From positions 2,625,520 through 2,689,519 of the forward strand of contig CAVSPN010000002.1 of the NCBI GenBank assembly GCA_963730035.1: a stretch of DNA of 64,000 bases, given 5' to 3'. This DNA is from an uncultured Actinomycetota bacterium. GTDB lineage: Bacteria > Actinomycetota > Actinomycetes > Propionibacteriales > Nocardioidaceae. Below the pieces are notes generated by a model. That model did no database searches. It worked only from the letters and a program-made list of their open reading frames with translations, and was not told the DNA's origin. This document shows positions 1-64,000 of the stretch, piece after piece (position 1 is the stretch's first letter; each line of letters opens with the position of its first letter). The position numbers and the translations under genes were made by a program.

Positions 1-101
1 CGGCTCCCGTGACGGTCCGATGAGGTTCCGGTTCGGGTGGTCCGCGGCCCCCCGGGGTTAACCTGTGGGCCGCCACCGCCCCCTGTGAGGACCCTGTTTC
101 G

Positions 102-1361
102 ATGCGCCGTACCCTCTCCGCCCTCGGCCTCGTGCTGAGTCTCCTCCTTGTCCCGTCGACTACGCCCACAGTGAACGCGGCAGAGGTGGCGGAGCCGTTC
201 GCGCCGGACATCGGCGTGACGTTCAACGACCCGATGCGCTTCTCCTCGGCGCAGGCGATCCTTCGGCAGGTCCTCGAGTCGGTGCGCAACACCGAGGCGG
301 GCGAGCAGATCCGTGTCGCCACCTGGAACTTCGACGACGAGGCGTCGGTCGACGCGCTGGTGGCAGCGGCCGAGCGCGGCGTCAAGGTGCAGGTCGTCGT
401 CGCCGGTCAGGTGAGGAACCCCAACTGGCATGCGCTGCGCCAGGCGCTCAACCAGGACGCCAGCGTGGAGACGTTCGCCGTGCAGTGCAAGGGCGGCTGC
501 CGGAGCCACGCGAAGATCATGCACTCCAAGCTGTACATGTTCAGTCGCGTCGGCGAGACCCCGCACGTCACGATGTTCGGGTCGTCGAACCTCACCACCC
601 CGGCCCGCAACCGGCAGTGGAACGACCAGATCACGACGGGGTCGGCGAAGGTCTACGACTTCCTCGCGCGGATCTTCGACGAGTACACCCAGGACCGGGC
701 GGTCGCCGACCCCTCGGAGGTGGAGACCCTGGGGGACTACCGGATCTGGGTCTACCCCGTGGACGACCGGAACCCGCAGGCCAAGCAGCTGCGGAAGGTG
801 CGGTGCCACGGCGCCACCGGGGGCACCGGCACCCGGGACGGCCGCACGATGATCAAGGTCTCGGTCGCCGGCTGGTTCGACAGCTACGGCCAGCAGATCG
901 CCGACGAGCTGCGGCGGCTGTGGGACCGGGGCTGCGCCGTCAAGATCGTGACCACCCTCGCGGGGCGCGGCGTGAACCAGACGCTCAAGGCGCGGACCGG
1001 TCGGGGCCCGGTCCCGATCCGCCAGCTGGCGTGGGACGGCAACGGCGACGGCGTCCCCGACCGCTACCTGCACTCGAAGGCGATGGCGATCAGCGGCGTC
1101 TTCCGGGACGACACCTCCGCCTCGGTGGTGATGACCGGGTCGCCCAACTGGAGCTCGCGGGGCGCGCGTTCGGAGGAGCTGTGGGTCCGCATCCTCGAGC
1201 GGCCCGGGATGACCCGCCGCTACCTGCAGCGCGTCGACCGACTCTACGCGTCGCGGTTCAGCAGCCCGCGGCTCATGACGCCGGCGGACCTCGACCGGGC
1301 GCTCGCTCGCTACGCCCGGGTCTCGGGGCAGCAGTACCCGGAGTGGCTCGAGCTCGACTGA
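102..1361 (+). CDS. Secreted phospholipase D-family protein (two HKD motifs)
   Basis: ATG at 102. Signal peptide MRRTLSALGLVLSLLLVPSTTPTVNAAEV. Two HxK motifs (HSKLYMF...GSSNLT and HSKAMAI...GSPNWS). Confidence 0.85.
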   Translation: MRRTLSALGLVLSLLLVPSTTPTVNAAEVAEPFAPDIGVTFNDPMRFSSAQAILRQVLESVRNTEAGEQIRVATWNFDDEASVDALVAAAERGVKVQVVVAGQVRNPNWHALRQALNQDASVETFAVQCKGGCRSHAKIMHSKLYMFSRVGETPHVTMFGSSNLTTPARNRQWNDQITTGSAKVYDFLARIFDEYTQDRAVADPSEVETLGDYRIWVYPVDDRNPQAKQLRKVRCHGATGGTGTRDGRTMIKVSVAGWFDSYGQQIADELRRLWDRGCAVKIVTTLAGRGVNQTLKARTGRGPVPIRQLAWDGNGDGVPDRYLHSKAMAISGVFRDDTSASVVMTGSPNWSSRGARSEELWVRILERPGMTRRYLQRVDRLYASRFSSPRLMTPADLDRALARYARVSGQQYPEWLELD

Positions 1362-1384
1362 GCCTGCCCGGTGCGGGGAGCCGG

Positions 1385-1404
1385 CCGCGAGTGCTCACTC
1401 GCGG
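1385..1404. terminator. Candidate bidirectional hairpin between convergent genes
   Basis: CCGCGAGTG-CT-CACTCGCGG inverted repeat between the PLD stop (1361) and the convergent DUF2304 stop (1395). No T-tract. Confidence 0.3.
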
Positions 1405-1772
1405 TCGGTCGCAGGCCCGGCCGACGCCTCGTGCCGGTGGCGGGCCAGCTCGAGGCGGAGCAGCGCGAGCTCCTCGGCCAGCGTCCGGGTCTTCTCCTCC
1501 AGGCGGCCCAGCTCGTAGCTGTGCTGCAGGGTCAGCACGAGCAGCACCAGGCTGCCGACGAAGAAGAGGAGGTTGACCGGGACCTGGACGCCGAGGAGCG
1601 CCGCGGTGCCGGTGAGGAGCCCCGGGAACACCGCTAGGGCGAGGACGCCCGCGGCGACGAAGAACCAGATGACGGCGTACTTCTCCCGGAGCCGGTGGCG
1701 CCGCATCATCTCGACGATCGCGACGAGCACCACGACCGAGCCGATGAGGCCCAGCACGACGTTCGCGCTCAC
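1395..1772 (-). CDS. DUF2304-like small membrane protein
   Basis: GTG at 1772 gives 125 aa with hydrophobic segments (VLGLIGSVVVLVAIV, AVIWFFVAAGVLALAVFPGLL, NLLFFVGSLVLLVL) and a coiled C-tail. It sits downstream of a GT2 gene, the usual DUF2304 context. The ORF-track start at 2366 is an antisense-overlap artefact. Confidence 0.7.
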   Translation of the reverse strand: MSANVVLGLIGSVVVLVAIVEMMRRHRLREKYAVIWFFVAAGVLALAVFPGLLTGTAALLGVQVPVNLLFFVGSLVLLVLTLQHSYELGRLEEKTRTLAEELALLRLELARHRHEASAGPATDRE

Positions 1773-1821
1773 GCGGGGTCCTCGCGGCGGTGTGAGCGCA
1801 GCGAGCAGCGTCGTGGGGTGC

Positions 1822-2589
1822 TCATGCAGGGCCCTCCAGTGCCGGCTGCGGCGGGGTCTCGGGCCAGTCGCGCACGAGCGCGAGGACCAGCGCGACGACC
1901 GCCCGGCACAGGTACAGCGCCGCGCGGAAGGGGGTCTGGCTCGCGCGCCCGCCCTGCCGGACCCGCATCTGCACGGGGTGCTGGGCGATCCTGCAACCCG
2001 CGCGCAACGCGATGACCGTCGACTCGACGGTGTCGCCGAGGTACTCCGCGGGGTAGTGCGCGGCGAAGAGCCGGGCGGTGCGCTTGTTGACGACGCGGAA
2101 GCCGCTGGTGACGTCGGTGAGGCGGGTCCGGGCCATCCGCGACAACGTCCTCGCCAGCACCAGCATCGCCAGCCGGCGGATCCGCGAGACCTCGTAGCGC
2201 GTCGCCTCGTCGGCGAAGCGGACGCCGATGACGAGGTCGGCCTCCTCGAGACGCGCGACGAGCGCTGGAAGGTAGCGCGGGTCGTGCTGGCCGTCGGCGT
2301 CGATCTGCACCACGACGTCGTAGTCGTGGCGGACGGCGTACCGGTAACCGGCGCGCATCGCGCCACCGACGCCCAGGTTGTAGGGCAGCCGGCAGACCGG
2401 GACCCCGGCCCCTTCCGCGATCAGCGCGGTCGCGTCCGCGGAGCCGTCGTCGACCACGAGCAGGTCCACGGTGGGGTTGGTGGCGCGGACCTCGGCCAGC
2501 GCCGCGGCGATCGAGTCCTGCTCGTTGAACGCCGGCATGACGACGAGCACCCGCCGACCCGGGTCGAGCGGCTCGCCACCGGAACGCAC
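1822..2589 (-). CDS. Family 2 glycosyltransferase (polyprenol-phosphate sugar transferase-like)
   Basis: VLVVMPAFNEQDSI...VVDDGSADAT...QIDADGQHDP motifs typical of GT2/DPM1-like enzymes. GTG start at 2589. Confidence 0.85.
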   Translation of the reverse strand: MRSGGEPLDPGRRVLVVMPAFNEQDSIAAALAEVRATNPTVDLLVVDDGSADATALIAEGAGVPVCRLPYNLGVGGAMRAGYRYAVRHDYDVVVQIDADGQHDPRYLPALVARLEEADLVIGVRFADEATRYEVSRIRRLAMLVLARTLSRMARTRLTDVTSGFRVVNKRTARLFAAHYPAEYLGDTVESTVIALRAGCRIAQHPVQMRVRQGGRASQTPFRAALYLCRAVVALVLALVRDWPETPPQPALEGPA

Positions 2590-2632
2590 CAGCGCAGTGT
2601 AGGCGTCGCCGGGCGCCGAGCCGGGGACCTCG

Positions 2633-3318
2633 TCAGCCCCAGCGCCACGAGTCGAGGACGGCAGCGATCTCCTGCTCGCGCTGCGCCGGGGGAGTGCCCT
2701 CGTCGTGGGAGAAGGTCACGACGTAGTAGGCGTCGTCGACGAACGCGATGTACTGCTCGGTCACCGCGGTGACCTCCCCGGCCTCGGTGCGGCCGGCGAG
2801 GTGGAGGGCGTCGACACCGCCGACCCTCGCGGGCGGCCGGACCCGCACCCGGGACGCGACGGTCCGCAGCTCGTCGGTGAACTGGCCCTCGGCCTGGGCC
2901 GGCGGGAGCTCCACCTGGTCGGCGTTGCGCAGCACGTTGACGTTGTCGCTGAACGGCTCACCGGCCTGACCGGCGTTGACCGCGCCGGCGTCGACCAGCT
3001 CGCTGTACTCCTTGAACTGCTCGGTGGCGTCCTGCCAGCCCGCCGGGAGCGCGAACGAGTATCCCTCGCCCGTCAGCCGGCCCTCCTCCGGTCCGTCGTG
3101 GCGGTGCTGTCGGTGCTGTCGGTGCTGTCGGTGGCACCGGACTCCGGCGACGTCCCGGCGGACGGCGAGGCGGTCGCGTCGCCGGATCCCGCGGCCGACC
3201 TCGCGTCCCCGGCGGGGGAGGCCTCACCCCCGCACGCCGTCAGGCCGAGGGCGGCGACCACGGCGACCGCGGCGGCTGCGGCGGTCGGGCGGACGGAGCG
3301 GACGGAGCGGACGGGCAC
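2633..3318 (-). pseudogene. Lipoprotein gene split by an apparent 1-nt frameshift
   Basis: GTG at 3318 opens a lipoprotein signal ([28 protein letters not shown]) that runs into TGA at 3073-3075. The mature domain ([20 protein letters not shown]...LDSWRWG*) continues in another frame to 2633. The frames join with an indel near 3089-3096. Confidence 0.6.
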
Positions 3319-3363
3319 GGAGCCGACCTTAGGGCGTCGGTGCCAGGCGCTACATTGCCGCCC

Positions 3364-5016
<1,653 letters not shown>

Positions 5017-5018
5017 GC

Positions 5019-5459
5019 ATGGCGACACGTGGGGTCGACGTCCGGCTGCGGATCGAGGGGCACCATCTCCCGGGCCGGCGCTGCGACCCCTACGACGACG
5101 TCCACGTCGCCCTCCAGGTCGGCCGGGACCCCGTGGACCCCGTGCCCGGCGACGCCGCGTCGGCTGCGTGGGAGACCGACCTCGCGGTGCTCGCGCCGTC
5201 CGGCGGCGAGGACCCCGACGTCCGAGGCCCAGCGGTGCAGGGCCGCCGCGGCGAGCGTTTCGTCTACCTCACGTGGGGCTCGACCGGCGCAGGAGGGTTC
5301 GAGATGTTCCGTCGCGCGAAGCTCATGCTCGGGGGTCTCCCCGGGCTGCTCGGGGAGCAGCCGCGCACGGTCACCGCGCGGGTCCACCTGACCGACGACC
5401 AGGGGATGCCGCGCTGCGCCCGGCTGAGCCCCCCGGCCGTCGAGTGGAGCACGTCGTGA
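5019..5459 (+). CDS. Conserved hypothetical protein (DUF5990-like)
   Basis: ATG at 5019, 2 nt after the pgm stop. 146 aa with high GC3. The family call is from memory of similar sequences. Confidence 0.55.
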   Translation: MATRGVDVRLRIEGHHLPGRRCDPYDDVHVALQVGRDPVDPVPGDAASAAWETDLAVLAPSGGEDPDVRGPAVQGRRGERFVYLTWGSTGAGGFEMFRRAKLMLGGLPGLLGEQPRTVTARVHLTDDQGMPRCARLSPPAVEWSTS

Positions 5460-6022
5460 CCGACCGACGTCCCGAGCTCTGGGTGGTGCGGCACGGGGAG
5501 ACCGAGTGGAGCCGCAACGGGAAGCACACCTCCACCACCGACCTCCCGCTCACCGAGCGGGGGGAGGAGGTCGCGACGTCGCTTCGCGAGCGGCTGGCCG
5601 GCGTCGACTTCGACCTGGTGCTGAGCAGCCCGCGGCAGCGGGCCCGGCGTACCGCCGAGCTGGCCGGGTTCACCGACGTCGTCGCCGACGAGGACCTCGC
5701 GGAGTGGGCGTACGGCGAGTACGAAGGCATCACGACCGACGTGATCCGGGAGACCGTGCCGGGATGGACGGTGTGGAGCCACCCGACGCCGGGAGGGGAG
5801 AGCCCGGAGGAGGTCGCGACGCGGCTCGACCGGGTGCTCGACCGGGTGCGCCGGCACGACCGCGTGCTCGTCTTCGGACACGGGCACGCGCTGCGGGCGC
5901 TGGTCGCCCGGTGGATCGGCCGACCCGTCACCGAGGGCCGGCTGTTCGCGCTGGACACCTCGACGCTGAGCATCCTCGGGTACGAGCGGGAGACACCCGT
6001 GGTGGTGCAGTGGAACGGCTGA
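5456..6022 (+). CDS. Histidine phosphatase family protein
   Basis: GTG at 5456 overlaps the upstream stop (GTGA). RHGETEWS catalytic motif and downstream GHGHALR. Confidence 0.85.
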   Translation: MTDRRPELWVVRHGETEWSRNGKHTSTTDLPLTERGEEVATSLRERLAGVDFDLVLSSPRQRARRTAELAGFTDVVADEDLAEWAYGEYEGITTDVIRETVPGWTVWSHPTPGGESPEEVATRLDRVLDRVRRHDRVLVFGHGHALRALVARWIGRPVTEGRLFALDTSTLSILGYERETPVVVQWNG

Positions 6023-6044
6023 CCCTTCGGACCCCTCGACGGCG

Positions 6045-6500
6045 TCAGCGCAGGCAGCCCCAGTCCCGGAGCGCCTCGAGGAGCCCCTCGACGCAGGGCA
6101 GGTCGTCGAGGTCCTCGACCGGGACCCACGCGGCCGCGAGCGCGTCGTCGCCTGGCTCGAGAGCAGCGGGGTCAGTGCCGGGCGCGGTCTGCGCGACGTA
6201 GTCCTCGATGACGTAGACCCCACCACCCGGTGCGGCGCGCTCCACCACCCCGGCGAGGCGGGAGACGACGACGGTCAGCCGGGTCTCCTCCGCGACCTCC
6301 CGGACGACCGCCTCGTGCGCGCTCTCGCCGGGCTCGACCCGCCCACCGGGGACCGACCACAGCCCGCGACCGGGCTCGTTGGCCCGCTGCACCACCAGCA
6401 GCCGGCCCTCTGCGTCCCGCACCACCGCGCCGACGCACGGGATGCGGGCGTCTTCGTCGGACTCACCGGACGCTCGGTCCGAGGCCGTCGCGTCGCTCAC
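6045..6500 (-). CDS. NUDIX hydrolase
   Basis: Nudix box GGRVEPGESAHEAVVREVAEETRL. GTG start at 6500. The rest of the 685-aa track ORF is antisense shadow. Confidence 0.85.
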   Translation of the reverse strand: MSDATASDRASGESDEDARIPCVGAVVRDAEGRLLVVQRANEPGRGLWSVPGGRVEPGESAHEAVVREVAEETRLTVVVSRLAGVVERAAPGGGVYVIEDYVAQTAPGTDPAALEPGDDALAAAWVPVEDLDDLPCVEGLLEALRDWGCLR

Positions 6501-6575
6501 CGTCCTGACGGTACGGCGGCAGGAGAGGGCGCGCCCGCACGTCGGAGTTGACGGGCGGCGGGCCGTACCCCGACC

Positions 6576-7244
6576 GTGTCCCCCATGGCTCTGGAGGCGG
6601 AGTGCCCGCGGTGCCCGGCAGTGCTGATCGGCTCGGGCTCGGAGTGGACGTGCCCGCTGCACGGCGCCACGACCCCGCTCTGGCGCTCCGCGCGGTCGGA
6701 GTACGACGACCTCGTCGCCCACCTCCAGCTCGCGCGTCCGCTCCCGACGTGGCTGCCGTGGCCGGTGCCGCCCGGGTGGCACCTGACCGACTTCGGCTGC
6801 GTCGCGACCCCGGAGATCGAGGCGACGGCCGTGTACGCGACGTGCAGCGGACCGAGTGAGCCCGACGGCGTCGTCGAGGTCACCGTGGTCAGCGAGGAGC
6901 CAGGAGTCGGCCTGGGCGCGCGGGTGGCCCAGGTCACCCACACCGACCCCGGCCGGGAAGCGGTCGTCGGCGCCCCCGCGGCGCGGATCCGTGTCGACGA
7001 GGCTGCCGTCCGGCTGTGGCCGGTCCCGACGACGGTCACCGAGCTCGCCGGACCGGCCGCCGAGGAGTCGGTCCTCGACCGGTCCGTGCTCGTCGGCGAG
7101 GCGGCAGGTCGGTGGCTCTGGCTGGTGCTGCGCCCCGCTCCGGCTGCGCTGCTGCTGCACCCCAAGTGGCTGTTGCACGACGTCTCGGGCATGGGACCCG
7201 CCCTGGTGAGCCTGCCCTTCGGGCAGGCGCCTCGCGCCTGGTGA
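6576..7244 (+). CDS. Conserved actinobacterial hypothetical protein (DUF6758-like, N-terminal CxxC...C.H zinc-ribbon-like)
   Basis: ECPRCPAVLIGSGSEWTCPLHG N-terminus. 222-aa ORF with coding-like GC3. ATG at 6585 is an alternative start. Confidence 0.6.
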   Translation: MSPMALEAECPRCPAVLIGSGSEWTCPLHGATTPLWRSARSEYDDLVAHLQLARPLPTWLPWPVPPGWHLTDFGCVATPEIEATAVYATCSGPSEPDGVVEVTVVSEEPGVGLGARVAQVTHTDPGREAVVGAPAARIRVDEAAVRLWPVPTTVTELAGPAAEESVLDRSVLVGEAAGRWLWLVLRPAPAALLLHPKWLLHDVSGMGPALVSLPFGQAPRAW

Positions 7245-7278
7245 GCCGCCCCTCGGACGGGACCCGCCTCGGGGCCAC

Positions 7279-7322
7279 GTCGGCGTACCGCGTCGGCATA
7301 CCGCGTCGGCAATCCGCGTCGC
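7279..7322. repeat. 13-bp tandem repeat x3.4 just upstream of the PHP gene
   Basis: GTCGGCGTACCGC / GTCGGCATACCGC / GTCGGCAATCCGC / GTCGC. It ends 12 nt before the GTG at 7335. Confidence 0.8.
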
Positions 7323-7334
7323 TAGCCTGAGCCG

Positions 7335-8213
7335 GTGCGCATCGACCTCCACACCCACTCCGACCGCTCGGACGGCACGCTGCCGCCGCGCGGGGTGGTG
7401 GTCGCCGCTGCGGCAGCCGGGCTGGACGTCCTGGCCCTGACCGACCACGACACCGCGGTCGGGTGGGACGAGGCAGCGGCGGCTGCCGAGGACGCCGGGG
7501 TGGTGTTCGTCCCCGGGATGGAGATCAGCTGCACCCACGCGGGGCGCGGGCTGCACCTGCTCGCCTACCTCCTCGACCCGGGCTTCCCCCCGCTCGTCGA
7601 GGTGCTCGGTCGGGTGCTGCGCGGGCGCGACGAGCGGATGCCGCGGGTCTGCGCGGCCCTGCGAGCGGTCGGGATCCCGATCCAGGACGAGGACGTGCGC
7701 GCCCTCGCCGGCGAGGCCACCGCGATCGGCCGCCCGCACATCGCCGACCAGCTGGTCCGGATGGCCGTCGTGGCCGACCGGGGCGAGGCGTTCGACCGGC
7801 TGCTGTCGCCGGGGCGGCCGGGCTGGGTGCCGCGGTACGAGGCGCCGGTCGAGGAGGTGCTTCCGCTCGTGACGGCCGCGGGTGGGGTCTCGGTCGTCGC
7901 CCATCCCTGGGGGCGGCACGGCAACAGCGCGCTCGGCGCGGCGGGGCTCGGCTCGCTGCGCGACCAGGGTCTCTGCGGTGTGGAGGCCGACCACGAGGAC
8001 CACACGCCCGCCCAGCGCAAGGAGCTCCGCCGGCTGGCGCGGGAGCTCGACCTGGTCGTCACCGGGTCGAGCGACTTCCACGGCGCCGGCAAGACCGGTC
8101 ACGACCTCGGCTGCAACCTCACCGAGCCCGACCAGCTCGAGCGGCTCCTGGAGCGGGCGGGCTCCGCGGTCCGACCGGTCGACCCCGCGACCCCCACCGT
8201 CGTGCTGCGGTGA
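7335..8213 (+). CDS. PHP domain phosphoesterase (TrpH/YciV-like)
   Basis: MRIDLHTHSDRSDG N-terminal PHP metal motif. Further His/Asp motifs (ALTDHD, AHP, SDFHG). Confidence 0.85.
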   Translation: MRIDLHTHSDRSDGTLPPRGVVVAAAAAGLDVLALTDHDTAVGWDEAAAAAEDAGVVFVPGMEISCTHAGRGLHLLAYLLDPGFPPLVEVLGRVLRGRDERMPRVCAALRAVGIPIQDEDVRALAGEATAIGRPHIADQLVRMAVVADRGEAFDRLLSPGRPGWVPRYEAPVEEVLPLVTAAGGVSVVAHPWGRHGNSALGAAGLGSLRDQGLCGVEADHEDHTPAQRKELRRLARELDLVVTGSSDFHGAGKTGHDLGCNLTEPDQLERLLERAGSAVRPVDPATPTVVLR

Positions 8214-8827
8214 GCGAGCTCCTCACGCTCGGCCTCATGACCGAGGTCTTCGTGACCCTTTTCGTCATCATGGACCCGGTCGGGACGATCCCGATCTTCC
8301 TCTCGCTCACCCGGGGGCGGTCGGCCGCGAGCCTGCGCAAGGCTGCCTGGCAGGCGGTGCTCGTCTCGTTCGGGGTCATCACGGCCTTCGCCTTCTTCGG
8401 TCAACAGGTCCTGCACTACCTCGACATCTCGCTCGCGGCCCTCAAGGGCGCCGGCGGGCTCCTGCTGCTGCTGGTCGCCCTCGAGCTGCTCACTGGGAAG
8501 GAGCAAGCACCGACGGCGAACGCTGACGTCAACGTGTCGCTGGTCCCGCTGGGGACGCCGCTGCTCGCCGGTCCGGGCGCCATCGTCGCGACGATGGTGT
8601 TCTCCCGCCGGGTCGACTCGGGACCGGACTTCGCTGCGGTGGCGCTGGGGGTGATCCTCGTCCACGTCGCCCTGTGGCTCGCGATGCGCTTCTCGCTCCC
8701 GATCCTGCGACTGCTCCGGGAGGGCGGGGTGGTGCTCGTGACCCGGATCGCCGGGTTGCTGCTCTCCGCGATCGCCGTCCAGCTCGTGGCGGACTCGGTG
8801 CGCTCCTTCGCCACCGGTGCGGGCTGA
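8210..8827 (+). CDS. MarC family membrane protein
   Basis: GTGA overlap with the PHP stop. FVIMDPVGTIPIFL motif and multiple TM segments. Confidence 0.85.
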   Translation: MSELLTLGLMTEVFVTLFVIMDPVGTIPIFLSLTRGRSAASLRKAAWQAVLVSFGVITAFAFFGQQVLHYLDISLAALKGAGGLLLLLVALELLTGKEQAPTANADVNVSLVPLGTPLLAGPGAIVATMVFSRRVDSGPDFAAVALGVILVHVALWLAMRFSLPILRLLREGGVVLVTRIAGLLLSAIAVQLVADSVRSFATGAG

Positions 8828-8889
8828 CGCCACGACTCTGACGCCCAGCGCCGGCGACCACGTCGATCTGGCACACGTTCACAGGTCTG

Positions 8890-10239
8890 TCACGTCCTCT
8901 GGATGCGGTAGCGGCCGCCGGGTTGGGGGGTGAGGGTGCGGCCGGGGAGGTGGGTGAGGGTGTGGTGGCGGCGGCAGAGCAGGACGAGGTCGGTGAGGTC
9001 GGTGCGGCCGCCGTCGGTCCAGCGTCGTCGCCAGTGGTGGGCGTCGGCCCAGGTGGTGGGCCGGTCGCAGTGCTCGATGCCGCAGGTCCCGGCTTGTTGG
9101 ACGGTGAGGGCGAGGCGTTGGCCGGGGGTGGCGGTGCGGGCGCGGCGGCCGAGGTCGAGGACTCGGCTGTCGCCGTCGAGGACGGCGGGGATGATCCCGG
9201 CGGTGCAGGCGAGCGTGCGGGAGGCGCTCGGGGAGAGCTGGTGGGCGCTGCCGAGCAGGTCCGCGGCCGCCAGCCCGCCTTCTATGGTGGCGAGCGGGAC
9301 GGTGACCACGACGGTGGCGGCGACGCCGCCGGTGGTGGGGAGGTTGTCGGTAGGGAACCGTTGCACGTACTCGACGAACGCGTCGCCCAGCACCGCCGGC
9401 GTCGCCCGCCTGCCACCCCCAGCGCTAGGACCAGCGCCGTCGCTGTCGGCGCTGCGGTCGCTAGCGGTGCGGGGGATGGGGTCGGGTCGGGCGGGGTTGG
9501 CGATCGCCTGGAGCGCGGCCCGCAGCATCCGGCCGGTGAGGGTCGGGATGCGGAACCGGCCGTGGGTGGTGCCGTGTCCGTCGTCGACCAGGGACAGGGA
9601 GGTGGCGCGGGCGGCGGCGGCTTCCTCGGCCTCCAGGCGGCGGGCGAGGTCGGCGTCGGCGGCGTCGGGGTCGAGGACCTCCAGCACCCGCCGCCCCAGC
9701 ACCTTCAACGCGGCGGCGTCGTGAGTGGCAGCGAGGTCGACCAGGTGGGTCTCGGCGCAGCGCCGCTCCTCGGGAGTGACGGAGGCGGGGAGCGCGTCGA
9801 CCGCGGCGAGGATCACCGGTGCCTGCTCGGGCAGCAGCCGCCCGGCGGCGAGCGCCACCGCGGTCGGGGCGTGTGCCTCTCGGGTCAGCGCCTTGGCCTG
9901 GGCGACGTCGCGCGCGGCGCCGGGGCCGGTGACCGGGGTCAGGGTCCGCAGCCACGCCGCGGTCGAGGTCGCGTCGACGGTCGCGGCGACGTCGAGGATG
10001 TCGGCGTGGGCCAGCACCGCCAGCTGCAGCGCCCGCAGCTGCGACAGCGCCTTGGTCAGCTCGACCGTGGTCTCGACGGTCTCCGCGACCCCCAGCGACA
10101 GCATCGAGGCGCCGGCCAGCTCCTCCAGTGCGGCGGTCAACCGGCCCGCGAACACGTGCACCGGGTGGCGCCGGTCCTCCACCGAGGTCCGACCCACCAG
10201 CACCGGGTCGCGGGTGCCGTCGTCCGCCATACCGAGCAC
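8890..10239 (-). CDS. DUF222 / HNH endonuclease domain protein (13E12-repeat-like)
   Basis: The long helical N-domain is typical of DUF222. C-terminal HNH region is CGIEHCDRP...HH...LLCRRHH. Confidence 0.8.
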   Translation of the reverse strand: MLGMADDGTRDPVLVGRTSVEDRRHPVHVFAGRLTAALEELAGASMLSLGVAETVETTVELTKALSQLRALQLAVLAHADILDVAATVDATSTAAWLRTLTPVTGPGAARDVAQAKALTREAHAPTAVALAAGRLLPEQAPVILAAVDALPASVTPEERRCAETHLVDLAATHDAAALKVLGRRVLEVLDPDAADADLARRLEAEEAAAARATSLSLVDDGHGTTHGRFRIPTLTGRMLRAALQAIANPARPDPIPRTASDRSADSDGAGPSAGGGRRATPAVLGDAFVEYVQRFPTDNLPTTGGVAATVVVTVPLATIEGGLAAADLLGSAHQLSPSASRTLACTAGIIPAVLDGDSRVLDLGRRARTATPGQRLALTVQQAGTCGIEHCDRPTTWADAHHWRRRWTDGGRTDLTDLVLLCRRHHTLTHLPGRTLTPQPGGRYRIQRT

Positions 10240-10305
10240 TCAACCAGCCGGCACCGACACTCCCGGAGCCTCGCACGAGGCTGTGGAAACCCCCCGGGCC
10301 GTCAT

Positions 10306-10342
10306 GAGGGGCGGCTCGACCCGTCACCGCGGGCGGCTCGGC
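10306..10342 (-). repeat. GC-rich intergenic repeat family, two direct units
   Basis: The minus strand reads GCCGAGCCGCCCGCGGTGACGGGTCGAGCCGCCCCTC. The same TCGAGCCGCCC...GTGAC unit occurs at 28207 and 61988. Confidence 0.6.
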
Positions 10343-10363
10343 AGCGGGGGTAGGGGTGGGGGG

Positions 10364-11128
10364 TCAGCGGCGGCCGAGCTGCTGGAACCGCGCCTGGAGG
10401 CGCGCGGGGGTGAGCCGGGCCGCCGCTGCGAGGACCTTGTACCGCGCGTCGGGCACCGACACCGACCGGCCGCGGTCGAAGTCGCGCAGCGCCTCGGAGA
10501 CGACTGCATCGGTGTCCAGCCACAACCAGGAGGGCACGGCGTCGCGACCGACGTCCATCCGCTGGTGGAACTCGGTGCGGACGAACCCCGGGCAGAGCGC
10601 CATCGCGCGGACTCCCTGGTCGCGGTAGGTCAGGTCGGCCCACACCGACAGCTGGGTGACGTAGGCCTTGGCAGCCGAGTAGCTCCCTCGCGGCAACCAG
10701 CCGGCGACGCTCGAGACGTTGATGATCCCGCCGCTGCCCCGGGCGACCATCGCCCCCAGGGCCGCGTGGCTCAACCGGAGCACAGCCGTCACGAGGACGT
10801 CGAGCATCGCCTGCTCCTCCTCGACGTCGTTGTCGAGGAACCTCCGCTTCAATCCGAACCCGGCGTTGTTGACCAGCAGGTCGACCGGCCGGGCGGGGTC
10901 GGACACCCGCTCCTCGACCGGCCGCAGCTGGGCGCGGTCGGACAGGTCGGCGGCGAGCACCTCGACGGCGCCGCCGTGGCGGGTGCGCAGGTCGGCGGCG
11001 ACGCGCTCGAGTCTCGACCGGTCCCGCGCCACCAGCACCAGGTCGTGCCCCCGGGCGGCGAGCGCCTCGGCGAACCCGAGTCCCAGACCGGCCGTCGCGC
11101 CGGTGACGAGCGCCAGGGGTCGCGACAT
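10364..11128 (-). CDS. SDR family oxidoreductase
   Basis: MSRPLALVTGATAGLG Rossmann motif, NNAG, and YSAAK catalytic motif. ATG at 11128 is preferred over the track start at 11155. Confidence 0.85.
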   Translation of the reverse strand: MSRPLALVTGATAGLGLGFAEALAARGHDLVLVARDRSRLERVAADLRTRHGGAVEVLAADLSDRAQLRPVEERVSDPARPVDLLVNNAGFGLKRRFLDNDVEEEQAMLDVLVTAVLRLSHAALGAMVARGSGGIINVSSVAGWLPRGSYSAAKAYVTQLSVWADLTYRDQGVRAMALCPGFVRTEFHQRMDVGRDAVPSWLWLDTDAVVSEALRDFDRGRSVSVPDARYKVLAAAARLTPARLQARFQQLGRR

Positions 11129-11181
11129 GCGGCCCACCTTCCCACGCCCGCTCACGCCACGAGGAGCCGTCCTGGGGCAGG

Positions 11182-11973
11182 ATGGGACGGATGAGCAGAT
11201 CAGGGGTCGGGCTGCGACCCCGGTACGGGCGGATCGCCGCGCTGGCCGCGGCGAGCTCGACGACCCTGGTCGCTCTCGTCGGCGGGGTCGTCACCGGCCT
11301 CGCGGACGGGTCCACCGACGACCGGGCGGCGGTCTCCCTGGCCGGCTCGGCTCTGCGCCCCGCATCGGGTGACGCCGGCGACGACGGTGCCGACGGTGAC
11401 GACGCAGCGGCCTCCGCCGCGCTGCTCACCGCCCCCTCGACCGGCGTGCGGGCCTCCCTCTCGGTCGGCCTGGCCTCGACAGGCAGCTCGACCGCGGGCT
11501 CGACCGCGGCCACCGGGCCGGAGTCCGAGAACCAGGCGGCCGAGCCCGTCCCCGAACAGGTGCCCGAGGTCCCGGCGCCGCCGAGGCGGAGCGGCGAGGG
11601 CCGTCGCGTCGTGTTCTCGGAGTCCCAGCAGCGGGTGTGGCTCGTCCGCGACGACGGCGAGGTGCAGCGGACCTACCTGGTCTCGGGGAGCCTCTACGAC
11701 AACCTCGACCCCGGGTCGTACGAGGTCTACTCGCGCTCGTTGGACGCCATCGGCGTCGACGGCTCCTCCCTGCGCTACATGGTCCGCTTCACGCAGGGCT
11801 GGAACGACGCGATCGGGTTCCACTGGATCCCGCGCATGAACGGCGAGCGGATGCAGACCCGCGCCGAGCTCGGGACGCCGCAGAGCCACGGCTGCGTGCG
11901 TCAGGCGGCTCCGGACGCCCGGGCGCTGTGGCGCTTCGCGCCCGTCGGGACCCCGGTCGTCGTCACCGCCTGA
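11182..11973 (+). CDS. L,D-transpeptidase (YkuD) family protein
   Basis: N-terminal membrane anchor. C-terminal YkuD catalytic motif GTPQSHGCVRQ. Confidence 0.85.
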   Translation: MGRMSRSGVGLRPRYGRIAALAAASSTTLVALVGGVVTGLADGSTDDRAAVSLAGSALRPASGDAGDDGADGDDAAASAALLTAPSTGVRASLSVGLASTGSSTAGSTAATGPESENQAAEPVPEQVPEVPAPPRRSGEGRRVVFSESQQRVWLVRDDGEVQRTYLVSGSLYDNLDPGSYEVYSRSLDAIGVDGSSLRYMVRFTQGWNDAIGFHWIPRMNGERMQTRAELGTPQSHGCVRQAAPDARALWRFAPVGTPVVVTA

Positions 11974-11983
11974 GCAGCGTGAG

Positions 11984-13435
11984 CTACTCGCTCGCGGGGA
12001 CCGGCTCGTCGGACCGCGTCCGCCGGCGGTTCCGGCTGCGCGTCCTCGCCGGCCGGGACCCGGGCTCCGCAGAGGCGTCGGACGCCGGGGTCGCGGTCGA
12101 CCCCTCCTCGCCGCCGGCGGGTGCGTCCCCGACCGCCTCGCCGCCGCGTGTCCGGCGGCGGCTGCGCGACCGGCTCCGCTCGCGGTCGGTACGCCGGGAC
12201 GCCTCGCTGTCACCGCCGCGCCGGGGTGAGGGCTCGGCCGGTGCCGCCGGCACCAGCCGACCGCGGACGTCCCTAGGGATGCCGAGGTCGGTGAAGAGGT
12301 GCTCGGAGGTCGAGTAGGTCTCGACCAGCTCGTCGAACGGCAGGTCGAGCGCCTTGTTGATCACCTTCCACCGCGTCACGTCGGCCCAGTCGACGAAGGT
12401 GACCGCAATGCCGGTCGCGCCGGCACGACCGGTGCGACCGATGCGGTGGACGTAGGTGTTCTCGTCCTCGGGACAGCTGAAGTTGATCACGTGGGTGACG
12501 TCGGCGACGTCGATGCCACGGGCGGCGACGTCGGTCGCGACGAGCACCCGGACCTTCCGCTCGCGGAATCGGGCCATCGCCTTCTCGCGGGCGACCTGCG
12601 CCATGTCACCGTGCAGCGGGCTGGCCGGGAAGCCGCGCTCGACGAGCTCGTCGGCCACCCGCTGCGACTGCCGCTTGGTGCGCGTGAAGACGATCGTCGA
12701 GCCGGAGTTCTCGGCCTGCAGGATCCGGCTGATCATCTCGACCTTGTCCAGGTCGTGCACCTGGTAGATGAACTGCGCCGTGGCCGGCACGGTCGCCTGC
12801 TCGTAGGAGGACTCCGCGCGGATGTTGACGGGGTGGCGCATGTGGGTGCGCGCCAGCGTGACGATCGCTCCCGGCATCGTGGCCGAGAACAGCATCGTCT
12901 GCCGGGTCTCGGGGGTCTTGGCGAGCAGCCGCTCGACGTCGGGCAGGAAGCCGAGGTCGAGCATCTCGTCGGCCTCGTCGAGGACGAGCACCTTGACGTG
13001 GGAGAGGTCGAGCGAGCGCCGGTTCGCCAGGTCGAGCAACCGTCCCGGCGTACCCACGACGACCTCGACGCCCGAGGCGAGCGCCTCGAGCTGGACCTCG
13101 TAGGGGACACCGCCGTACACGGTGAGGATGCGGGTGCCCCGGTCCTCCGCGGCGAGCTTGAGGTCGTTGGTGACCTGCAGCGCGAGCTCGCGGGTGGGGG
13201 CGACGACGAGCGCCTGCGGCTTGTCGGGCGCCACGAGGTCGGAGTGGTCGGGGTCGTGTGGGGCGACGGTCCGCTGCAGCAGCGGGATGCCGAACGCGAG
13301 CGTCTTGCCGGTCCCGGTGCGGGCCTGGCCGATGAGGTCGGTGCCGAGCAGGGCGACGCTGAGCGTCATCTCCTGGATCGGGAAGGGAGTGGTGATGCCG
13401 CCGCGCTCGAGCGCGCTGGCGATCTCGGGGAGCAC
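11984..13435 (-). CDS. rhlE: DEAD-box ATP-dependent RNA helicase (RhlE-like)
   Basis: Q motif PFPIQ, AQTGTGKT-type Walker A (ARTGTGKT), DEAD (VLDEADEM), SAT, HRIGRTGRAG, and a basic Arg/Ser-rich tail. The true start may be CTG at 13459 (see findings). Confidence 0.9.
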   Translation of the reverse strand: MLPEIASALERGGITTPFPIQEMTLSVALLGTDLIGQARTGTGKTLAFGIPLLQRTVAPHDPDHSDLVAPDKPQALVVAPTRELALQVTNDLKLAAEDRGTRILTVYGGVPYEVQLEALASGVEVVVGTPGRLLDLANRRSLDLSHVKVLVLDEADEMLDLGFLPDVERLLAKTPETRQTMLFSATMPGAIVTLARTHMRHPVNIRAESSYEQATVPATAQFIYQVHDLDKVEMISRILQAENSGSTIVFTRTKRQSQRVADELVERGFPASPLHGDMAQVAREKAMARFRERKVRVLVATDVAARGIDVADVTHVINFSCPEDENTYVHRIGRTGRAGATGIAVTFVDWADVTRWKVINKALDLPFDELVETYSTSEHLFTDLGIPRDVRGRLVPAAPAEPSPRRGGDSEASRRTDRERSRSRSRRRTRGGEAVGDAPAGGEEGSTATPASDASAEPGSRPARTRSRNRRRTRSDEPVPASE

Positions 13436-13535
13436 CCCGAGGTCTCGGAAGGTTGTCAGGGTCCTGCCTTCGTGTCTTGGGCGCTCGACAGAGCGCTCTC
13501 GTCGGAGGACGCCATGGTATCGGTAGGCTGCACCG

Positions 13536-14237
13536 GTGGCAGAACCGTCGAGGTCAGCGAGCGCGCAGGCGCTCGAGGATCCGGCCTACCGGGCCGCGGT
13601 GGTCGACCTGCTCGGCGTCATCGCCTACGGCGAGATCTCGGCCTTCGACCGGCTGGCCCAGGACTCGCGGTCCGCCCCGACCCTCCCGGACAAGGTCGAG
13701 CTGGCGCGGATGGCGGCGGCCGAGTTCGGCCACTACGAGCGGCTGTGCGCACACCTGTCCGGGCTCGGCGCGGACCCCTACCGGGCGATGCAGCCGTTCG
13801 TCGCGGCGGTGGACGCCTTCCACGCCCGGACGGCGTCATCGGACTGGCTCGAGGGCCTGGTGACGGCGTACGTCGGGGACGGCCTGGCCGCCGACTTCTA
13901 CGCCGAGATCGCCACCTTCGTCGACGCCGACACCCGGGCGCTGGTCCTCGAGAGCCTCCGCGACGCCGGCCAGTCGGCCTTCGTGGTCGACCGCGTGCGG
14001 GCGGCGATCGCCGCCGACCCCCGGGTCGGTGGCCGGCTGGCGCTCTGGGGCCGCCGGCTCATGGGCGAGGCGCTCATCCAGGCGCAGCGGGTCGCGGCCG
14101 AGCGCGACGAGCTGACCGCGCTGCTCACCGGGGGGGTCGACCGCCCAGGCCTCGACCTCGCGGCGCTGGGGCGGCTCTTCACCCGGCTGACCGAGAACCA
14201 CACCCGCCGGATGGAGTCGCTGGGCCTCGCCGCCTGA
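13536..14237 (+). CDS. Ferritin-like fold protein (MiaE-like)
   Basis: 233 aa with helical E..H-type motifs (AAEFGHYERL). Divergent from the DEAD-box gene, as in other actinobacteria. Confidence 0.65.
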   Translation: MAEPSRSASAQALEDPAYRAAVVDLLGVIAYGEISAFDRLAQDSRSAPTLPDKVELARMAAAEFGHYERLCAHLSGLGADPYRAMQPFVAAVDAFHARTASSDWLEGLVTAYVGDGLAADFYAEIATFVDADTRALVLESLRDAGQSAFVVDRVRAAIAADPRVGGRLALWGRRLMGEALIQAQRVAAERDELTALLTGGVDRPGLDLAALGRLFTRLTENHTRRMESLGLAA

Positions 14238-14284
14238 GGAGCAGGCCTGAGGAACAGCCCGCGGAGTGCCGGCCAGGGGACGGG

Positions 14285-14509
14285 TCAGGAGCGGAAGCCG
14301 ACCTGCCCGGTCGAGGGCGAGCCGAGCTCGACGTAGGCCAGCTTCGCGCCGGGGACGATCACCTTGCGCCCCTTGGTGTCGGTCAGCAGCAGCAGCCCGG
14401 CGTCGCTGGAGAGCGCCTCGTTCACCGCCGTCGCGATCTCGTCGCCGGTCATGGGGCTGTCGATGACCAGCTCGCGGTTGGCGAACTGGACGCCGATCTT
14501 GACCTCCAC
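14285..14509 (-). CDS. DUF3107 protein (TB9.4-like)
   Basis: GTG at 14509 gives the 74-aa VEVKIGVQFANRELVIDS... typical of DUF3107. It lies next to TetR, as Rv3208A/Rv3208 do. Confidence 0.75.
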   Translation of the reverse strand: MEVKIGVQFANRELVIDSPMTGDEIATAVNEALSSDAGLLLLTDTKGRKVIVPGAKLAYVELGSPSTGQVGFRS

Positions 14510-14590
14510 GTGGTGCTCCTTCGCTGCCTGCGTCCTGAGGGTCGGTGCCGGGGGTGCCGCGTGCGGCGAGCTCGCCCGCATCCCGCCACC

Positions 14591-15250
14591 CTAGTCGGCC
14601 ACGGGGAGCCCCGGCCCGGCGGCGGCCGCGCGCTCGTCCGCGAGCGGGAAGCGGCTGATCCCGCGCCAGGCGAGCGAGGCGATGAGGGAGGCCGCCTCCT
14701 CCTCGGGGATCTCGCCCTGGCCGTCGATCCAGAACCGGGCGCTCACCTGGGCCATCCCCACGAGCGCGACCGCCAGCAGCCGCGAGGCCTCGTCGGAGAG
14801 GCCGGTGTCGGTGTGGATCACCTCGGTGATCGCCGCGGCGCAGCTCTCGGTGACCCGGTCCACCTGCGCCCGGACCGCGGGCTCGTTGGTCAGGTCGGAC
14901 TCGAAGACCAGCCGGAAGGCGCCCTGGGCGCTGGAGACGTAGTCGTAGAACACCCGCATGGTCGCGGCGACCCGCTGCTTGTTGTCCGGCGTCGAGGCGA
15001 GCGCGGCCCTCGTGGCGTCGATGATCCGGTCCGACGCCTGCTCGAGCAGCGCCAGGTAGAGGTCCAGCTTGCCCGGGAAGTGCTGGTAGAGCACCGGTTT
15101 GGAGACCCCGGCGCGCTCCGCGATGTCGTCCATCGCGGCTGCGTGGAACCCCTGGGCGACGAAGACCTCGAGCGCCGCCTCCAGGAGCTGGGCGCGCCGG
15201 GCCGGGCGGGGGAGCCGCAGCCCGCGCGAGCGGGCGTCGGGCACGGTCAC
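14591..15250 (-). CDS. TetR/AcrR family transcriptional regulator
   Basis: HTH region AAMDDIAERAGVSKPVLYQHFPGK. GTG start at 15250. Confidence 0.85.
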   Translation of the reverse strand: MTVPDARSRGLRLPRPARRAQLLEAALEVFVAQGFHAAAMDDIAERAGVSKPVLYQHFPGKLDLYLALLEQASDRIIDATRAALASTPDNKQRVAATMRVFYDYVSSAQGAFRLVFESDLTNEPAVRAQVDRVTESCAAAITEVIHTDTGLSDEASRLLAVALVGMAQVSARFWIDGQGEIPEEEAASLIASLAWRGISRFPLADERAAAAGPGLPVAD

Positions 15251-15412
15251 GCACCACCTCCGGGCTCTCGTCGGACCGGCCGCACAGTACTCGCCGGCCG
15301 CTGTGGGTCCGGATCCTGAGACCTCGTCCGACCTGCGGGGACCGCTGGGGAACATGGCAGGCCGGCACGGTGTTGCACCCACCGGATCAGTCCTGCCGCC
15401 CGAGGAGAAGCC

Positions 15413-16627
15413 GTGCCCCTGCCCCCGCTGGTCGAGCCTGCGCCCGAGCTCACGATCGACGAGGTCCGCCGCTACAGCCGGCACCTGATCATCCCCGACG
15501 TCGGCATGAGCGGCCAGAAGCGGCTCAAGAACGCCAAGGTGCTCGTCATCGGCGCCGGCGGGCTCGGCTCGCCCGCGCTGCTCTACCTGGCCGCGGCCGG
15601 AGTCGGCACGATCGGCATCGCGGAGTTCGACGAGGTCGACGAGTCGAACCTGCAGCGCCAGATCATCCACGGCCAGAGCGACATCGGGCGGCCCAAGGTG
15701 GCCTCTGCGCGCGACTCGATCATGGAGGCCAACCCCTACGTCGACGTGGTGATGCACGAGGAGCGGCTCGACAACGACAACGTGCTGCAGGTCTTCGAGC
15801 CCTACGACCTCATCGTCGACGGCACCGACAACTTCGCGACCCGCTACATGGTCAACGACGCGGCGTACTTCCTGCGCAAGCCGTACGTCTGGGGTTCGAT
15901 CTACCGCTTCGACGGTCAGGCGAGCGTGTTCTGGCCCACCCTCGAGGGGGCCGACGCGCCCTGCTACCGCTGCCTCTACCCCGAGCCGCCGCCGCCGGGG
16001 ATGGTGCCGTCGTGCGCCGAGGGCGGCGTCCTGGGCGTGCTGTGCGCCAGCGTCGGCTCCATCCAGGTCAACGAGGCGATCAAGCTCCTCACCGGGATCG
16101 GCGAGCCGCTCGTCGGCAGGCTGATGATCTACGACGCGCTCGAGATGGAGTACCGCAAGCTCAAGGTCCGCAAGGACCCCGGCTGCGCGCTGTGCGGGGA
16201 GAACCCGACGGTGACCGGGCTCATCGACTACGACACCTTCTGCGGCGCGGTGAGCGACGAGGCCGCCGAGGCGGCCGCCGACGCGACGATCTCGGTGACC
16301 CAGCTCGAGCAGTGGCTCAAGCAGCGCGACAACGGGGAGCGCGACTTCGTGCTCGTCGACGTCCGCGAGCCCAACGAGTACGAGATCAACAAGATCCCCG
16401 GCTCGGTGCTCATCCCCAAGGGCGACTTCCTCAACGGCGCGGCGCTCGAGCAGCTCTCCGGCCTGACCGGCGGCGACAAGCAGGTCGTCATGCACTGCAA
16501 GACCGGGGTGCGGTCCGCCGAGACCCTCGCGATCGTCAAGGGCGCCGGGTACGCCGACGCGGTGCACGTCGGTGGCGGCGTCTCGGCCTGGGTCAACCAG
16601 GTCGACCCCTCCCAGCCGGCGTACTGA
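15413..16627 (+). CDS. moeZ: Adenylyltransferase/sulfurtransferase MoeZ (ThiF domain + rhodanese)
   Basis: RYSRHLIIPDVG, VIGAGGLGSP, two CxxC pairs (CYRC, CALC), and a C-terminal rhodanese with HCKTGVRS. Confidence 0.9.
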   Translation: MPLPPLVEPAPELTIDEVRRYSRHLIIPDVGMSGQKRLKNAKVLVIGAGGLGSPALLYLAAAGVGTIGIAEFDEVDESNLQRQIIHGQSDIGRPKVASARDSIMEANPYVDVVMHEERLDNDNVLQVFEPYDLIVDGTDNFATRYMVNDAAYFLRKPYVWGSIYRFDGQASVFWPTLEGADAPCYRCLYPEPPPPGMVPSCAEGGVLGVLCASVGSIQVNEAIKLLTGIGEPLVGRLMIYDALEMEYRKLKVRKDPGCALCGENPTVTGLIDYDTFCGAVSDEAAEAAADATISVTQLEQWLKQRDNGERDFVLVDVREPNEYEINKIPGSVLIPKGDFLNGAALEQLSGLTGGDKQVVMHCKTGVRSAETLAIVKGAGYADAVHVGGGVSAWVNQVDPSQPAY

Positions 16628-16645
16628 CCTCCTCGACCGGCCGCG

Positions 16646-16933
16646 GTGGACGAGCGGTTCGTCGAGGACGTCCTCGCGCTGGTCGAATGCGTGCCTCGGG
16701 GACGCGTCACGACGTACGGCGCCATCGGCGACCGGCTGGGCCGCGGGCCGCGCCTGGTCGGCCGGGTGCTCGCCGAGTACGGCGGGCCGGTGCCGTGGTG
16801 GCGGGTCGTCAGGGCCGACGGCTCGCTGCCCCCGAGCCACGACGCGGCCGCGGTCCAGGAGTACCGCGCTGAAGGGACCCCGATGCGGGCCTCGGGCCGC
16901 GTCGACATGGTCGCGGCTTTCTGGTCACCGTGA
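16646..16933 (+). CDS. MGMT-family DNA-binding protein lacking the acceptor Cys (alkyltransferase-like, ATL)
   Basis: 95 aa with RVTTYGAIG and PVPWWRVV in place of the PCHRV motif. Confidence 0.8.
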   Translation: MDERFVEDVLALVECVPRGRVTTYGAIGDRLGRGPRLVGRVLAEYGGPVPWWRVVRADGSLPPSHDAAAVQEYRAEGTPMRASGRVDMVAAFWSP

Positions 16934-18340
16934 CGCGCGGGCTCGGGTGCGCTCCGCGAGCGCGGCGAGCGCGGCCGGGAAGACCTCGGCGGGCGGCGTG
17001 ACGAGCCCCGCGCCGACCTGACCGGTGCCGGCCACCTTCCCGGCCATGCCGGTGTTGATCTGCGGCAGGATGCCGGTCCGGCAGACGGCCGCGACGTCGA
17101 TCCCGGTCGGCGTCCCCTCGAAGTCGAGGACCGGCACCGTCCACCGCGGGTTCCGGGCGAGTGTGATCTCGTGCATCCGCCGGGTGGTGGCCAGCGCGTC
17201 GGGCACGGTCCCGCCGACGAAGCGGACGATGGCAGGGGCGGTCGCCATCGCGAAGCCGCCGAGCCCCGCGGTCTCGGTGATCGCGGAGTCCCCGATGTCG
17301 GGGTTGGCGTCCTCCGGCCCGTAGTCGCCGAGGAACAGCCCGTCGGCCAGCTGCGCGGGGCCGGTGAACCACTCGTCGTCGGTGCCGGCCACCTGGATGC
17401 CGAAGTCGGTGCCGTTGCGGGCCATCGCCACCACCACCGTCGACCCGTCGGTCCCGCGGGCCGCGTCCAGCGCAAGCTTGCAGGCGGGCATCGCGAGGTT
17501 GAGGAAGAAGTGGTCGTTGGCGCCGACGAACCGCAGCGCCTCGGCGACGTCCTCGGCCGGGGCGCCGCTGCGCACCAGGGCCGGGCCGAGGTCGCGCAGC
17601 AGCATCAGCGTCCCGGCGCGGTTGCGGTTGTGCGCCTCGTCACCCATCTGGAGCATCTGGGTGAGGATCCCGGTGACGTCCACCGGCGCGGCGCTGTCCG
17701 CCACCCGGCGCACCGCGGAGCGCAGCAGCGGGCCGAGCACCGCCGACATCCAGCGGAGCCGGTCGAGCACCTCGGGGCCGTAGGCGCCGTACCGGAGCAC
17801 CTTGCCGAGCCCCTCGTTGAGCGAGCAGGCGGTACGCCGGCCGGTGGCGGGGTCCTCGAGCACGAAGAGCCACATCGACGGGCTGACGACACCGGCCATC
17901 GGGCCGACCGCTCCTCTGCCGTGGCACGGCTCGAACGTGAACCGTCCCGAGCCGAAGTGCTCGGCCGCTGCCTCCGGGTCGTCGACGAGCCCCTCGAGCG
18001 CCGCGGCCCCCATCAGCGCGCCGCGCAGCGGCCCCGACGTGCGGTCCCAGGCGATCGGCGGGCCGGCGTGGAGGAACTGGCCGGGCTCCAGGCCCAGCAC
18101 CTCCGAGGCCGGCGCGACGTCGACCAGTGCCGCTCGGACGCCGAGGACGGCCTCGACGGCGCGGTCGTTCGCCGCCGCCCGCAGCGGGTCGCCCAGCACG
18201 GTGGCGAGGTCCGACGACGTGCCCGCCATCGGCGGACGCCACTCCACCCGCTCGACCGCGACACCCTGTCCCGCAACGGCGTCCGCCAGCAGGGCGGCAC
18301 CGGCGGTGACCACGACGTCCGGGCGGCGGGTCGGGTTCAC
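16925..18340 (-). CDS. DUF1116 protein (YlbE / oxamate carbamoyltransferase AllG-like)
   Basis: 471 aa. GTG at 18340 overlaps the fdrA stop (GTGA). The sequence resembles YlbE-type DUF1116 (..FLHAGPPI..GAVGPMAG..NEGLG..). Confidence 0.75.
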   Translation of the reverse strand: MNPTRRPDVVVTAGAALLADAVAGQGVAVERVEWRPPMAGTSSDLATVLGDPLRAAANDRAVEAVLGVRAALVDVAPASEVLGLEPGQFLHAGPPIAWDRTSGPLRGALMGAAALEGLVDDPEAAAEHFGSGRFTFEPCHGRGAVGPMAGVVSPSMWLFVLEDPATGRRTACSLNEGLGKVLRYGAYGPEVLDRLRWMSAVLGPLLRSAVRRVADSAAPVDVTGILTQMLQMGDEAHNRNRAGTLMLLRDLGPALVRSGAPAEDVAEALRFVGANDHFFLNLAMPACKLALDAARGTDGSTVVVAMARNGTDFGIQVAGTDDEWFTGPAQLADGLFLGDYGPEDANPDIGDSAITETAGLGGFAMATAPAIVRFVGGTVPDALATTRRMHEITLARNPRWTVPVLDFEGTPTGIDVAAVCRTGILPQINTGMAGKVAGTGQVGAGLVTPPAEVFPAALAALAERTRARASR

Positions 18341-19938
18341 TGCGGGACCGCCGCCTCGTCGATCCCGGCCTCCTCGACGCCGTCCTCCTCCAGGAGGACC
18401 TCCGGCGGGAGCAGCCCGACCGCCCGAGCGACGGCCTGGGCGTTCGAGAGGTACACCTCCGCGCCGGCCTCGGCCAGCCGCCGCGCCTGCACGCTCAGCC
18501 GCTGCGGGTCCCGCTCGGTCCCGACACAGGTGACCACGACCGACAACCGGCGCCCGGCACGGCCGGCCTCGGCCAGGGCCGACGCGACGGCGGGGGCGAG
18601 GGTCGAGGCGGGGTCGGGGTCGGCGCCGTGCCCCAGGACGACGTCGAGCAGGACCACCGCGGTCGTCGGGTCGGCGGCGACGTCGGCGAGGTGCTGGAGC
18701 CGCAAGGTCGGGTCGATCATCGGGTGCGCCCGGCCGCGGGTCAGCGCGTCGTCGCCGAAGTCCAGCATCACGTGGTCGCGGACGCCGGAGGCGACGACCG
18801 GGTCGACGGCGAGGTCCGGCGTCAGCGGGATGTTGCTGCGCACCGGGCCCAGCCACTCCTCGGCCACGAGCATCGCCTCGTCGCAGAGCGTGCCGCCGAC
18901 GAAGAGCCCCCGGAGCCACCGGCCGGGCGCTCCGGTGTCCTCCTGCTGGGGGTCCACCGACCCCCAGGTCGGCCAGGTCGGGACCGGCAGGCCCATCTCG
19001 AGGAGCAGCGCCTCGACGGTCGCGGTGAGGTCGGGCTGGAATCGCCCGAGCAGCGCCAGGTGGACCGGGGTGGCCAGCGACGCGGCGTGCTCCTGGAGCT
19101 GCTGCGCGACCTCCGGAGCGGGCGGCTTGGAGACCAGCACGATTCGATCGACCTCCGGGTCCTGGTCGAGGCGACGCAGCGCCTCCCGGGTCGAGCGGCC
19201 GCCGACCGCCGCGGAGAGGTCGCGCCCACCGACCCCGAGCGCCGCGCCGACGCCGACGCCGACCGCGTCGAGCAGGCAGAGGAGCTGCTGGCAGCCGGTC
19301 CCCGAGGCCGCGACGACGCCGACCCGGCCCGAGCGCGTGACGTTGGCGAAGCCGAGCCCCACACCGCCCACGACGGCGGTGCCGCAGTCCGGGCCCATCA
19401 CCAGCAACCCGCGCTCCGACGCCGCGTCCTTGAGGGCGACCTCCTGGTCCACCGGGACGTTGTCGCTGAAGATCATCACGTCGAGGCCGGCAGCGAGTGC
19501 GTCCCACGCCTCGACGGCGGCGTGCTCGCCGGGCACCGACACCAGCGCGATCCCCGAGCCCGGGGCGGCGCCGGACCGCGCCGCCGCCGACCGGAGGGTC
19601 CGCGGCGGTACGTCGGGCACCGCTCCCGCGACGCTCTCGCGAGCACCGCTCGGGCCGGCCAGGGCCAGGTCGACCGCGGCCAGCGCTCGCGGCACGGCGT
19701 CCGGGTCCTCGGACCGGATCGCGACGACGAGGTCGTCGGGGGAGCATGGCGGCACCGCGAAGCCCATGCCCGCGAGCACCTCGACGTTGAGCGGCGTCGC
19801 CATCGCGACCTGCGCGGCGAGCACCCCCGGCGTGGCGGCGACGTCGCGGCTGACCGCGAGGAGCCGCACCGAGTCGGCGTAGGCGCCGTGCCGGACCTCG
19901 ACGTGCTGCGTCACGGGCTGGGTCACGGGCTGGGTCAC
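18337..19938 (-). CDS. fdrA: FdrA family protein (acyl-CoA synthetase-like; AllF-like)
   Basis: VEVRHGAYADSVRLLAVS N-terminus and succinyl-CoA-ligase-like GPDCGTAVVGG / GNVTRSGRVGVVAASGTG motifs. Three in-frame GTGs (19938, 19926, 19914) lie in a 12-bp repeat. Confidence 0.8.
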   Translation of the reverse strand: MTQPVTQPVTQHVEVRHGAYADSVRLLAVSRDVAATPGVLAAQVAMATPLNVEVLAGMGFAVPPCSPDDLVVAIRSEDPDAVPRALAAVDLALAGPSGARESVAGAVPDVPPRTLRSAAARSGAAPGSGIALVSVPGEHAAVEAWDALAAGLDVMIFSDNVPVDQEVALKDAASERGLLVMGPDCGTAVVGGVGLGFANVTRSGRVGVVAASGTGCQQLLCLLDAVGVGVGAALGVGGRDLSAAVGGRSTREALRRLDQDPEVDRIVLVSKPPAPEVAQQLQEHAASLATPVHLALLGRFQPDLTATVEALLLEMGLPVPTWPTWGSVDPQQEDTGAPGRWLRGLFVGGTLCDEAMLVAEEWLGPVRSNIPLTPDLAVDPVVASGVRDHVMLDFGDDALTRGRAHPMIDPTLRLQHLADVAADPTTAVVLLDVVLGHGADPDPASTLAPAVASALAEAGRAGRRLSVVVTCVGTERDPQRLSVQARRLAEAGAEVYLSNAQAVARAVGLLPPEVLLEEDGVEEAGIDEAAVPQ

Positions 19939-20738
19939 GGGGTGGCCCCGACCAGCGCGGCGAGCGAGCCGAGGGCGCACACGGTCCCGAGCAGCACCCC
20001 CGCGCCGGAGGTGTCGCCGACGGCGAGGAGCAGGTCCACCGCCCGCTGGTCCGGCGTCGGGTCGTCGGTGGCGAGCCCGGCCAGCAGGGTGCGCAGCTCC
20101 GGCACGACCTCCCCCCGGGCGGCACACGCCAGCAGCGTCGCGGAGAGCGTCGTGGTTCGCTCGACGGCCGTCATCGCCACGGCCCGGCGTACCTCCTCGA
20201 GGCCGCCGTGCCGGGTGGCGACCGCGGTCGCGAGCCAGCCGCCGAGGACGTCGTCGCCGAGCGGGGTCAGCCCGGGCCCGCGACCGACGAGCGGCCGCAC
20301 CGCGGCTGCGTCACCGCGGCAGAGCGCGTCGAGCGCGTCGCTCGGCAGCAGGTCGCGGACGGTCCCGGTGGCCTCGGCCGCCAGGGGCGCCAGCCGGCGG
20401 GTCGCCCGGGCCGCGGCCGACGGCGAGAGCACCGGGACGGTGGTGTCGACGATCTCGGTGACGTGCACCTCGAGCCCCGGCAGCGTGAGGGTGCCGTTCC
20501 CGACGGTGGCCTCGGTCCCCGGGGGGACGTGGGGCAGCGTCGGGAGCGGGGTCCGGATCCCGCAGGGCACCTGCACCGCCCCGGTAGCCAGCAGGCCGGT
20601 GCAGGTCCCCTCGAGGTCGAGGTAGACCGCGTCCGGCCCGGCGTGGAGGACGGCCGCGGTCCGGGGGAGCCCGGCGACCTGGCCGAGGACCCGGACCGAC
20701 GCGGACCCGAGCACGCGCACGCCGGCGTCCGAGGTCAT
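19935..20738 (-). CDS. DUF2877 protein (YlbF / AllH-like)
   Basis: 267 aa, first gene of the fdrA operon, with its stop overlapping the fdrA GTG. The assignment rests on position and general resemblance, not a search. Confidence 0.6.
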   Translation of the reverse strand: MTSDAGVRVLGSASVRVLGQVAGLPRTAAVLHAGPDAVYLDLEGTCTGLLATGAVQVPCGIRTPLPTLPHVPPGTEATVGNGTLTLPGLEVHVTEIVDTTVPVLSPSAAARATRRLAPLAAEATGTVRDLLPSDALDALCRGDAAAVRPLVGRGPGLTPLGDDVLGGWLATAVATRHGGLEEVRRAVAMTAVERTTTLSATLLACAARGEVVPELRTLLAGLATDDPTPDQRAVDLLLAVGDTSGAGVLLGTVCALGSLAALVGATP

Positions 20739-20894
20739 GGCGCGACGCTACCCACCCAACCCTCGTCCGACGCCGGTCCGCGACGGTCCGGAAGCGCGCG
20801 CCGCGGCCCGACACGCGGACTCCGGTCGGGCAGATGCTCGCGTCCGGCGCTGCGGGGGTCGAACATGACCCCACACGAGCGACCAGGAGGACCC

Positions 20895-22319
20895 ATGTCG
20901 ATGTTCAAGTGGGATGTCGTCTACGGCGGCGGGACGCCTCCGCCGGGCGCCGCGGTCGGGCCGCGCGAGCGGCTCAGCTGGGGCCGCACCGCGGGGCTCG
21001 GCGCCCAGCACGTCGTCGCGATGTTCGGCGCGACCTTCGTGTTCCCGCTGGTGATGGGGCTGGACGCGAACCTCGCGATCATGTTCTCCGGCATCTGCAC
21101 GATCCTGTTCCTGCTGATCTGCCAGAACCGGGTCCCGAGCTACCTCGGCACCAGCGCCTCGTTCGTGGCATCCGTGGCCGCGATCCGCAGCCAGGGCGGC
21201 GACTCCGCGGACGTCACCGGCGCGATCCTGGTGGCCGGGCTGGTCCTCGCGCTCGTGGGCGTCCTGGTGCACGTCAGCGGCTCCCGGCTCATCCACCGGG
21301 TCCTGCCGCCGGCGGTGACCGGTGCGGTCGTCATGCTCATCGGCTTCAACCTCGCGCCGGTCGTCGCGGGCGTCTACTGGCCGCAGGACCAGTGGATCGC
21401 GCTGCTGACCGCGGCGTTCATGGTCGCCGCCGCGGTGCTGCTGCCCGGCTTCTTCTCGCGCATCGCGGTCTTCCTCGCGCTGATCTTCGGCTACCTCCTC
21501 AGCTGGGTGGCGGACCTGCTCTTCGGCCCGATCACCTCGGTGCTCGGCGGCGCGACGGAGGCGACCAGCCACGACCGCGTCGACTGGTCCGGGGTCTCGG
21601 GCGCCTCCTGGATCGGCTTCCCGTCCGGCGAGCTCGGCGACGGCGTCAGCGTCGTCCACGGCCCGAGCTTCTCGCTCACGTTCATCCTCCTCGTGCTGCC
21701 CGGCGTCATCGCGCTCGTCGCGGAGAACACCGGCCACGTGAAGGCGGTCGCGGAGATGACGGGGGAGGACCTCGATCCCTACATGGGCCGCGCGATCGGG
21801 GCCGACGGTCTGGCGACCGCGTTCGCCAGCGCCTTCGGCGGCTCCCCGACCACGACGTACGCCGAGAACATCGGGGTCATGGGAGCGACGCGGGTCTACT
21901 CGACCGCGGCCTACTACGTCGCCGCTGCGGTGGCGATCCTGCTCGGCCTCTGCCCGAAGTTCGGGGCCGTCGTCAACGCGACCCCCGGCGGGGTCCTCGG
22001 CGGGATCACGATCGTGCTCTACGGGATGATCGGCCTGGTGGGCGCCAAGATCTGGGTCGAGAACCGCGTCGACTTCGGCGAGCCGATCAACCTCGTCGGG
22101 CTGTCCGCCGGCCTCATCGCCGGGATCGGCGGCGTCACGCTGCGCATCACCGACGACTTCGAGCTCGGCGGCATCGCCCTCGGCACGATCCTCGTCATCG
22201 GCTTCTTCCACATGGTCAACCTCGGCCGCCGCTCGGGCGCACCCGGGGTCGCGGCCGGCGGGGACGGGCCGGAGGGCTATCGGCCGGGCCACCGGAAGGC
22301 CGGCCTGGGCGAGCGGTGA
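20895..22319 (+). CDS. NCS2 family nucleobase permease, UraA/RutG (pyrimidine) type
   Basis: AGGAGG SD then ATG at 20895. 474 aa, multi-TM. The motif AENIGVMGATRVYS matches the uracil-permease subfamily rather than xanthine permeases. Confidence 0.9.
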   Translation: MSMFKWDVVYGGGTPPPGAAVGPRERLSWGRTAGLGAQHVVAMFGATFVFPLVMGLDANLAIMFSGICTILFLLICQNRVPSYLGTSASFVASVAAIRSQGGDSADVTGAILVAGLVLALVGVLVHVSGSRLIHRVLPPAVTGAVVMLIGFNLAPVVAGVYWPQDQWIALLTAAFMVAAAVLLPGFFSRIAVFLALIFGYLLSWVADLLFGPITSVLGGATEATSHDRVDWSGVSGASWIGFPSGELGDGVSVVHGPSFSLTFILLVLPGVIALVAENTGHVKAVAEMTGEDLDPYMGRAIGADGLATAFASAFGGSPTTTYAENIGVMGATRVYSTAAYYVAAAVAILLGLCPKFGAVVNATPGGVLGGITIVLYGMIGLVGAKIWVENRVDFGEPINLVGLSAGLIAGIGGVTLRITDDFELGGIALGTILVIGFFHMVNLGRRSGAPGVAAGGDGPEGYRPGHRKAGLGER

Positions 22320-23242
22320 AGCCCGCACCCTTCGACTACGCCCGGCCGGGCTCGGTGGCCGACGCCCTCGAGCAGCTGGCCCGGCCGGGCGCGAAGGTGC
22401 TCGCCGGCGGGCAGAGCCTCGTGCCACTGCTGTCGATGCGGCTCGCCGCTCCCGAGCTGCTCGTCGACGTCAACGGGCTCGAGGAGCTCGCCTACGTCGA
22501 GGCCGACCCCGCTTTCCCGGAGCAGGGGGTGCGGGTCGGCGCCCTGGCCCGCCACTCCGACGTGCTCGCGCACCCGGGTGCCCGCACGGTGCAGCCGCTG
22601 CTCGCGCGGGCGCTCCGGCTGGTCGCGCACCCGACGATCCGCAACCGCGGCACCACCGTCGGATCGATCGTCCACGCCGACGCCGCCGCCGAGATGCCGG
22701 CCGTCCTGGCGCTGCTCGGCGGCGGGGTCACCGCCGCCTCCCGGGCCGGCAGGCGGTACGTCGACGCGGCCGACCTCTTCGCCGGGCCACTGGAGTCCTC
22801 GCTGGGCGGCGACGAGCTCGCGGTGGAGGCGGTGTTCCCCGCGCTCGCGCCGACAGCGGGTGCGGCGATCGACGAGGTGTCGCGGCGCCACGGCGACTAC
22901 GCGCTGTGCGGGGTGGCGGCGCTCGTCGAGGCCGGTCCCGGGACCGGCGCGGGAGGCGGTTCCGTCACGGGGGACGAGCGGCCGGCGTCGGTCCGCGCCG
23001 GGTACTTCTCGGTCTGCGACGTCCCGACGGTCGTCGACCTGACCCCGGCACTCGAGGGCGGCCTCACCGACGCCGCCCTCGAGGACGCCGCCGACCTGGC
23101 GCTCGCCTCGCTGGACCCCCAGGAGGACATCCACGCGACCGCGGCGTACCGCACGCAGCTGGTGCGGGTCCTCACCCGTCGGGTCGTCCTCGCCGCGCAC
23201 ACGGAGTCGTCGGAGCGCGCACGTACGCTGTCGGCCTCATGA
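22316..23242 (+). CDS. Molybdo-hydroxylase FAD-binding (medium, CoxM-like) subunit
   Basis: GTGA overlap with the permease stop. KPAPFDYARPGSVADALE...AGGQSLVPLL FAD-binding motif. Confidence 0.85.
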   Translation: MKPAPFDYARPGSVADALEQLARPGAKVLAGGQSLVPLLSMRLAAPELLVDVNGLEELAYVEADPAFPEQGVRVGALARHSDVLAHPGARTVQPLLARALRLVAHPTIRNRGTTVGSIVHADAAAEMPAVLALLGGGVTAASRAGRRYVDAADLFAGPLESSLGGDELAVEAVFPALAPTAGAAIDEVSRRHGDYALCGVAALVEAGPGTGAGGGSVTGDERPASVRAGYFSVCDVPTVVDLTPALEGGLTDAALEDAADLALASLDPQEDIHATAAYRTQLVRVLTRRVVLAAHTESSERARTLSAS

Positions 23243-23772
23243 ACCGCCACGAGGTCCGGCTGAGCGTCAACGGGGTCGCGCACGACCTGGCGGTGCCGGC
23301 CCGACGGCTGCTGAGCGACGCGCTCCGCCACGACCTGCGGCTGACCGGGACCCACGTCGGCTGCGAGCACGGCGTCTGCGGGTCCTGCACGGTGCTGCTG
23401 GACGGCCGGCCGGTGCGCTCCTGCCTGGTGCTGGCCGTGTCGGCCGCGGGGGCCGAGGTCACGACCGTCGAGGGGCTGGCGCCGGCCGACGGCTCGCTCA
23501 GCCCGGTGCAGCAGGCGTTCCGCGACTGCCACGGGCTGCAGTGCGGGTTCTGCACGCCGGGTTTCCTCACGACCGTCACCGCCGGGCTCGCGGACAACCC
23601 CACGCCGACCCGTGAGGAGGCCCGCGAGATGGTGGCCGGGAACCTGTGCCGGTGCACCGGCTACCAGGGCATCGTCGCCGCGGTGCTCCGGGCCGCCGAG
23701 CTGACCGCGCCGACCGCCGTGACCGCCGTGGAGACCGACGCCGACCTCGTCGAGGACCGGGGCGGCGCGTGA
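23239..23772 (+). CDS. Molybdo-hydroxylase [2Fe-2S] (small, CoxS-like) subunit
   Basis: ATGA overlap. CEHGVCGSCTV and CGFCTPG...CRCTGY cluster motifs. Confidence 0.9.
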   Translation: MNRHEVRLSVNGVAHDLAVPARRLLSDALRHDLRLTGTHVGCEHGVCGSCTVLLDGRPVRSCLVLAVSAAGAEVTTVEGLAPADGSLSPVQQAFRDCHGLQCGFCTPGFLTTVTAGLADNPTPTREEAREMVAGNLCRCTGYQGIVAAVLRAAELTAPTAVTAVETDADLVEDRGGA

Positions 23773-26156
23773 CGACCAAGCTCGTCGGCGAGGGCGTCCG
23801 CCGCGTCGAGGACGACCGGCTGCTCCGCGGCCAGGGGCGCTACGTCGACGACGTCCTGCCCGGGGCGCTCGAGGTCGCGGTGGTCCGCAGCCCGCACGCC
23901 CACGCCCGGGTGCTCGACATCGACGTGGACGCCGTCCTCGACGTCGAGGGTGTCGTCGCGGTCTACACCTACGACGACCTGCTCGGCCCGATGGCCGACC
24001 CGCTGCCGCTGCTGATCCCGCACCCGGCGCTGACCCACGGCCGCACCCAGCACGCGCTCGCCAAGGACGAGGTCAACTACGTCGGCGAGGCGGTGGCGAT
24101 GGTCGTCGCGGAGGACCGGTACGTCGCGGAGGACGCGGTCGCGCTGGTCCGCGTCACCTACGAGGTGCTGCCGCCGGTCGTCGGCATCGACGCCGCTCGC
24201 AGAGCCGAGCGGCTGGTGCACGAGGACGTCCCGGGCAACGTCGGCGCCCGGCTCGAGCAGTCGAACGGCGACGCGGCCGGGGCGATCGCCGCCGCGCCGC
24301 ACCGGCTCAGCCTCGACCTCACCGTCGAGCGCAGCGCGTCGACGCCGCTGGAGGGTCGCGGCACCGCCGCGCGGTGGGACCCCGACAGCGGCCGGCTGCA
24401 GGTCTGGAGCTCCACCCAGACCTCGACCGGCCTCCGCGCGGCGATCGCCACCAAGCTCGTCCTCGACCTCGTGCAGGTCGACGTCATCACTCCCGACGTC
24501 GGCGGCGGCTTCGGCGTCAAGATCGTCCACCCGTGGCCCGAGGAGCTGCTGGTCCCGATGGCCGCCCGGGCGCTGGGACGGCCCGTCCGGTTCACCGAGG
24601 ACCGACGTGAGCACTTCATCTCCTCGGCCCACGAGCGCGGCCAGGTGCAGCACGTCGAGGTCGGGTTCGACGACGACGGCCGGCTGCTGGGGCTCGACGT
24701 CCGGTTCTGGCACGACCACGGCGCCTACACGCCGTACGGCCTCATCGTCCCGATCATCACCTCCACCCAGCTGCTCGGGCCGTACAAGCCCGGCGCCTAC
24801 TCGGTGGTCTTCGAGAGCCTCTACACCAACACCGTCATCGTCACGCCGTACCGCGGTGCCGGCCGGCCCCAGGGCGTCTACGCGATGGAGCGGACGATGG
24901 ACGCGATCGCGGCACACCTCGGCAAGGACCGCGCCGACGTCCGCGCGGTCAACCTCATCCAGCCCGACGAGTTCCCCTACGACCACGGACTGGTGTTCCA
25001 GGACGGTCGGCCGCTGGTCTACGACTCCGGGGACTACCCGGCCGGGCTCGCGAAGCTCAAGGCGCTCGTGGGCTGGGACGACTTCGAGGAGTTCCGCGCC
25101 GCGGCCCGGGCCGAGGGCCGCCGGGTCGGCATCGGGATGGCGCTCTACGTCGAGGGCACCGGCGTCGGCCCCTACGAGGGCGCTCACGTGCACGTCGAGA
25201 CGTCCGGCAAGGTCAAGGTCGCCATCGGCCTGACGTCGCAGGGTCAGGGACACCGCACCGCGTTCGCACAGATCGTCGCCGACGAGCTCGGCGTGCCGTT
25301 CGAGGACGTCGAGGTGACCAGCGGGGACACCCGGCGGATGCCGTACGCCGTCGGCACGTTCGCCTCCCGCGCCGCGGTGATGAGCGGGTCGGCGGTCGCG
25401 CTGACCGCCCGGGCGGTGAGGGCCAAGGCGCTGCGGATCGCCGCGGAGGCCCTGGAGGCCGACGAGAACGACCTCGAGATCGTCGACGGCCAGGTCCGGG
25501 TGAAGGGCGCCCCGGGGGCGCAGCTCGGGCTCGGGACGGTCGCCGTCCTGTCGAACCCGCTGCGCTACGCCTTCGACGAGGCGTCGAAGGCCGCCACCCA
25601 GTTCAGCGTCGGGGACCCGGGGAAGCCGCCCGTGGCCGAGGACGACGAGCCGGGCCTCGAGGCGCGGGACTTCTACTCCCCGGAGCGCTCGACGTTCGCC
25701 AGCGGGATGCACGCGGTGGTCGTCGAGACCGACCCGGACACCGCCGAGATCCGGATCCTCAAGTACGCCGTCGTCCACGACTGCGGCACGCTCATCAACC
25801 CGATGATCGTGGAGGGACAGATCCACGGCGGTGTCGCGCAGGGCGTCGGCGGGGCGCTCTACGAGCGGATGGCCTACGACGACAGCGGGCAGCTGCTCAA
25901 CGCGTCGTTCATGGACTTCCTCATGCCCTACGTGACCGAGGTCCCCGAGCAGATCGACATCGACCACCTCGAGACGCCTTCGCCGCTGAACCCGCTGGGG
26001 ATCAAGGGCGCGGGCGAGGCGGGGGTGATCCCGTCGGCGGCGGTGTTCGCCTCGGCGATCGAGGACGCGGAGGGCATCCCGGTCCGGGCGATGCCGATCT
26101 CGCCGTCGGAGCTGTTCGAGCTCCGCCGGCTGCACGCGAGCGGAGGACGCGCATGA
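23769..26156 (+). CDS. Molybdopterin-binding (large, CoxL-like) subunit of a xanthine dehydrogenase-family hydroxylase
   Basis: GTGA overlap, 795 aa. RVEDDRLLRGQGRYVDD N-terminus. The active-site loop is TPYRGAGRPQG (general/form-II type, not the CODH form-I VAYRCSFR loop). Confidence 0.9.
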   Translation: MTTKLVGEGVRRVEDDRLLRGQGRYVDDVLPGALEVAVVRSPHAHARVLDIDVDAVLDVEGVVAVYTYDDLLGPMADPLPLLIPHPALTHGRTQHALAKDEVNYVGEAVAMVVAEDRYVAEDAVALVRVTYEVLPPVVGIDAARRAERLVHEDVPGNVGARLEQSNGDAAGAIAAAPHRLSLDLTVERSASTPLEGRGTAARWDPDSGRLQVWSSTQTSTGLRAAIATKLVLDLVQVDVITPDVGGGFGVKIVHPWPEELLVPMAARALGRPVRFTEDRREHFISSAHERGQVQHVEVGFDDDGRLLGLDVRFWHDHGAYTPYGLIVPIITSTQLLGPYKPGAYSVVFESLYTNTVIVTPYRGAGRPQGVYAMERTMDAIAAHLGKDRADVRAVNLIQPDEFPYDHGLVFQDGRPLVYDSGDYPAGLAKLKALVGWDDFEEFRAAARAEGRRVGIGMALYVEGTGVGPYEGAHVHVETSGKVKVAIGLTSQGQGHRTAFAQIVADELGVPFEDVEVTSGDTRRMPYAVGTFASRAAVMSGSAVALTARAVRAKALRIAAEALEADENDLEIVDGQVRVKGAPGAQLGLGTVAVLSNPLRYAFDEASKAATQFSVGDPGKPPVAEDDEPGLEARDFYSPERSTFASGMHAVVVETDPDTAEIRILKYAVVHDCGTLINPMIVEGQIHGGVAQGVGGALYERMAYDDSGQLLNASFMDFLMPYVTEVPEQIDIDHLETPSPLNPLGIKGAGEAGVIPSAAVFASAIEDAEGIPVRAMPISPSELFELRRLHASGGRA

Positions 26157-26791
26157 GGCTGGCAGGTGAGGCGGTGCTGCACGCGCCGGTCGAGCAGGTG
26201 TGGGACGCGCTGCTCGATCCTGCGGTCCTGGTCCGGACGATCCCCGGCTGCGAACGGCTGGAGACGACCGGGGAGAACCGCTACGACATGACGGTGACGG
26301 CGGGCGTCGCGGCCATCCGCGGGACGTACGCCGGGACCTGCGAGCTCCGGGACCTCCGGCCCCACGAGCAGCTGCTCATGGCGGTCCAGGGAGCGGGCGC
26401 CCCGGGGACGATCTCGGCGGAGGTGACCGTGCGCTTCGAGCCGCGCGAGGACGGCACGCTGATCTCCTACGACGCGGACGCGGTCGTCGGCGGCATGCTC
26501 GGCGGGGTCGGGCAGCGGATGCTCGGATCGGTCAGCAAGCGGATGGCCGGGGAGTTCTTCGGCGCCGTGGACCAGGCGCTGGCAGGGGCCGGGGACGGGG
26601 CAGGTGCTGCTGGCGAGGGCACCGCCGGCACCGGGGCCTTCGCGGCCTCCGGCGACCGCGCGATGCCCGGGGTGTACGTCGACGCGGCTCGGACCGAGTC
26701 GTCGAGCGACCTCCTCCGGGGCATCGCCATCGGCGCCGGGCTGGTGCTGCTCGGTGTGGTCGCGGGCCGGCTGGGCGGCCGACCGAGGTGA
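26153..26791 (+). CDS. CoxG-like SRPBCC protein with C-terminal membrane anchor
   Basis: ATGA overlap. The CoxG-type N-domain reads VEQVWDALLDPAVLVRTIPGCERLE. C-terminal GIAIGAGLVLLGVVAG. Confidence 0.8.
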   Translation: MRLAGEAVLHAPVEQVWDALLDPAVLVRTIPGCERLETTGENRYDMTVTAGVAAIRGTYAGTCELRDLRPHEQLLMAVQGAGAPGTISAEVTVRFEPREDGTLISYDADAVVGGMLGGVGQRMLGSVSKRMAGEFFGAVDQALAGAGDGAGAAGEGTAGTGAFAASGDRAMPGVYVDAARTESSSDLLRGIAIGAGLVLLGVVAGRLGGRPR

Positions 26792-28200
26792 CCGACCTGT
26801 CGACGTACTCCCCGGCCGTCGACCAGGTCGCCGCGGTCCGCGCGGGGGAGGTGTCCGCACGGGAGCTCCTCGACCTGCACCTCGACCGGATCGCCGCGGT
26901 CAACCCGCGGGTCAACGCCGTCGTCAGCATCGACGAGGAGCGGGCCCGCAGCGCCGCCGCGGCGGCCGACGAGCGGCAGGCCCGCGGGGAGGCGCTCGGT
27001 CCGCTGCACGGGCTGCCGTGGGCGTTCAAGGACACCCACGAGGTCGCCGGCTGGCGCACGACGTACGGGTCGCCGCTGCGCGTCGACCACGTGCCGGAGG
27101 CCGACGAGGAGGTCGTCGCCAGGATCCGCCGCGCCGGCGCGGTCGTGCTGGGGCGGACGAACGTGCCGGAGTTCGCCGCCGGCTCGCACACCTTCAACCG
27201 TGTGTTCGGGACGACCCGCAACCCCTACGACCTGACCCGGTCGGCCGGCGGGTCGAGCGGGGGAGCGGCCGCCGCCCTCGCCAGCGGGATGCTGCCGCTG
27301 GCCGACGGGTCCGACATGGGCGGGTCCCTGCGCAACCCGGCGTCGTTCTGCAACGTCGTCGGGCTCCGGCCGTCGCTGGGCCGGGTGCCGCAGTGGCCGG
27401 CGGCGAACGCCTGGGAGACCACGGGGGTGAGCGGCCCGCTCGGACGCACCGTCGAGGACGTCGCGCTGCTGCTCTCGGTGATCGCCGGACCGCACCCGCG
27501 GGTGTCCACCGCGTCGGAGACACCGGGGTCGTCCTTCGCCCCGCCGCTGCGCGGTTCGCTCGCCGGGCTGCGGGTCGCGCTGTCGGCCGACCTCGGCGGT
27601 GCGTTCGCGGTCGAGCCGGACGTCGCAGCGGTCGTGGCAGCGGCCGGGGAGGTCTTCGCCGCCGGCGGTGCCACCGTCGTCGCGGCGGCGCCCGACCTCC
27701 GCGAGGCCGAGGACACCTTCCGGACGCTGCGCGCGTGGCTGTTCTGGCACACGTACGGCGACCTGCTCGGGCAGCATCCCGACGGGTTCAAGGAGTCGCT
27801 CGCGGCCAACATCCGGGCGGGTGCGGACCTGACCGGCGCCGACGTCTGGCGGGCCTACCGGCAGCGCACGCTGCTGGAGGACCGGATGACGGGCTTCTTC
27901 GCCGACCACGACGTGCTGGTGATGCCGGTGAGCCAGGTGCCGCCGTTCCCCGCGGACCGCGAGTTCCCCGCGACGGTCGCCGGCAGGGAGCTGACGTCCT
28001 ACCTCGACTGGATGGCGTCGGCGTACCTCATCACGGTCACCGGGTGCCCGGCGATCTCGGTTCCCGGCGGCACCACTCCGGAGGGCCTCCCGGTCGGCGT
28101 GCAGCTGGTGGCAAGACCGCGTGCCGAGCGCCGGCTGCTCGAGGTGGCGTGGGCGTTCGAGCAGGCCACGCGGCACGGCGAGCGGCGGCCCGCGCTCTGA
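26788..28200 (+). CDS. Amidase-signature family amidase
   Basis: GTGA overlap. GGSSGGAAAALASG signature, plus FKDT and GSDMGGSLR motifs. Confidence 0.9.
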   Translation: MTDLSTYSPAVDQVAAVRAGEVSARELLDLHLDRIAAVNPRVNAVVSIDEERARSAAAAADERQARGEALGPLHGLPWAFKDTHEVAGWRTTYGSPLRVDHVPEADEEVVARIRRAGAVVLGRTNVPEFAAGSHTFNRVFGTTRNPYDLTRSAGGSSGGAAAALASGMLPLADGSDMGGSLRNPASFCNVVGLRPSLGRVPQWPAANAWETTGVSGPLGRTVEDVALLLSVIAGPHPRVSTASETPGSSFAPPLRGSLAGLRVALSADLGGAFAVEPDVAAVVAAAGEVFAAGGATVVAAAPDLREAEDTFRTLRAWLFWHTYGDLLGQHPDGFKESLAANIRAGADLTGADVWRAYRQRTLLEDRMTGFFADHDVLVMPVSQVPPFPADREFPATVAGRELTSYLDWMASAYLITVTGCPAISVPGGTTPEGLPVGVQLVARPRAERRLLEVAWAFEQATRHGERRPAL

Positions 28201-28206
28201 CCGTGT

Positions 28207-28258
28207 TGAGCCGCCCCCGGTGACCGGTCGGGCCGCCCGCCATGGCGGGCGGCTCGAC
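28207..28258. repeat. GC-rich intergenic repeat with 32-bp near-perfect palindrome (candidate bidirectional terminator)
   Basis: TGAGCCGCCCCCGGTGACCGG followed by GTCGGGCCGCCCGCCATGGCGGGCGGCTCGAC (28227-28258, one mismatch). It lies between the convergent amidase and NmrA-like genes. Confidence 0.7.
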
Positions 28259-28264
28259 GTGGCG

Positions 28265-28909
28265 TCAGTGGGCGACGTGGAACCTGCGCCGGTGGTGGCG
28301 CGGCTGCTCGATCTCGTCGAGGACGGCCAGCGCGAGGTCGGCGGCCGAGAGGTGGGACTCGCCGGCCTCGTCCTTGAGCAGCACGTCGTCGCTGGTTCGG
28401 TACTGCCCGGTGACCTGCTGCGGGAGCCAGGCGCCGAACTCGATGGCCGGGCTGACGTAGAACCAGTCCAGCGACTCCGGCGCACCCTTCAGCGCGTCGA
28501 GCAGCGCGAGGCCGGTCTCGATCTCGGGGAGCACCTCGGGCGCGGGGTCGCTGACGTCGAAGAAGCGGGCACCGCCCTCCTCGACGAGGACCGAGGACAC
28601 TCCGCCGAGGACGCCGAGGCGGACCCCGGCCGCGTCCGCGAGCCGGATCAGCTCGTCCACGACCCCTTCGACCTTGCCGGCCATGTCCCCACGCGGAGAC
28701 AGCGTCTCGAACACGACGTCGGTGTCGCGCACCGTGCCGGCCAGGAGCTCGGGGTCGAGCAGCGAGCCGGTGACGTACTCGACGCCCGGCACCGGCTGCG
28801 TCGGCGGTCGGCGGCTGTACGACGTGACGGTGTGATCTCGTTTCGCCGCCTCGCGGACGACTGCCTCACCGGCGAAGCCAGTGCCTCCGAGGACCGTGAT
28901 CCGAGCCAT
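28265..28909 (-). CDS. NAD(P)H-binding (NmrA/atypical SDR-like) protein
   Basis: MARITVLGGTGFAGEAVV Rossmann motif, 214 aa. Confidence 0.8.
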   Translation of the reverse strand: MARITVLGGTGFAGEAVVREAAKRDHTVTSYSRRPPTQPVPGVEYVTGSLLDPELLAGTVRDTDVVFETLSPRGDMAGKVEGVVDELIRLADAAGVRLGVLGGVSSVLVEEGGARFFDVSDPAPEVLPEIETGLALLDALKGAPESLDWFYVSPAIEFGAWLPQQVTGQYRTSDDVLLKDEAGESHLSAADLALAVLDEIEQPRHHRRRFHVAH

Positions 28910-28942
28910 GGGTGCTCCCTGTCGGGTCGAGGGGCGCGAACC

Positions 28943-29008
28943 CCGGTGGGTGGACCGGTGGGTGGACCGGTGGGTGGGTCAGGCGGTGGCGGTGGCGGTG
29001 GCGGTGGC
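28943..29008. repeat. G-rich microsatellites: 12-bp x3 (CCGGTGGGTGGA) then 6-bp x4.5 (GGCGGT)
   Basis: The 12-bp units start at 28943, 28955 and 28967. The hexamer run (28982-29008) encodes the ATATATATA C-terminus of the MFS gene on the minus strand. Confidence 0.8.
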
Positions 29009-30283
29009 GAGGGCAGGAGCCGAGCGCAGCACCAGTCGGACCAGCACGGCGGCGAGGAAGAGCGTCCCGGCGATGGTCGCTGCCATCGGCAGCGCCGACC
29101 CGGCCTCGCCGAGCCCGGTGAGCGGGGCGATGACGGCGCCGACGCCGAACTGGGCGGCGCCCAGGAGCGCAGCTGCCGCACCGGCACGCTCGCCGTGCTC
29201 GGACAGCGCGAGAGCCGTCGCGTTCGGCCCGCAGAGCGCGACCATCGCCAGCACGACCCAGAGCGGCACCAGGATGCCGAGGATCCCGCCGGCGCCGGTC
29301 ACGGCGTCGACGAGCAGCACGGCCCCGGCGAGGGCAGCCACGCCCAGCGCGGCGCTGAGGATCGTGCCGGGTGCGTGACGGCGCAGCAGCACCACGTTGA
29401 GCTGCGACGACGCGATGAGCCCGACTGCTCCGACACCGAACACGAGGCCGAAGGTCCGTGCGTCGAGCCCGAACCCGTCCTGCAGCACGAACGAGGCGCC
29501 GGAGACGTAGGCGAACACTGCGGCCATGGTGAGGCTCGCGACGAGCATGAGACCGACGAGGGTCGGGTCACGCAGGAGCACGCCATAGCCGTGCAGCGTC
29601 GAGCGGATGCCGGTCGCGGCGCGGCGCTCGGCCGGCAGGGTCTCCTTCAGCGCGAAGAAGCCGAGCCCGGCCAGCAGCGCGCCGAGCCCGGCGAGCACCA
29701 CGAACACCGTGCGCCAGTCCCCGACCTCGAGGACCGCGCTGCCCAGCGAGGGCGCCAGCACCGGGGCGAGCCCCATCACCATCACCAGCCGCGAGATGAC
29801 GGCCGCGGCCGCTGCCCCGGTGAAGAGGTCCCGGACGACGGCCATCGCGACGACGCTGGCCGCCGCCGCGCCGACGCCCTGCAGCACGCGGAGCACGTCG
29901 AGGACCAGGATCGACGGCGCCACGGCGCAGAGCAGCGAGCTGACCACGTGGAGCGCGATACCGAGGATCAGCGGCCGGCGGCGGCCGTAGATGTCGGTGA
30001 GCGGTCCGAGCACGAGCTGGCCCAGCCCGAGCCCGATCAGCATGCCGGTGAGCGTCAGCTGGACTGCTGACGGGCTCGCCGACAGGTCGCGGGTGAGGTC
30101 GGGGAGCGCGGGGAGGTAGAGGTCGATGCTCAGCGGCCCGAGCGCGATGAGCGCGCCCAGCAGGAGCACCACGCGCCACGGTCTCGTCGGCGCCACGGGC
30201 GCCACGGGCGCCACGGGCGCCACGGGCGCTGCGGGCGCTGCGAGCGGTGGTACGAGCTGCGGTGGTGCGGCGGTCACGGTCAT
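28979..30283 (-). CDS. MFS transporter (Bcr/CflA-type drug efflux-like)
   Basis: ATG at 30283, 434 aa, about 12 TM segments. LGPLTDIYGRRRP motif A. The N-terminus carries (APV)4 from a 9-bp repeat at about 30189-30224. Confidence 0.85.
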   Translation of the reverse strand: MTVTAAPPQLVPPLAAPAAPVAPVAPVAPVAPTRPWRVVLLLGALIALGPLSIDLYLPALPDLTRDLSASPSAVQLTLTGMLIGLGLGQLVLGPLTDIYGRRRPLILGIALHVVSSLLCAVAPSILVLDVLRVLQGVGAAAASVVAMAVVRDLFTGAAAAAVISRLVMVMGLAPVLAPSLGSAVLEVGDWRTVFVVLAGLGALLAGLGFFALKETLPAERRAATGIRSTLHGYGVLLRDPTLVGLMLVASLTMAAVFAYVSGASFVLQDGFGLDARTFGLVFGVGAVGLIASSQLNVVLLRRHAPGTILSAALGVAALAGAVLLVDAVTGAGGILGILVPLWVVLAMVALCGPNATALALSEHGERAGAAAALLGAAQFGVGAVIAPLTGLGEAGSALPMAATIAGTLFLAAVLVRLVLRSAPALATATATATA

Positions 30284-30475
30284 GTCCTCCCGAGCGCGCC
30301 ACGACGATTGACGCACGGATGCCGACAACCGGCACCGTGCCCCGACTGTTCCGCTTCGGGACGTTGGCCCCGTCACACCTCCAGAGGCGGGTTGTCGGGT
30401 CGCACCCACTGCTCGGCTCTCCACAGGGCGGCTCTCGACCTGGCGCCCGGCGACGCGGATCACTAGAATGCGAAC

Positions 30476-32086
30476 ATGCGTTCGACTCCCCTGGCGCCGG
30501 CGATCCCGCCTCCTGCGCGGGACCCGGAGGTGCCGGTCGAGGTGCTCGGGCAGGACGCGGCGGCGACGTTGCGCGTCGTGGTCGAGCAGCGGCGGCTGCA
30601 GGACGCGGCGGCGGCGCGGGAGCTCGCGGCAGTGGCGCACTGGGCGGAGCTGCACCGGGTCGACACCCGCACCGAGGTGGGCGCGGTCGACCTGGAGGGG
30701 TGGCGCCTGCTGGAGGACCGGCTGGCCCACGACCCGACTGCGACGACCGTGGCCGCGACGACCGGGTTGCTCGGGCGGGAGGGAGAGCTGCGGTTGGCGG
30801 GGGAGGGCGCGTTCACGGTCGCCGAGTTCGCCGTCACCGAACTCGCCGCCGCGCTGGGGCTGAGCGAGCCGGCGGCGCGGGAGTACGTGGGGCAGGCGGT
30901 GGAGCTCCGCGACCGGTTGCCGCGGTGCTGGGACCAGGTGATGGCCGGCCGGCTGCCGGCGTGGAAGGCGCGGCGGATCGCGCGGGAGACGATCCCGCTC
31001 ACCGGCGACGCGGCGTCCTACGTCGACGCCCAGCTGGCGCCGTTCGCGGCGCGGTTGTCGGTGACCCGGATCCTGCGGGCCGTCGGCGCCGGGATCCTCC
31101 GCCACGACCCCGAGTCCGCGGCACAGCGGGCGCGCGACGCGGCCGAGCACCGCGGCGTCTGGCTGGATGACGGGCTGGACGGCACCACCCGGATCGAAGC
31201 GGTCACCGGCACCCCCGACGCTGCCGCGTTCGACACCGCCGTGGGTGACGTCGCGGCGACGCTGGCTGCGCTCGGCGATGCCGACCAGCTCCAGGTCCGC
31301 CGTGCGAAGGCGGTCGGTGTGCTCGCCGACCCGCAGTACGCCCTGGACCTGGTCGCCACGGTCGAGCTCGCCGCGACCAGCGACGGGCCGGCGGCGCTGC
31401 CGACCCGGAGCAGCACCGGCCGACCCGCTGCGCGGCCGGGTCCGGTGCTCCACGTCCACCTCCACACCACAGCCGCAGACGTCGGCACTCGCGACGCCGA
31501 GCCGGTCGAGCCGGTGGCGCGGGTCTGCGGAGGCGGGGCCACGACGGGCGCCCGGCCGACGACCGCGGTGGTGCAGTGGCTCCGTGACCTCACCCCGGGC
31601 GCCACCGTCCGGGTGACCCCGGTGGTGGACCTGACCCGGCGGTACGCGGTCAACGCCTACGAGGTCCCCGACCGGCTCCGGGCCCAGGTCGAGCGCCGCG
31701 ACGACGGCTGCCGGTTCCCCTGGTGCGGCCGCGCCGGCGCCTACGACGTCGACCACGTCGACCGCTACCGGTTCACCGATCCCGAGCGACCAGGAGGACC
31801 GGCGCCGCCGGGGCAGACCGCCAGCGACAACCTCGCCCGGCTCTGCCGCTACCACCACCGCGTCAAGACCCACACCGACTGGGACTACCGACGCGCACCC
31901 ACAGGCGTCCTCGTCTGGACCTCGCCGCTCGGCGCCACCTACCTCGTCGACGAGACCGGCACCTACCCCCGGGACGGGGACTCGCGGGGCGTCCGCAACG
32001 TCCATGCTCCGCGAAGGACGAGCGACTCCCCGTCATCGCTACCTTCGCCGCCACCCGTCGATCGACCCGGTGTTCTCACCGCCTAG
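30476..32086 (+). CDS. DUF222 / HNH endonuclease domain protein (second paralog)
   Basis: DUF222-like helical N-domain. HNH region CRFPWCGR...DVDH...LCRYHHRVK. TAGAAT sits 8 nt upstream of the ATG, so the transcript may be leaderless. Confidence 0.8.
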   Translation: MRSTPLAPAIPPPARDPEVPVEVLGQDAAATLRVVVEQRRLQDAAAARELAAVAHWAELHRVDTRTEVGAVDLEGWRLLEDRLAHDPTATTVAATTGLLGREGELRLAGEGAFTVAEFAVTELAAALGLSEPAAREYVGQAVELRDRLPRCWDQVMAGRLPAWKARRIARETIPLTGDAASYVDAQLAPFAARLSVTRILRAVGAGILRHDPESAAQRARDAAEHRGVWLDDGLDGTTRIEAVTGTPDAAAFDTAVGDVAATLAALGDADQLQVRRAKAVGVLADPQYALDLVATVELAATSDGPAALPTRSSTGRPAARPGPVLHVHLHTTAADVGTRDAEPVEPVARVCGGGATTGARPTTAVVQWLRDLTPGATVRVTPVVDLTRRYAVNAYEVPDRLRAQVERRDDGCRFPWCGRAGAYDVDHVDRYRFTDPERPGGPAPPGQTASDNLARLCRYHHRVKTHTDWDYRRAPTGVLVWTSPLGATYLVDETGTYPRDGDSRGVRNVHAPRRTSDSPSSLPSPPPVDRPGVLTA

Positions 32087-33343
32087 ACGCCGCACGAAGA
32101 CGAAGCCGGCGCGTGCCCCCACCTGGGCCGCTCCAGTCATGACGATGCGGCTCCCGTCGAGCACCAGGCCGCCCGCTTGGGCGGTGTCGAATCGGGTGCG
32201 CACCTTGCCGTCGCCGGCGAAGCCCGAGTCGAGGCTCCCGTTCGGCTGGTAGCGCGCGATCGCGAAGTCGAAGAAGTCGATGTGACCCCCTGCCACGATC
32301 ATCCCGTCCGGCTGCACCGCCACGCCGGTGCAATAAGCCTCGCTGCCGGGTGGTCCTCCCCAGCTCGTGACCTGGCGACCGTCACCGGAGAACGTCGGGT
32401 CCAGATCCCCGTCGGGCTCGTAACGGACCAGGCCGAAGCGGGATCGGTTCGCCGATCGCAGGTGGCTCTGGCCGCAGACGAGGACCGAGCCGAACTGGTC
32501 GACCACCGCGTCGTTGGCCACCGAGAAGTCGCCCAACTTGGTCAACACGACGCCCCCCAGCCCGAACGTGGGGTCCAGGTCGCCGTCCGCCTCGTACCGC
32601 GCGACCGCAATGCGTTCGACGACACGCAGGCCCGCGATGCCGCCGGCGAGGACGAACGAGTCGCCCTCTCCACGGGCGATCGCATAGGCGGTCTCCGACC
32701 CCCGGCTGATCTTCGTGTTGACCACACCCCCGTCACCGAACGTGGTGTCCAGCGGCCCGTTCGGCAGAAATCTGGCCACCGCGAAGCCGAAGTTGCCCTG
32801 GCCGGCCACCAGGAGCTTGCCGTCCGGCAGCAGGATCACGTCGCGGGCGTCATCCAGCCGGCCAACGGCGTCCTCGACCACCCTTCCCCGGGTGCCGAAG
32901 CCGGGATCCAGCTCGCCGCTGGGCAGGTACCGCGCGAGACCGATCCCTGGGCCCACCTCGCCGACCGCGACAACCTTCCCGTCCGGCTGCACCACCACGG
33001 CGCGCGCCTCCCCGTCCGCGGGGACGTCGCCGATGGCGAACCCGGTCAGCACCACCCCGTCGCCGCCGAACGACGGGTCCAACGAGCCCTGCTCGTCCAC
33101 CTTGGCGAGGGCGAAGAACGACATGCCGTCGCGCTGCGTCACGTCGCCGGCTGCGACGTAACCTCCGCCCGGGTACGCCGCGAGCCCCGCGCCGAATCCC
33201 GCGGGCCGGGTGACGGCCACACCTCCGCTCCCGAAGGCGGGGTCGAGGTCTCCCGGCGCTGCAGCCGCTGGCGCGGCCGCTCCGGTCAAGAGCGCGATGG
33301 ACGCGGCAATCGCCGCGAGATGAAGAACCCGGCGTCCAGACAT
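32039..33343 (-). CDS. Secreted delta-60 repeat (beta-propeller-like) protein
   Basis: ATG at 33343 after a GGGAGG SD. Signal peptide MSGRRVLHLAAIAASIALLTGAAAPAAAAP. Seven repeats of the (D/S)LDP.FG.(G/D)G.V motif. Confidence 0.75.
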   Translation of the reverse strand: MSGRRVLHLAAIAASIALLTGAAAPAAAAPGDLDPAFGSGGVAVTRPAGFGAGLAAYPGGGYVAAGDVTQRDGMSFFALAKVDEQGSLDPSFGGDGVVLTGFAIGDVPADGEARAVVVQPDGKVVAVGEVGPGIGLARYLPSGELDPGFGTRGRVVEDAVGRLDDARDVILLPDGKLLVAGQGNFGFAVARFLPNGPLDTTFGDGGVVNTKISRGSETAYAIARGEGDSFVLAGGIAGLRVVERIAVARYEADGDLDPTFGLGGVVLTKLGDFSVANDAVVDQFGSVLVCGQSHLRSANRSRFGLVRYEPDGDLDPTFSGDGRQVTSWGGPPGSEAYCTGVAVQPDGMIVAGGHIDFFDFAIARYQPNGSLDSGFAGDGKVRTRFDTAQAGGLVLDGSRIVMTGAAQVGARAGFVFVRRLGGENTGSIDGWRRR

Positions 33344-33541
33344 GGGAATCGCCTCCCGCCCGATCCCGACGCTAGACCCATTCCGCTGCGGCGGCCAGAC
33401 CTGGTCGAGTCCGCACCAGGCCGGTTCCCGCGGGGCATGGCCGGACGCAGTGGACGCGCACGCTCCCGCGCGATGAACGCGGGGATCATGAGCCGCTCCG
33501 GGCCGGCCGGCGATCATCTTCAGACGCCTCGGCGATGCGGT

Positions 33542-33991
33542 TCAGCTGCTGAGGGCGACGGCCCTCCTCACCCGCTCCCGGTTGCGCTCCTCCATCGGCG
33601 GCAGGGCATCGAGCGGGAACCACCGGGCGTCGAGCGACTCGTCGTCGGCGGCGTAGGGCTCCCCAGCGAGCCAGCGGCACCGGTAGGTGAGGTCCAGGTA
33701 CTGCGAGACGTCGCCGTTCGGGTAGCGGATCGGCTCGGTGACGTTGACCCAGACCAGCCCGACGACCTCGCAGCTGACCCCTGCCTCCTCGAGCGCCTCC
33801 CGCACCACCGTCTGCTCAGGATGCTCGCCGGGGTCCACGATCCCGCTGACCGGTGCCCACTGACCGTTGTCGGAGCGCTGCACCAGGAGCACCTGCTCCT
33901 CGTGCAGCACGACCGCGCTGGCGCCGGGCAGCCAGAGGGGGTCGTGACCGACCCGCTCCCGGAGCCGGAGGACGAAGTCGGGCACGGGCAC
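33542..33991 (-). CDS. NUDIX hydrolase
   Basis: Nudix box GIVDPGEHPEQTVVREALEEAGV. GTG start at 33991. Confidence 0.85.
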   Translation of the reverse strand: MPVPDFVLRLRERVGHDPLWLPGASAVVLHEEQVLLVQRSDNGQWAPVSGIVDPGEHPEQTVVREALEEAGVSCEVVGLVWVNVTEPIRYPNGDVSQYLDLTYRCRWLAGEPYAADDESLDARWFPLDALPPMEERNRERVRRAVALSS

Positions 33992-34015
33992 AGGACCACG
34001 CTAACGGCGCAGCGC

Positions 34016-34385
34016 TCAACCGGGGACGGGACGACCCAACGCGCGCCAGAAGGCCGTCCGGACCCCGCTCGCGCCCAGGCGTCGGGCTCGATGACCTGGC
34101 AGCACCACAGCCGCCGGTCGCACCCCCGAGTGCTCCAGCCTCGGCAGCTGCTGGTCGAGCAGGGTCGCGTGGTCGCACCATCGGTGGCCAGCGGCAGGAA
34201 CGGCCCGCCGAGCTCCGACCCCCGCCACTGCGGGAAGTCGTCGTCGCGGTTGCGCGCGCGCAGGCTGCCCCCCCGCGGCCGGGACCGCCGGCGTCGTCGT
34301 CGATCGAGATCGAGTCACCGAGCGCGACGTACGCCGAGGGTCCGGCGCCGCCGGGGTCCGCGCGGTCGTCCACCCAGTCGCCCAC
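34016..34385 (-). pseudogene. SGNH/GDSL hydrolase remnant (frameshifted, truncated)
   Basis: YVALGDSISIDDDAGGPGRGG (block I), then LRARNRDDDFPQWRGSELGGPFLPLATDGATT, then TLLDQQLPRLEHSGVRPAAVV, in three different frames. One shift coincides with a C7 run at 34268-34274. Only about 120 codons remain before the next gene. Confidence 0.55.
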
Positions 34386-34466
34386 GCGGCCACCGTACGG
34401 CGGGATCGCGGGCGGCACTCTGCGCGGGAGGTGGCGGGGCCCGCAGGAGGGCGGTTGGATCAGGGG

Positions 34467-36551
34467 GTGACGCGCACCCTCCGCATCGGGATCGACACCG
34501 GCGGCACCTTCACCGACGTGGTGGCCTTCGACGAGGCCACCGGCCGGCTGGTGACGACCAAGACCCCGTCGACCCCCGCGGATCCCGCGGACGGCTTCAT
34601 GGCGGGCATCGACAAGGTCCTCGACCTCCTCGGGGTGCCGCGGGACGCAGCCGGCGAGCGGCTGGCGGCAGTCAGCCACGGCACCACGGTGGCGACCAAC
34701 CAGCTCCTCGAGGGCGACGTCGGGACCCTCGGGTTCCTCACCAACACCGGCTACGAGGCGATGCTGGAGATCGCCCGGCAGAGCGTCCCCGACGGCTACG
34801 GGAACTCCTACTTCTGGGTCAAGCCCGACCGGATCGTCCCGCGCCACCTCGTCCGCGGCGTCGAGGGGCGGCTCGACCACCATGGCCGGGAGGTGCGGCC
34901 CTTCGACGAGGATGGCGCCCGGCGTCAAGCGCGCTGGTTCCGCGACCGCGGCGTGGACACGCTCGCGGTCTGCTTCCTCCACGCCTACGCGAACCCCGAC
35001 CACGAGGAGCGGATGCGTGCGGTGCTCGGCGAGGAGCACCCCGACGCGGTCGTCTCGACCAGCAGCCAGGTGCTGCCGGAGTACCGCGAGTACGAGCGGG
35101 CGATGACCACCCTCGTCGACGCCGCGGTGAAGCCCCGGCTCTCGCGCTACGTTGCCGGGATCCGGACTCGGCTGCGGGCCGTTGCCGGTGACGTCCCGTT
35201 CTCGGTGATGAAGAGCAACGGGGGTGTCCTCAGCGCCGAGGAGGTCGTCCACCAGCCGATCACGACGGTCCTGTCCGGTCCGGCTGCCGGCGCGCTCGGG
35301 GCGGGGCTCATTGCAGCAACCGCGGGGTTCGACCGGGTGCTCACCTGCGACGGCGGCGGTACGTCGACCGACGTCAGCGTCGTCGTCGACGGCGAGCCGA
35401 CGCTCACCACCGAGGGGACGGTCGGCGCCTACCCGAGCGGCATCCCGATGATCGACGTCGTCACCGTGGGCGCCGGCGGCGGCTCGGTCGCCTGGCTCTC
35501 GCCGGAGGGGAGTCTCAAGGTCGGCCCCCGCTCGGCGGGCGCGGACCCCGGGCCCCTCTGCTACGGCCGCGGGGGCACCGAGGTGACGGTCACCGACGCC
35601 CACGTGGTGCTCGGCCGGATCCCGCCGCACCTGCTGGGCGGCGAGATCCCGCTCGACGTGGCCGCGGCGCGACGTGGTCTGGAGCGGCTCGCCGGCGACC
35701 TCGGGCTCACGGTGGAGCGCTGCGCCACCGGGGTGCTGGAGATCTCGGCGTGGAACCAGGCCAACGCGCTCCGGCAGGTCACCGTCGGCCGCGGCCTGGA
35801 CGTCCGCGACTTCACGCTCACCACCTTCGGCGGGTCCGGCTCGCTGCTCGCCTGCCGCCTCGCGGACGTCCTCGACCTCCCGACCGTGCTCGTGCCTCCG
35901 GACCCCGGCAACGTCTCGGCCTTCGGCCTCCTCACCGTCGACGTGCGCAACGACTACGTCCGTACCGCGGTCGCTCGGCACGCCGGGTTGCGCCCCGAGG
36001 CCGTCGAGCAGGTGTACGGCGAGCTGACGGCGCGGGCCGACGCTGCCCTGGCCAGCGAGGGGTTCGCCGCGGCGGACCGGCGCTTCCAGCGGACGGCGGA
36101 CCTGCGGTACGTCGGCCAGGCCTTCGAGGTCCGCGTCCCGGTCCCGGACCGACGGCTCGACGCCGCATTGCTCGACGAGGTCGCCGCCGCCTTCCACGCC
36201 GAGCACCGGGTGCTCTACGGCTACGACTTCGCCGGCGACCCGGCTCAGCACGTCGAGTGGGTCAACCTGCGGGTCACCGGCATCGGCCCGATCCGGCGGC
36301 CGCGCATCGCCGAGCGGCCACCGGCCGCCGCCGGGCCGCCGCCGGGACGCAGCCGGAGACCGGTCTGCTTCGACGCCGCGCAGGGGTACGTCGACACCCC
36401 GGTCCACTGGCGCCCCGACCTCGAGCCCGGGCATGTGCTCGACGGGCCGGCGGTCGTGGAGGAGTACGGCTCGACGCTCCCGCTCCACCCGGGGTTCTCG
36501 GCGCGCGTCGACGGGTTCGGCAACCTCGTGGTCCGGCGGGTCGCCTCGTGA
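34467..36551 (+). CDS. hyuA: Hydantoinase/oxoprolinase family protein, A subunit
   Basis: VTRTLRIGIDTGGTFTDVV N-terminus, 694 aa. The alternative GTG is at 34431. Confidence 0.85.
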   Translation: MTRTLRIGIDTGGTFTDVVAFDEATGRLVTTKTPSTPADPADGFMAGIDKVLDLLGVPRDAAGERLAAVSHGTTVATNQLLEGDVGTLGFLTNTGYEAMLEIARQSVPDGYGNSYFWVKPDRIVPRHLVRGVEGRLDHHGREVRPFDEDGARRQARWFRDRGVDTLAVCFLHAYANPDHEERMRAVLGEEHPDAVVSTSSQVLPEYREYERAMTTLVDAAVKPRLSRYVAGIRTRLRAVAGDVPFSVMKSNGGVLSAEEVVHQPITTVLSGPAAGALGAGLIAATAGFDRVLTCDGGGTSTDVSVVVDGEPTLTTEGTVGAYPSGIPMIDVVTVGAGGGSVAWLSPEGSLKVGPRSAGADPGPLCYGRGGTEVTVTDAHVVLGRIPPHLLGGEIPLDVAAARRGLERLAGDLGLTVERCATGVLEISAWNQANALRQVTVGRGLDVRDFTLTTFGGSGSLLACRLADVLDLPTVLVPPDPGNVSAFGLLTVDVRNDYVRTAVARHAGLRPEAVEQVYGELTARADAALASEGFAAADRRFQRTADLRYVGQAFEVRVPVPDRRLDAALLDEVAAAFHAEHRVLYGYDFAGDPAQHVEWVNLRVTGIGPIRRPRIAERPPAAAGPPPGRSRRPVCFDAAQGYVDTPVHWRPDLEPGHVLDGPAVVEEYGSTLPLHPGFSARVDGFGNLVVRRVAS

Positions 36552-38467
36552 GCGGCCGTCGGGTCCCCACGGACTTCCCCTTCGGGACGCTGACCGCCGA
36601 CGCCGGGGCGGGGGCGGACCCCGTGCTGGTCGAGATCGTGCAGGGGAGCCTCGCCTCGGTCGAGCGCGAGGTCGAGACCGCGATCGCCCGCACCAGCCGC
36701 AGCCCGATGATCCGCGACGCCCACGACTTCCGGGCCGGCATCCACGACCGGCTGCTGCGCAAGCTGACCGGACGGTCCTACTCCGCGCTGGTGCACCCGG
36801 TGGCCCGGGACTTCCCGCTCGCACAGATGCGCCCGGGCGACGTCTTCTTCCACAACGACGTCTACCGCTCCGAGGGCGGCATCGGCCACCTCCCGGACCT
36901 GTGCGTGACGGTCCCGGTGTTCGACGGGAACGGGGTCGTCGCCTTCGTCCAGGCCTTCGGTCACCACGACGACATCGGCGGCGCGGTGCCGGGCTCGATG
37001 CCCAGCGCCGCGACGTCGGTGTTCGAGGAGGGGCTGATGGTCCCGCCGATCCGGCTGTGGGACGCCGGGGTCCCCAACCGGGCGGCGCTGACGATCATGA
37101 CCCGCAACTCGCGGATGCCCGACTCGCTGGCCGCGGACCTCGACGCCGAGTGCTCGGCGTGCCTCATGGGCGCCCGGCGGCTCGGGGAGCTCTTCGACCG
37201 CTACGGCACCGCGACCGTCGAGGCCTGCTTCGACGCGGTCATCGACCGGACCACGCAGACCTACCGACGCGAGGTCCTGGGGCGGATCCCGGTCGGCAGC
37301 TGGGTCTGGGAGGACTACGCCGAGCACGACGGGGTGGAGCCGCCGCGGCTGCATCGGCAGCGCATCACCCTGACCCGCACCGGCCCGGAGGACCCCGACG
37401 GCGAGCGGCTCGTCGTCGACTTCGACGGCACCGGCCCCCAGGCGCGCGGACCGATCAACCACTGCGGCGACCACAGCGACGGCGTGTTCCTCAAGAAGTG
37501 GCTGGCGCCGATCCTCCGCAACCTCGCCGAGACCCCGGAACGGATGGCCGAGCTCGACGTCAACGAGGGGGTCGTGCCGCTTATCGAGATGCGCTTCCCG
37601 CCGCCCGGGACGCTGCTGACCCCGGTCTTCCCGGCGCCGACGAACGCCCGGACCTTCGTGATCCTGCGGCTGCTCGGCGTCCTCTCCGGGGTGCTGGCGA
37701 AGGCGGTCGACGGTCGGATGCCCGCCGACCAGGAGACGATCCGCTACACCGGGGTCTACGGGCAGGACGCCGAGGGCGAGCCCTACCTGATGCGCGAGGT
37801 GCTCGGCGGCGGCTCCGGCGGGCGACCGTACGCCGACGGGGAGGACACCATCCACGTCGTTCCCGACAGTCGCAACCTGCCCACGGAGTTCACCGAGGCG
37901 CGGTTCCCCTTCCTCGTCGAGCGGCTGTCGCTGGCGGTCGACTCCGGCGGGCCGGGGGAGCACCGCGGCGGCCTCGGCTACGAGAAGCACCTGCGGCTGC
38001 TCCGCGACGCGCACTTCATGTCGATCGCCGACCGGTCGATCCTCAGCTGCTGGGGCGTCCGCGGTGGCCGCGCCGGACGGCCGTTCGAGGTGGTGGTGGA
38101 CCCCGGCGGCCCCCGAGAGCGCGTCGTCGACGCGCTCGCGGACGCCGAGCCGGTCCGCGCCGGGGAGGTGGTCCGGATCCGCACGACCGGAGGCGGCGGC
38201 TGGGGCGATCCGCTGCGGCGCGACCCCGCGCTCGTGGTCCGCGACGTGCGGTGGCAGAAGGTCTCGGTCGCCGGCGCGCTGGCCGACTACGGCGTCGTCG
38301 TGACCGGGTCGGTCGAGGCCGACGACCTCGGCCACGACGCGGCGGCCACCGAGCAGCGGCGTACCGACCTGGCGGCGGCCCGGGAGGAGCAGCCGTTCTT
38401 CGACCGGGGCCCGGGCTACCAGCGGCTCAGCGGCGGGTCGCGGGCGGCGGAGGTCGACTGGCTCTGA
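36548..38467 (+). CDS. hyuB: Hydantoinase B/oxoprolinase family protein
   Basis: GTGA overlap with hyuA. DPVLVEIVQGSLASVEREVETAIARTSRSPMIRDAHDF is typical of the HyuB N-terminus. 639 aa. Confidence 0.85.
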   Translation: MSGRRVPTDFPFGTLTADAGAGADPVLVEIVQGSLASVEREVETAIARTSRSPMIRDAHDFRAGIHDRLLRKLTGRSYSALVHPVARDFPLAQMRPGDVFFHNDVYRSEGGIGHLPDLCVTVPVFDGNGVVAFVQAFGHHDDIGGAVPGSMPSAATSVFEEGLMVPPIRLWDAGVPNRAALTIMTRNSRMPDSLAADLDAECSACLMGARRLGELFDRYGTATVEACFDAVIDRTTQTYRREVLGRIPVGSWVWEDYAEHDGVEPPRLHRQRITLTRTGPEDPDGERLVVDFDGTGPQARGPINHCGDHSDGVFLKKWLAPILRNLAETPERMAELDVNEGVVPLIEMRFPPPGTLLTPVFPAPTNARTFVILRLLGVLSGVLAKAVDGRMPADQETIRYTGVYGQDAEGEPYLMREVLGGGSGGRPYADGEDTIHVVPDSRNLPTEFTEARFPFLVERLSLAVDSGGPGEHRGGLGYEKHLRLLRDAHFMSIADRSILSCWGVRGGRAGRPFEVVVDPGGPRERVVDALADAEPVRAGEVVRIRTTGGGGWGDPLRRDPALVVRDVRWQKVSVAGALADYGVVVTGSVEADDLGHDAAATEQRRTDLAAAREEQPFFDRGPGYQRLSGGSRAAEVDWL

Positions 38468-38564
38468 CCCGCAGCACCGGGACCACCGGGAGGCCCGCCC
38501 GGGACGGGTGTCACGCGGGGGGCGCTCACCGCGTCCACAAGGGTGACGGCGGTGAGGAGGGCGC

Positions 38565-38838
38565 GTGGAGGCCGAGACCGAGGCCGAGTTCATCGAGCTC
38601 GCGACCGCACGGGGGGCCGCGCTGTTCCGCACGGCGCTGCTGTTCGCCGGTGACTGGCACGCGGCCGAGGACCTGGTCCAGGAGACCCTCGGGAAGCTGT
38701 ACGTGCACTGGTCCAAGGTGCGCGGGCCGACGACCGGGCCGCGTACGCCCGATCCACCCTCGGCCACACCTTCCTCAGCAACCGCCGGAGGAGCAGCAGC
38801 GAACGCCCCCCGCGCCGACCCGGACCCGGGTGCGGTGA
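38565..38838 (+). pseudogene. ECF (SigE-like) sigma factor remnant: region 2 only, frameshifted
   Basis: GGTGAGGAGG SD then GTG at 38565. Region 2 reads FRTALLFAGDWHAAEDLVQETLGKLYVHWSKVR. The expected continuation ADDRAAYARSTLGHTFLSNRRR is in another frame from about 38722. No region 4 is visible in any frame before the next gene. Confidence 0.55.
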
Positions 38839-38841
38839 CCG

Positions 38842-39441
38842 ATGGCGACGCCGCGGCTCGGCTGCACGGGCACCGCCGTGCAGACCCGCTCACGGCGCGC
38901 GCTGGTGCGCCTGCCGGCTGTGTGGCTGGCGAGCGGTGCTGCTGCCGCCGCGGTCGTCGCCGCCACGGTCGCGGTGACCGCGCCGTGGGACGACGGCCCA
39001 GGACCGGGGACCACCCCGACCGGGCCGGCCGGGTCCACCGGCAGCTGCGGGCCGGCGTGCGAGGCGGTGCTGCCGACCTGGGCACGGACGGGGTTCAGCG
39101 AGCCCGACCCGATGATCGCCTACGTGAGGAGCGAGCACGGGCGCATCGTGGCCATCCTCTTCGGCCGGGTGCTGCACGCGCCGCCCGCCCAGGAGGTCAA
39201 CAACAAGATCCTCTGGGTGGCGAGGACCTCGAGCGCGGAGCCGCTGCGCATCGAGGCGCTCCGTGCGGGGGACGGCCGGCCCGTGCACCGCGAGGTCGCC
39301 GGCGGCCCCAGCCCTTCGATCATCGACCTGCCGCGAGCGGGGTGCTGGCACCTCACGCTGCGCTGGGGGGACGCCCCGGACCAGCGCGACACCATGACCC
39401 TGCCGTACGTCGACCCGCGGAAGGCGGCTCCCCAGCGGTGA
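38842..39441 (+). CDS. Membrane-anchored hypothetical protein (usual partner position downstream of the ECF sigma)
   Basis: 199-aa ORF with coding GC3 and one TM segment ([20 protein letters not shown]). The extracytoplasmic domain has no recognised motif. Confidence 0.5.
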
Positions 39442-39448
39442 CGGAGGG

Positions 39449-40467
39449 TCACCGGTGGACCGCGCCGGCGCGCATCTCCTCGCACCGCCTGGACCGCGTA
39501 GAGGCAGGCGGCGCGGTGGCCCGGCTCGACCTCGTAGAGATCGGGATCGGTCGTCGCGCAGTCGTCGCGAGCGGCCGGGCAGCGGGTCCGGAACCGGCAC
39601 CCCGACGGGGGGTCGACGGGGCTCGGCGGGTCGCCGGTGAGCATGATCCGGCGGCGCGCCCGCTCCCGCACCGGGTCGGCAGTGGGCACCGCCGACAGCA
39701 GCGCCTGCGGTGTAGGGGTGCTGCGGGTCGGCGTAGACCTGCGCCGGCGTGCCCGGTCTCGACGATCCGGCCGAGGTACATGACGGCGATCCGGTCGCTG
39801 ATGTGCTCGCACGGCCGCCAGGTCGTGGGAGATGAACAGGTAGGTGAGCCCGAGCTCGCGCTGCAGCCGCCGCAGCAGGTTCAGCACCTGCGCCTGCACC
39901 GAGACGTCGAGGGAGGCGATCGGCTCGTCGAGCACGACGCAGGTCCGGCTCGCCGGCGAGCGCGCGGGCGATGCCGACGCGCTGGCGCTGCCCGCCGGAC
40001 AGCTCGTGCGGGTGCCGGTCGGCGACGTGTCCGGCCGAGCCCGACGAGGTCGAGCAGCTCGCGCGACCCGCCGGCGGCGGCCGCCGCGGCGCCCGTGCAG
40101 GCCGTGCACCTCGAGCGGCTCGGCGACGCTCGTCGCCGACGGTGCGGCGCGGGTCGAGGGAGGCGTACGGGTCCTGGAACACCATCGCCACGCGCCGGCG
40201 CAGCGCCGCGCAGCTCGGCGGCGCGACCAGCGCGCGTCACGTCCGTGCCGTCGAGCTCGATCCGACCGCCGGTCGGCTCGACCAGCCGCAGCAGCGCGAG
40301 CCCGGTCGTCGACTTGCCGCAGCCGGACTCCCCGACCAGCCCGAGCGTCTCGCCGCGCTCGGACGTCGAGCGTGACCCCGTCGACGGCACGGACCGGCTC
40401 GCCGCCGGCGGGCTCGGCGAAGTGGACCTGCAGGTCCTCGACCTCGGGCGACGACGTTGCCGGTCAC
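39449..40467 (-). pseudogene. Opp/Dpp-type ABC ATPase (distal, OppF/DppF-like), multiply frameshifted
   Basis: Walker [47 protein letters not shown]...[23 protein letters not shown] and [12 protein letters not shown] are all present. They are spread over all three minus-strand frames, with at least 7 switches. Confidence 0.7.
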
Positions 40468-41522
40468 CGGCGTCCCAGGCGGTCGTCACCGGACGCCTCC
40501 GCGGGCGCGCTCGGCGGCACCCGGTAGAAGGTGCGGGCCGCGTGACCTGCCGCGACCTCGACGAGCGGGGGCTGCTCGTCGCACACCGCGCGTCCCCGCG
40601 CACCGGGCAGCGGGGCCAGAACGCGCAGCCGTCCGGCGGCGTCGCAGTCGGGTCGGGCGGCAGCCCCGGGATCGTCGGCGAGCTCGCTCGCGCGCGCTGC
40701 CCGGCGACCGGCCGCGCCGCCGAGCAGCGCCGCGGGTGTAGGGGTGGCGCGGGCGCGGCGAAGAGCGTCGTCGACCGGCGCCGTGCTCGACGACGCGGCC
40801 GCCGTACATGACCGCGACCCGGTCGGCGATGCCCGCGACGACGCCGAGGTCGTGGGTGATCCAGACGACGGCGGTGCCGAGCCGCTCCTGCAGGTCGCTG
40901 CGACGAGGTCGAGGATCTGCGCCTGCGTCGTGACGTCGAGCGCGGTGGTCGCCTCGTCGGCGATGAGCACGGCCGGGTCGAGGCGCGAGCGCCGATCGCG
41001 ATCATCGACCCGCTGCCGCATGCCGCCGGAGAACTGGTGCGGGTAGGCGTCCAGACGCCGGCCTGCGGGTCGGGGATGCCGACCAGCGCCGAGCAGCTCG
41101 GCCGCCCGGTCGCCGGGCCTCCGCCGGCGTCAGCGCCGAGGTGCTCCTCGCAGGCCCTCGGTGAGCTGCCGGCCGACGGTCAGCACCGGGTTGAGCGAGG
41201 TCATCGGGTCCTGGAAGACCATGCCGACCGCGCGCGCCCGCGCACGCCGCCGCAGCCGCGTCGGGGACCGGCGCAGCAGGCTCCTCGCCGCGCAGGCGGA
41301 CGCTGCCGCTCGACGGTGCGCCGCCGCGCGGCAGCAGCCCGAGCAGCCGCGAGCATCGAGTCACGCTCTTGCCGCTGCCCGACTCACCGACCACCGCGAG
41401 CGTCTCGCCCGCGGCGCACGTCGAGGTCGAGCCCGTCGACGACCTGGGCGCGTCCGCGGCGGCTGCCGAACGACACCGCAGGTCGCGCACCGACAGCACC
41501 GGCGAGCACCGGCTCGGTCACG
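40464..41522 (-). pseudogene. Opp/Dpp-type ABC ATPase (proximal, OppD/DppD-like), multiply frameshifted
   Basis: [53 protein letters not shown] and [11 protein letters not shown] are found in different frames. GTGA junctions are retained at both ends. Confidence 0.7.
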
Positions 41523-42458
41523 TCGCGCGCTCCCGCGCCTCGATCGCGGTGCGCTGCCGGGGGTCGAGCACGTCGCGCAGCGCGTCGCCGACGCAGGTTG
41601 AACGCCAGCACGGTCAGGAAGATCGCGACGCCGGGGAAGAACGCCGATCCACCAGGCCTGCTCGACGAAGCCGCGGCCCTCGAGCAGCATCCGCCCCCAC
41701 GAGGGGTCGGGCGGCTGGATCGCCCAGCCCGAGGAACGACAGCGCCGCCTCGGACAGGATCGCGAACGCCAGGCTGAGCGAGGTCTGCACGATGATCGGC
41801 GCGAGCGACGTTCGGCAGCACGTGCAGGCGCAGCAGCCGCAGGTCGCGCGGCGCCGAGCGAGCGCGCGGCCCGGACGTAGACCTCCTCGCGCACCGACGA
41901 GCACGCTCGCCCGGGTGACCCGGGCGAAGATCGGCGTGTAGACGACGCCGATGGCGATCATCGCGTTGACGAGCCCCGGGCCGAGGACCGCGAGGATCGC
42001 GATGGCCAGCAGGATCGCCGGGAACGCGAAGAGCACGTCCATGCACCGCATGAGGACGTCGTCGACCCAGCCGCCGTAGAAGCCGGCGACCAGACCGAGC
42101 GTGACCCCGACCAGCAGCGCGATGCCCGACGCTGACGAGGCCGACCAGCAGCGACACGCGGGCCGCGAGGAGGACCCGGCTGAGCACGTCGCGGCCGAGC
42201 TCGTCGGTGCCGAACGGGTGGCTGCCGCTGCGGCGCCCTGCAGCCGGTCGGTCGACGTCGACCTCGTTGGCGCCGTACGGCGCCAGCGCGTCGCCGAGCG
42301 AGCGGCGACCACGACGAGCAGCGCCGAGCACGACCAGCCCGAACGAGGGCCGGCGGGTTGCGGCGCAACCCCTCCCAGACGCGACGGGACCGGCGTCGGG
42401 CAGCGCCTCCGGGGCAGCCCGGTCGGGCTGCTGAGAGGACCGGGTCGGCGCTGCTCAC
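41519..42458 (-). pseudogene. ABC permease (DppC/OppC-like), multiply frameshifted
   Basis: [85 protein letters not shown] and [16 protein letters not shown] segments alternate between frames. Confidence 0.7.
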
Positions 42459-43415
42459 CGGGTACCGGATCCTCGGGTCGAGGCGGCGTAGAGCAGGTCG
42501 ACGAGCGAGGTTGACGAGCAGGAACAGCGCCGCGACCAGCAGCACCGCGCCCTGCAGCACCGGGTAGTCGCGGGCCTGGACGGCGTCGCAGCGTCAGCCG
42601 CCCGAGCCCGGGCCAGGCGAAGATCACCTCGACGACGATGACGCCGCCGAGCAGGGAGGCCAGCTGCACGCCGGTGACGGTGACGACCGGGATGAGCGCG
42701 TTGCGCAGCACGTGCCGCCGCAGGACCAGGCCGTCGCGCAGCCCCTTCGCCCGCGGCGGTGCGGACGTGGTCCTGCGCCGAGCGCCTCCAGCACCGCGGA
42801 GCGGATGAACCGGGTGAGGATCGCGCCGGACACCAGCCCGATCGTGACCGCCGGCATGCACCATGTGCGACGCCCAGCCGACCGGGTCCTCCGACGAGCG
42901 GCACGTAGCCCGACGGCGGCAGCCAGCCCGAGCGTGCCCGACGAAGACCAGGATGAGCAGGATCGCCATCCAGAAGTCCGGGACGCGAGACGCCGAACTG
43001 GCTGACGACCGTCGCGACGTGGTCGGCCCACGAGCCCGAGCGCATCGCCGAGACGACGCCGAGCGGGACGGCGATGCAGCAGCGCGACGAGCAGCGCCGC
43101 ACAGCGCCAGCGACAGCGTCGCGGGCAGCCGCTCGACGAGCGATCGAGGTCACCGGCTGACCGCTGCGGAAGCTGACGCCGAGGTCACCGGTGAGCGCGC
43201 CGCCGACGTAGCGACAGGTACTGCACCGGCAGCGGCCGGTCGAAGCCCGGCGCGCTCGCGCAGCGCGTCGTAGGTGTCCTGGTCGAAGCGGGTGCCCAGC
43301 GCGATCCGCACCGGGTCGCCCGGCACGAGCTGGAGTCAGCAGGAACACGATCAGGCTGACGCCCGAGCAGGACGACGACCGCCTGCGCGACCCGGCGCAG
43401 GACGAAGCGGCGCAC
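42455..43415 (-). pseudogene. ABC permease (DppB/OppB-like), multiply frameshifted
   Basis: MRRFVLRRVAQAVVVLLG start. [52 protein letters not shown] and LDPRIRY segments lie in different frames. Confidence 0.7.
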
Positions 43416-43427
43416 GGCGCGGCCCGG

Positions 43428-45019
43428 TCAGCTCGCCAGGCGAGGCGTCGCGGAAGCGGATCGCCCGGTCGGCGCGCACCTCGTAGCCCTGCGACCTCGG
43501 CGGTCCAGGCCTGCACGACGTCGGGGTTGTAGAGGTAGACGTAGCTGACGTCGTCGACGATCTGCTTCGCCGCCTGCGTCGTAGAGCTCCTTGCGGGCGT
43601 CCTCGTCGGTCTCGGTCGCGCGCCTGCGTCGAGCAGCCTGGTCGACCTCGGGGTTGCTGTACCCCTGGAAGTTGTTACGGCCCGTCGGTGTGGTGCTGCG
43701 CGTAGTAGAAGTCGTCCGGGTCGATGTTGCCGAGCCAGCCGAGCATGAAGGCGTCGAAGTCGCCCTTGCCCTGCGCGTCGAGCCAGGCGGCGAAGTCGAG
43801 CGTGCGGATCTCGACGTCGATGCCGATCTCCTCGAGCTGGCTCGGCGATCACCTGCGCCGCGCGTGACGGTCTCGGGGAACTCGTTGGTGACCATCAGGT
43901 CCATCGTCAGCGGCCGCTCGACGCCGGCCTCGTGCGAGCAGCTGCTGGGCCTGCGTCGACGTCGCGCTCGTAGGGCGCGTAGTCGTAGTAGCAGGAGCTG
44001 TCCTCGGGGATGGCGGTCTGGTTGACCGTGCGCGGCGCCGAACTTCGCCGCCTCGGTGATCTGCCTCGCGGTCGATGCGCGTAGGCGATCGCCCGGCGCA
44101 CGCTCGGGTCGTCGAACGGCGCGCGGTCCTGGTTGAGCGCCAGGTACCAGTAGTCGGTGCTCGGGAGCGGTCTCGACGCTCGACCTCGTCGCCGTCCTGC
44201 GAGCGACTCGACCTGCTGCGGCGGGAGGTTGTCGGTCCACTGCGACCTCGCCGCCCTGCAGCGTTCGTGCAGGGCGACCGTCGGCTCGGTGACGAAGGGG
44301 AAGCGCGACGCCGTCGAGCGCGGACCTCGCCGCCCCAGTAGTCGTCGTTGCGGACGAGCTCGAGGCTGTCGCCGGGGGCGTACTCGCGAGACCGTGAACG
44401 GGCCGGTGCCGATCGGCTCGCGGGCGATGTGCCGGACTCGACGTTCTCCTGCTGCGACGATCGCCATGCCCTTGAAGGCCCCGAGGCTCGCCAGCAGGTT
44501 GGGGGTGGGCTGCGGTCAGCGTGATCACGACGGTCTGCGGGTCGGGCGCCGTGACGTCCTCGACCGAGGCGAAGCGGTAGGCGTTGGACAGCTCCTCGTC
44601 GATGATCCGGTTGTAGGAGTAGACGACGTCGTCGGCGACGAACTCGCGGCCGTCGTGCGCAGGTGACGCCGTCGCGCAGGGTGAAGGTCCAGGTCAGCCC
44701 GTCCTCGCTGGTCTCCCAGCTCTCGGCCAGCGCCGGCTCCATCTCGAGGTTCTGCGTCGGGCTCGACGAGGGTGTCGTAGACGTTCTCCAGCACCTGGAA
44801 GCTGGGTACGCCGTCGTCTTGTGCGGGTCGAGCTGGTCGGGCTCGCCGCCGATCGCGGCGACGAGCGTGCCGCCGCCCCCGCCGCCCGCCGTCGCCGGCG
44901 CCTCCGCCGCCGTCGACGTCGACCCCCTCCCCTCCACCGCAGGCCGCGACGAGGGCCGTCGCCGCGAGGACACCGAGGGCGGTGCGGATCCGGGTGGTGC
45001 GCAGGGGCGTCGCTGACAT
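43428..45019 (-). pseudogene. ABC substrate-binding lipoprotein (family 5, peptide/nickel/opine type), multiply frameshifted
   Basis: ATG at 45019 with lipobox (LVAACGG). TLVAAIGGEPDQLDPHKTTAYP, FQVLENVYDTLVEPD, EPALAESWETSEDGLTWTFTLRDGV, LELVRNDDYWGG and QIVDDVSYVYLYNP hop between frames. Confidence 0.7.
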
Positions 45020-45140
45020 GGCAGACCTTCGTTCGTCGTCCGGGCCGGGCTCGTCCGAGCATCGACCGCGACACCTTGTCAGAGGCTGCCGACACGCCTG
45101 ACGACGGACGTGTTACGGATCCGTGTCGGACCGCCCGAGC

Positions 45141-45650
45141 TCAACCGGTGGGGCAGGTGGCCTCACCGGGCGCGAGTCCGGGGTGGATCGGCCCGGGGCG
45201 GTCCCGCAGCGACCCGCCGCCGGTCGCCCCGCGCAGGGTTGCGACGCACTCGGCCAGGACCGAGAGCGCGATCTCCGGCGGGGTGTCGGCACCGATGTCG
45301 AGACCTGCCGGCGCGTGGAGCGCCGACAGCTCCGCCTCGGTCACGCCACGCGCCACCAGCCACTCCCGCCGCCGCGCCTGCGTCCGTCGGGACCCCATCG
45401 CCGCGACGTACGCCGGACCCGCCGCTCGGGCGGCCGCCAGCGAGGCCTCGAGGGCCGGGGCGTCGAGCGCGTCGTGGTGGCTCGTGACGACCACGGCCGA
45501 CGAGGTCGGCAGGGCCGCGGCGACCTCGTCCGTCGTACCGGCCACCACCGTGCGCCAGCCGAGCACGGACGCCATCGCCGCAAGCGCGTCGGCCACCGGG
45601 CCGTCGCCCACCACCAGGAGCTGCTGGCTCTGCTCGGGCTGCACCGTCAT
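45141..45650 (-). CDS. XdhC-family protein, Rossmann (C-terminal) domain only
   Basis: LLVVGDGPVADALAAMASVLGW...AAMGSRRT...PAGLDIGADTPPEIALSVLAE is typical of the XdhC/CoxI C-domain. Only 169 aa from the ATG at 45650. Confidence 0.7.
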   Translation of the reverse strand: MTVQPEQSQQLLVVGDGPVADALAAMASVLGWRTVVAGTTDEVAAALPTSSAVVVTSHHDALDAPALEASLAAARAAGPAYVAAMGSRRTQARRREWLVARGVTEAELSALHAPAGLDIGADTPPEIALSVLAECVATLRGATGGGSLRDRPGPIHPGLAPGEATCPTG

Positions 45651-45750
45651 CCCCGCGACGCTACCGCCGCGTCCCGGCGGGGTACCCCGGCCGTCGCCGA
45701 ACGGGGTACGGCGCTGAGTAGGTTGGTGCGACCGACGACGAGGAGAGCAG

Positions 45751-46863
45751 ATGCAGCAGGTGCAGGGTGTGGTGGCGCGCGCGAAGGGCCGGCCGGTGAC
45801 CCTCGAGACGGTCAACGTCCCGGACCCGGGGCCAGGTGAGGCGCTCGTCCGTGTGCAGGCCTGCGGGGTCTGCCACACCGACCTCCACTACCGCGAGGGC
45901 GGCATCAACGACGACTTCCCGTTCCTCCTCGGACACGAGGCCGCCGGCACGGTGGAGGCGGTCGGCGACGGCGTCACGAACGTCGCGCCGGGTGACTTCG
46001 TCATCCTCAACTGGCGGGCCGTCTGCGGCCAGTGCCGGGCGTGCGAGCGGGGCGAGCCGTGGTACTGCTTCGCCACCCACAACGCCAGCCAGCGGATGAC
46101 GCTCGAGGACGGGACGGAGCTGTCCCCGGCGCTCGGGATCGGGGCGTTCATCGAGAAGACGCTCGTCCACTCCGGGCAGTGCACCAAGGTCGACGCCTCG
46201 GCCGACCCGGCCGTCGCGGGACTGCTGGGCTGCGGGGTGATGGCCGGCATCGGTGCGGCGATCAACACCGGCGGCGTGACCCGCGGGAAGACGGTCGCGG
46301 TCATCGGCTGCGGCGGGGTGGGCGCGGCGGCGGTCGCCGGGTCGGCGCTCGCCGGCGCCCGGACGATCATCGCCGTCGACGTCGACGACCGGAAGCTGGA
46401 GTGGGCCCGGGGCCTCGGCGCCACCCACACGGTGAACAGCCGGGAGCAGGACCCGGTCGAGGCGGTGCAGGCGCTCACTAACGGCTTCGGCGCCGACGTC
46501 GTCATCGAGGCCGTCGGTCGTCCCGAGACCTACAAGCAGGCGTTCTACGCCCGCGACCTCGCCGGCACCGTGGTGCTCGTCGGCGTCCCGACGCCGGACA
46601 TGGCCCTGCCGGACATCCCGCTCATCGACGTCTTCGGCCGTGGTGGCGCGCTCAAGTCCAGCTGGTACGGCGACTGCCTGCCCAGCCGGGACTTCCCCCT
46701 GCTCGTCGACCTCTACCAGCAGGGCCGCCTCGACCTGGAGGCGTTCGTGACCGAGCGGATCGGGATCGGGGACATCGAGGCGGCGTTCGAGAAGATGCAC
46801 GCCGGCGACGTCCTGCGCTCGGTCGTCGTCCTCGACGGGGCCTCCGACGGGGCTGCCCGGTGA
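45751..46863 (+). CDS. mscR: S-(hydroxymethyl)mycothiol dehydrogenase (class III Zn-ADH)
   Basis: AGGAGAG SD then [26 protein letters not shown] and [10 protein letters not shown] zinc motifs. Followed by an MBL gene, as Rv2259/Rv2260 are. Confidence 0.85.
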
Positions 46864-47468
46864 CCGTGCGGGTGGACCACGCCGTCACGTCGGGGACCTT
46901 CTCCCTGGACGGCCAGACCTTCGACGTCGACAACAACGTCTGGGTGGTCGGCGACGACGAGGAGTGCGTGGTCCTCGACGCGCCCCACGACGTCGAGGCC
47001 ATCCGTCGCGTCATCGGCGACCGGCGGCTCCAGGCGGTCCTGTGCACGCACGCCCACGACGACCACGTGCGCGTCGCGCCGGCGCTGCGGGAGGCGACGG
47101 GCGCGCCGGTCCTGCTGCACCCCGCCGACCGGCCGCTGTGGGAGCTCACTCACCCCGACTCGCTGTGGGACGCCGACCTCTTCGACGGTCAGGAGCTCGA
47201 CGTCGCGGGGACGACGCTGACCGTGCTGCACACACCGGGTCACGCGCCGGGTGCGGTCTGCTTCTACGTGCAGTCGCTGGGGGCGGTGTTCACCGGCGAC
47301 ACGCTGTTCAACGGGGGTCCGGGAGCGACCGGACGGTCCTTCAGCGACGCCCCGACGATCCTCGATTCGATCCGCACCCGGCTCTTCACGCTGCCGCCGG
47401 AGACCGTGGTGCACACCGGCCACGGCGACGACACCACGATCGGCGCCGAGGCGGCCGGCCTCGGCTGA
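46860..47468 (+). CDS. MBL-fold metallo-hydrolase
   Basis: GTGA overlap. THAHDDH metal motif. Confidence 0.85.
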
Positions 47469-47502
47469 GGGACACCGGCGGACCACCCTTAGAGTCGCCC
47501 GC

Positions 47503-48444
47503 ATGCGGATCGTCATCGCCCTCGGCGGCAACGCGATGACCGGCCCCGACGGCCGTGCCGACCCCGAGGACCAGCACCGGGCGGTCGAGCAGGCCGGCGG
47601 CCCGGTCGCGGACCTGGTCGTCGCCGGCCACGAGGTGGTGCTCACCCACGGCAACGGACCGCAGGTCGGCAACCTGCTCCGCAAGAACGAGATCGCGGCC
47701 CAGGTCGTGCCGCCGGTGCCGCTCGACTGGTGCGGCGCCCAGACCCAGGCCACCCTCGGCACGCTGCTGCTCAACGCCCTGGACGCAGCCCTCGCGGCCC
47801 GCGGCTCGGACCGGCGTACCGCCGTCCTGGTCTCCCGCACCCTCGTCGACCCCGACGACCCGGGGTTCGCGACGCCCACCAAGCCGATCGGACGCTGGCT
47901 GACCGAGGACGAGGCCCGCCCGTTGCAGGAGCACGGCCAGGAGTTCACCCAGGTCGAGGGACGGGGCTGGCGGCGCGTCGTCGCCTCCCCCGAGCCGCTC
48001 GCCGCCCTCGACGCGCCTGCTGCGGACGCGCTCCTCGCCGCGGGCCTCGTCGTCGTCTGCTCCGGTGGCGGTGGGGTCCCGACGGTGCGCCGCGAGGACG
48101 GGACGTACGCCGGGGTCGAGGCCGTCATCGATAAGGACCTGACTGCCGCCCTCGTCGCGTCCCACCTCGCGGCCGACCTGCTCGTGATCGCCACCGACGT
48201 CGAGGCGGTCATCGTCGACCGGGGCAGCCCGCAGGCCCGCCCGGTCGGGGAGGTCACCGCGAGCCGGATGCGGCGTACCGCCCTCGAGCAGCGCTTCGCC
48301 GCAGGCTCGATCGGCCCGAAGGTCGAGGCGGTGACCCGCTTCGTCGAGAACAGCGGCGGCACGGGGGTGATCACGTCGCTGGCGCGCCTGGGTGACGCCG
48401 TCACCGGCGGCGCCGGCACCCGCGTCGTCCCGGACCCGTCCTGA
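47503..48444 (+). CDS. arcC: Carbamate kinase
   Basis: [27 protein letters not shown] and IDKDL motifs. 313 aa. Confidence 0.9.
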
Positions 48445-48475
48445 CCGTCCCCACCCACCACTCCCGGAGGTAGTC

Positions 48476-49576
48476 GTGCCCGCCATCGAGGTCCGCAAGG
48501 TCCCGCTCCACTCGGTCTCCGACGCCAGCGAGCTCGCGGCGCTCATCGACGACGGCGTGATCGAGGCGGACCGCGTCGTCGCCGTCATCGGCAAGACCGA
48601 GGGCAACGGCGGGGTCAACGACTACACGCGGATCATCGCCGACCGCGCGTTCCGCGAGGTGCTCGTCGCCAAGGGCGCGCCGGAGGAGCAGGTGCGGCAG
48701 GTGCCGATCGTGTGGTCGGGCGGGACCGACGGCGTGCTCAGCCCGCACGCCACGGTCTTCGCGACGCTGCCGGAGGGCGCCGTCGAGCCCAGTGACGAGC
48801 CGAGGCTGACCGTCGGGTTCGCGATGAGCGAGCGGCTGCTCCCCGAGGACATCGGCCGGTCGGCGATGGTGAGCAAGGTCGCCGACGCCGTGCGGGTCGC
48901 GATGGAGCGGGCGGGCATCACCGACCCGGCGGACGTGCACTACGTGCAGACCAAGACCCCGCTCCTGACGATTTCCACGATCAGGGACGCCAAGAGCCGC
49001 GGCGAGACCGTGTGGACCGAGCACACGCACGAGTCGATGGACCTCTCCAACGGGTGCACGGCGCTGGGGGTGGCGGTGGGCCTCGGTGAGATCGAGATGC
49101 CGCCGGACGACGCCGTGATGCACGACCTCGGGCTGTACTCCTCGGTCGCCTCCTGCTCCTCGGGGGTGGAGCTCGACCAGGCACAGGTCGTCGTCGTCGG
49201 CAACGCGCGGGGGATCGGCGGCCGCTACCGCATCGGCCACGCGGTGATGCGCGACGCCCTCGATCAGGACGGCATCTGGGACGCGGTCCGCGGCGCCGGT
49301 CTCGACCTCCCGGAGCGGCCCCGCCCGGCCGACCTCGACGGCAGGCTGGTCAACGTCTTCCTCAAGTGCGAGGCGTCGCGCGACGGCCAGGTCCGCGGTC
49401 GGCGCAACGCGATGCTCGACGACTCCGACGTCCACTGGCACCGGCAGATCAAGGCCTGCGTCGGTGGCGTCACGGCGGCGGTCACCGGCGACCCCGCGGT
49501 GTTCGTGTCGGTGTCGGCGGCACACCAGGGACCGGACGGCGGCGGCCCGGTCGCCGCGATCGTCGACCTGGGCTGA
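48476..49576 (+). CDS. Ring-opening amidohydrolase (cyanuric acid amidohydrolase / barbiturase, AtzD-TrzD family)
   Basis: GGAGG SD then GTG at 48476. 366 aa. [25 protein letters not shown] and FLKCEA repeat-domain motifs are typical of the family. Confidence 0.8.
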
Positions 49577-49603
49577 CCGACTCGCCCGGAGTGCGCCCAG
49601 CCG

Positions 49604-49805
49604 CTGACCTCGCAACTGGCACCAGTGGTGCCGTTGTGGCGCCACCGACCCGGCAAGTGGCACCACTTGTGGGCTTGCGGGCACGCTGACCCCGGAAGTG
49701 GCACCACTTGCGCCGTTGCAGGCGCGCCGACCCGGCAAGTGGCACCACTTGGGCCGTTGCGGCGCCGCCGACCCGGCAAGTGGCACCACTTGCGCCGTTG
49801 TGGCG
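49604..49805 (+). repeat. 41-bp tandem minisatellite x5 with hairpin core AAGTGG-CA-CCACTT
   Basis: Units start at 49604 (degenerate), 49645, 49686, 49727 and 49768. The consensus is CCGACCCGGCAAGTGGCACCACTTGCGCCGTTG(N8). Confidence 0.85.
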
Positions 49806-50353
49806 AAGTAGATCTGGACGTTGGTGGCGAGCGTGATCTGGGCGTGATTGGCCATCTCGATGCCCTGGTCCCAGGTCACGGTCTTGCGCAGCTGCTTGGG
49901 CAACCGAGCGCAAGGCAAGGATCATGGCCTCTTGGACCTCGGGTGCGCCGTGGCGTCCGCGGGAGGTGCAGCAGGGTCACGAAGCCGGTGGTGCGTTCCA
50001 CCAGGGTCCCGATCGCTGACTTGTTCTCCGGTCCCGGTGATCAGGTCGCCCTCCCAGTGACCCGGCACGGCGCGGTCCTCGACCTCGGCGGGACGTTCGC
50101 TGATGAGGACCATGTCCTTGATCCGGGTCTGCCGCTTCTTGACCGGCGCCATGCGGCTTGCGAAGCGCACGGCCAGTGCGCAGCGAACTGCCGCCAGCTC
50201 CCGTCTGAGCGCACCGCGGCCCTGGACGTAGATCGACTGGTAGATCGTCTCGTGCGACACCCACATCTCCGGCTCGTCAGGAAACTCCTGGCGCAGCCGC
50301 CGAGCGATCTGCTCGGGGCTGTGCTTGCGGTCCAGTCTGGTCTGCACCTCCGC
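49804..50353 (-). mobile_element. IS30-family transposase relic (truncated at both ends, at least 3 frameshifts)
   Basis: SPEQIARRLRQEFPDEPEMWVSHETIYQSIYVQGRGALRREL, GHWEGDLI, IGTLVERTTGFVTLLHLP and LPKQLRKTVTWDQGIEMANHAQITLATNVQIYFA lie in different frames. The N-terminal HTH domain and the C-terminal part carrying the final DDE Glu are missing. Confidence 0.75.
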
Positions 50354-50388
50354 GGCGCGCCGACCCGGCAAGTGGCACCACTTGCGCG
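50354..50388 (+). repeat. Solo copy of the 41-bp repeat core
   Basis: GGCGCGCCGACCCGGCAAGTGGCACCACTTGCGCG, in the same orientation as the array, abutting the other end of the IS30 relic. Confidence 0.75.
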
Positions 50389-50431
50389 TCGCGCGCCGCC
50401 GCGCCGCCGCCGCCACCGCTGCTGCTGCCGG

Positions 50432-50725
50432 TCAGGGTCGGGGGTCGGTACGCCGCCACGGCCGCTCGTCGCGACGCCGTCCTGTCGCAGTCGCGCAGCG
50501 CGGACAGACGTCGGTTACCCGGTCTGTGTCGCGACCGGTGGCGGGCTGGACGTCCACCCACTCGATGTGCGGGAAGCACTCGAGCCGGTTGCGGCTGAGC
50601 TGCAGGCCGCGCAGGCTGGAGTTGCTCCCGGGCTGCCACGCGTGGACCTCGCCGGCAGGGGAGCGGAACCCGTCCGGGTTGGTCCAGGAGCCCGTCGCGG
50701 CGACGGCGGCGTCGGTCGCTCTCAC
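50432..50725 (-). CDS. Orphan ORF, possibly a gene fragment
   Basis: 97 codons from a GTG. GC3 is coding-like through ...IEWVDVQPATGRD and then degrades. No family recognised. Confidence 0.25.
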   Translation of the reverse strand: MRATDAAVAATGSWTNPDGFRSPAGEVHAWQPGSNSSLRGLQLSRNRLECFPHIEWVDVQPATGRDTDRVTDVCPRCATATGRRRDERPWRRTDPRP

Positions 50726-50825
50726 GTCCGGTCCCTACCCCGCACGCAGCGGCCCGCACCCCACGCCCACACACCGGCGGACGTGGACCGGTTCTGTCGG
50801 TGCGGCGTGCTGAGATGGCTGGACG

Positions 50826-53800
50826 ATGACGACGTACACCCTGAGCCGGCCACCGGCGGCGCCTCCTGCCCCGGTGCTCGACCCTGCCCAGCAGGCGGTC
50901 GTCGACCACAAGGGTGGGCCGCTGCTGGTCCTCGCCGGGCCCGGCACCGGGAAGACGACGACGATGGTCGAGACGATCCTGGACCTCGTCGAGCGTCGTG
51001 GGGTCGCGCCCCACGAGATCCTCGCGCTCACCTTCAGCCGCAAGGCCGCAGAACAGCTGCGCGACCGGGTCACCGCGCGGCTGCACCGCACCCTCGACAC
51101 GACGCTCAGCACGACCTTCCACTCGTTCGCCTACTCGCTGCTGCGGGCCCACGCGGACGAGGGCGCCTACGCCGCGCCGCTGCGGCTGCTGAGCGCGCCG
51201 GTCCAGGACGTCGTCCTCCAGACGCTGCTCCGACCCTCCCCGGAGGCCGTCGACTGGCCCCCGGCCCTGGCCGACGCGGTGCGGACCCGCGGGTTCTCCC
51301 GCGAGGTCCAGGCCTTGCTGGCGCGCACCCGCGAGCGCGGCCTCACCGGCGAGCAGCTCGCGGGGATCGGGCGATCCTCGGGCCGTCCCGAGTGGGTGGC
51401 CGGCGGCCGCTTCCTCGAGCAGTACCTCGACGTCCTGGACGCCGAGAGCGCCGTCGACTACGCCGACCTCATCGTCCGCGCGGTCCGGCTCGCCGAGGAC
51501 CCGGCCGTCCAGGCCGACCTCCGGATGCGGTGGTCGTGGGTGTTCGTCGACGAGTACCAGGACACCGACCCCAGCCAGGTGGCGCTGCTCCGTGCCCTCG
51601 CCGGGGACGGCCGCAACCTCGTCGTGGTGGGTGACCCGGACCAGGCGATCTACGGCTTCCGCGGCGCCGACGTCCGAGGCGTCCTCGACTTCCCGGCGGA
51701 CTTCCCGACGCTCGACGGCCGCCCCGCGCCGGTCCTCGCCCTCACCCGCACCCGCCGGTTCGGGCCTGCGATCAAGGCCGCGTCGGAGCGGATCGCGACC
51801 GGGATCCCGGTCCGAGGAGCGATCCCGAGCAGCGCCTTCGAGGCGTTCCGGCGCGCCACGGCGGAGCCCGTCGAGCACGGCGACGGCACGGTCGAGGTGC
51901 TCCACCTCGACTCACCGCGCGCGGAGGTCGAGCACGTCGCCGACCGGCTGCGCCGGGCGCACCTGCAGGACGGCACTGCGTGGTCGCAGATGGCGGTCCT
52001 CGTCCGCAGCGGACGGAGCTCCATCCCGGTGCTGCGACGCGCACTCACCGCTGCCGGGGTGCCTGTGGAGGTCGCGGCCGACGACACCCCGCTGGTTGAC
52101 GAGCCGGCGGTCCAGCCGCTGCTGGAGGCCCTGCGCGTCGTGCTGGCGCTCGAGGGTGAGCCGGACGCCGGCGTTGCGTCGGACGCCGGGCCACGGCCTC
52201 CGGTGCTCGACGCGGACAAGGCTGAGACGCTGCTGCTCTCACCCCTCGGTGGCCTGGACGCCGCCGAGCTGCGCCGGCTGGCCCGCTCCCTCCACCGCCG
52301 GGAGCGCACCGCGGCGGCGGCGCGAGGGGTCGCCGCGCGCGCCAGCACCGAGCTGGTCCGGGAGGCCGTGCTGGACCCGGCGGTCCTCGAGGGACTTCCT
52401 CGCGGGTCGGAGATCGACAAGACCCGCCGGTTCTCGGTCCTCCTGCGGCGTGCGCGCGGCGCCGTCGACGCCGGTGCGGCGGCCGAGGAGGTCCTGTGGC
52501 TGCTGTGGTCCGGCACCGGCTGGCCGGAGCGGCTGCGGCACACCGCGCTCGGCGCCCACGGCGGGTCGACGGCGCGGGCGGCGGCCCACCGGGACCTCGA
52601 CGCGGTGTGCGCGCTCTTCGAGGAGGCCGCCAAGACCGAGGAGCAGCGCGGTCACACCAGCGTCGCGACCTTCCTCGACACCCTCCAGGCCCAGCAGCTG
52701 CCCGCCGACACGCTCGCCGAGCGCGGCGTCCGCGGTGAGGCGGTGCGGCTGCTGACCGCGCACCGGGCGAAGGGCCTGGAGTGGGACCTCGTCGTCGTGG
52801 CCCAGGTCCAGGAGGGCAGCTGGCCCGACCTGCGGCGGCGGACCTCGTTGCTGCGCGCCGACGAGGTGGGGCACGACGGGCCGTTGCCACCGGTCGACAC
52901 CCGCACGCTGCTGGCGGAGGAGCGACGGCTCTTCTACGTCGCCTGCACGCGTGCGCGACGCCACCTGCTGGTGACCGCCGTCGCCTCACCCGACGAGGAC
53001 GGCGACCGGCCCTCCCGGTTCACCGGAGAGCTCGGCGTCCCGCCGGTCGAGGTGACCGGCCGGCCACCCCGCCCGATGTCGCTGACCGGAGTAGTGGCCG
53101 AGCTGCGTCGGACGGCCGCCGACCCGTCGACGCCGCCGGCGCTGCGCGACGCAGCGGTCCGGCGGCTCGCACGGCTCGCGCTCGAGCGGCGCGGGTCCGC
53201 GGCCCTCGTCCCCGCCGCCGACCCGTCGACGTGGTGGGGGACCCGCGGCCGCTCGGTGTCCTCCTCCCCGATCCGGGCCGTCGACGAGCCGATCTCGCTC
53301 AGCCCGAGCACGCTGGACGCGCTGCTTGCCTGCCCCGCCCGGTGGTTCCTCGAGCACGAGGCGGGCGGGCGCACCGCCACCACCTCCGCGCAGGGGTTCG
53401 GCAACATCGTCCACGCGCTCGCCGACCGGCTCACCAAGGGAGAGCTCGGCCCGGACACCACCGAGGAGCAGCTCATGGCGCTGGTGGATCGGGTCTGGGG
53501 CGAGGTCGTCTTCGCCACGCCCTGGTCCTCGGCCAAGCAGCGCGTCGAGCTCGAGCGCGCGCTGCGCCGGCTGCTGGCCTGGCACCGCGAGGACCCGCGC
53601 CGCCCGCTCGCCTCGGAGGTGCCCCTCGACGCGGAGCTGCGGCTGGGTCCCGACCCGGACAGCGAGATGGTCCGGCTGCACGGGTACGCCGACCGCCTGG
53701 ACCTCGACGAGGACGGGCGGGTGGTCGTCGTGGACTTCAAGACCTCCAAGAGCCACCCGACGGTCAAGGACCTGCCCGAGCACGTGCAGCTCGCGCTTTA

Positions 53801-54095
53801 TCAGCTCGCCGTCGAGCAGGGCGCCGTCGACGAGCTGCTCGGCCGTCCCGGTCGCTCCGGCGGCGCCGAGCTCGTGCAGCTGCGACGCGACACCCCCACG
53901 CCCGAGGCGAAGGTCCAGCGTCAGGAGCCGCCCGAGCCGGGACCGGACGGTCGGACACCGGTCGAGGTCACCATCGGCCAGGTCGTGCGCCGGATCCGCG
54001 ACGAGGAGTTCCCGGCCCGGCTCGGCGAGCACTGCAAGCACTGCACGTTCCTCACCCTCTGCCCGCACGAGAGCTCCGGGACGGTGCTGTCATGA
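50826..54095 (+). CDS. adnA: Helicase-nuclease AdnA (UvrD-like motor + RecB-type nuclease)
   Basis: LVLAGPGTGKTTT Walker A, VFVDEYQDT, C-terminal VVVDFKTSK nuclease motif and CKHCTFLTLCP. 1089 aa, followed by adnB with an ATGA overlap. Confidence 0.85.
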   Translation: MTTYTLSRPPAAPPAPVLDPAQQAVVDHKGGPLLVLAGPGTGKTTTMVETILDLVERRGVAPHEILALTFSRKAAEQLRDRVTARLHRTLDTTLSTTFHSFAYSLLRAHADEGAYAAPLRLLSAPVQDVVLQTLLRPSPEAVDWPPALADAVRTRGFSREVQALLARTRERGLTGEQLAGIGRSSGRPEWVAGGRFLEQYLDVLDAESAVDYADLIVRAVRLAEDPAVQADLRMRWSWVFVDEYQDTDPSQVALLRALAGDGRNLVVVGDPDQAIYGFRGADVRGVLDFPADFPTLDGRPAPVLALTRTRRFGPAIKAASERIATGIPVRGAIPSSAFEAFRRATAEPVEHGDGTVEVLHLDSPRAEVEHVADRLRRAHLQDGTAWSQMAVLVRSGRSSIPVLRRALTAAGVPVEVAADDTPLVDEPAVQPLLEALRVVLALEGEPDAGVASDAGPRPPVLDADKAETLLLSPLGGLDAAELRRLARSLHRRERTAAAARGVAARASTELVREAVLDPAVLEGLPRGSEIDKTRRFSVLLRRARGAVDAGAAAEEVLWLLWSGTGWPERLRHTALGAHGGSTARAAAHRDLDAVCALFEEAAKTEEQRGHTSVATFLDTLQAQQLPADTLAERGVRGEAVRLLTAHRAKGLEWDLVVVAQVQEGSWPDLRRRTSLLRADEVGHDGPLPPVDTRTLLAEERRLFYVACTRARRHLLVTAVASPDEDGDRPSRFTGELGVPPVEVTGRPPRPMSLTGVVAELRRTAADPSTPPALRDAAVRRLARLALERRGSAALVPAADPSTWWGTRGRSVSSSPIRAVDEPISLSPSTLDALLACPARWFLEHEAGGRTATTSAQGFGNIVHALADRLTKGELGPDTTEEQLMALVDRVWGEVVFATPWSSAKQRVELERALRRLLAWHREDPRRPLASEVPLDAELRLGPDPDSEMVRLHGYADRLDLDEDGRVVVVDFKTSKSHPTVKDLPEHVQLALYQLAVEQGAVDELLGRPGRSGGAELVQLRRDTPTPEAKVQRQEPPEPGPDGRTPVEVTIGQVVRRIRDEEFPARLGEHCKHCTFLTLCPHESSGTVLS

Positions 54096-57000
54096 CGCTT
54101 CTGACCCACGCGCACGGGCTCCCCACCACGCCGCTGCGCGCCCCGGTCCTCGACACCCCGCAGGCGCTGCAGCGGTTCATGGGCGCCGACTTCGCCCTCA
54201 GCGACCAGCAGTTCGCCGTCGTGCGCGCACCCCTCGAGCCCGCGGTCGTCATCGCCGGCGCTGGCTCCGGCAAGACCACCCTGATGGCCGCCCGGGTCGT
54301 CTGGCTCGTCGGCAGCGGTCTCGTCGAGCCCCACGAGGTCCTCGGCCTCACCTTCACCACCAAGGCCGCGGCCGAGCTGACCTCCCGGATCCGGGAGGCG
54401 CTCCGCGACGCCGGGCTCCTGGCGCCCGGGGCCGCCCGGGGACCGCACGAGGTCGGGACGGGTGAGGCCGATGCTCCTGAGACCCTCGAGCCGACCGTCG
54501 CGACGTACAACGCCTACGCCGCGTCGCTGCTCACCGAGCACGGGCTCCGGATCGGGCACGAGCCGGACACGCGGGTGATGGCCGAGGCCGCGCGCTACCA
54601 GCTCGCGGCCCGCGTCATCGGCCGGCACACCCGCGACGTCCGCCACCTGAGCGACCACCAGCCCACCGTCGTGGGCTACCTGCTCGCGCTCGACGCCCAG
54701 CTCAGCGAGCACCTCGTGGCGCCGCAGGACCTGCTCGCGTTCCAGGACCGGCTGCGTCCCCGCATCGAGGCCGAGCTCGCGGTGGCGACGGCGCGCAAGG
54801 ACCTGGCCGCGGTGCTCGAGACCTTCGAGCGGCGCCGGGAGCTGGTGCACCTCGTCGAGGAGTACCGCGCGCTCAAGCGCTCCCTGGGCCTGATGGAGTT
54901 CTCCGACCAGATCGAGCTCGGGGCCCGACTGGCCACCACCCGCCCCGAGGTCGGCGCTGCGCAGCGCGCGGCCTACAAGGTCGTCCTCCTCGACGAGTAC
55001 CAGGACACCTCCGTCGCCCAGGCGAGGATGCTCTCCGCGCTGTTCTCCGGCCGACCCCGGCCCCGACCGTGGGCGCGGCCATCCCGTGACCGCCGTCGGC
55101 GACCCCAACCAGGCGATCTACGGCTGGCGCGGCGCCTCGGTCTCGAACATCCTCCGGTTCGGGGAGAGCTTCCCGTCGGCCGACGGGTCGGTCGAGGCGT
55201 CGACGTACTCCCTCACGGTCAACCGGCGCTCGGACACGCGCATCCTCGATGTCGCGAACCGGCTCGCGCAGCCGCTGTACGACGAGCTCCCTCAGGTCCG
55301 GCCCCTCGAGGCGAAGCCGGACGCGGCTCCGGGTGAGGTCCGTGCGGAGGTCCACGAGACCGCGGACGACGAGGTGGCCGCGCTCCCAGCCCAGGTCCGG
55401 GCGGCGCGGGACCGGTACGGCGCCTGGAGCTCGGTCGGCGTCCTCACCCGCGACAACGCCACCGCCGCCGCGGTCTTCCGGGCGCTGTCCGGTGCGGACG
55501 TCCCGGTCGAGATCGTCGGGCTCAAGGGGCTGCTGGCGCTCCCCGAGGTGGCGGAGGTCGTCGCCACGCTGACCCTCCTGCACGACCTCACCGCGAACGC
55601 CGAGCTGCTCCTGCTGCTCTCCGGTCCGCGCTGGGCGGTGGGTCCTCGCGACCTCGCGCTGCTGGGCTCCCGCGCCGGGGAGCTCGCCGGGACGCGCGGC
55701 GGGCGCCGAGGGTCCGAGCAGCCTGCGTCGGTCGCGGAGGCGCTCGAGGCGGCCGTCACCGGGGCCGACCCCACCGAGATCGCGTCGCTCAGCGACGCCC
55801 TCGACGACCCGGGCGACGCGGCGTACTCACCCGAGGCGCTCGAGCGGTTCGGGCTGCTGTCCGCCGAGCTCCGGATGCTCCGGCAGCACGCAGGGGAGCC
55901 GCTCATCGACCTCGTCCGGCGGATCGTCGACACCCTCGGGATCGACGTCGAGCTGGCGTCGGCGGTGAGCCCCGCGGCGCAGGCGCGCCGCGACAACCTG
56001 GACCTCTTCGTCAAGGGGGTCGCGGAGTTCCAGGCGATCGACGGAGAGGTGAGCCTCCCGGCACTGCTCAGCTACCTCGAGGCCGAGGAGGACGGGACCG
56101 GGATGGACGTCGCGACCCCGACGGCCGCCGACAGCGTCAAGCTGCTCACCGTGCACCGGGCCAAGGGGCTGGAGTGGGACGCGGTGTTCCTCGTCGGCGT
56201 CGCGGACAAGCGGTTCCCCACCGACCGGACCCGCACGAAGTGGACCGCCGGACCCGGGGTGCTCCCCTACCCGCTGCGCGGGGACGCCGCGGACCTCCCG
56301 GCCTGGCCGGGGCTCGACGCGGCCGGGCTCAAGGTCTTCACCGAGCAGAGCAAGGCCCACGAGCGCCAGGAGGAGCTCCGGCTGGCCTACGTCGCGTTCA
56401 CCCGGGCCCGGTCCCTGCTGTCGGTCTCGTCCTGGCTGTGGACGACCAGCCGCAAGGACGCCTGCGGTCCTTCTGACTACCAGCGGGTGGTGCGGGACTT
56501 CCTCGAGGAGCTCGACCGTCGCGGGGAGCTGACCGACCCGCTGCCGCCGTGGCCCGAGGTGCCGCCGAGGGGGACGCCGAACCCGACCCAGGCCGTCGAC
56601 CGCGTCGCGCCCTGGCCTCCTGAGCAGCACACCCCCGAAGTGCGGCTGCGGCTCGCCGTGGCCGAGCGCGTCCGCGCCGAGACCGCCGCCCGGCTCGCCG
56701 GGGTGCCCGAGGAGCTGGAGCTCGACCTCGACGAGGAGCAGGCGGCGACGGTGGCCGCGTGGGACGCCGAGATCGACCGGCTGCTCGAGGAGGCGCGACG
56801 GCGCAGCGCCGACACGGTCGGGGTGGCGCTGCCCTCCAGCCTGTCCGCGACCGCGCTCGCCGCGCTCCGCAGCGACCCCGGCGGCTTCGCGGAGCGGCTC
56901 GCCCGACCGATGCCCCGACCGCCGGCGCCGGCGGCACGCAGCGGGACCCGGTTCCACGCCTGGGTGGAGGCCCACTACGACCGGCACCGCCAGGACCTCC

Positions 57001-57440
57001 TTGTCGACCCCGACGAGCTCGAGGGTCGTGCCGACGCCGGCCTCGACGAGCGGGAGGACGCGACCGACCTCACCGGTCTGGTCGAGCAGTTCCTGGCGGG
57101 CCCCTTCGCCGAGCGCCGGCCGGTGGCGGTCGAGCCGGCCTTCGCCCTGGTGCTCGGCGGGCAGGTGGTCCGGGGGAGGATCGACGCCGTGTTCGAGGAC
57201 GCCGGCCCCGACCTCCCCGGCTTCCTCGTCGTCGACTGGAAGACCAATCGGGCGCACACCGCGGACCCGCTGCAGCTGGCGGTCTACCGGCTCGCGTGGG
57301 CCGAGCTCGCCGGCGTCCCGGTCGAGCAGGTGCGAGCGGGCTTCTACTACGTGCGTGACCGGCAGCTCGAGCTGCACGACGAGCTGCCCGACCGGGAAGC
57401 GTTGGAGCGGATGCTGCTCGGCGGGACGGCGGCGCGGTGA
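54092..57440 (+). pseudogene. adnB: Helicase-nuclease AdnB with an apparent +1 frameshift near 55050-55080
   Basis: Frame 1 (from ATG 54092) carries IAGAGSGKTT and VLLDEYQDTS...LSALFSG. Frame 2 resumes with DPGPDRGRGHPVTAVGDPNQAIYGWRGAS and runs to 57440, with LTVHRAKGLEWD and the RecB motif GRIDAVF...LVVDWKT. Confidence 0.75.
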
Positions 57441-58366
57441 CAGTCCCTCCAGCGCCCGGCACCGTCGAGATCGCCCTGTCCCGGCGGACCCACGAGCGCA
57501 TCGGCGGGCGACGGACCGACGCGGCGTGGCTCGAAGAGGTCTGGGCTGACCCCGGCACCCGGGTGCTGGTGCTGGCCGACGGCCGCTTCCCGGTCGTCGA
57601 AGGAGCCGACGGCTCGGCAATGGTCGGGTGGCGCAGCCCGGCGGAGGCGCCCGACGGGCAGCGGCTGCTGCTCGGGGAGCAGGACGGCGTCGTGCACGTC
57701 GCGGTCGTCGCGGCGGATCCCGCGCCGGACGGCGCCGCCGAGGAGGACACCGACGAGTGGCAGACGCTCCGGGGTGTCGGTGGCCGGCTCCTCGCTGCCG
57801 ACGCCGGGCTCGTCGTCCACGCGGTCGCACTCGCGGAGTGGCTCCGTGGTCACCGCTACTGTCCCCGATGCGGGGCCGCGCTCCGGGCAGCCGACGGCGG
57901 CCACGTGCTGCGGTGCACCGGCTGCGGCCGCAACCACTTCCCGCGCACGGACCCGGCCGTGATCATGCTCGTCACCGACGGTGACCGGGCGCTGCTCGGG
58001 CGGCAGCCGGCATGGCCCCCCGGCCGGTACTCCACGCTCGCCGGCTTCGTCGAGCCCGGGGAGAGCCTGGAGGACGCGGTGCGTCGCGAGGTGATGGAGG
58101 AGGTCGGCGTCGAGATCGGCGAGGTCTCCTACATCGGCAACCAGCCCTGGCCGTTCCCGTCGAGCCTCATGGTGGGCTTCTTCGCGCGGGCGGAGACGAC
58201 CACGATCGACGTCGACGGCGACGAGATCGAGGACGCCCGGTGGTTCACCCGTGAGGAGATCGACACGCTGGCGCGCGACGGCGCCGTCGTGCTCCCCGGC
58301 GGGTTCTCGATCAGCCGGGCCCTCGTCGAGGCGTGGTACGGCGGACCCCTCCCGGGGACCTGGTGA
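57437..58366 (+). CDS. nudC: NAD(+) diphosphatase NudC
   Basis: GTGA overlap. Zinc ribbon CPRCG...CTGCG. Nudix box GFVEPGESLEDAVRREVMEEVGV and NQPWPFP. Confidence 0.9.
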   Translation: MTVPPAPGTVEIALSRRTHERIGGRRTDAAWLEEVWADPGTRVLVLADGRFPVVEGADGSAMVGWRSPAEAPDGQRLLLGEQDGVVHVAVVAADPAPDGAAEEDTDEWQTLRGVGGRLLAADAGLVVHAVALAEWLRGHRYCPRCGAALRAADGGHVLRCTGCGRNHFPRTDPAVIMLVTDGDRALLGRQPAWPPGRYSTLAGFVEPGESLEDAVRREVMEEVGVEIGEVSYIGNQPWPFPSSLMVGFFARAETTTIDVDGDEIEDARWFTREEIDTLARDGAVVLPGGFSISRALVEAWYGGPLPGTW

Positions 58367-58371
58367 GGGGC

Positions 58372-58641
58372 TCAGCCGGCGAGCGCGGCGACCTTGGCCT
58401 TGACATCCTTGAGCGGCGGGTTGGTCTGCGCCGTCCCGTCGGCGTAGACCAGCGTCGGCACGGTCTGGTTGCCCCCGTTCACGCGCTCCACCAGCTCGGC
58501 AGCCTCGGGCCGCTGCTCGATGTCCACGACCTCGAAGGAGATCCCCTCGCGCTGCATCTGGGACTTCAGGCGCGAGCAGTAGCCGCACCACGTCGTCGAG
58601 TACATCGTCACCAGGGGGGTGTCGGCAGAGCCGGCGGCCAT
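58372..58641 (-). CDS. Mycoredoxin / glutaredoxin-like protein
   Basis: TMYSTTWCGYCSRLK CxxC motif and TVPTL. ATG at 58641 is preferred. Position as Rv3198A. Confidence 0.8.
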   Translation of the reverse strand: MAAGSADTPLVTMYSTTWCGYCSRLKSQMQREGISFEVVDIEQRPEAAELVERVNGGNQTVPTLVYADGTAQTNPPLKDVKAKVAALAG

Positions 58642-58703
58642 GGAGGGTCCTTTCCTCGGCATAGGGTTCCTCCGTCCCGGCGGAGGAGCCGCCGGACGGG
58701 GTC

Positions 58704-60917
58704 GTGGAGGAGAACGGTGGTGCAGTCGTGAATGTTCCCGCGCTGACCGTCCCCTCCACCGCCCGGCCGACGGCCGACCAGCTCCTCGAGGGGCTCGACC
58801 CCGAGCAGCGCGAGGTGGCGACCGCGCTCCGCGGCTCCGTGCGGGTGCTCGCGGGCGCCGGCACCGGGAAGACGCGGGCGATCACCCACCGGATCGCCTA
58901 CGGCGTCGCGTGCGGGGTGTACCAGCCGCGCCAGGTCCTCGCCGTCACGTTCACGACCCGCGCCGCGGGCGAGCTCCGGATGCGGCTGCGGGCGCTGGGG
59001 GCCGACGGCGTCCAGGCGCGCACCTTCCACTCCGCAGCGCTGCGTCAGGCCCGCTACTTCTGGCCCAAGGTGTACGGCGGGGAGCTCCCCCCGCTCATGG
59101 AGAGCAAGCTCGGGGTCGTCGGCACCGCCGCGCGTCGCAACCGGCTCGACGCGCAGTCCGGCACGCTGCGCGACCTCGCCGGTGAGATCGAGTGGTCGAA
59201 GGTCAGCAACGTCCGGCCCGAGGACTACGCGCGGGTCGCGCAGGCTCGGGGACGCGAGGTGTCCGCCGCCGACCCGGCCACGGTCGCCGCCGTCTTCGCG
59301 TCCTACGAGGAGGTCAAGCGCGAGGCGGGCCGCATCGACATGGAGGACGTGCTGCTCTGCGCGGCGGCCGTCCTCGCCGAGGACGAGCGGGTCGCGGCCG
59401 AGGTGCGCCGTCAGTACCACCACTTCGTGGTCGATGAGTTCCAGGACGTGAGCCCGATCCAGGCCGCGCTGCTCGACCTCTGGCTCGGCGGACGTCACGA
59501 GCTGTGCGTCGTCGGGGACCCGGCGCAGACCGTGTACTCGTTCGCCGGTGCGTCCTCCCGCTACCTGCTCGAGCTGCCCGGTCGCCACCCAGGGACGACC
59601 AGCGTCGAGCTCGTGCGCAACTACCGCTCGACTCCTGAGGTCGTCGATGCCGCGAACCGGCTCCTCGGCGTGGCGGGGGGAGCGGGCGCCTCTCCCGGCG
59701 CGGGTCCGGCCGGGACGCGCGGCGTGCGGCTGCGGTCCCAGCAGCCTCCGGGCGCACCGGTCGGCTACACCGAGCACGCCGACGAGGTCGCGGAGGCCGA
59801 CGCCGTCGCCGAGCAGATCCGGCGGGAGGTGGAGTCGGGCACGCCGGCCCGCGAGATCGCAGTCCTCGTGCGCATCAACGCCCAGTCCGAGGCGTTCGAG
59901 GAGGCACTCGCGGCGCGCGGCGTCCCGTTCGTCGTGCGCGGCGCCGAGCGGTTCTTCTCCCGACCCGAGGTGCGACAGGCGGTCACCCTGCTGCGCGGCG
60001 CGGCCCGGGCGCTCGAGGGACAGGGCGGGTCGGCCACCGGCGCCGAGCTCGTCGAGCAGGTGCGGGCCGTCCTCTCGGGGATGGGCTGGGCGCCGACGGC
60101 GCCGACCGCACGAGGCAGCGCCCGCGACCGCTGGGAGTCGCTGCAGGCGCTGCTCGACCTCGCCGCGGCCTTCGTCGGCGCCGACCCCGCCGCAGGCGCC
60201 GGAGCCTTCGTCGACGACCTCGACCGCCGAGCGGCCGAGCAGCACGCCCCGGTCGCCGAGGGCGTGACGATCGCGACGCTGCACGCCGCCAAGGGTTTGG
60301 AGTGGGACGTGGTCTTCCTCGCCGGCGCGTGCGAGGGGACCCTCCCCATCAGCTACGCGCTGGACGATCCCGCGGCCGTCGAGGAGGAGCGCCGGCTGGC
60401 CTACGTCGGGGTGACGCGGGCCCGCCGCCGGCTTGAGGTGTCGTGGGCGCTCGCCCGGACCCCCGGCGGCCGCGGCTCCCGACGACCGTCGCGCTTCCTC
60501 GACGGGCTGCGTCCCGAGCGCCCTCACGACCGGTCGGGGCGCCCGGCGCGGCAGCGCGACCGGAGCCGCTCGTCGCGGTCCGGGACCGCCACCTGCCGTG
60601 TCTGCGGAGGGACCCTCGGCTCGGTCTCCGAGCGCCGGGTCGGCCGCTGCGACGCCTGTCCCGCGACCTACGACGAGGAGCTCTTCGAGGCGCTCCGGGA
60701 GTGGCGCAGCCGGACCGCGAAGGCCGACTCGGTGCCGGCGTACGTCGTCTTCACCGACCTCACGCTCCAGGCCATCGCCGAGACCCGGCCCGCCACCGAG
60801 CAGGCACTGCTCGGGATCAACGGGATCGGCAGGGCGAAGGTCGAGAAGTACGCCGAGCCCGTGCTCGCGCTCGTCGCTGGGGACCGTTCTGGAACTGGTC
60901 CAGAGATTCTCGGATAA
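58704..60917 (+). CDS. uvrD2: ATP-dependent DNA helicase UvrD2 (with tetra-Cys and HRDC domains)
   Basis: LAGAGTGKT, VVDEFQDVS, TLHAAKGLEWD, CRVCGG...CDAC, and a C-terminal HRDC (VPAYVVFTDLTLQAIAE). GTG at 58728 is an alternative start. Confidence 0.9.
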   Translation: MEENGGAVVNVPALTVPSTARPTADQLLEGLDPEQREVATALRGSVRVLAGAGTGKTRAITHRIAYGVACGVYQPRQVLAVTFTTRAAGELRMRLRALGADGVQARTFHSAALRQARYFWPKVYGGELPPLMESKLGVVGTAARRNRLDAQSGTLRDLAGEIEWSKVSNVRPEDYARVAQARGREVSAADPATVAAVFASYEEVKREAGRIDMEDVLLCAAAVLAEDERVAAEVRRQYHHFVVDEFQDVSPIQAALLDLWLGGRHELCVVGDPAQTVYSFAGASSRYLLELPGRHPGTTSVELVRNYRSTPEVVDAANRLLGVAGGAGASPGAGPAGTRGVRLRSQQPPGAPVGYTEHADEVAEADAVAEQIRREVESGTPAREIAVLVRINAQSEAFEEALAARGVPFVVRGAERFFSRPEVRQAVTLLRGAARALEGQGGSATGAELVEQVRAVLSGMGWAPTAPTARGSARDRWESLQALLDLAAAFVGADPAAGAGAFVDDLDRRAAEQHAPVAEGVTIATLHAAKGLEWDVVFLAGACEGTLPISYALDDPAAVEEERRLAYVGVTRARRRLEVSWALARTPGGRGSRRPSRFLDGLRPERPHDRSGRPARQRDRSRSSRSGTATCRVCGGTLGSVSERRVGRCDACPATYDEELFEALREWRSRTAKADSVPAYVVFTDLTLQAIAETRPATEQALLGINGIGRAKVEKYAEPVLALVAGDRSGTGPEILG

Positions 60918-60952
60918 AAGGTTTGCGGCCCCGCCACGGGTCCCAGTACGGT
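60913..60952 (+). promoter_or_regulatory. Candidate whiB7 promoter with AT-rich element abutting -35
   Basis: ATAAAA (60914-60919), TTGCGG (60923-60928), 18-bp spacer, TACGGT (60947-60952). This is one of very few AT-rich patches in the window, and the WhiB7 C-terminus has an AT-hook. Confidence 0.4.
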
Positions 60953-61020
60953 GACGACCACCCAGGCACCAGCCCCGGGTCCCGACCGCCAGGTCGGATC
61001 GAGTCGAGAGGAGGGGTCCA

Positions 61021-61266
61021 GTGATCACCACCGTCATCAGCACCGACCGCGGCATCGTTTCGGGCACCTCCCGCGTCGCCGCCGGCTGCCGCGTGCGTCC
61101 TGCCGCGCCCGTCGTGACCGCCGCCATGAAGAAGTCCGTCGCGCACCGCATCACGGCGCAGCCGATGGCCTCCTCGTTCGAGGGACAGGTCTGGCTGCGT
61201 CCCGCCACCACCGATGTGCTCGTCCCGACCACCCCGGGTCACCTCGCCTGGAGTCCACCGACGTAG
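61021..61266 (+). CDS. whiB7 leader uORF (81 codons)
   Basis: GAGGAGG SD 5-6 nt before the GTG at 61021. High GC3. The TAG at 61264 lies 28 nt upstream of a strong terminator hairpin. Confidence 0.45.
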   Translation: MITTVISTDRGIVSGTSRVAAGCRVRPAAPVVTAAMKKSVAHRITAQPMASSFEGQVWLRPATTDVLVPTTPGHLAWSPPT

Positions 61267-61293
61267 GAGCTCACGCTCCACTCGGCAGCCTCC

Positions 61294-61338
61294 AGGCCGC
61301 GGAACCCGACACCCGGGATCCGCGGCCTTCGTCTTTCT
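61294..61338 (+). terminator. Intrinsic terminator/attenuator in the whiB7 leader
   Basis: 14-bp stem with one mismatch (61294-61308 pairs with 61314-61328) and a 5-nt loop, followed by TCGTCTTTCT. It lies 54 nt upstream of the whiB7 ATG. Confidence 0.6.
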
Positions 61339-61391
61339 CCGGCCCCGGTCGTCACCCGACCGAGGACCACAGCGACACACCAGGAGGAACC

Positions 61392-61691
61392 ATGAGTAGC
61401 ACGCTCCTCGACCCGCCGGCCGAGCGCCGGATGGTCGAGGCCGTCGACGCCGAGCAGCTGCCCTGCCGTCGGAAGGACCCGGAGCTCTTCTTCGCCGAGT
61501 CGCCCCACGACGTCGAGGTCGCCAAGGCGCTGTGCGGGACCTGTCCGGTGCAGTCCGAGTGCCTCGCCGGCGCGCTCGAGCGTCGGGAGCCGTGGGGTGT
61601 CTGGGGAGGCCAGCTCTTCCTCCAAGGAGTGGTGATCCCCCGCAAGCGCCCTCGGGGCCGGCCCCGCAAGAGCGAGGTCGTCGCCGCCTGA
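61392..61691 (+). CDS. whiB7: WhiB7 transcriptional regulator
   Basis: AGGAGG SD. Four Cys (C..C..C....C), EPWGVWGG turn, and C-terminal AT-hook RKRPRGRPRK. Confidence 0.9.
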   Translation: MSSTLLDPPAERRMVEAVDAEQLPCRRKDPELFFAESPHDVEVAKALCGTCPVQSECLAGALERREPWGVWGGQLFLQGVVIPRKRPRGRPRKSEVVAA

Positions 61692-61790
61692 CCCTGACCA
61701 GGAGACGACCCGTCACGGGTCCCCGCGTCAGCGGGGACTCCCTCGCCCGCCAGGTCACCCGGCCTGCGGCCACACCGAAGGAACGAACAG

Positions 61791-61985
61791 TTGAACAACG
61801 AGATGCATCGGAGCACCGTCATGAACTTGATGTACGAAGAACTCGCACGATCGCAGATGTCCGAGCGCCTGGGAGAGGCGCAGTCCCGCAGGCGCGGCCG
61901 TCAGGTCGTCGTCGCTCGTCGGCTCTCGCGCCGAGCCGAGCGCGCGGCGCTGCAGGCCAGGCTGGTCCTGGCCCGCTCCCTCTGA
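61791..61985 (+). CDS. Small Arg-rich hypothetical protein
   Basis: 64 codons from a TTG (alternative ATGs at 61803 and 61821). The helical RRLSRRAERAALQARL tail has coding GC3 apart from a lower-GC 5-prime end. Confidence 0.35.
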   Translation: MNNEMHRSTVMNLMYEELARSQMSERLGEAQSRRRGRQVVVARRLSRRAERAALQARLVLARSL

Positions 61986-61987
61986 CG

Positions 61988-62083
61988 CCGAGCCGCCCCT
62001 CGTGACCGGTCGACCCGCCCCTCGTGACGGGTCGAACCGCCCACGAGGACCAGTCGAGCCGCCCACCATGGTGGGCGGCTCGA
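61988..62083 (+). repeat. GC-rich intergenic repeat array: four 21-22-bp direct units ending in a perfect 32-bp palindrome
   Basis: Units start at 61988, 62009, 62031 and 62053 (TCGA[G/C/A]CCGCCC...). The palindrome GTCGAGCCGCCCACCATGGTGGGCGGCTCGAC is at 62052-62083. Confidence 0.8.
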
Positions 62084-62144
62084 CTGCGTCGAGGGGTCGA
62101 CGACGGCGGGTCGGCGGGTCACCCCAGGCGCGTAACCTGCCTCC

Positions 62145-62306
62145 ATGGTGAGGTGCGACCACTGCGGTGACACCTGTCCCGACGACACTCCTCCGCTCGC
62201 CTGGTCGCTGAGCATGGAAGGCGGCCGGGTCCGCCGATACTGCGAGCAGTGCACCCGCAACCACGTCCGGTCGATGGAGGGCAAGCTCGACCCCGCGCAC
62301 TGGTGA
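62145..62306 (+). CDS. 53-aa zinc-ribbon-like protein (not in the ORF track)
   Basis: Hand translation gives MVRCDHCGDTCPDDTPPLAWSLSMEGGRVRRYCEQCTRNHVRSMEGKLDPAHW*. It has two CxxC pairs, high GC3, and TGA at 62304-62306. Confidence 0.5.
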   Translation: MVRCDHCGDTCPDDTPPLAWSLSMEGGRVRRYCEQCTRNHVRSMEGKLDPAHW

Positions 62307-62319
62307 GAGGAGCAGGGCG

Positions 62320-63645
62320 TCAGAACCCCGGCAGGAACTCCTCGAGGATGCCGCGGAACGGCACCTCGGCCCCGAGCTGGCACAGCACCCCGACGCCGCC
62401 GATCCAGGTGCGGTGCACCAGCAGGTACTCCGGAGGCAGGTTGACCCGGAGGGCGACCTGCGTGCTGGGCTCGTCGGGGTCCTGCAACCGCTGCAGGTGG
62501 TCGCGCATGTACTCGCGCGAGAACCGGAAGGTCGGGGTCCGCGCCGGGTCCACGAACGGCGAGAGGTAGGCGCGCATGTCCGACACCCGCACGTTGATCC
62601 CCGGCCGGAGGAACCCCTCCTCGCGCAGGAACTCCACCACCCGGTCGTAGTCGTCGCTCAGCGCGATCCGGAGCAGTCGCCCGAACGGGGACGGAAGCTC
62701 TCTGCCCGGGAGCTTCGCGACGGCGCCGTAGTCGAGGACGCCGAGCCGGTCCGGTGCTCCGTCGGCGCCCGGCAGCAGCCTGAAGTTGCCCGGATGGGGA
62801 TCGGCGTGCATGAGCCCCACCCGCTGCGGCACCTCGAACATGAACCGGGCGTAGAGCTCGCCCCAGCGGTCGCGCTCGGCGGGTGACCCGTCGGCGATCA
62901 CCTTCGCCAGCGACGCCGGGCTCTCCAGCCACTCGGTGACCAGCACGCGCCTGGTGTGCGCGACCGGGCGGGGGACGACGTAGTGCTCGTCGCCGGCGAG
63001 GGTGGTCGCGAACGCCTCCTGCGACGCGAACTCCAGGGTGTAGTCGAGCTCCTCGACGACCCGTTCCTGCAGCTCCTGCGCCAACGCACGCAGGTCGATC
63101 CCCGGCAGCAGGCCGCCGACGGTCCTCGCCAGCCGGCCGATCTGTCGGAGGTCGGCGATCATCGCCTCCTCGGCCCCGGGGTACTGGATCTTGATCGCCA
63201 CCTCGGTGCCGTCGACCCAGGTCCCGCGGTGGACCTGGCCGATCGACGCAGCGGCCGCGGGGACGTCGTCGAACGCGGTGATCCGCCGCTTCCAGCCGGC
63301 GCCGAACTCGCGGACCAGCTGCTGGTGGACGACCGCGGTCGACATCGGGGGAGCAGAGTCCTGCAACCGCGTCAGGTGCTGGCGGTACGGCGCGGCCATG
63401 TCCTCGGGCAGTGCGCCCTCGAGGATCGAGAGGGCCTGGCCGAACTTCATCGCGCCGCCCTTGAGCTCCCCGAGCGTCCGGAACAGCTGCTCGGCGGTGC
63501 GTTGCTGGACCTCGGTCAGGACCGCCTCCGCCGGAGCACCTCCGAGCCGCTTGCCCATCCCGAGCGCAGTGCGGCCGGCGTACCCCAGCGGCAGCGACGC
63601 CAGCCGCGCCGTCCGGGTCACAGCCCTGCGCGGGAGGTCGGCCAT
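62320..63645 (-). CDS. ABC1/UbiB-family atypical kinase
   Basis: KFGQALS, ASIGQVHRG, VAIKIQYPG and HADPHPGN motifs. ATG at 63645 preferred. Position as Rv3197. Confidence 0.85.
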   Translation of the reverse strand: MADLPRRAVTRTARLASLPLGYAGRTALGMGKRLGGAPAEAVLTEVQQRTAEQLFRTLGELKGGAMKFGQALSILEGALPEDMAAPYRQHLTRLQDSAPPMSTAVVHQQLVREFGAGWKRRITAFDDVPAAAASIGQVHRGTWVDGTEVAIKIQYPGAEEAMIADLRQIGRLARTVGGLLPGIDLRALAQELQERVVEELDYTLEFASQEAFATTLAGDEHYVVPRPVAHTRRVLVTEWLESPASLAKVIADGSPAERDRWGELYARFMFEVPQRVGLMHADPHPGNFRLLPGADGAPDRLGVLDYGAVAKLPGRELPSPFGRLLRIALSDDYDRVVEFLREEGFLRPGINVRVSDMRAYLSPFVDPARTPTFRFSREYMRDHLQRLQDPDEPSTQVALRVNLPPEYLLVHRTWIGGVGVLCQLGAEVPFRGILEEFLPGF

Positions 63646-63685
63646 GGCGCCATTGTTGCCGACCCCGCCCAAACCGGTACGTCGG

Positions 63686-64000
63686 TCAACCCCACGAGCA
63701 CCCGCACCGGGGGTGCGGCGACCACCGCTCGGTCCCGACGGTGTCGAGGCGGGGAGCGAGCTCGATCGTCGAGGCCAGCGTCGTCGGGGTCCCGCCCTCG
63801 GCGTAGGTCGCCAGGTCGCGCGCCGCCCAGGAGAGCGCGAGCGAGGCCAGCGCCGCGTCCACCGGCTCGGGCACCCCGTCGGCCCGCTCGCGGCGGACGG
63901 CCCGGGCGTACTGCTCGACCAGCAGCGGCCAGGAGGCGTCGGCGTCGGTCAGGTGCGCGTCGATGCAGCGCAGGCACGGCGTCTGCCCGGGCACCACGAA
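63686..64000 (-). CDS. ThiF/HesA-family protein, C-terminal part (runs off the window)
   Basis: PCLRCID CxxC motif and a C-terminal PHPRCGC. The ORF is open to the window edge. Confidence 0.55.
   Translation of the reverse strand, partial: FVVPGQTPCLRCIDAHLTDADASWPLLVEQYARAVRRERADGVPEPVDAALASLALSWAARDLATYAEGGTPTTLASTIELAPRLDTVGTERWSPHPRCGCSWG

What the first reader, a model, noticed from the sequence alone, without database searches (positions are those of the whole stretch)
16925..28200. AllFGH-like carbamoyltransferase operon divergent from a pyrimidine permease / Mo-hydroxylase / CoxG / amidase operon: candidate ATP-yielding oxidative pyrimidine pathway
Seen in the sequence: DUF2877-fdrA-DUF1116 on the minus strand are chained by GTGA overlaps. 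They diverge, across 156 bp, from six plus-strand genes. These are a UraA/RutG-type NCS2 permease, FAD, 2Fe-2S and Mo subunits, CoxG and an amidase, each joined by 4-bp ATGA/GTGA overlaps. Established knowledge: in E. coli, FdrA/YlbE/YlbF constitute oxamate carbamoyltransferase (oxalurate + Pi gives oxamate + carbamoyl-P) and act with a carbamate kinase to make ATP. The oxidative pyrimidine route in Rhodococcus uses a three-subunit Mo/FAD/FeS uracil-thymine dehydrogenase and then barbiturase (AtzD family). Ureidomalonase follows. Inference: ureidomalonate is the methylene homologue of oxalurate. An AllFGH-like enzyme could therefore phosphorolyse it to malonamate + carbamoyl-P, with ATP recovered by the carbamate kinase at 47503. 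The amidase would finish malonamate, and the ring-opening enzyme is at 48476. To my knowledge no such combination has been described. No dedicated regulator gene is present in the divergon.
Basis: partly seen in the sequence, partly recalled or inferred. Interest (0 to 1): 0.75.

Follow-up and report, generated by a model that had tools for sequence, protein, structure and literature searches.

The report
ATP-yielding oxidative uracil breakdown cluster
This soil-type actinobacterium carries a widely conserved gene set that probably oxidises uracil to barbiturate, opens the ring, and splits the ureido group off as carbamoyl phosphate to make ATP instead of releasing urea; I found no paper describing this route and nobody has tested it.

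Summary
Three minus-strand genes (AllH/AllF/AllG homologues) diverge across 156 bp from six plus-strand genes: an NCS2 permease, FAD, 2Fe-2S and Mo subunits, CoxG and an amidase. Every junction is a 4-bp overlap. The gene at 48476 encodes a barbiturase orthologue, about 83% identical to the solved barbiturase, not a cyanuric acid hydrolase. The gene at 47503 encodes a carbamate kinase.

Comparative genomics ties the parts together.
- Carbamate kinase lies directly upstream of barbiturase in 74 of 80 related genomes.
- AllHFG faces the permease/Mo-enzyme operon in 29 of 32 informative metagenome contigs.
- Several contigs carry everything in one block.
- Rhodococcus, where I recall the classical urea-releasing pathway was worked out, has the same Mo enzyme, barbiturase and an adjacent amidase. 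It has no carbamate kinase or AllFGH within 10 kb.

The best reading is a variant oxidative pyrimidine pathway. An AllFGH-type carbamoyltransferase phosphorolyses ureidomalonate, carbamate kinase recovers ATP, and the amidase hydrolyses malonamate. All the chemistry is inferred.

Two points remain open: whether the amidase is a malonamidase or a ureidomalonase, and what the conserved ATP-dependent HyuA/HyuB pair (34455-38467) does. My literature searches found no description of this pathway.

The parts
16925..18340 (-). AllG-like subunit (DUF1116) of an AllFGH-type carbamoyltransferase
   Evidence: Pfam PF06545 AllG, 302 bits. 46% identical to E. coli YlbE/AllG. 70-92% identical homologues sit in the same context in Nocardioides, Pseudonocardia and soil metagenomes.
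18337..19938 (-). AllF/FdrA-like subunit (succinyl-CoA-synthetase-alpha-like)
   Evidence: Pfam Ligase_CoA. NCBIfam FdrA scores 388 bits, below the cut-off of 433. 227 bits to PDB 3DMY FdrA, with a conserved GRxHPMIDP stretch. 37% identical to E. coli AllF. The GTGA overlap with AllH lies in a 12-nt tandem repeat that gives three candidate GTG starts.
19935..20738 (-). AllH-like subunit (DUF2877)
   Evidence: Pfam PF11392 AllH, 82 bits. 33% identical to E. coli YlbF/AllH over 153 residues.
20739..20894 (.). 156-bp divergent control region without a regulator gene
   Evidence: Sequence read directly. AGGAGG lies 6 nt before the permease ATG. No sigma-70 consensus match and no convincing operator were found. 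19 of 29 related metagenome contigs insert a PucR-family regulator gene here and 10 do not.
20895..22319 (+). NCS2 nucleobase permease, pyrimidine (RutG/UraA) type
   Evidence: Pfam Xan_ur_permease. NCBIfam RutG 355 bits and UraA 257 bits, against PbuX 152 bits; all are below the equivalog cut-offs. 63% identical to two permeases in the Rhodococcus barbiturase cluster.
22316..23242 (+). FAD subunit of the Mo hydroxylase
   Evidence: Pfam FAD_binding_5 and CO_deh_flav_C. 52% identical to the Rhodococcus cluster subunit.
23239..23772 (+). 2x[2Fe-2S] subunit of the Mo hydroxylase
   Evidence: Pfam Fer2 and Fer2_2. 69% identical to the Rhodococcus cluster subunit.
23769..26156 (+). Molybdopterin subunit; candidate uracil/thymine dehydrogenase large subunit
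   Evidence: Pfam Ald_Xan_dh_C, MoCoBD_1 and MoCoBD_2. The closest solved structure is quinoline 2-oxidoreductase, 457 bits. The active-site loop reads PYRGAGR, without the Cys I recall in the CO dehydrogenase motif. 64% identical to the Mo subunit in the Rhodococcus qingshengii barbiturase cluster. It lies next to carbamate kinase and barbiturase in L169 and L170.
26153..26791 (+). CoxG-like SRPBCC protein with a hydrophobic C-terminal tail
   Evidence: Pfam COXG. The C-terminal sequence LLRGIAIGAGLVLLGVVAGRLGG is hydrophobic. It always follows the Mo subunit in relatives.
26788..28200 (+). Amidase-signature amidase; proposed malonamidase, alternatively ureidomalonase
   Evidence: Pfam Amidase, 368 bits. 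NCBIfam NF005686 scores 465.6 bits against a cut-off of 465. The catalytic motifs FKD, GGSSGG and GSDMGGSLR are present. 59-75% identical orthologues sit after CoxG, after AllG or after barbiturase in relatives. Only 42% identical to the Rhodococcus barbiturase-adjacent amidase, which hits the same subfamily at 715 bits.
34455..36551 (+). HyuA-like subunit of an ATP-dependent cyclic-amide hydrolase; role unknown
   Evidence: Pfam Hydant_A_N, Hydantoinase_A and Hydant_A_C. The nearest NCBIfam model is caprolactamase alpha, 513 bits, below the cut-off of 1000. HyuA occurs in 43 of 80 barbiturase loci. It is contiguous with amidase and carbamate kinase-barbiturase in L170 and follows CoxG in Rhodococcus.
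36548..38467 (+). HyuB-like subunit; GTGA overlap with HyuA
   Evidence: Pfam Hydantoinase_B, 452 bits. Present in 51 of 80 barbiturase loci. Junction shown.
45141..45650 (-). XdhC-family Mo-cofactor insertion factor, C-terminal domain only
   Evidence: Pfam XdhC_C only, 169 aa. Relatives have 371-388 aa with both XdhC_CoxI and XdhC_C next to the cluster.
47503..48444 (+). Carbamate kinase
   Evidence: NCBIfam NF009007 scores 293.5 bits, above the cut-off of 266; arcC scores 317 bits, below the cut-off of 358. 40% identical to E. coli AllK. It lies directly upstream of barbiturase in 74 of 80 genomes. A -10-like TAGAGT lies about 12 nt before the ATG, and a similar element is conserved in relatives.
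48476..49576 (+). Barbiturase (AtzD/Toblerone-fold ring-opening amidohydrolase)
   Evidence: 664 bits and about 83% identity to PDB 5HWE 'Barbiturase', versus 324 bits or less for cyanuric acid hydrolases. It has SNG where the hydrolases have SRG, as the solved barbiturase does. 82% identical to the Rhodococcus qingshengii protein.

Best explanation
The genes form one dispersed pathway for oxidative catabolism of uracil, and probably thymine. In this genome the pathway is split by insertions. In relatives it is contiguous.

Proposed steps:
1. The NCS2 permease imports the base.
2. The three-subunit Mo/FAD/FeS hydroxylase oxidises C6 to give barbiturate. CoxG tethers the enzyme to the membrane, and an XdhC-type factor matures it.
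3. Barbiturase (48476) opens the ring to ureidomalonate (3-oxo-3-ureidopropanoate).
4. The AllF/AllG/AllH-like complex transfers the carbamoyl group of this N-acylurea to phosphate. The products are carbamoyl phosphate and malonamate. This parallels oxalurate + Pi giving oxamate + carbamoyl-P in E. coli.
5. The carbamate kinase next to barbiturase converts carbamoyl-P + ADP to ATP + NH3 + CO2.
6. The amidase hydrolyses malonamate to malonate + NH3.
7. In relatives, a family-III CoA transferase and a carboxyltransferase would take malonate to acetyl-CoA. These two genes are not in this window.

Compared with the hydrolytic route I recall from Rhodococcus work (ureidomalonase giving urea + malonate), this variant gains one ATP and both nitrogens without urease.

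What is shown: the gene identities, the orthology of barbiturase and the Mo subunits, and the conserved linkage. What is inferred: every substrate assignment. This applies above all to the carbamoyltransferase and the amidase.
For: Gene identities.

Barbiturase rather than cyanuric acid hydrolase.

Carbamate kinase and barbiturase adjacency:
- 74 of 80 genome loci across Nocardioidaceae, Intrasporangiaceae, Pseudonocardia, Cryptosporangium, Jatrophihabitans and Streptosporangiaceae MAGs.
- Four of the six exceptions have less than 500 bp of upstream sequence.
- The pairing also holds for barbiturases closest to the Rhodococcus enzyme.

AllHFG divergent from [PucR]-permease-FAD-FeS-Mo-CoxG-amidase:
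- 29 of 32 informative metagenome contigs.
- Four genomes.

Single-block clusters:
- L158-L160: Mo-FeS-FAD-permease-PucR | AllHFG-CMD-amidase-upp | barbiturase-carbamate kinase-carboxyltransferase-CoA transferase-HyuB.
- L127.
- L115: an AtzD-like gene, permease, Mo, FeS and FAD facing AllHFG, followed by adenosine deaminase and pyrimidine nucleoside phosphorylase.
- L170: Mo-CoxG-amidase-HyuA-HyuB-NmrA-carbamate kinase-barbiturase.
- L169 (Blastococcus): carbamate kinase-barbiturase-permease-FAD-FeS-Mo-CoxG.

Where coordinates are available the two genes lie 23-30 kb apart, compared with 31 kb in the window.

Contrast case: Rhodococcus qingshengii has orthologous permease, FAD, FeS, Mo, CoxG and HyuA genes (45-69% identity) and barbiturase (82%). 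An amidase overlaps the barbiturase stop. There is no carbamate kinase or AllFGH within 10 kb.

Precedent: E. coli AllFGH phosphorolyses an N-acylurea and is co-transcribed with a catabolic carbamate kinase (PMC11326118).

Malonate-handling genes lie beside barbiturase in relatives: CoA transferase III in 45 of 80 loci and carboxyltransferase in 10 of 80.
Against: No enzyme here has been assayed. The window's AllF, AllG and AllH are only 37%, 46% and 33% identical to the E. coli proteins, and nothing in the sequence reveals the substrate.

The amidase belongs to the same NCBIfam subfamily (NF005686) as the Rhodococcus barbiturase-adjacent amidase, the likely ureidomalonase. A purely hydrolytic route could therefore coexist or dominate.

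In this window carbamate kinase and barbiturase lie 19 kb from the amidase and 27-31 kb from AllHFG. I found no shared operator motif.

The conserved ATP-consuming HyuA/HyuB pair has no place in the scheme. If it acted in the same route, it would cancel the ATP gain.

The window has no CoA transferase or carboxyltransferase for malonate.

The XdhC gene is truncated and nearby genes are decayed, so the pathway may not be fully functional in this strain.
Confidence: 0.6

Rival explanations
1. Classical hydrolytic oxidative pyrimidine pathway. The amidase is ureidomalonase and gives urea + malonate. The AllFGH-like enzyme and carbamate kinase serve a different ureide, for example oxalurate from purine/allantoin catabolism encoded elsewhere, and are only neighbours.
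For: The window amidase and the Rhodococcus barbiturase-adjacent amidase have the same best NCBIfam subfamily, NF005686. The only characterised AllFGH acts on oxalurate (PMC11326118). In the window the modules are 19-31 kb apart.
Against: Carbamate kinase is glued to barbiturase in 74 of 80 genomes. A urea-releasing route has no use for it.

AllHFG faces the uracil-type permease/Mo operon in 29 of 32 contigs and is merged with barbiturase, carbamate kinase and upp in L158-L160, L127 and L115.

No allantoin or ureidoglycolate gene appears in any neighbourhood examined.

The one locus with a barbiturase-coupled amidase (Rhodococcus) lacks both carbamate kinase and AllFGH within 10 kb. The window amidase is only 42% identical to that amidase, while barbiturase is 82% and the Mo subunit 64% identical.
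Confidence: 0.15
2. The pathway assignment is right, but the AllFGH-like enzyme takes a different ureide made within it. Candidates are the ring-opened product of the HyuA/HyuB ATP-dependent hydrolase, or only the thymine-derived methyl-ureidomalonate. Ureidomalonate itself would go through the amidase.
For: HyuA/HyuB travel with the cluster in both the Nocardioides and Rhodococcus variants and have no assigned substrate. The amidase subfamily is shared with Rhodococcus.
Against: HyuA/HyuB are also present in Rhodococcus without AllFGH or carbamate kinase, so their product does not need AllFGH. Carbamate kinase pairs with barbiturase, not with HyuB. It sits directly upstream of barbiturase whether or not HyuAB is adjacent.
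Confidence: 0.12
3. The Mo enzyme is an aerobic carbon monoxide dehydrogenase (coxMSL plus coxG), as NCBIfam NF040766 names it. On this reading the operon is not pyrimidine-related.
For: NF040766 'CODH_aero_grp5' scores 1512 bits, above its cut-off of 950. The M-S-L gene order with CoxG resembles cox operons.
Against: The active-site loop is PYRGAGR, without the Cys of the AYxCSFR motif that, as I recall, binds copper in true CO dehydrogenases. The closest solved structure is quinoline 2-oxidoreductase, a heterocycle hydroxylase. The operon starts with a nucleobase permease and ends with an amidase. The orthologue in Rhodococcus sits in the barbiturase cluster and hits the same NCBIfam model.
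Confidence: 0.02
4. An s-triazine/cyanuric acid degradation system: AtzD-type ring opening, with the amidase acting like AtzE.
For: NCBIfam NF052395 'cyanuric acid amidohydrolase' scores 481 bits, above its cut-off of 360. Many database homologues are labelled cyanuric acid amidohydrolase. The amidase has a weaker hit to AtzE.
Against: The score against the solved barbiturase is twice that against any cyanuric acid hydrolase, and the Arg of the SRG motif is Asn, as in barbiturase. Published work states that barbiturase does not act on cyanuric acid (PMC4051656). The context is a Mo hydroxylase, a pyrimidine-type permease and upp, with no biuret or allophanate hydrolase.
Confidence: 0.02

Closest known systems
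E. coli oxamic transcarbamylase AllF-AllG-AllH with catabolic carbamate kinase AllK (allFGHK operon; PMC11326118, PMC9843812)
   Same: The same three protein families are encoded side by side. A carbamate kinase belongs to the system. The proposed reaction type is the same: phosphorolysis of an N-acylurea bearing a carboxylate, giving carbamoyl-P and ATP.
   Different: Identity is only 33-46%. The gene order is H-F-G instead of F-G-H-K. The carbamate kinase is not in the operon but is paired with barbiturase. The context is uracil/barbiturate genes instead of allDCE allantoin genes. The proposed substrate is ureidomalonate, one CH2 longer than oxalurate. The amide product is probably hydrolysed further. 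As I recall, E. coli does not degrade oxamate further.
Oxidative pyrimidine pathway of Rhodococcus erythropolis (uracil/thymine dehydrogenase, barbiturase, ureidomalonase; Soong et al. 2001/2002, as cited in PMC3758960)
   Same: The barbiturase is orthologous: 82-83% identity. The three-subunit Mo enzyme, CoxG, permease and HyuA are also orthologous, at 45-69% identity to the R. qingshengii cluster. Relatives share PucR-type regulators and malonate CoA-transferase/carboxyltransferase genes.
   Different: Rhodococcus couples barbiturase to an amidase and has no carbamate kinase or AllFGH within 10 kb. Its published end products are urea + malonate (PMC3758960). Here carbamate kinase takes the position next to barbiturase, AllHFG is added, and the amidase is a divergent member of the same subfamily.
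Arginine deiminase, agmatine and allantoin fermentation routes that make ATP from carbamoyl phosphate via carbamate kinase (general knowledge)
   Same: The logic is the same: a catabolic carbamoyltransferase followed by carbamate kinase gives substrate-level ATP and releases NH3 + CO2 without urease.
   Different: Those routes use OTC/ATC-fold transcarbamylases on N-carbamoyl amines. Here the transferase is the unrelated AllFGH type, and the substrate would come from a pyrimidine ring.
Quinoline 2-oxidoreductase, 6-hydroxypseudooxynicotine dehydrogenase and 'form II CoxL' molybdenum hydroxylases
   Same: These are the best structural relatives of the Mo subunit, at 457 and 438 bits. They share the three-subunit Mo/FAD/2x[2Fe-2S] architecture and hydroxylate N-heterocycles.
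   Different: The substrate proposed here is uracil/thymine. NCBIfam labels the clade as CO dehydrogenase. A membrane-tethering CoxG is part of the operon.

Membership tests
AllFGH oxamate carbamoyltransferase (OXTCase) | Three subunits of the FdrA (SCS-alpha-like), DUF1116 and DUF2877 families encoded together | tested here: met
   PF00549 with an FdrA hit, PF06545 and PF11392 in three overlapping genes.
AllFGH oxamate carbamoyltransferase (OXTCase) | Close sequence relationship to the characterised E. coli proteins, passing the NCBIfam FdrA cut-off | tested here: not met
   37%, 46% and 33% identity. NF004760 scores 387.7 bits, below the cut-off of 433. The proteins are homologous, but equivalence is not shown.
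AllFGH oxamate carbamoyltransferase (OXTCase) | Operon with the catabolic carbamate kinase and adjacency to allantoin genes (allDCE) | tested here: not met
   E. coli layout. In the window the carbamate kinase is 27 kb away next to barbiturase, and no allantoin genes occur in any related locus.
AllFGH oxamate carbamoyltransferase (OXTCase) | Catalyses oxalurate + Pi <-> oxamate + carbamoyl-P | not testable with these tools
   Needs an enzyme assay.
Barbiturase (EC 3.5.2.1), AtzD/Toblerone-fold family | Full-length AtzD-family domain and closer to the solved barbiturase than to cyanuric acid hydrolases | tested here: met
   PF09663, 484 bits. 664 bits to 5HWE versus 324 bits or less to 5T13, 6BUM, 4BVQ and 4NQ3.
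Barbiturase (EC 3.5.2.1), AtzD/Toblerone-fold family | Loss of the second active-site Arg that cyanuric acid hydrolases keep. PMC4051656 reports a non-Arg residue in the barbiturase subgroup. | tested here: met
   The window and 5HWE read SNG where 5T13 and 6BUM read SRG. The paper names Gln at this site, so the exact residue differs from the paper's statement. The window residue is identical to that of the solved barbiturase.
Oxidative pyrimidine pathway (Rhodococcus type) | Three-subunit Mo/FAD/FeS uracil-thymine dehydrogenase | tested here: inconclusive
   The subunits are orthologous (52-69% identity) to those in the R. qingshengii barbiturase cluster. I found no published gene assignment for the purified enzyme, so the identification rests on context.
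Oxidative pyrimidine pathway (Rhodococcus type) | Ureidomalonase giving urea + malonate | tested here: inconclusive
   The amidase shares subfamily NF005686 with the Rhodococcus barbiturase-adjacent amidase, at 466 versus 715 bits. It is only 42% identical and is uncoupled from barbiturase.
Carbamate kinase | Passes a curated carbamate kinase model | tested here: met
   NF009007 scores 293.5 bits, above the cut-off of 266. The arcC equivalog scores 317 bits, below its cut-off of 358.
Aerobic (form I) CO dehydrogenase | Active-site loop AYxCSFR with the Cu-binding Cys (motif recalled from the literature) | tested here: not met
   The loop reads PYRGAGR, although the NCBIfam model NF040766 is passed.

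The most novel reading that the evidence does not exclude
An AllFGH-type enzyme is a ureidomalonate (malonylurea) carbamoyltransferase. With the carbamate kinase fused in gene order to barbiturase, it makes oxidative uracil/thymine degradation yield ATP and both nitrogens without urea or urease. Among the barbiturase loci sampled here, all actinobacterial genomes or soil and other metagenome contigs, this carbamate-kinase-linked architecture is the common form. The urea-releasing Rhodococcus route was the single exception. The cluster would also supply the missing genes for uracil/thymine dehydrogenase, and it contains a further, unassigned ATP-dependent HyuAB step.
Probability: 0.55. Interest if true: 0.75.

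Novelty: new variant of a known kind. Interest (0 to 1): 0.68.

Why it matters
The oxidative pyrimidine pathway has been known biochemically since the 1950s (PMC3758960). I found no paper that assigns genes to its dehydrogenase or to the ureidomalonate-cleaving step, or that mentions carbamoyl phosphate in this pathway.

The AllFGH carbamoyltransferase was identified only in 2024, and only for oxalurate. Its AllG component has 649 homologues at E <= 1e-30 in the library of 50%-identity cluster representatives. Those clusters have no assigned substrate.

If the proposal holds, four things follow.
- AllFGH enzymes would be a general class of N-acylurea phosphorylases.
- A pyrimidine would be shown to support substrate-level phosphorylation.
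- It would explain why carbamate kinase accompanies barbiturase in nearly all sampled genomes.
- Current annotations of these genes as 'CO dehydrogenase', 'cyanuric acid amidohydrolase' and 'acyl-CoA synthetase FdrA' would need correcting.

It is directly testable with four purified proteins and commercially available barbiturate.

Tried and rejected
- Exact-sequence look-ups of the window's own AllG product, as a window translation and as P0001, found no contig record. The source genome's annotation could not be read.
- An Rfam scan of the whole window found nothing. The weakly coding 38.5-45.1 kb stretch is therefore not an rRNA operon. It turned out to be a frameshifted ABC transporter operon.
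- I looked for a regulatory motif shared by the permease/AllH, HyuA and carbamate kinase upstream regions, using 10-mers with one mismatch over 29-77 orthologous regions. Only start-codon and RBS signals and a -10-like element before the carbamate kinase came out, with no common operator. Scans of the 156-bp gap gave only weak GC-rich repeats and no sigma-70 consensus.
- The window has no homologue of the CoA transferase, carboxyltransferase, NmrA-like protein or PucR regulator seen in relatives.
- Solved structures did not resolve the amidase's specificity. GatA, AtzE and urethanases score 170-220 bits and malonamidase E2 only 96 bits.
- Literature searches on barbiturase, ureidomalonase, uracil dehydrogenase, malonamate, DUF1116, DUF2877 and AllFGH found no description of this pathway. 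Seffernick et al. 2012 (PMC3415516) is not held.
- The apparent carbamate kinase-barbiturase fusion P0327 starts mid-kinase. It is probably a read-through or a gene-calling artefact, so I did not use it as evidence.
- The CO dehydrogenase and cyanuric acid readings were considered and rejected (see the rival explanations).

Full report
**Observation.** The window has 72-77% G+C, so raw ORF lists are uninformative.
- Minus strand: AllH-like 19935-20738, AllF/FdrA-like 18337-19938, AllG-like 16925-18340.
- A 156-bp gap.
- Plus strand: permease 20895-22319, FAD subunit 22316-23242, 2Fe-2S subunit 23239-23772, Mo subunit 23769-26156, CoxG 26153-26791, amidase 26788-28200.

All seven junctions are GTGA or ATGA overlaps. 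Pfam and NCBIfam confirm every family.

**Setting.** The flanking genes are a DEAD-box helicase, DUF3107, a TetR regulator and MoeZ on one side. On the other side are AdnA/AdnB-like helicase-nucleases, NudC and a UvrD-like helicase. I recognise this as a conserved actinobacterial backbone. The closest homologues are from Nocardioides and related genera, so the organism is probably a member of the Nocardioidaceae or a close relative. That placement is an inference.

**The ring-opening enzyme.** The 48476 product scores 664 bits, with about 83% identity, against PDB 5HWE 'Barbiturase'. It scores 324 bits or less against any solved cyanuric acid hydrolase. Where those hydrolases read SRG, both the window protein and the solved barbiturase read SNG. 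Published work says the barbiturase subgroup has lost this Arg and that barbiturase does not act on cyanuric acid (PMC4051656). The enzyme is therefore a barbiturase. The NCBIfam label 'cyanuric acid amidohydrolase' and many database names are misleading.

**The Mo enzyme.** NCBIfam places the large subunit in 'CODH_aero_grp5' at 1512 bits. Its active-site loop reads PYRGAGR, without the Cys of the CO dehydrogenase motif as I recall it. Its nearest solved relatives are quinoline 2-oxidoreductase and 6-hydroxypseudooxynicotine dehydrogenase, both heterocycle hydroxylases. The CoxG-like protein ends in a hydrophobic tail, which fits membrane tethering.

**Linkage seen from the barbiturase side.** A scan of one genome per species returned 80 close barbiturase loci with 10-kb flanks.
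- A carbamate kinase lies immediately upstream of barbiturase, on the same strand, in 74 of them. Four of the six exceptions have less than 500 bp of upstream sequence.
- The Mo subunit, CoxG and amidase lie 5-8 kb upstream, on the same strand, in 12-15 loci.
- Clustering all flanking genes and annotating the recurrent families gave: HyuB in 51 loci, a family-III CoA transferase in 45, HyuA in 43, an NmrA-like protein in 31, a carboxyltransferase in 10 and a CDA-fold deaminase in 10.
- The commonest order is Mo-CoxG-amidase-HyuA-HyuB-NmrA-carbamate kinase-barbiturase. It is uninterrupted in the metagenome contig L170, where XdhC, CoxE, CoxD-like and MocA-like maturation genes follow.
- Blastococcus (L169) has HyuA-HyuB-NmrA, two ABC transporter genes, then carbamate kinase-barbiturase-permease-FAD-FeS-Mo-CoxG.

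**Linkage seen from the AllG side.** The window's AllG has 70-92% identical homologues in many soil metagenomes and genomes.
- In Nocardioides panaciterrulae, Pseudonocardia nantongensis and two further Nocardioides genomes, AllH-AllF-AllG is divergent from PucR-permease-FAD-FeS-Mo-CoxG-amidase.
- Of 80 metagenome loci, 32 show at least 1.5 kb beyond AllH, and 29 of these show the same linkage.
- Among metagenome loci where the permease is visible, 19 of 29 have the PucR gene and 10 of 29 lack it, as the window does.
- Three arrangements merge everything. L158-L160 read Mo-FeS-FAD-permease-PucR | AllH-AllF-AllG-CMD-amidase-upp | barbiturase-carbamate kinase-carboxyltransferase-CoA transferase-HyuB. 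L127 is similar. L115 has an AtzD-like gene (72% identity), a permease, Mo, FeS and FAD facing AllHFG, followed by adenosine deaminase and pyrimidine nucleoside phosphorylase.
In two of them the genes are 23 and 30 kb apart. In the window they are 31 kb apart.

**The contrast case.** I queried with the sequence of the solved barbiturase to reach Rhodococcus. As I recall it, Rhodococcus is the genus in which ureidomalonase and the end products urea + malonate were established; the pathway itself is summarised in PMC3758960. The R. qingshengii locus reads:

XdhC, PucR, permease, <carboxyltransferase, <CoA transferase, <PucR, <upp, barbiturase, amidase (overlapping the barbiturase stop), aminotransferase, permease, FAD, FeS, Mo, CoxG-like, HyuA.

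No carbamate kinase and no AllFGH lie within 10 kb. Identities to the window proteins are: barbiturase 82%, FeS 69%, HyuA 69%, Mo 64%, permease 63%, FAD 52%, CoxG 45%, amidase 42%. Both amidases hit NCBIfam NF005686 best, at 715 bits for Rhodococcus and 466 bits for the window. Two further barbiturases close to the Rhodococcus enzyme are again preceded by carbamate kinase. The kinase-linked form therefore appears to be the usual one.

**Interpretation.** E. coli AllF-AllG-AllH converts oxalurate + Pi to oxamate + carbamoyl-P and is co-transcribed with the catabolic carbamate kinase AllK (PMC11326118). The window proteins are homologous but distant, at 37%, 46% and 33% identity, and the kinase is 40% identical to AllK.

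In the barbiturate route the only known open-chain ureide is ureidomalonate. It is an N-acylurea that differs from oxalurate by one methylene. Three observations point the same way:
- The kinase that consumes carbamoyl-P is locked to the enzyme that makes ureidomalonate.
- The only known carbamoyl-P-forming enzyme type in these clusters is locked to the uracil permease/hydroxylase operon.
- The one locus examined that lacks both couples an amidase to barbiturase instead.

The simplest model is phosphorolysis of ureidomalonate to malonamate + carbamoyl-P, ATP recovery by the kinase, and hydrolysis of malonamate by the amidase. Ureidomalonase and a malonamidase cleave the same malonyl-amide bond with different leaving groups. 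This would explain a divergent amidase of the same subfamily. That argument is inference.

I put this model at about 0.6. The main alternatives are that the amidase is still a ureidomalonase and AllFGH serves another ureide (0.15), or that AllFGH takes a different intermediate of the same pathway (0.12).

**Open points.**
- HyuA/HyuB (34455-36551 and 36548-38467) belong to the ATP-dependent hydantoinase/oxoprolinase/caprolactamase family. They accompany the Mo enzyme in both cluster variants, but the classical pathway has no ATP-dependent step.
- In this strain the pathway is broken up. A 6-kb block (NAD-binding protein, MFS transporter, DUF222, beta-propeller protein, NUDIX) separates the amidase from HyuA.
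- A frameshifted ABC transporter operon, a truncated XdhC gene and a mycothiol-dependent formaldehyde dehydrogenase/MBL-fold hydrolase gene pair separate HyuB from the carbamate kinase.
- The malonate CoA-transferase and carboxyltransferase genes are absent from the window.

**Novelty.** Full-text searches found no paper that links ureidomalonate or barbiturase to carbamoyl phosphate, AllFGH or carbamate kinase, and none that assigns genes to uracil/thymine dehydrogenase. One 2025 study notes allFGHK next to biuret and triuret genes in nitrifiers (PMC12625717). That also hints that the family handles several acylureas. AllG homologues number 649 at E <= 1e-30 in the library of 50%-identity cluster representatives, and many are AllF-AllG fusions. 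I classify the finding as a new variant of a known kind. It is well supported by gene context and untested biochemically.

Noticed in passing
window 34455-38467 (+): The HyuA/HyuB pair (ATP-dependent hydantoinase/oxoprolinase family; nearest model is caprolactamase, below cut-off) is conserved next to the Mo enzyme and barbiturase in both the Nocardioides-type and Rhodococcus-type clusters. The known oxidative pyrimidine pathway has no ATP-dependent step, so its substrate is unknown.
   Followed up: partly
window 38900-45000 (-): About 6 kb has a weak codon-position signal. It is the remains of an opp/dpp-type ABC transporter operon (solute-binding protein, two permeases, two ATPases) broken by many frame changes. 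This is either a decayed operon or a locally poor assembly.
   Followed up: yes
window 54092-57440 (+): The AdnB-like helicase-nuclease is split into two ORFs by a frameshift near 55051-55077. Relatives encode a single protein of about 1060 aa.
   Followed up: partly
window 45141-45650 (-): The XdhC-family Mo-cofactor chaperone has only the C-terminal Rossmann domain (169 aa). Relatives have 371-388 aa with both domains and, in L170, CoxE, CoxD-like and MocA-like genes beside it.
   Followed up: partly
window 28265-34000: A block of apparently unrelated genes (NAD-binding protein, MFS transporter, DUF222 protein, DUF5122 beta-propeller, NUDIX) sits where relatives run straight from the amidase to HyuA. 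A DUF222+HNH gene also sits beside the cluster in L119 (4344-5597). This suggests recurrent insertion at this site.
   Followed up: partly
window 23769-26156; L166 17345-19867: NCBIfam exception model NF040766 names this Mo-subunit clade 'aerobic carbon-monoxide dehydrogenase large subunit' (1512 and 1401 bits). The window's loop reads PYRGAGR, without the Cys I recall in the CO dehydrogenase motif, and the clade sits in barbiturase clusters. This is probably a systematic misannotation.
   Followed up: partly
window 19905-19938 (-): A 12-nt tandem repeat (GTGACCCAGCCC, about 2.7 copies) lies at the AllH stop/AllF start. It gives three in-frame GTG start candidates and a TQPV-TQPV-TQHV N-terminus.
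   Followed up: no
window 45751-47468 (+): An S-(hydroxymethyl)mycothiol dehydrogenase gene (683 bits, above cut-off) is joined by a GTGA overlap to an MBL-fold hydrolase gene. The pair is inserted between XdhC and the carbamate kinase. The same pair lies about 4 kb upstream of carbamate kinase-barbiturase in L022.
   Followed up: no
window 47469-47502; upstream of carbamate kinase in L005-L084: A conserved -10-like element (CCCTAGGTTCGA; CCCTTAGAGTCG in the window) lies about 12 nt before the carbamate kinase ATG in roughly half of 77 loci. This suggests a dedicated promoter and a very short leader for the carbamate kinase-barbiturase unit.
   Followed up: partly
protein P0327 (metagenome, 490 aa): This product joins the C-terminal third of a carbamate kinase to a full barbiturase. 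It is probably a stop-codon read-through or a miscalled gene, not a true fusion.
   Followed up: partly
L166 12754-13977 (Rhodococcus qingshengii): A class-III (omega) aminotransferase sits between the barbiturase-coupled amidase and the permease in the Rhodococcus cluster. It has no counterpart in the window and no role in the known pathway.
   Followed up: no
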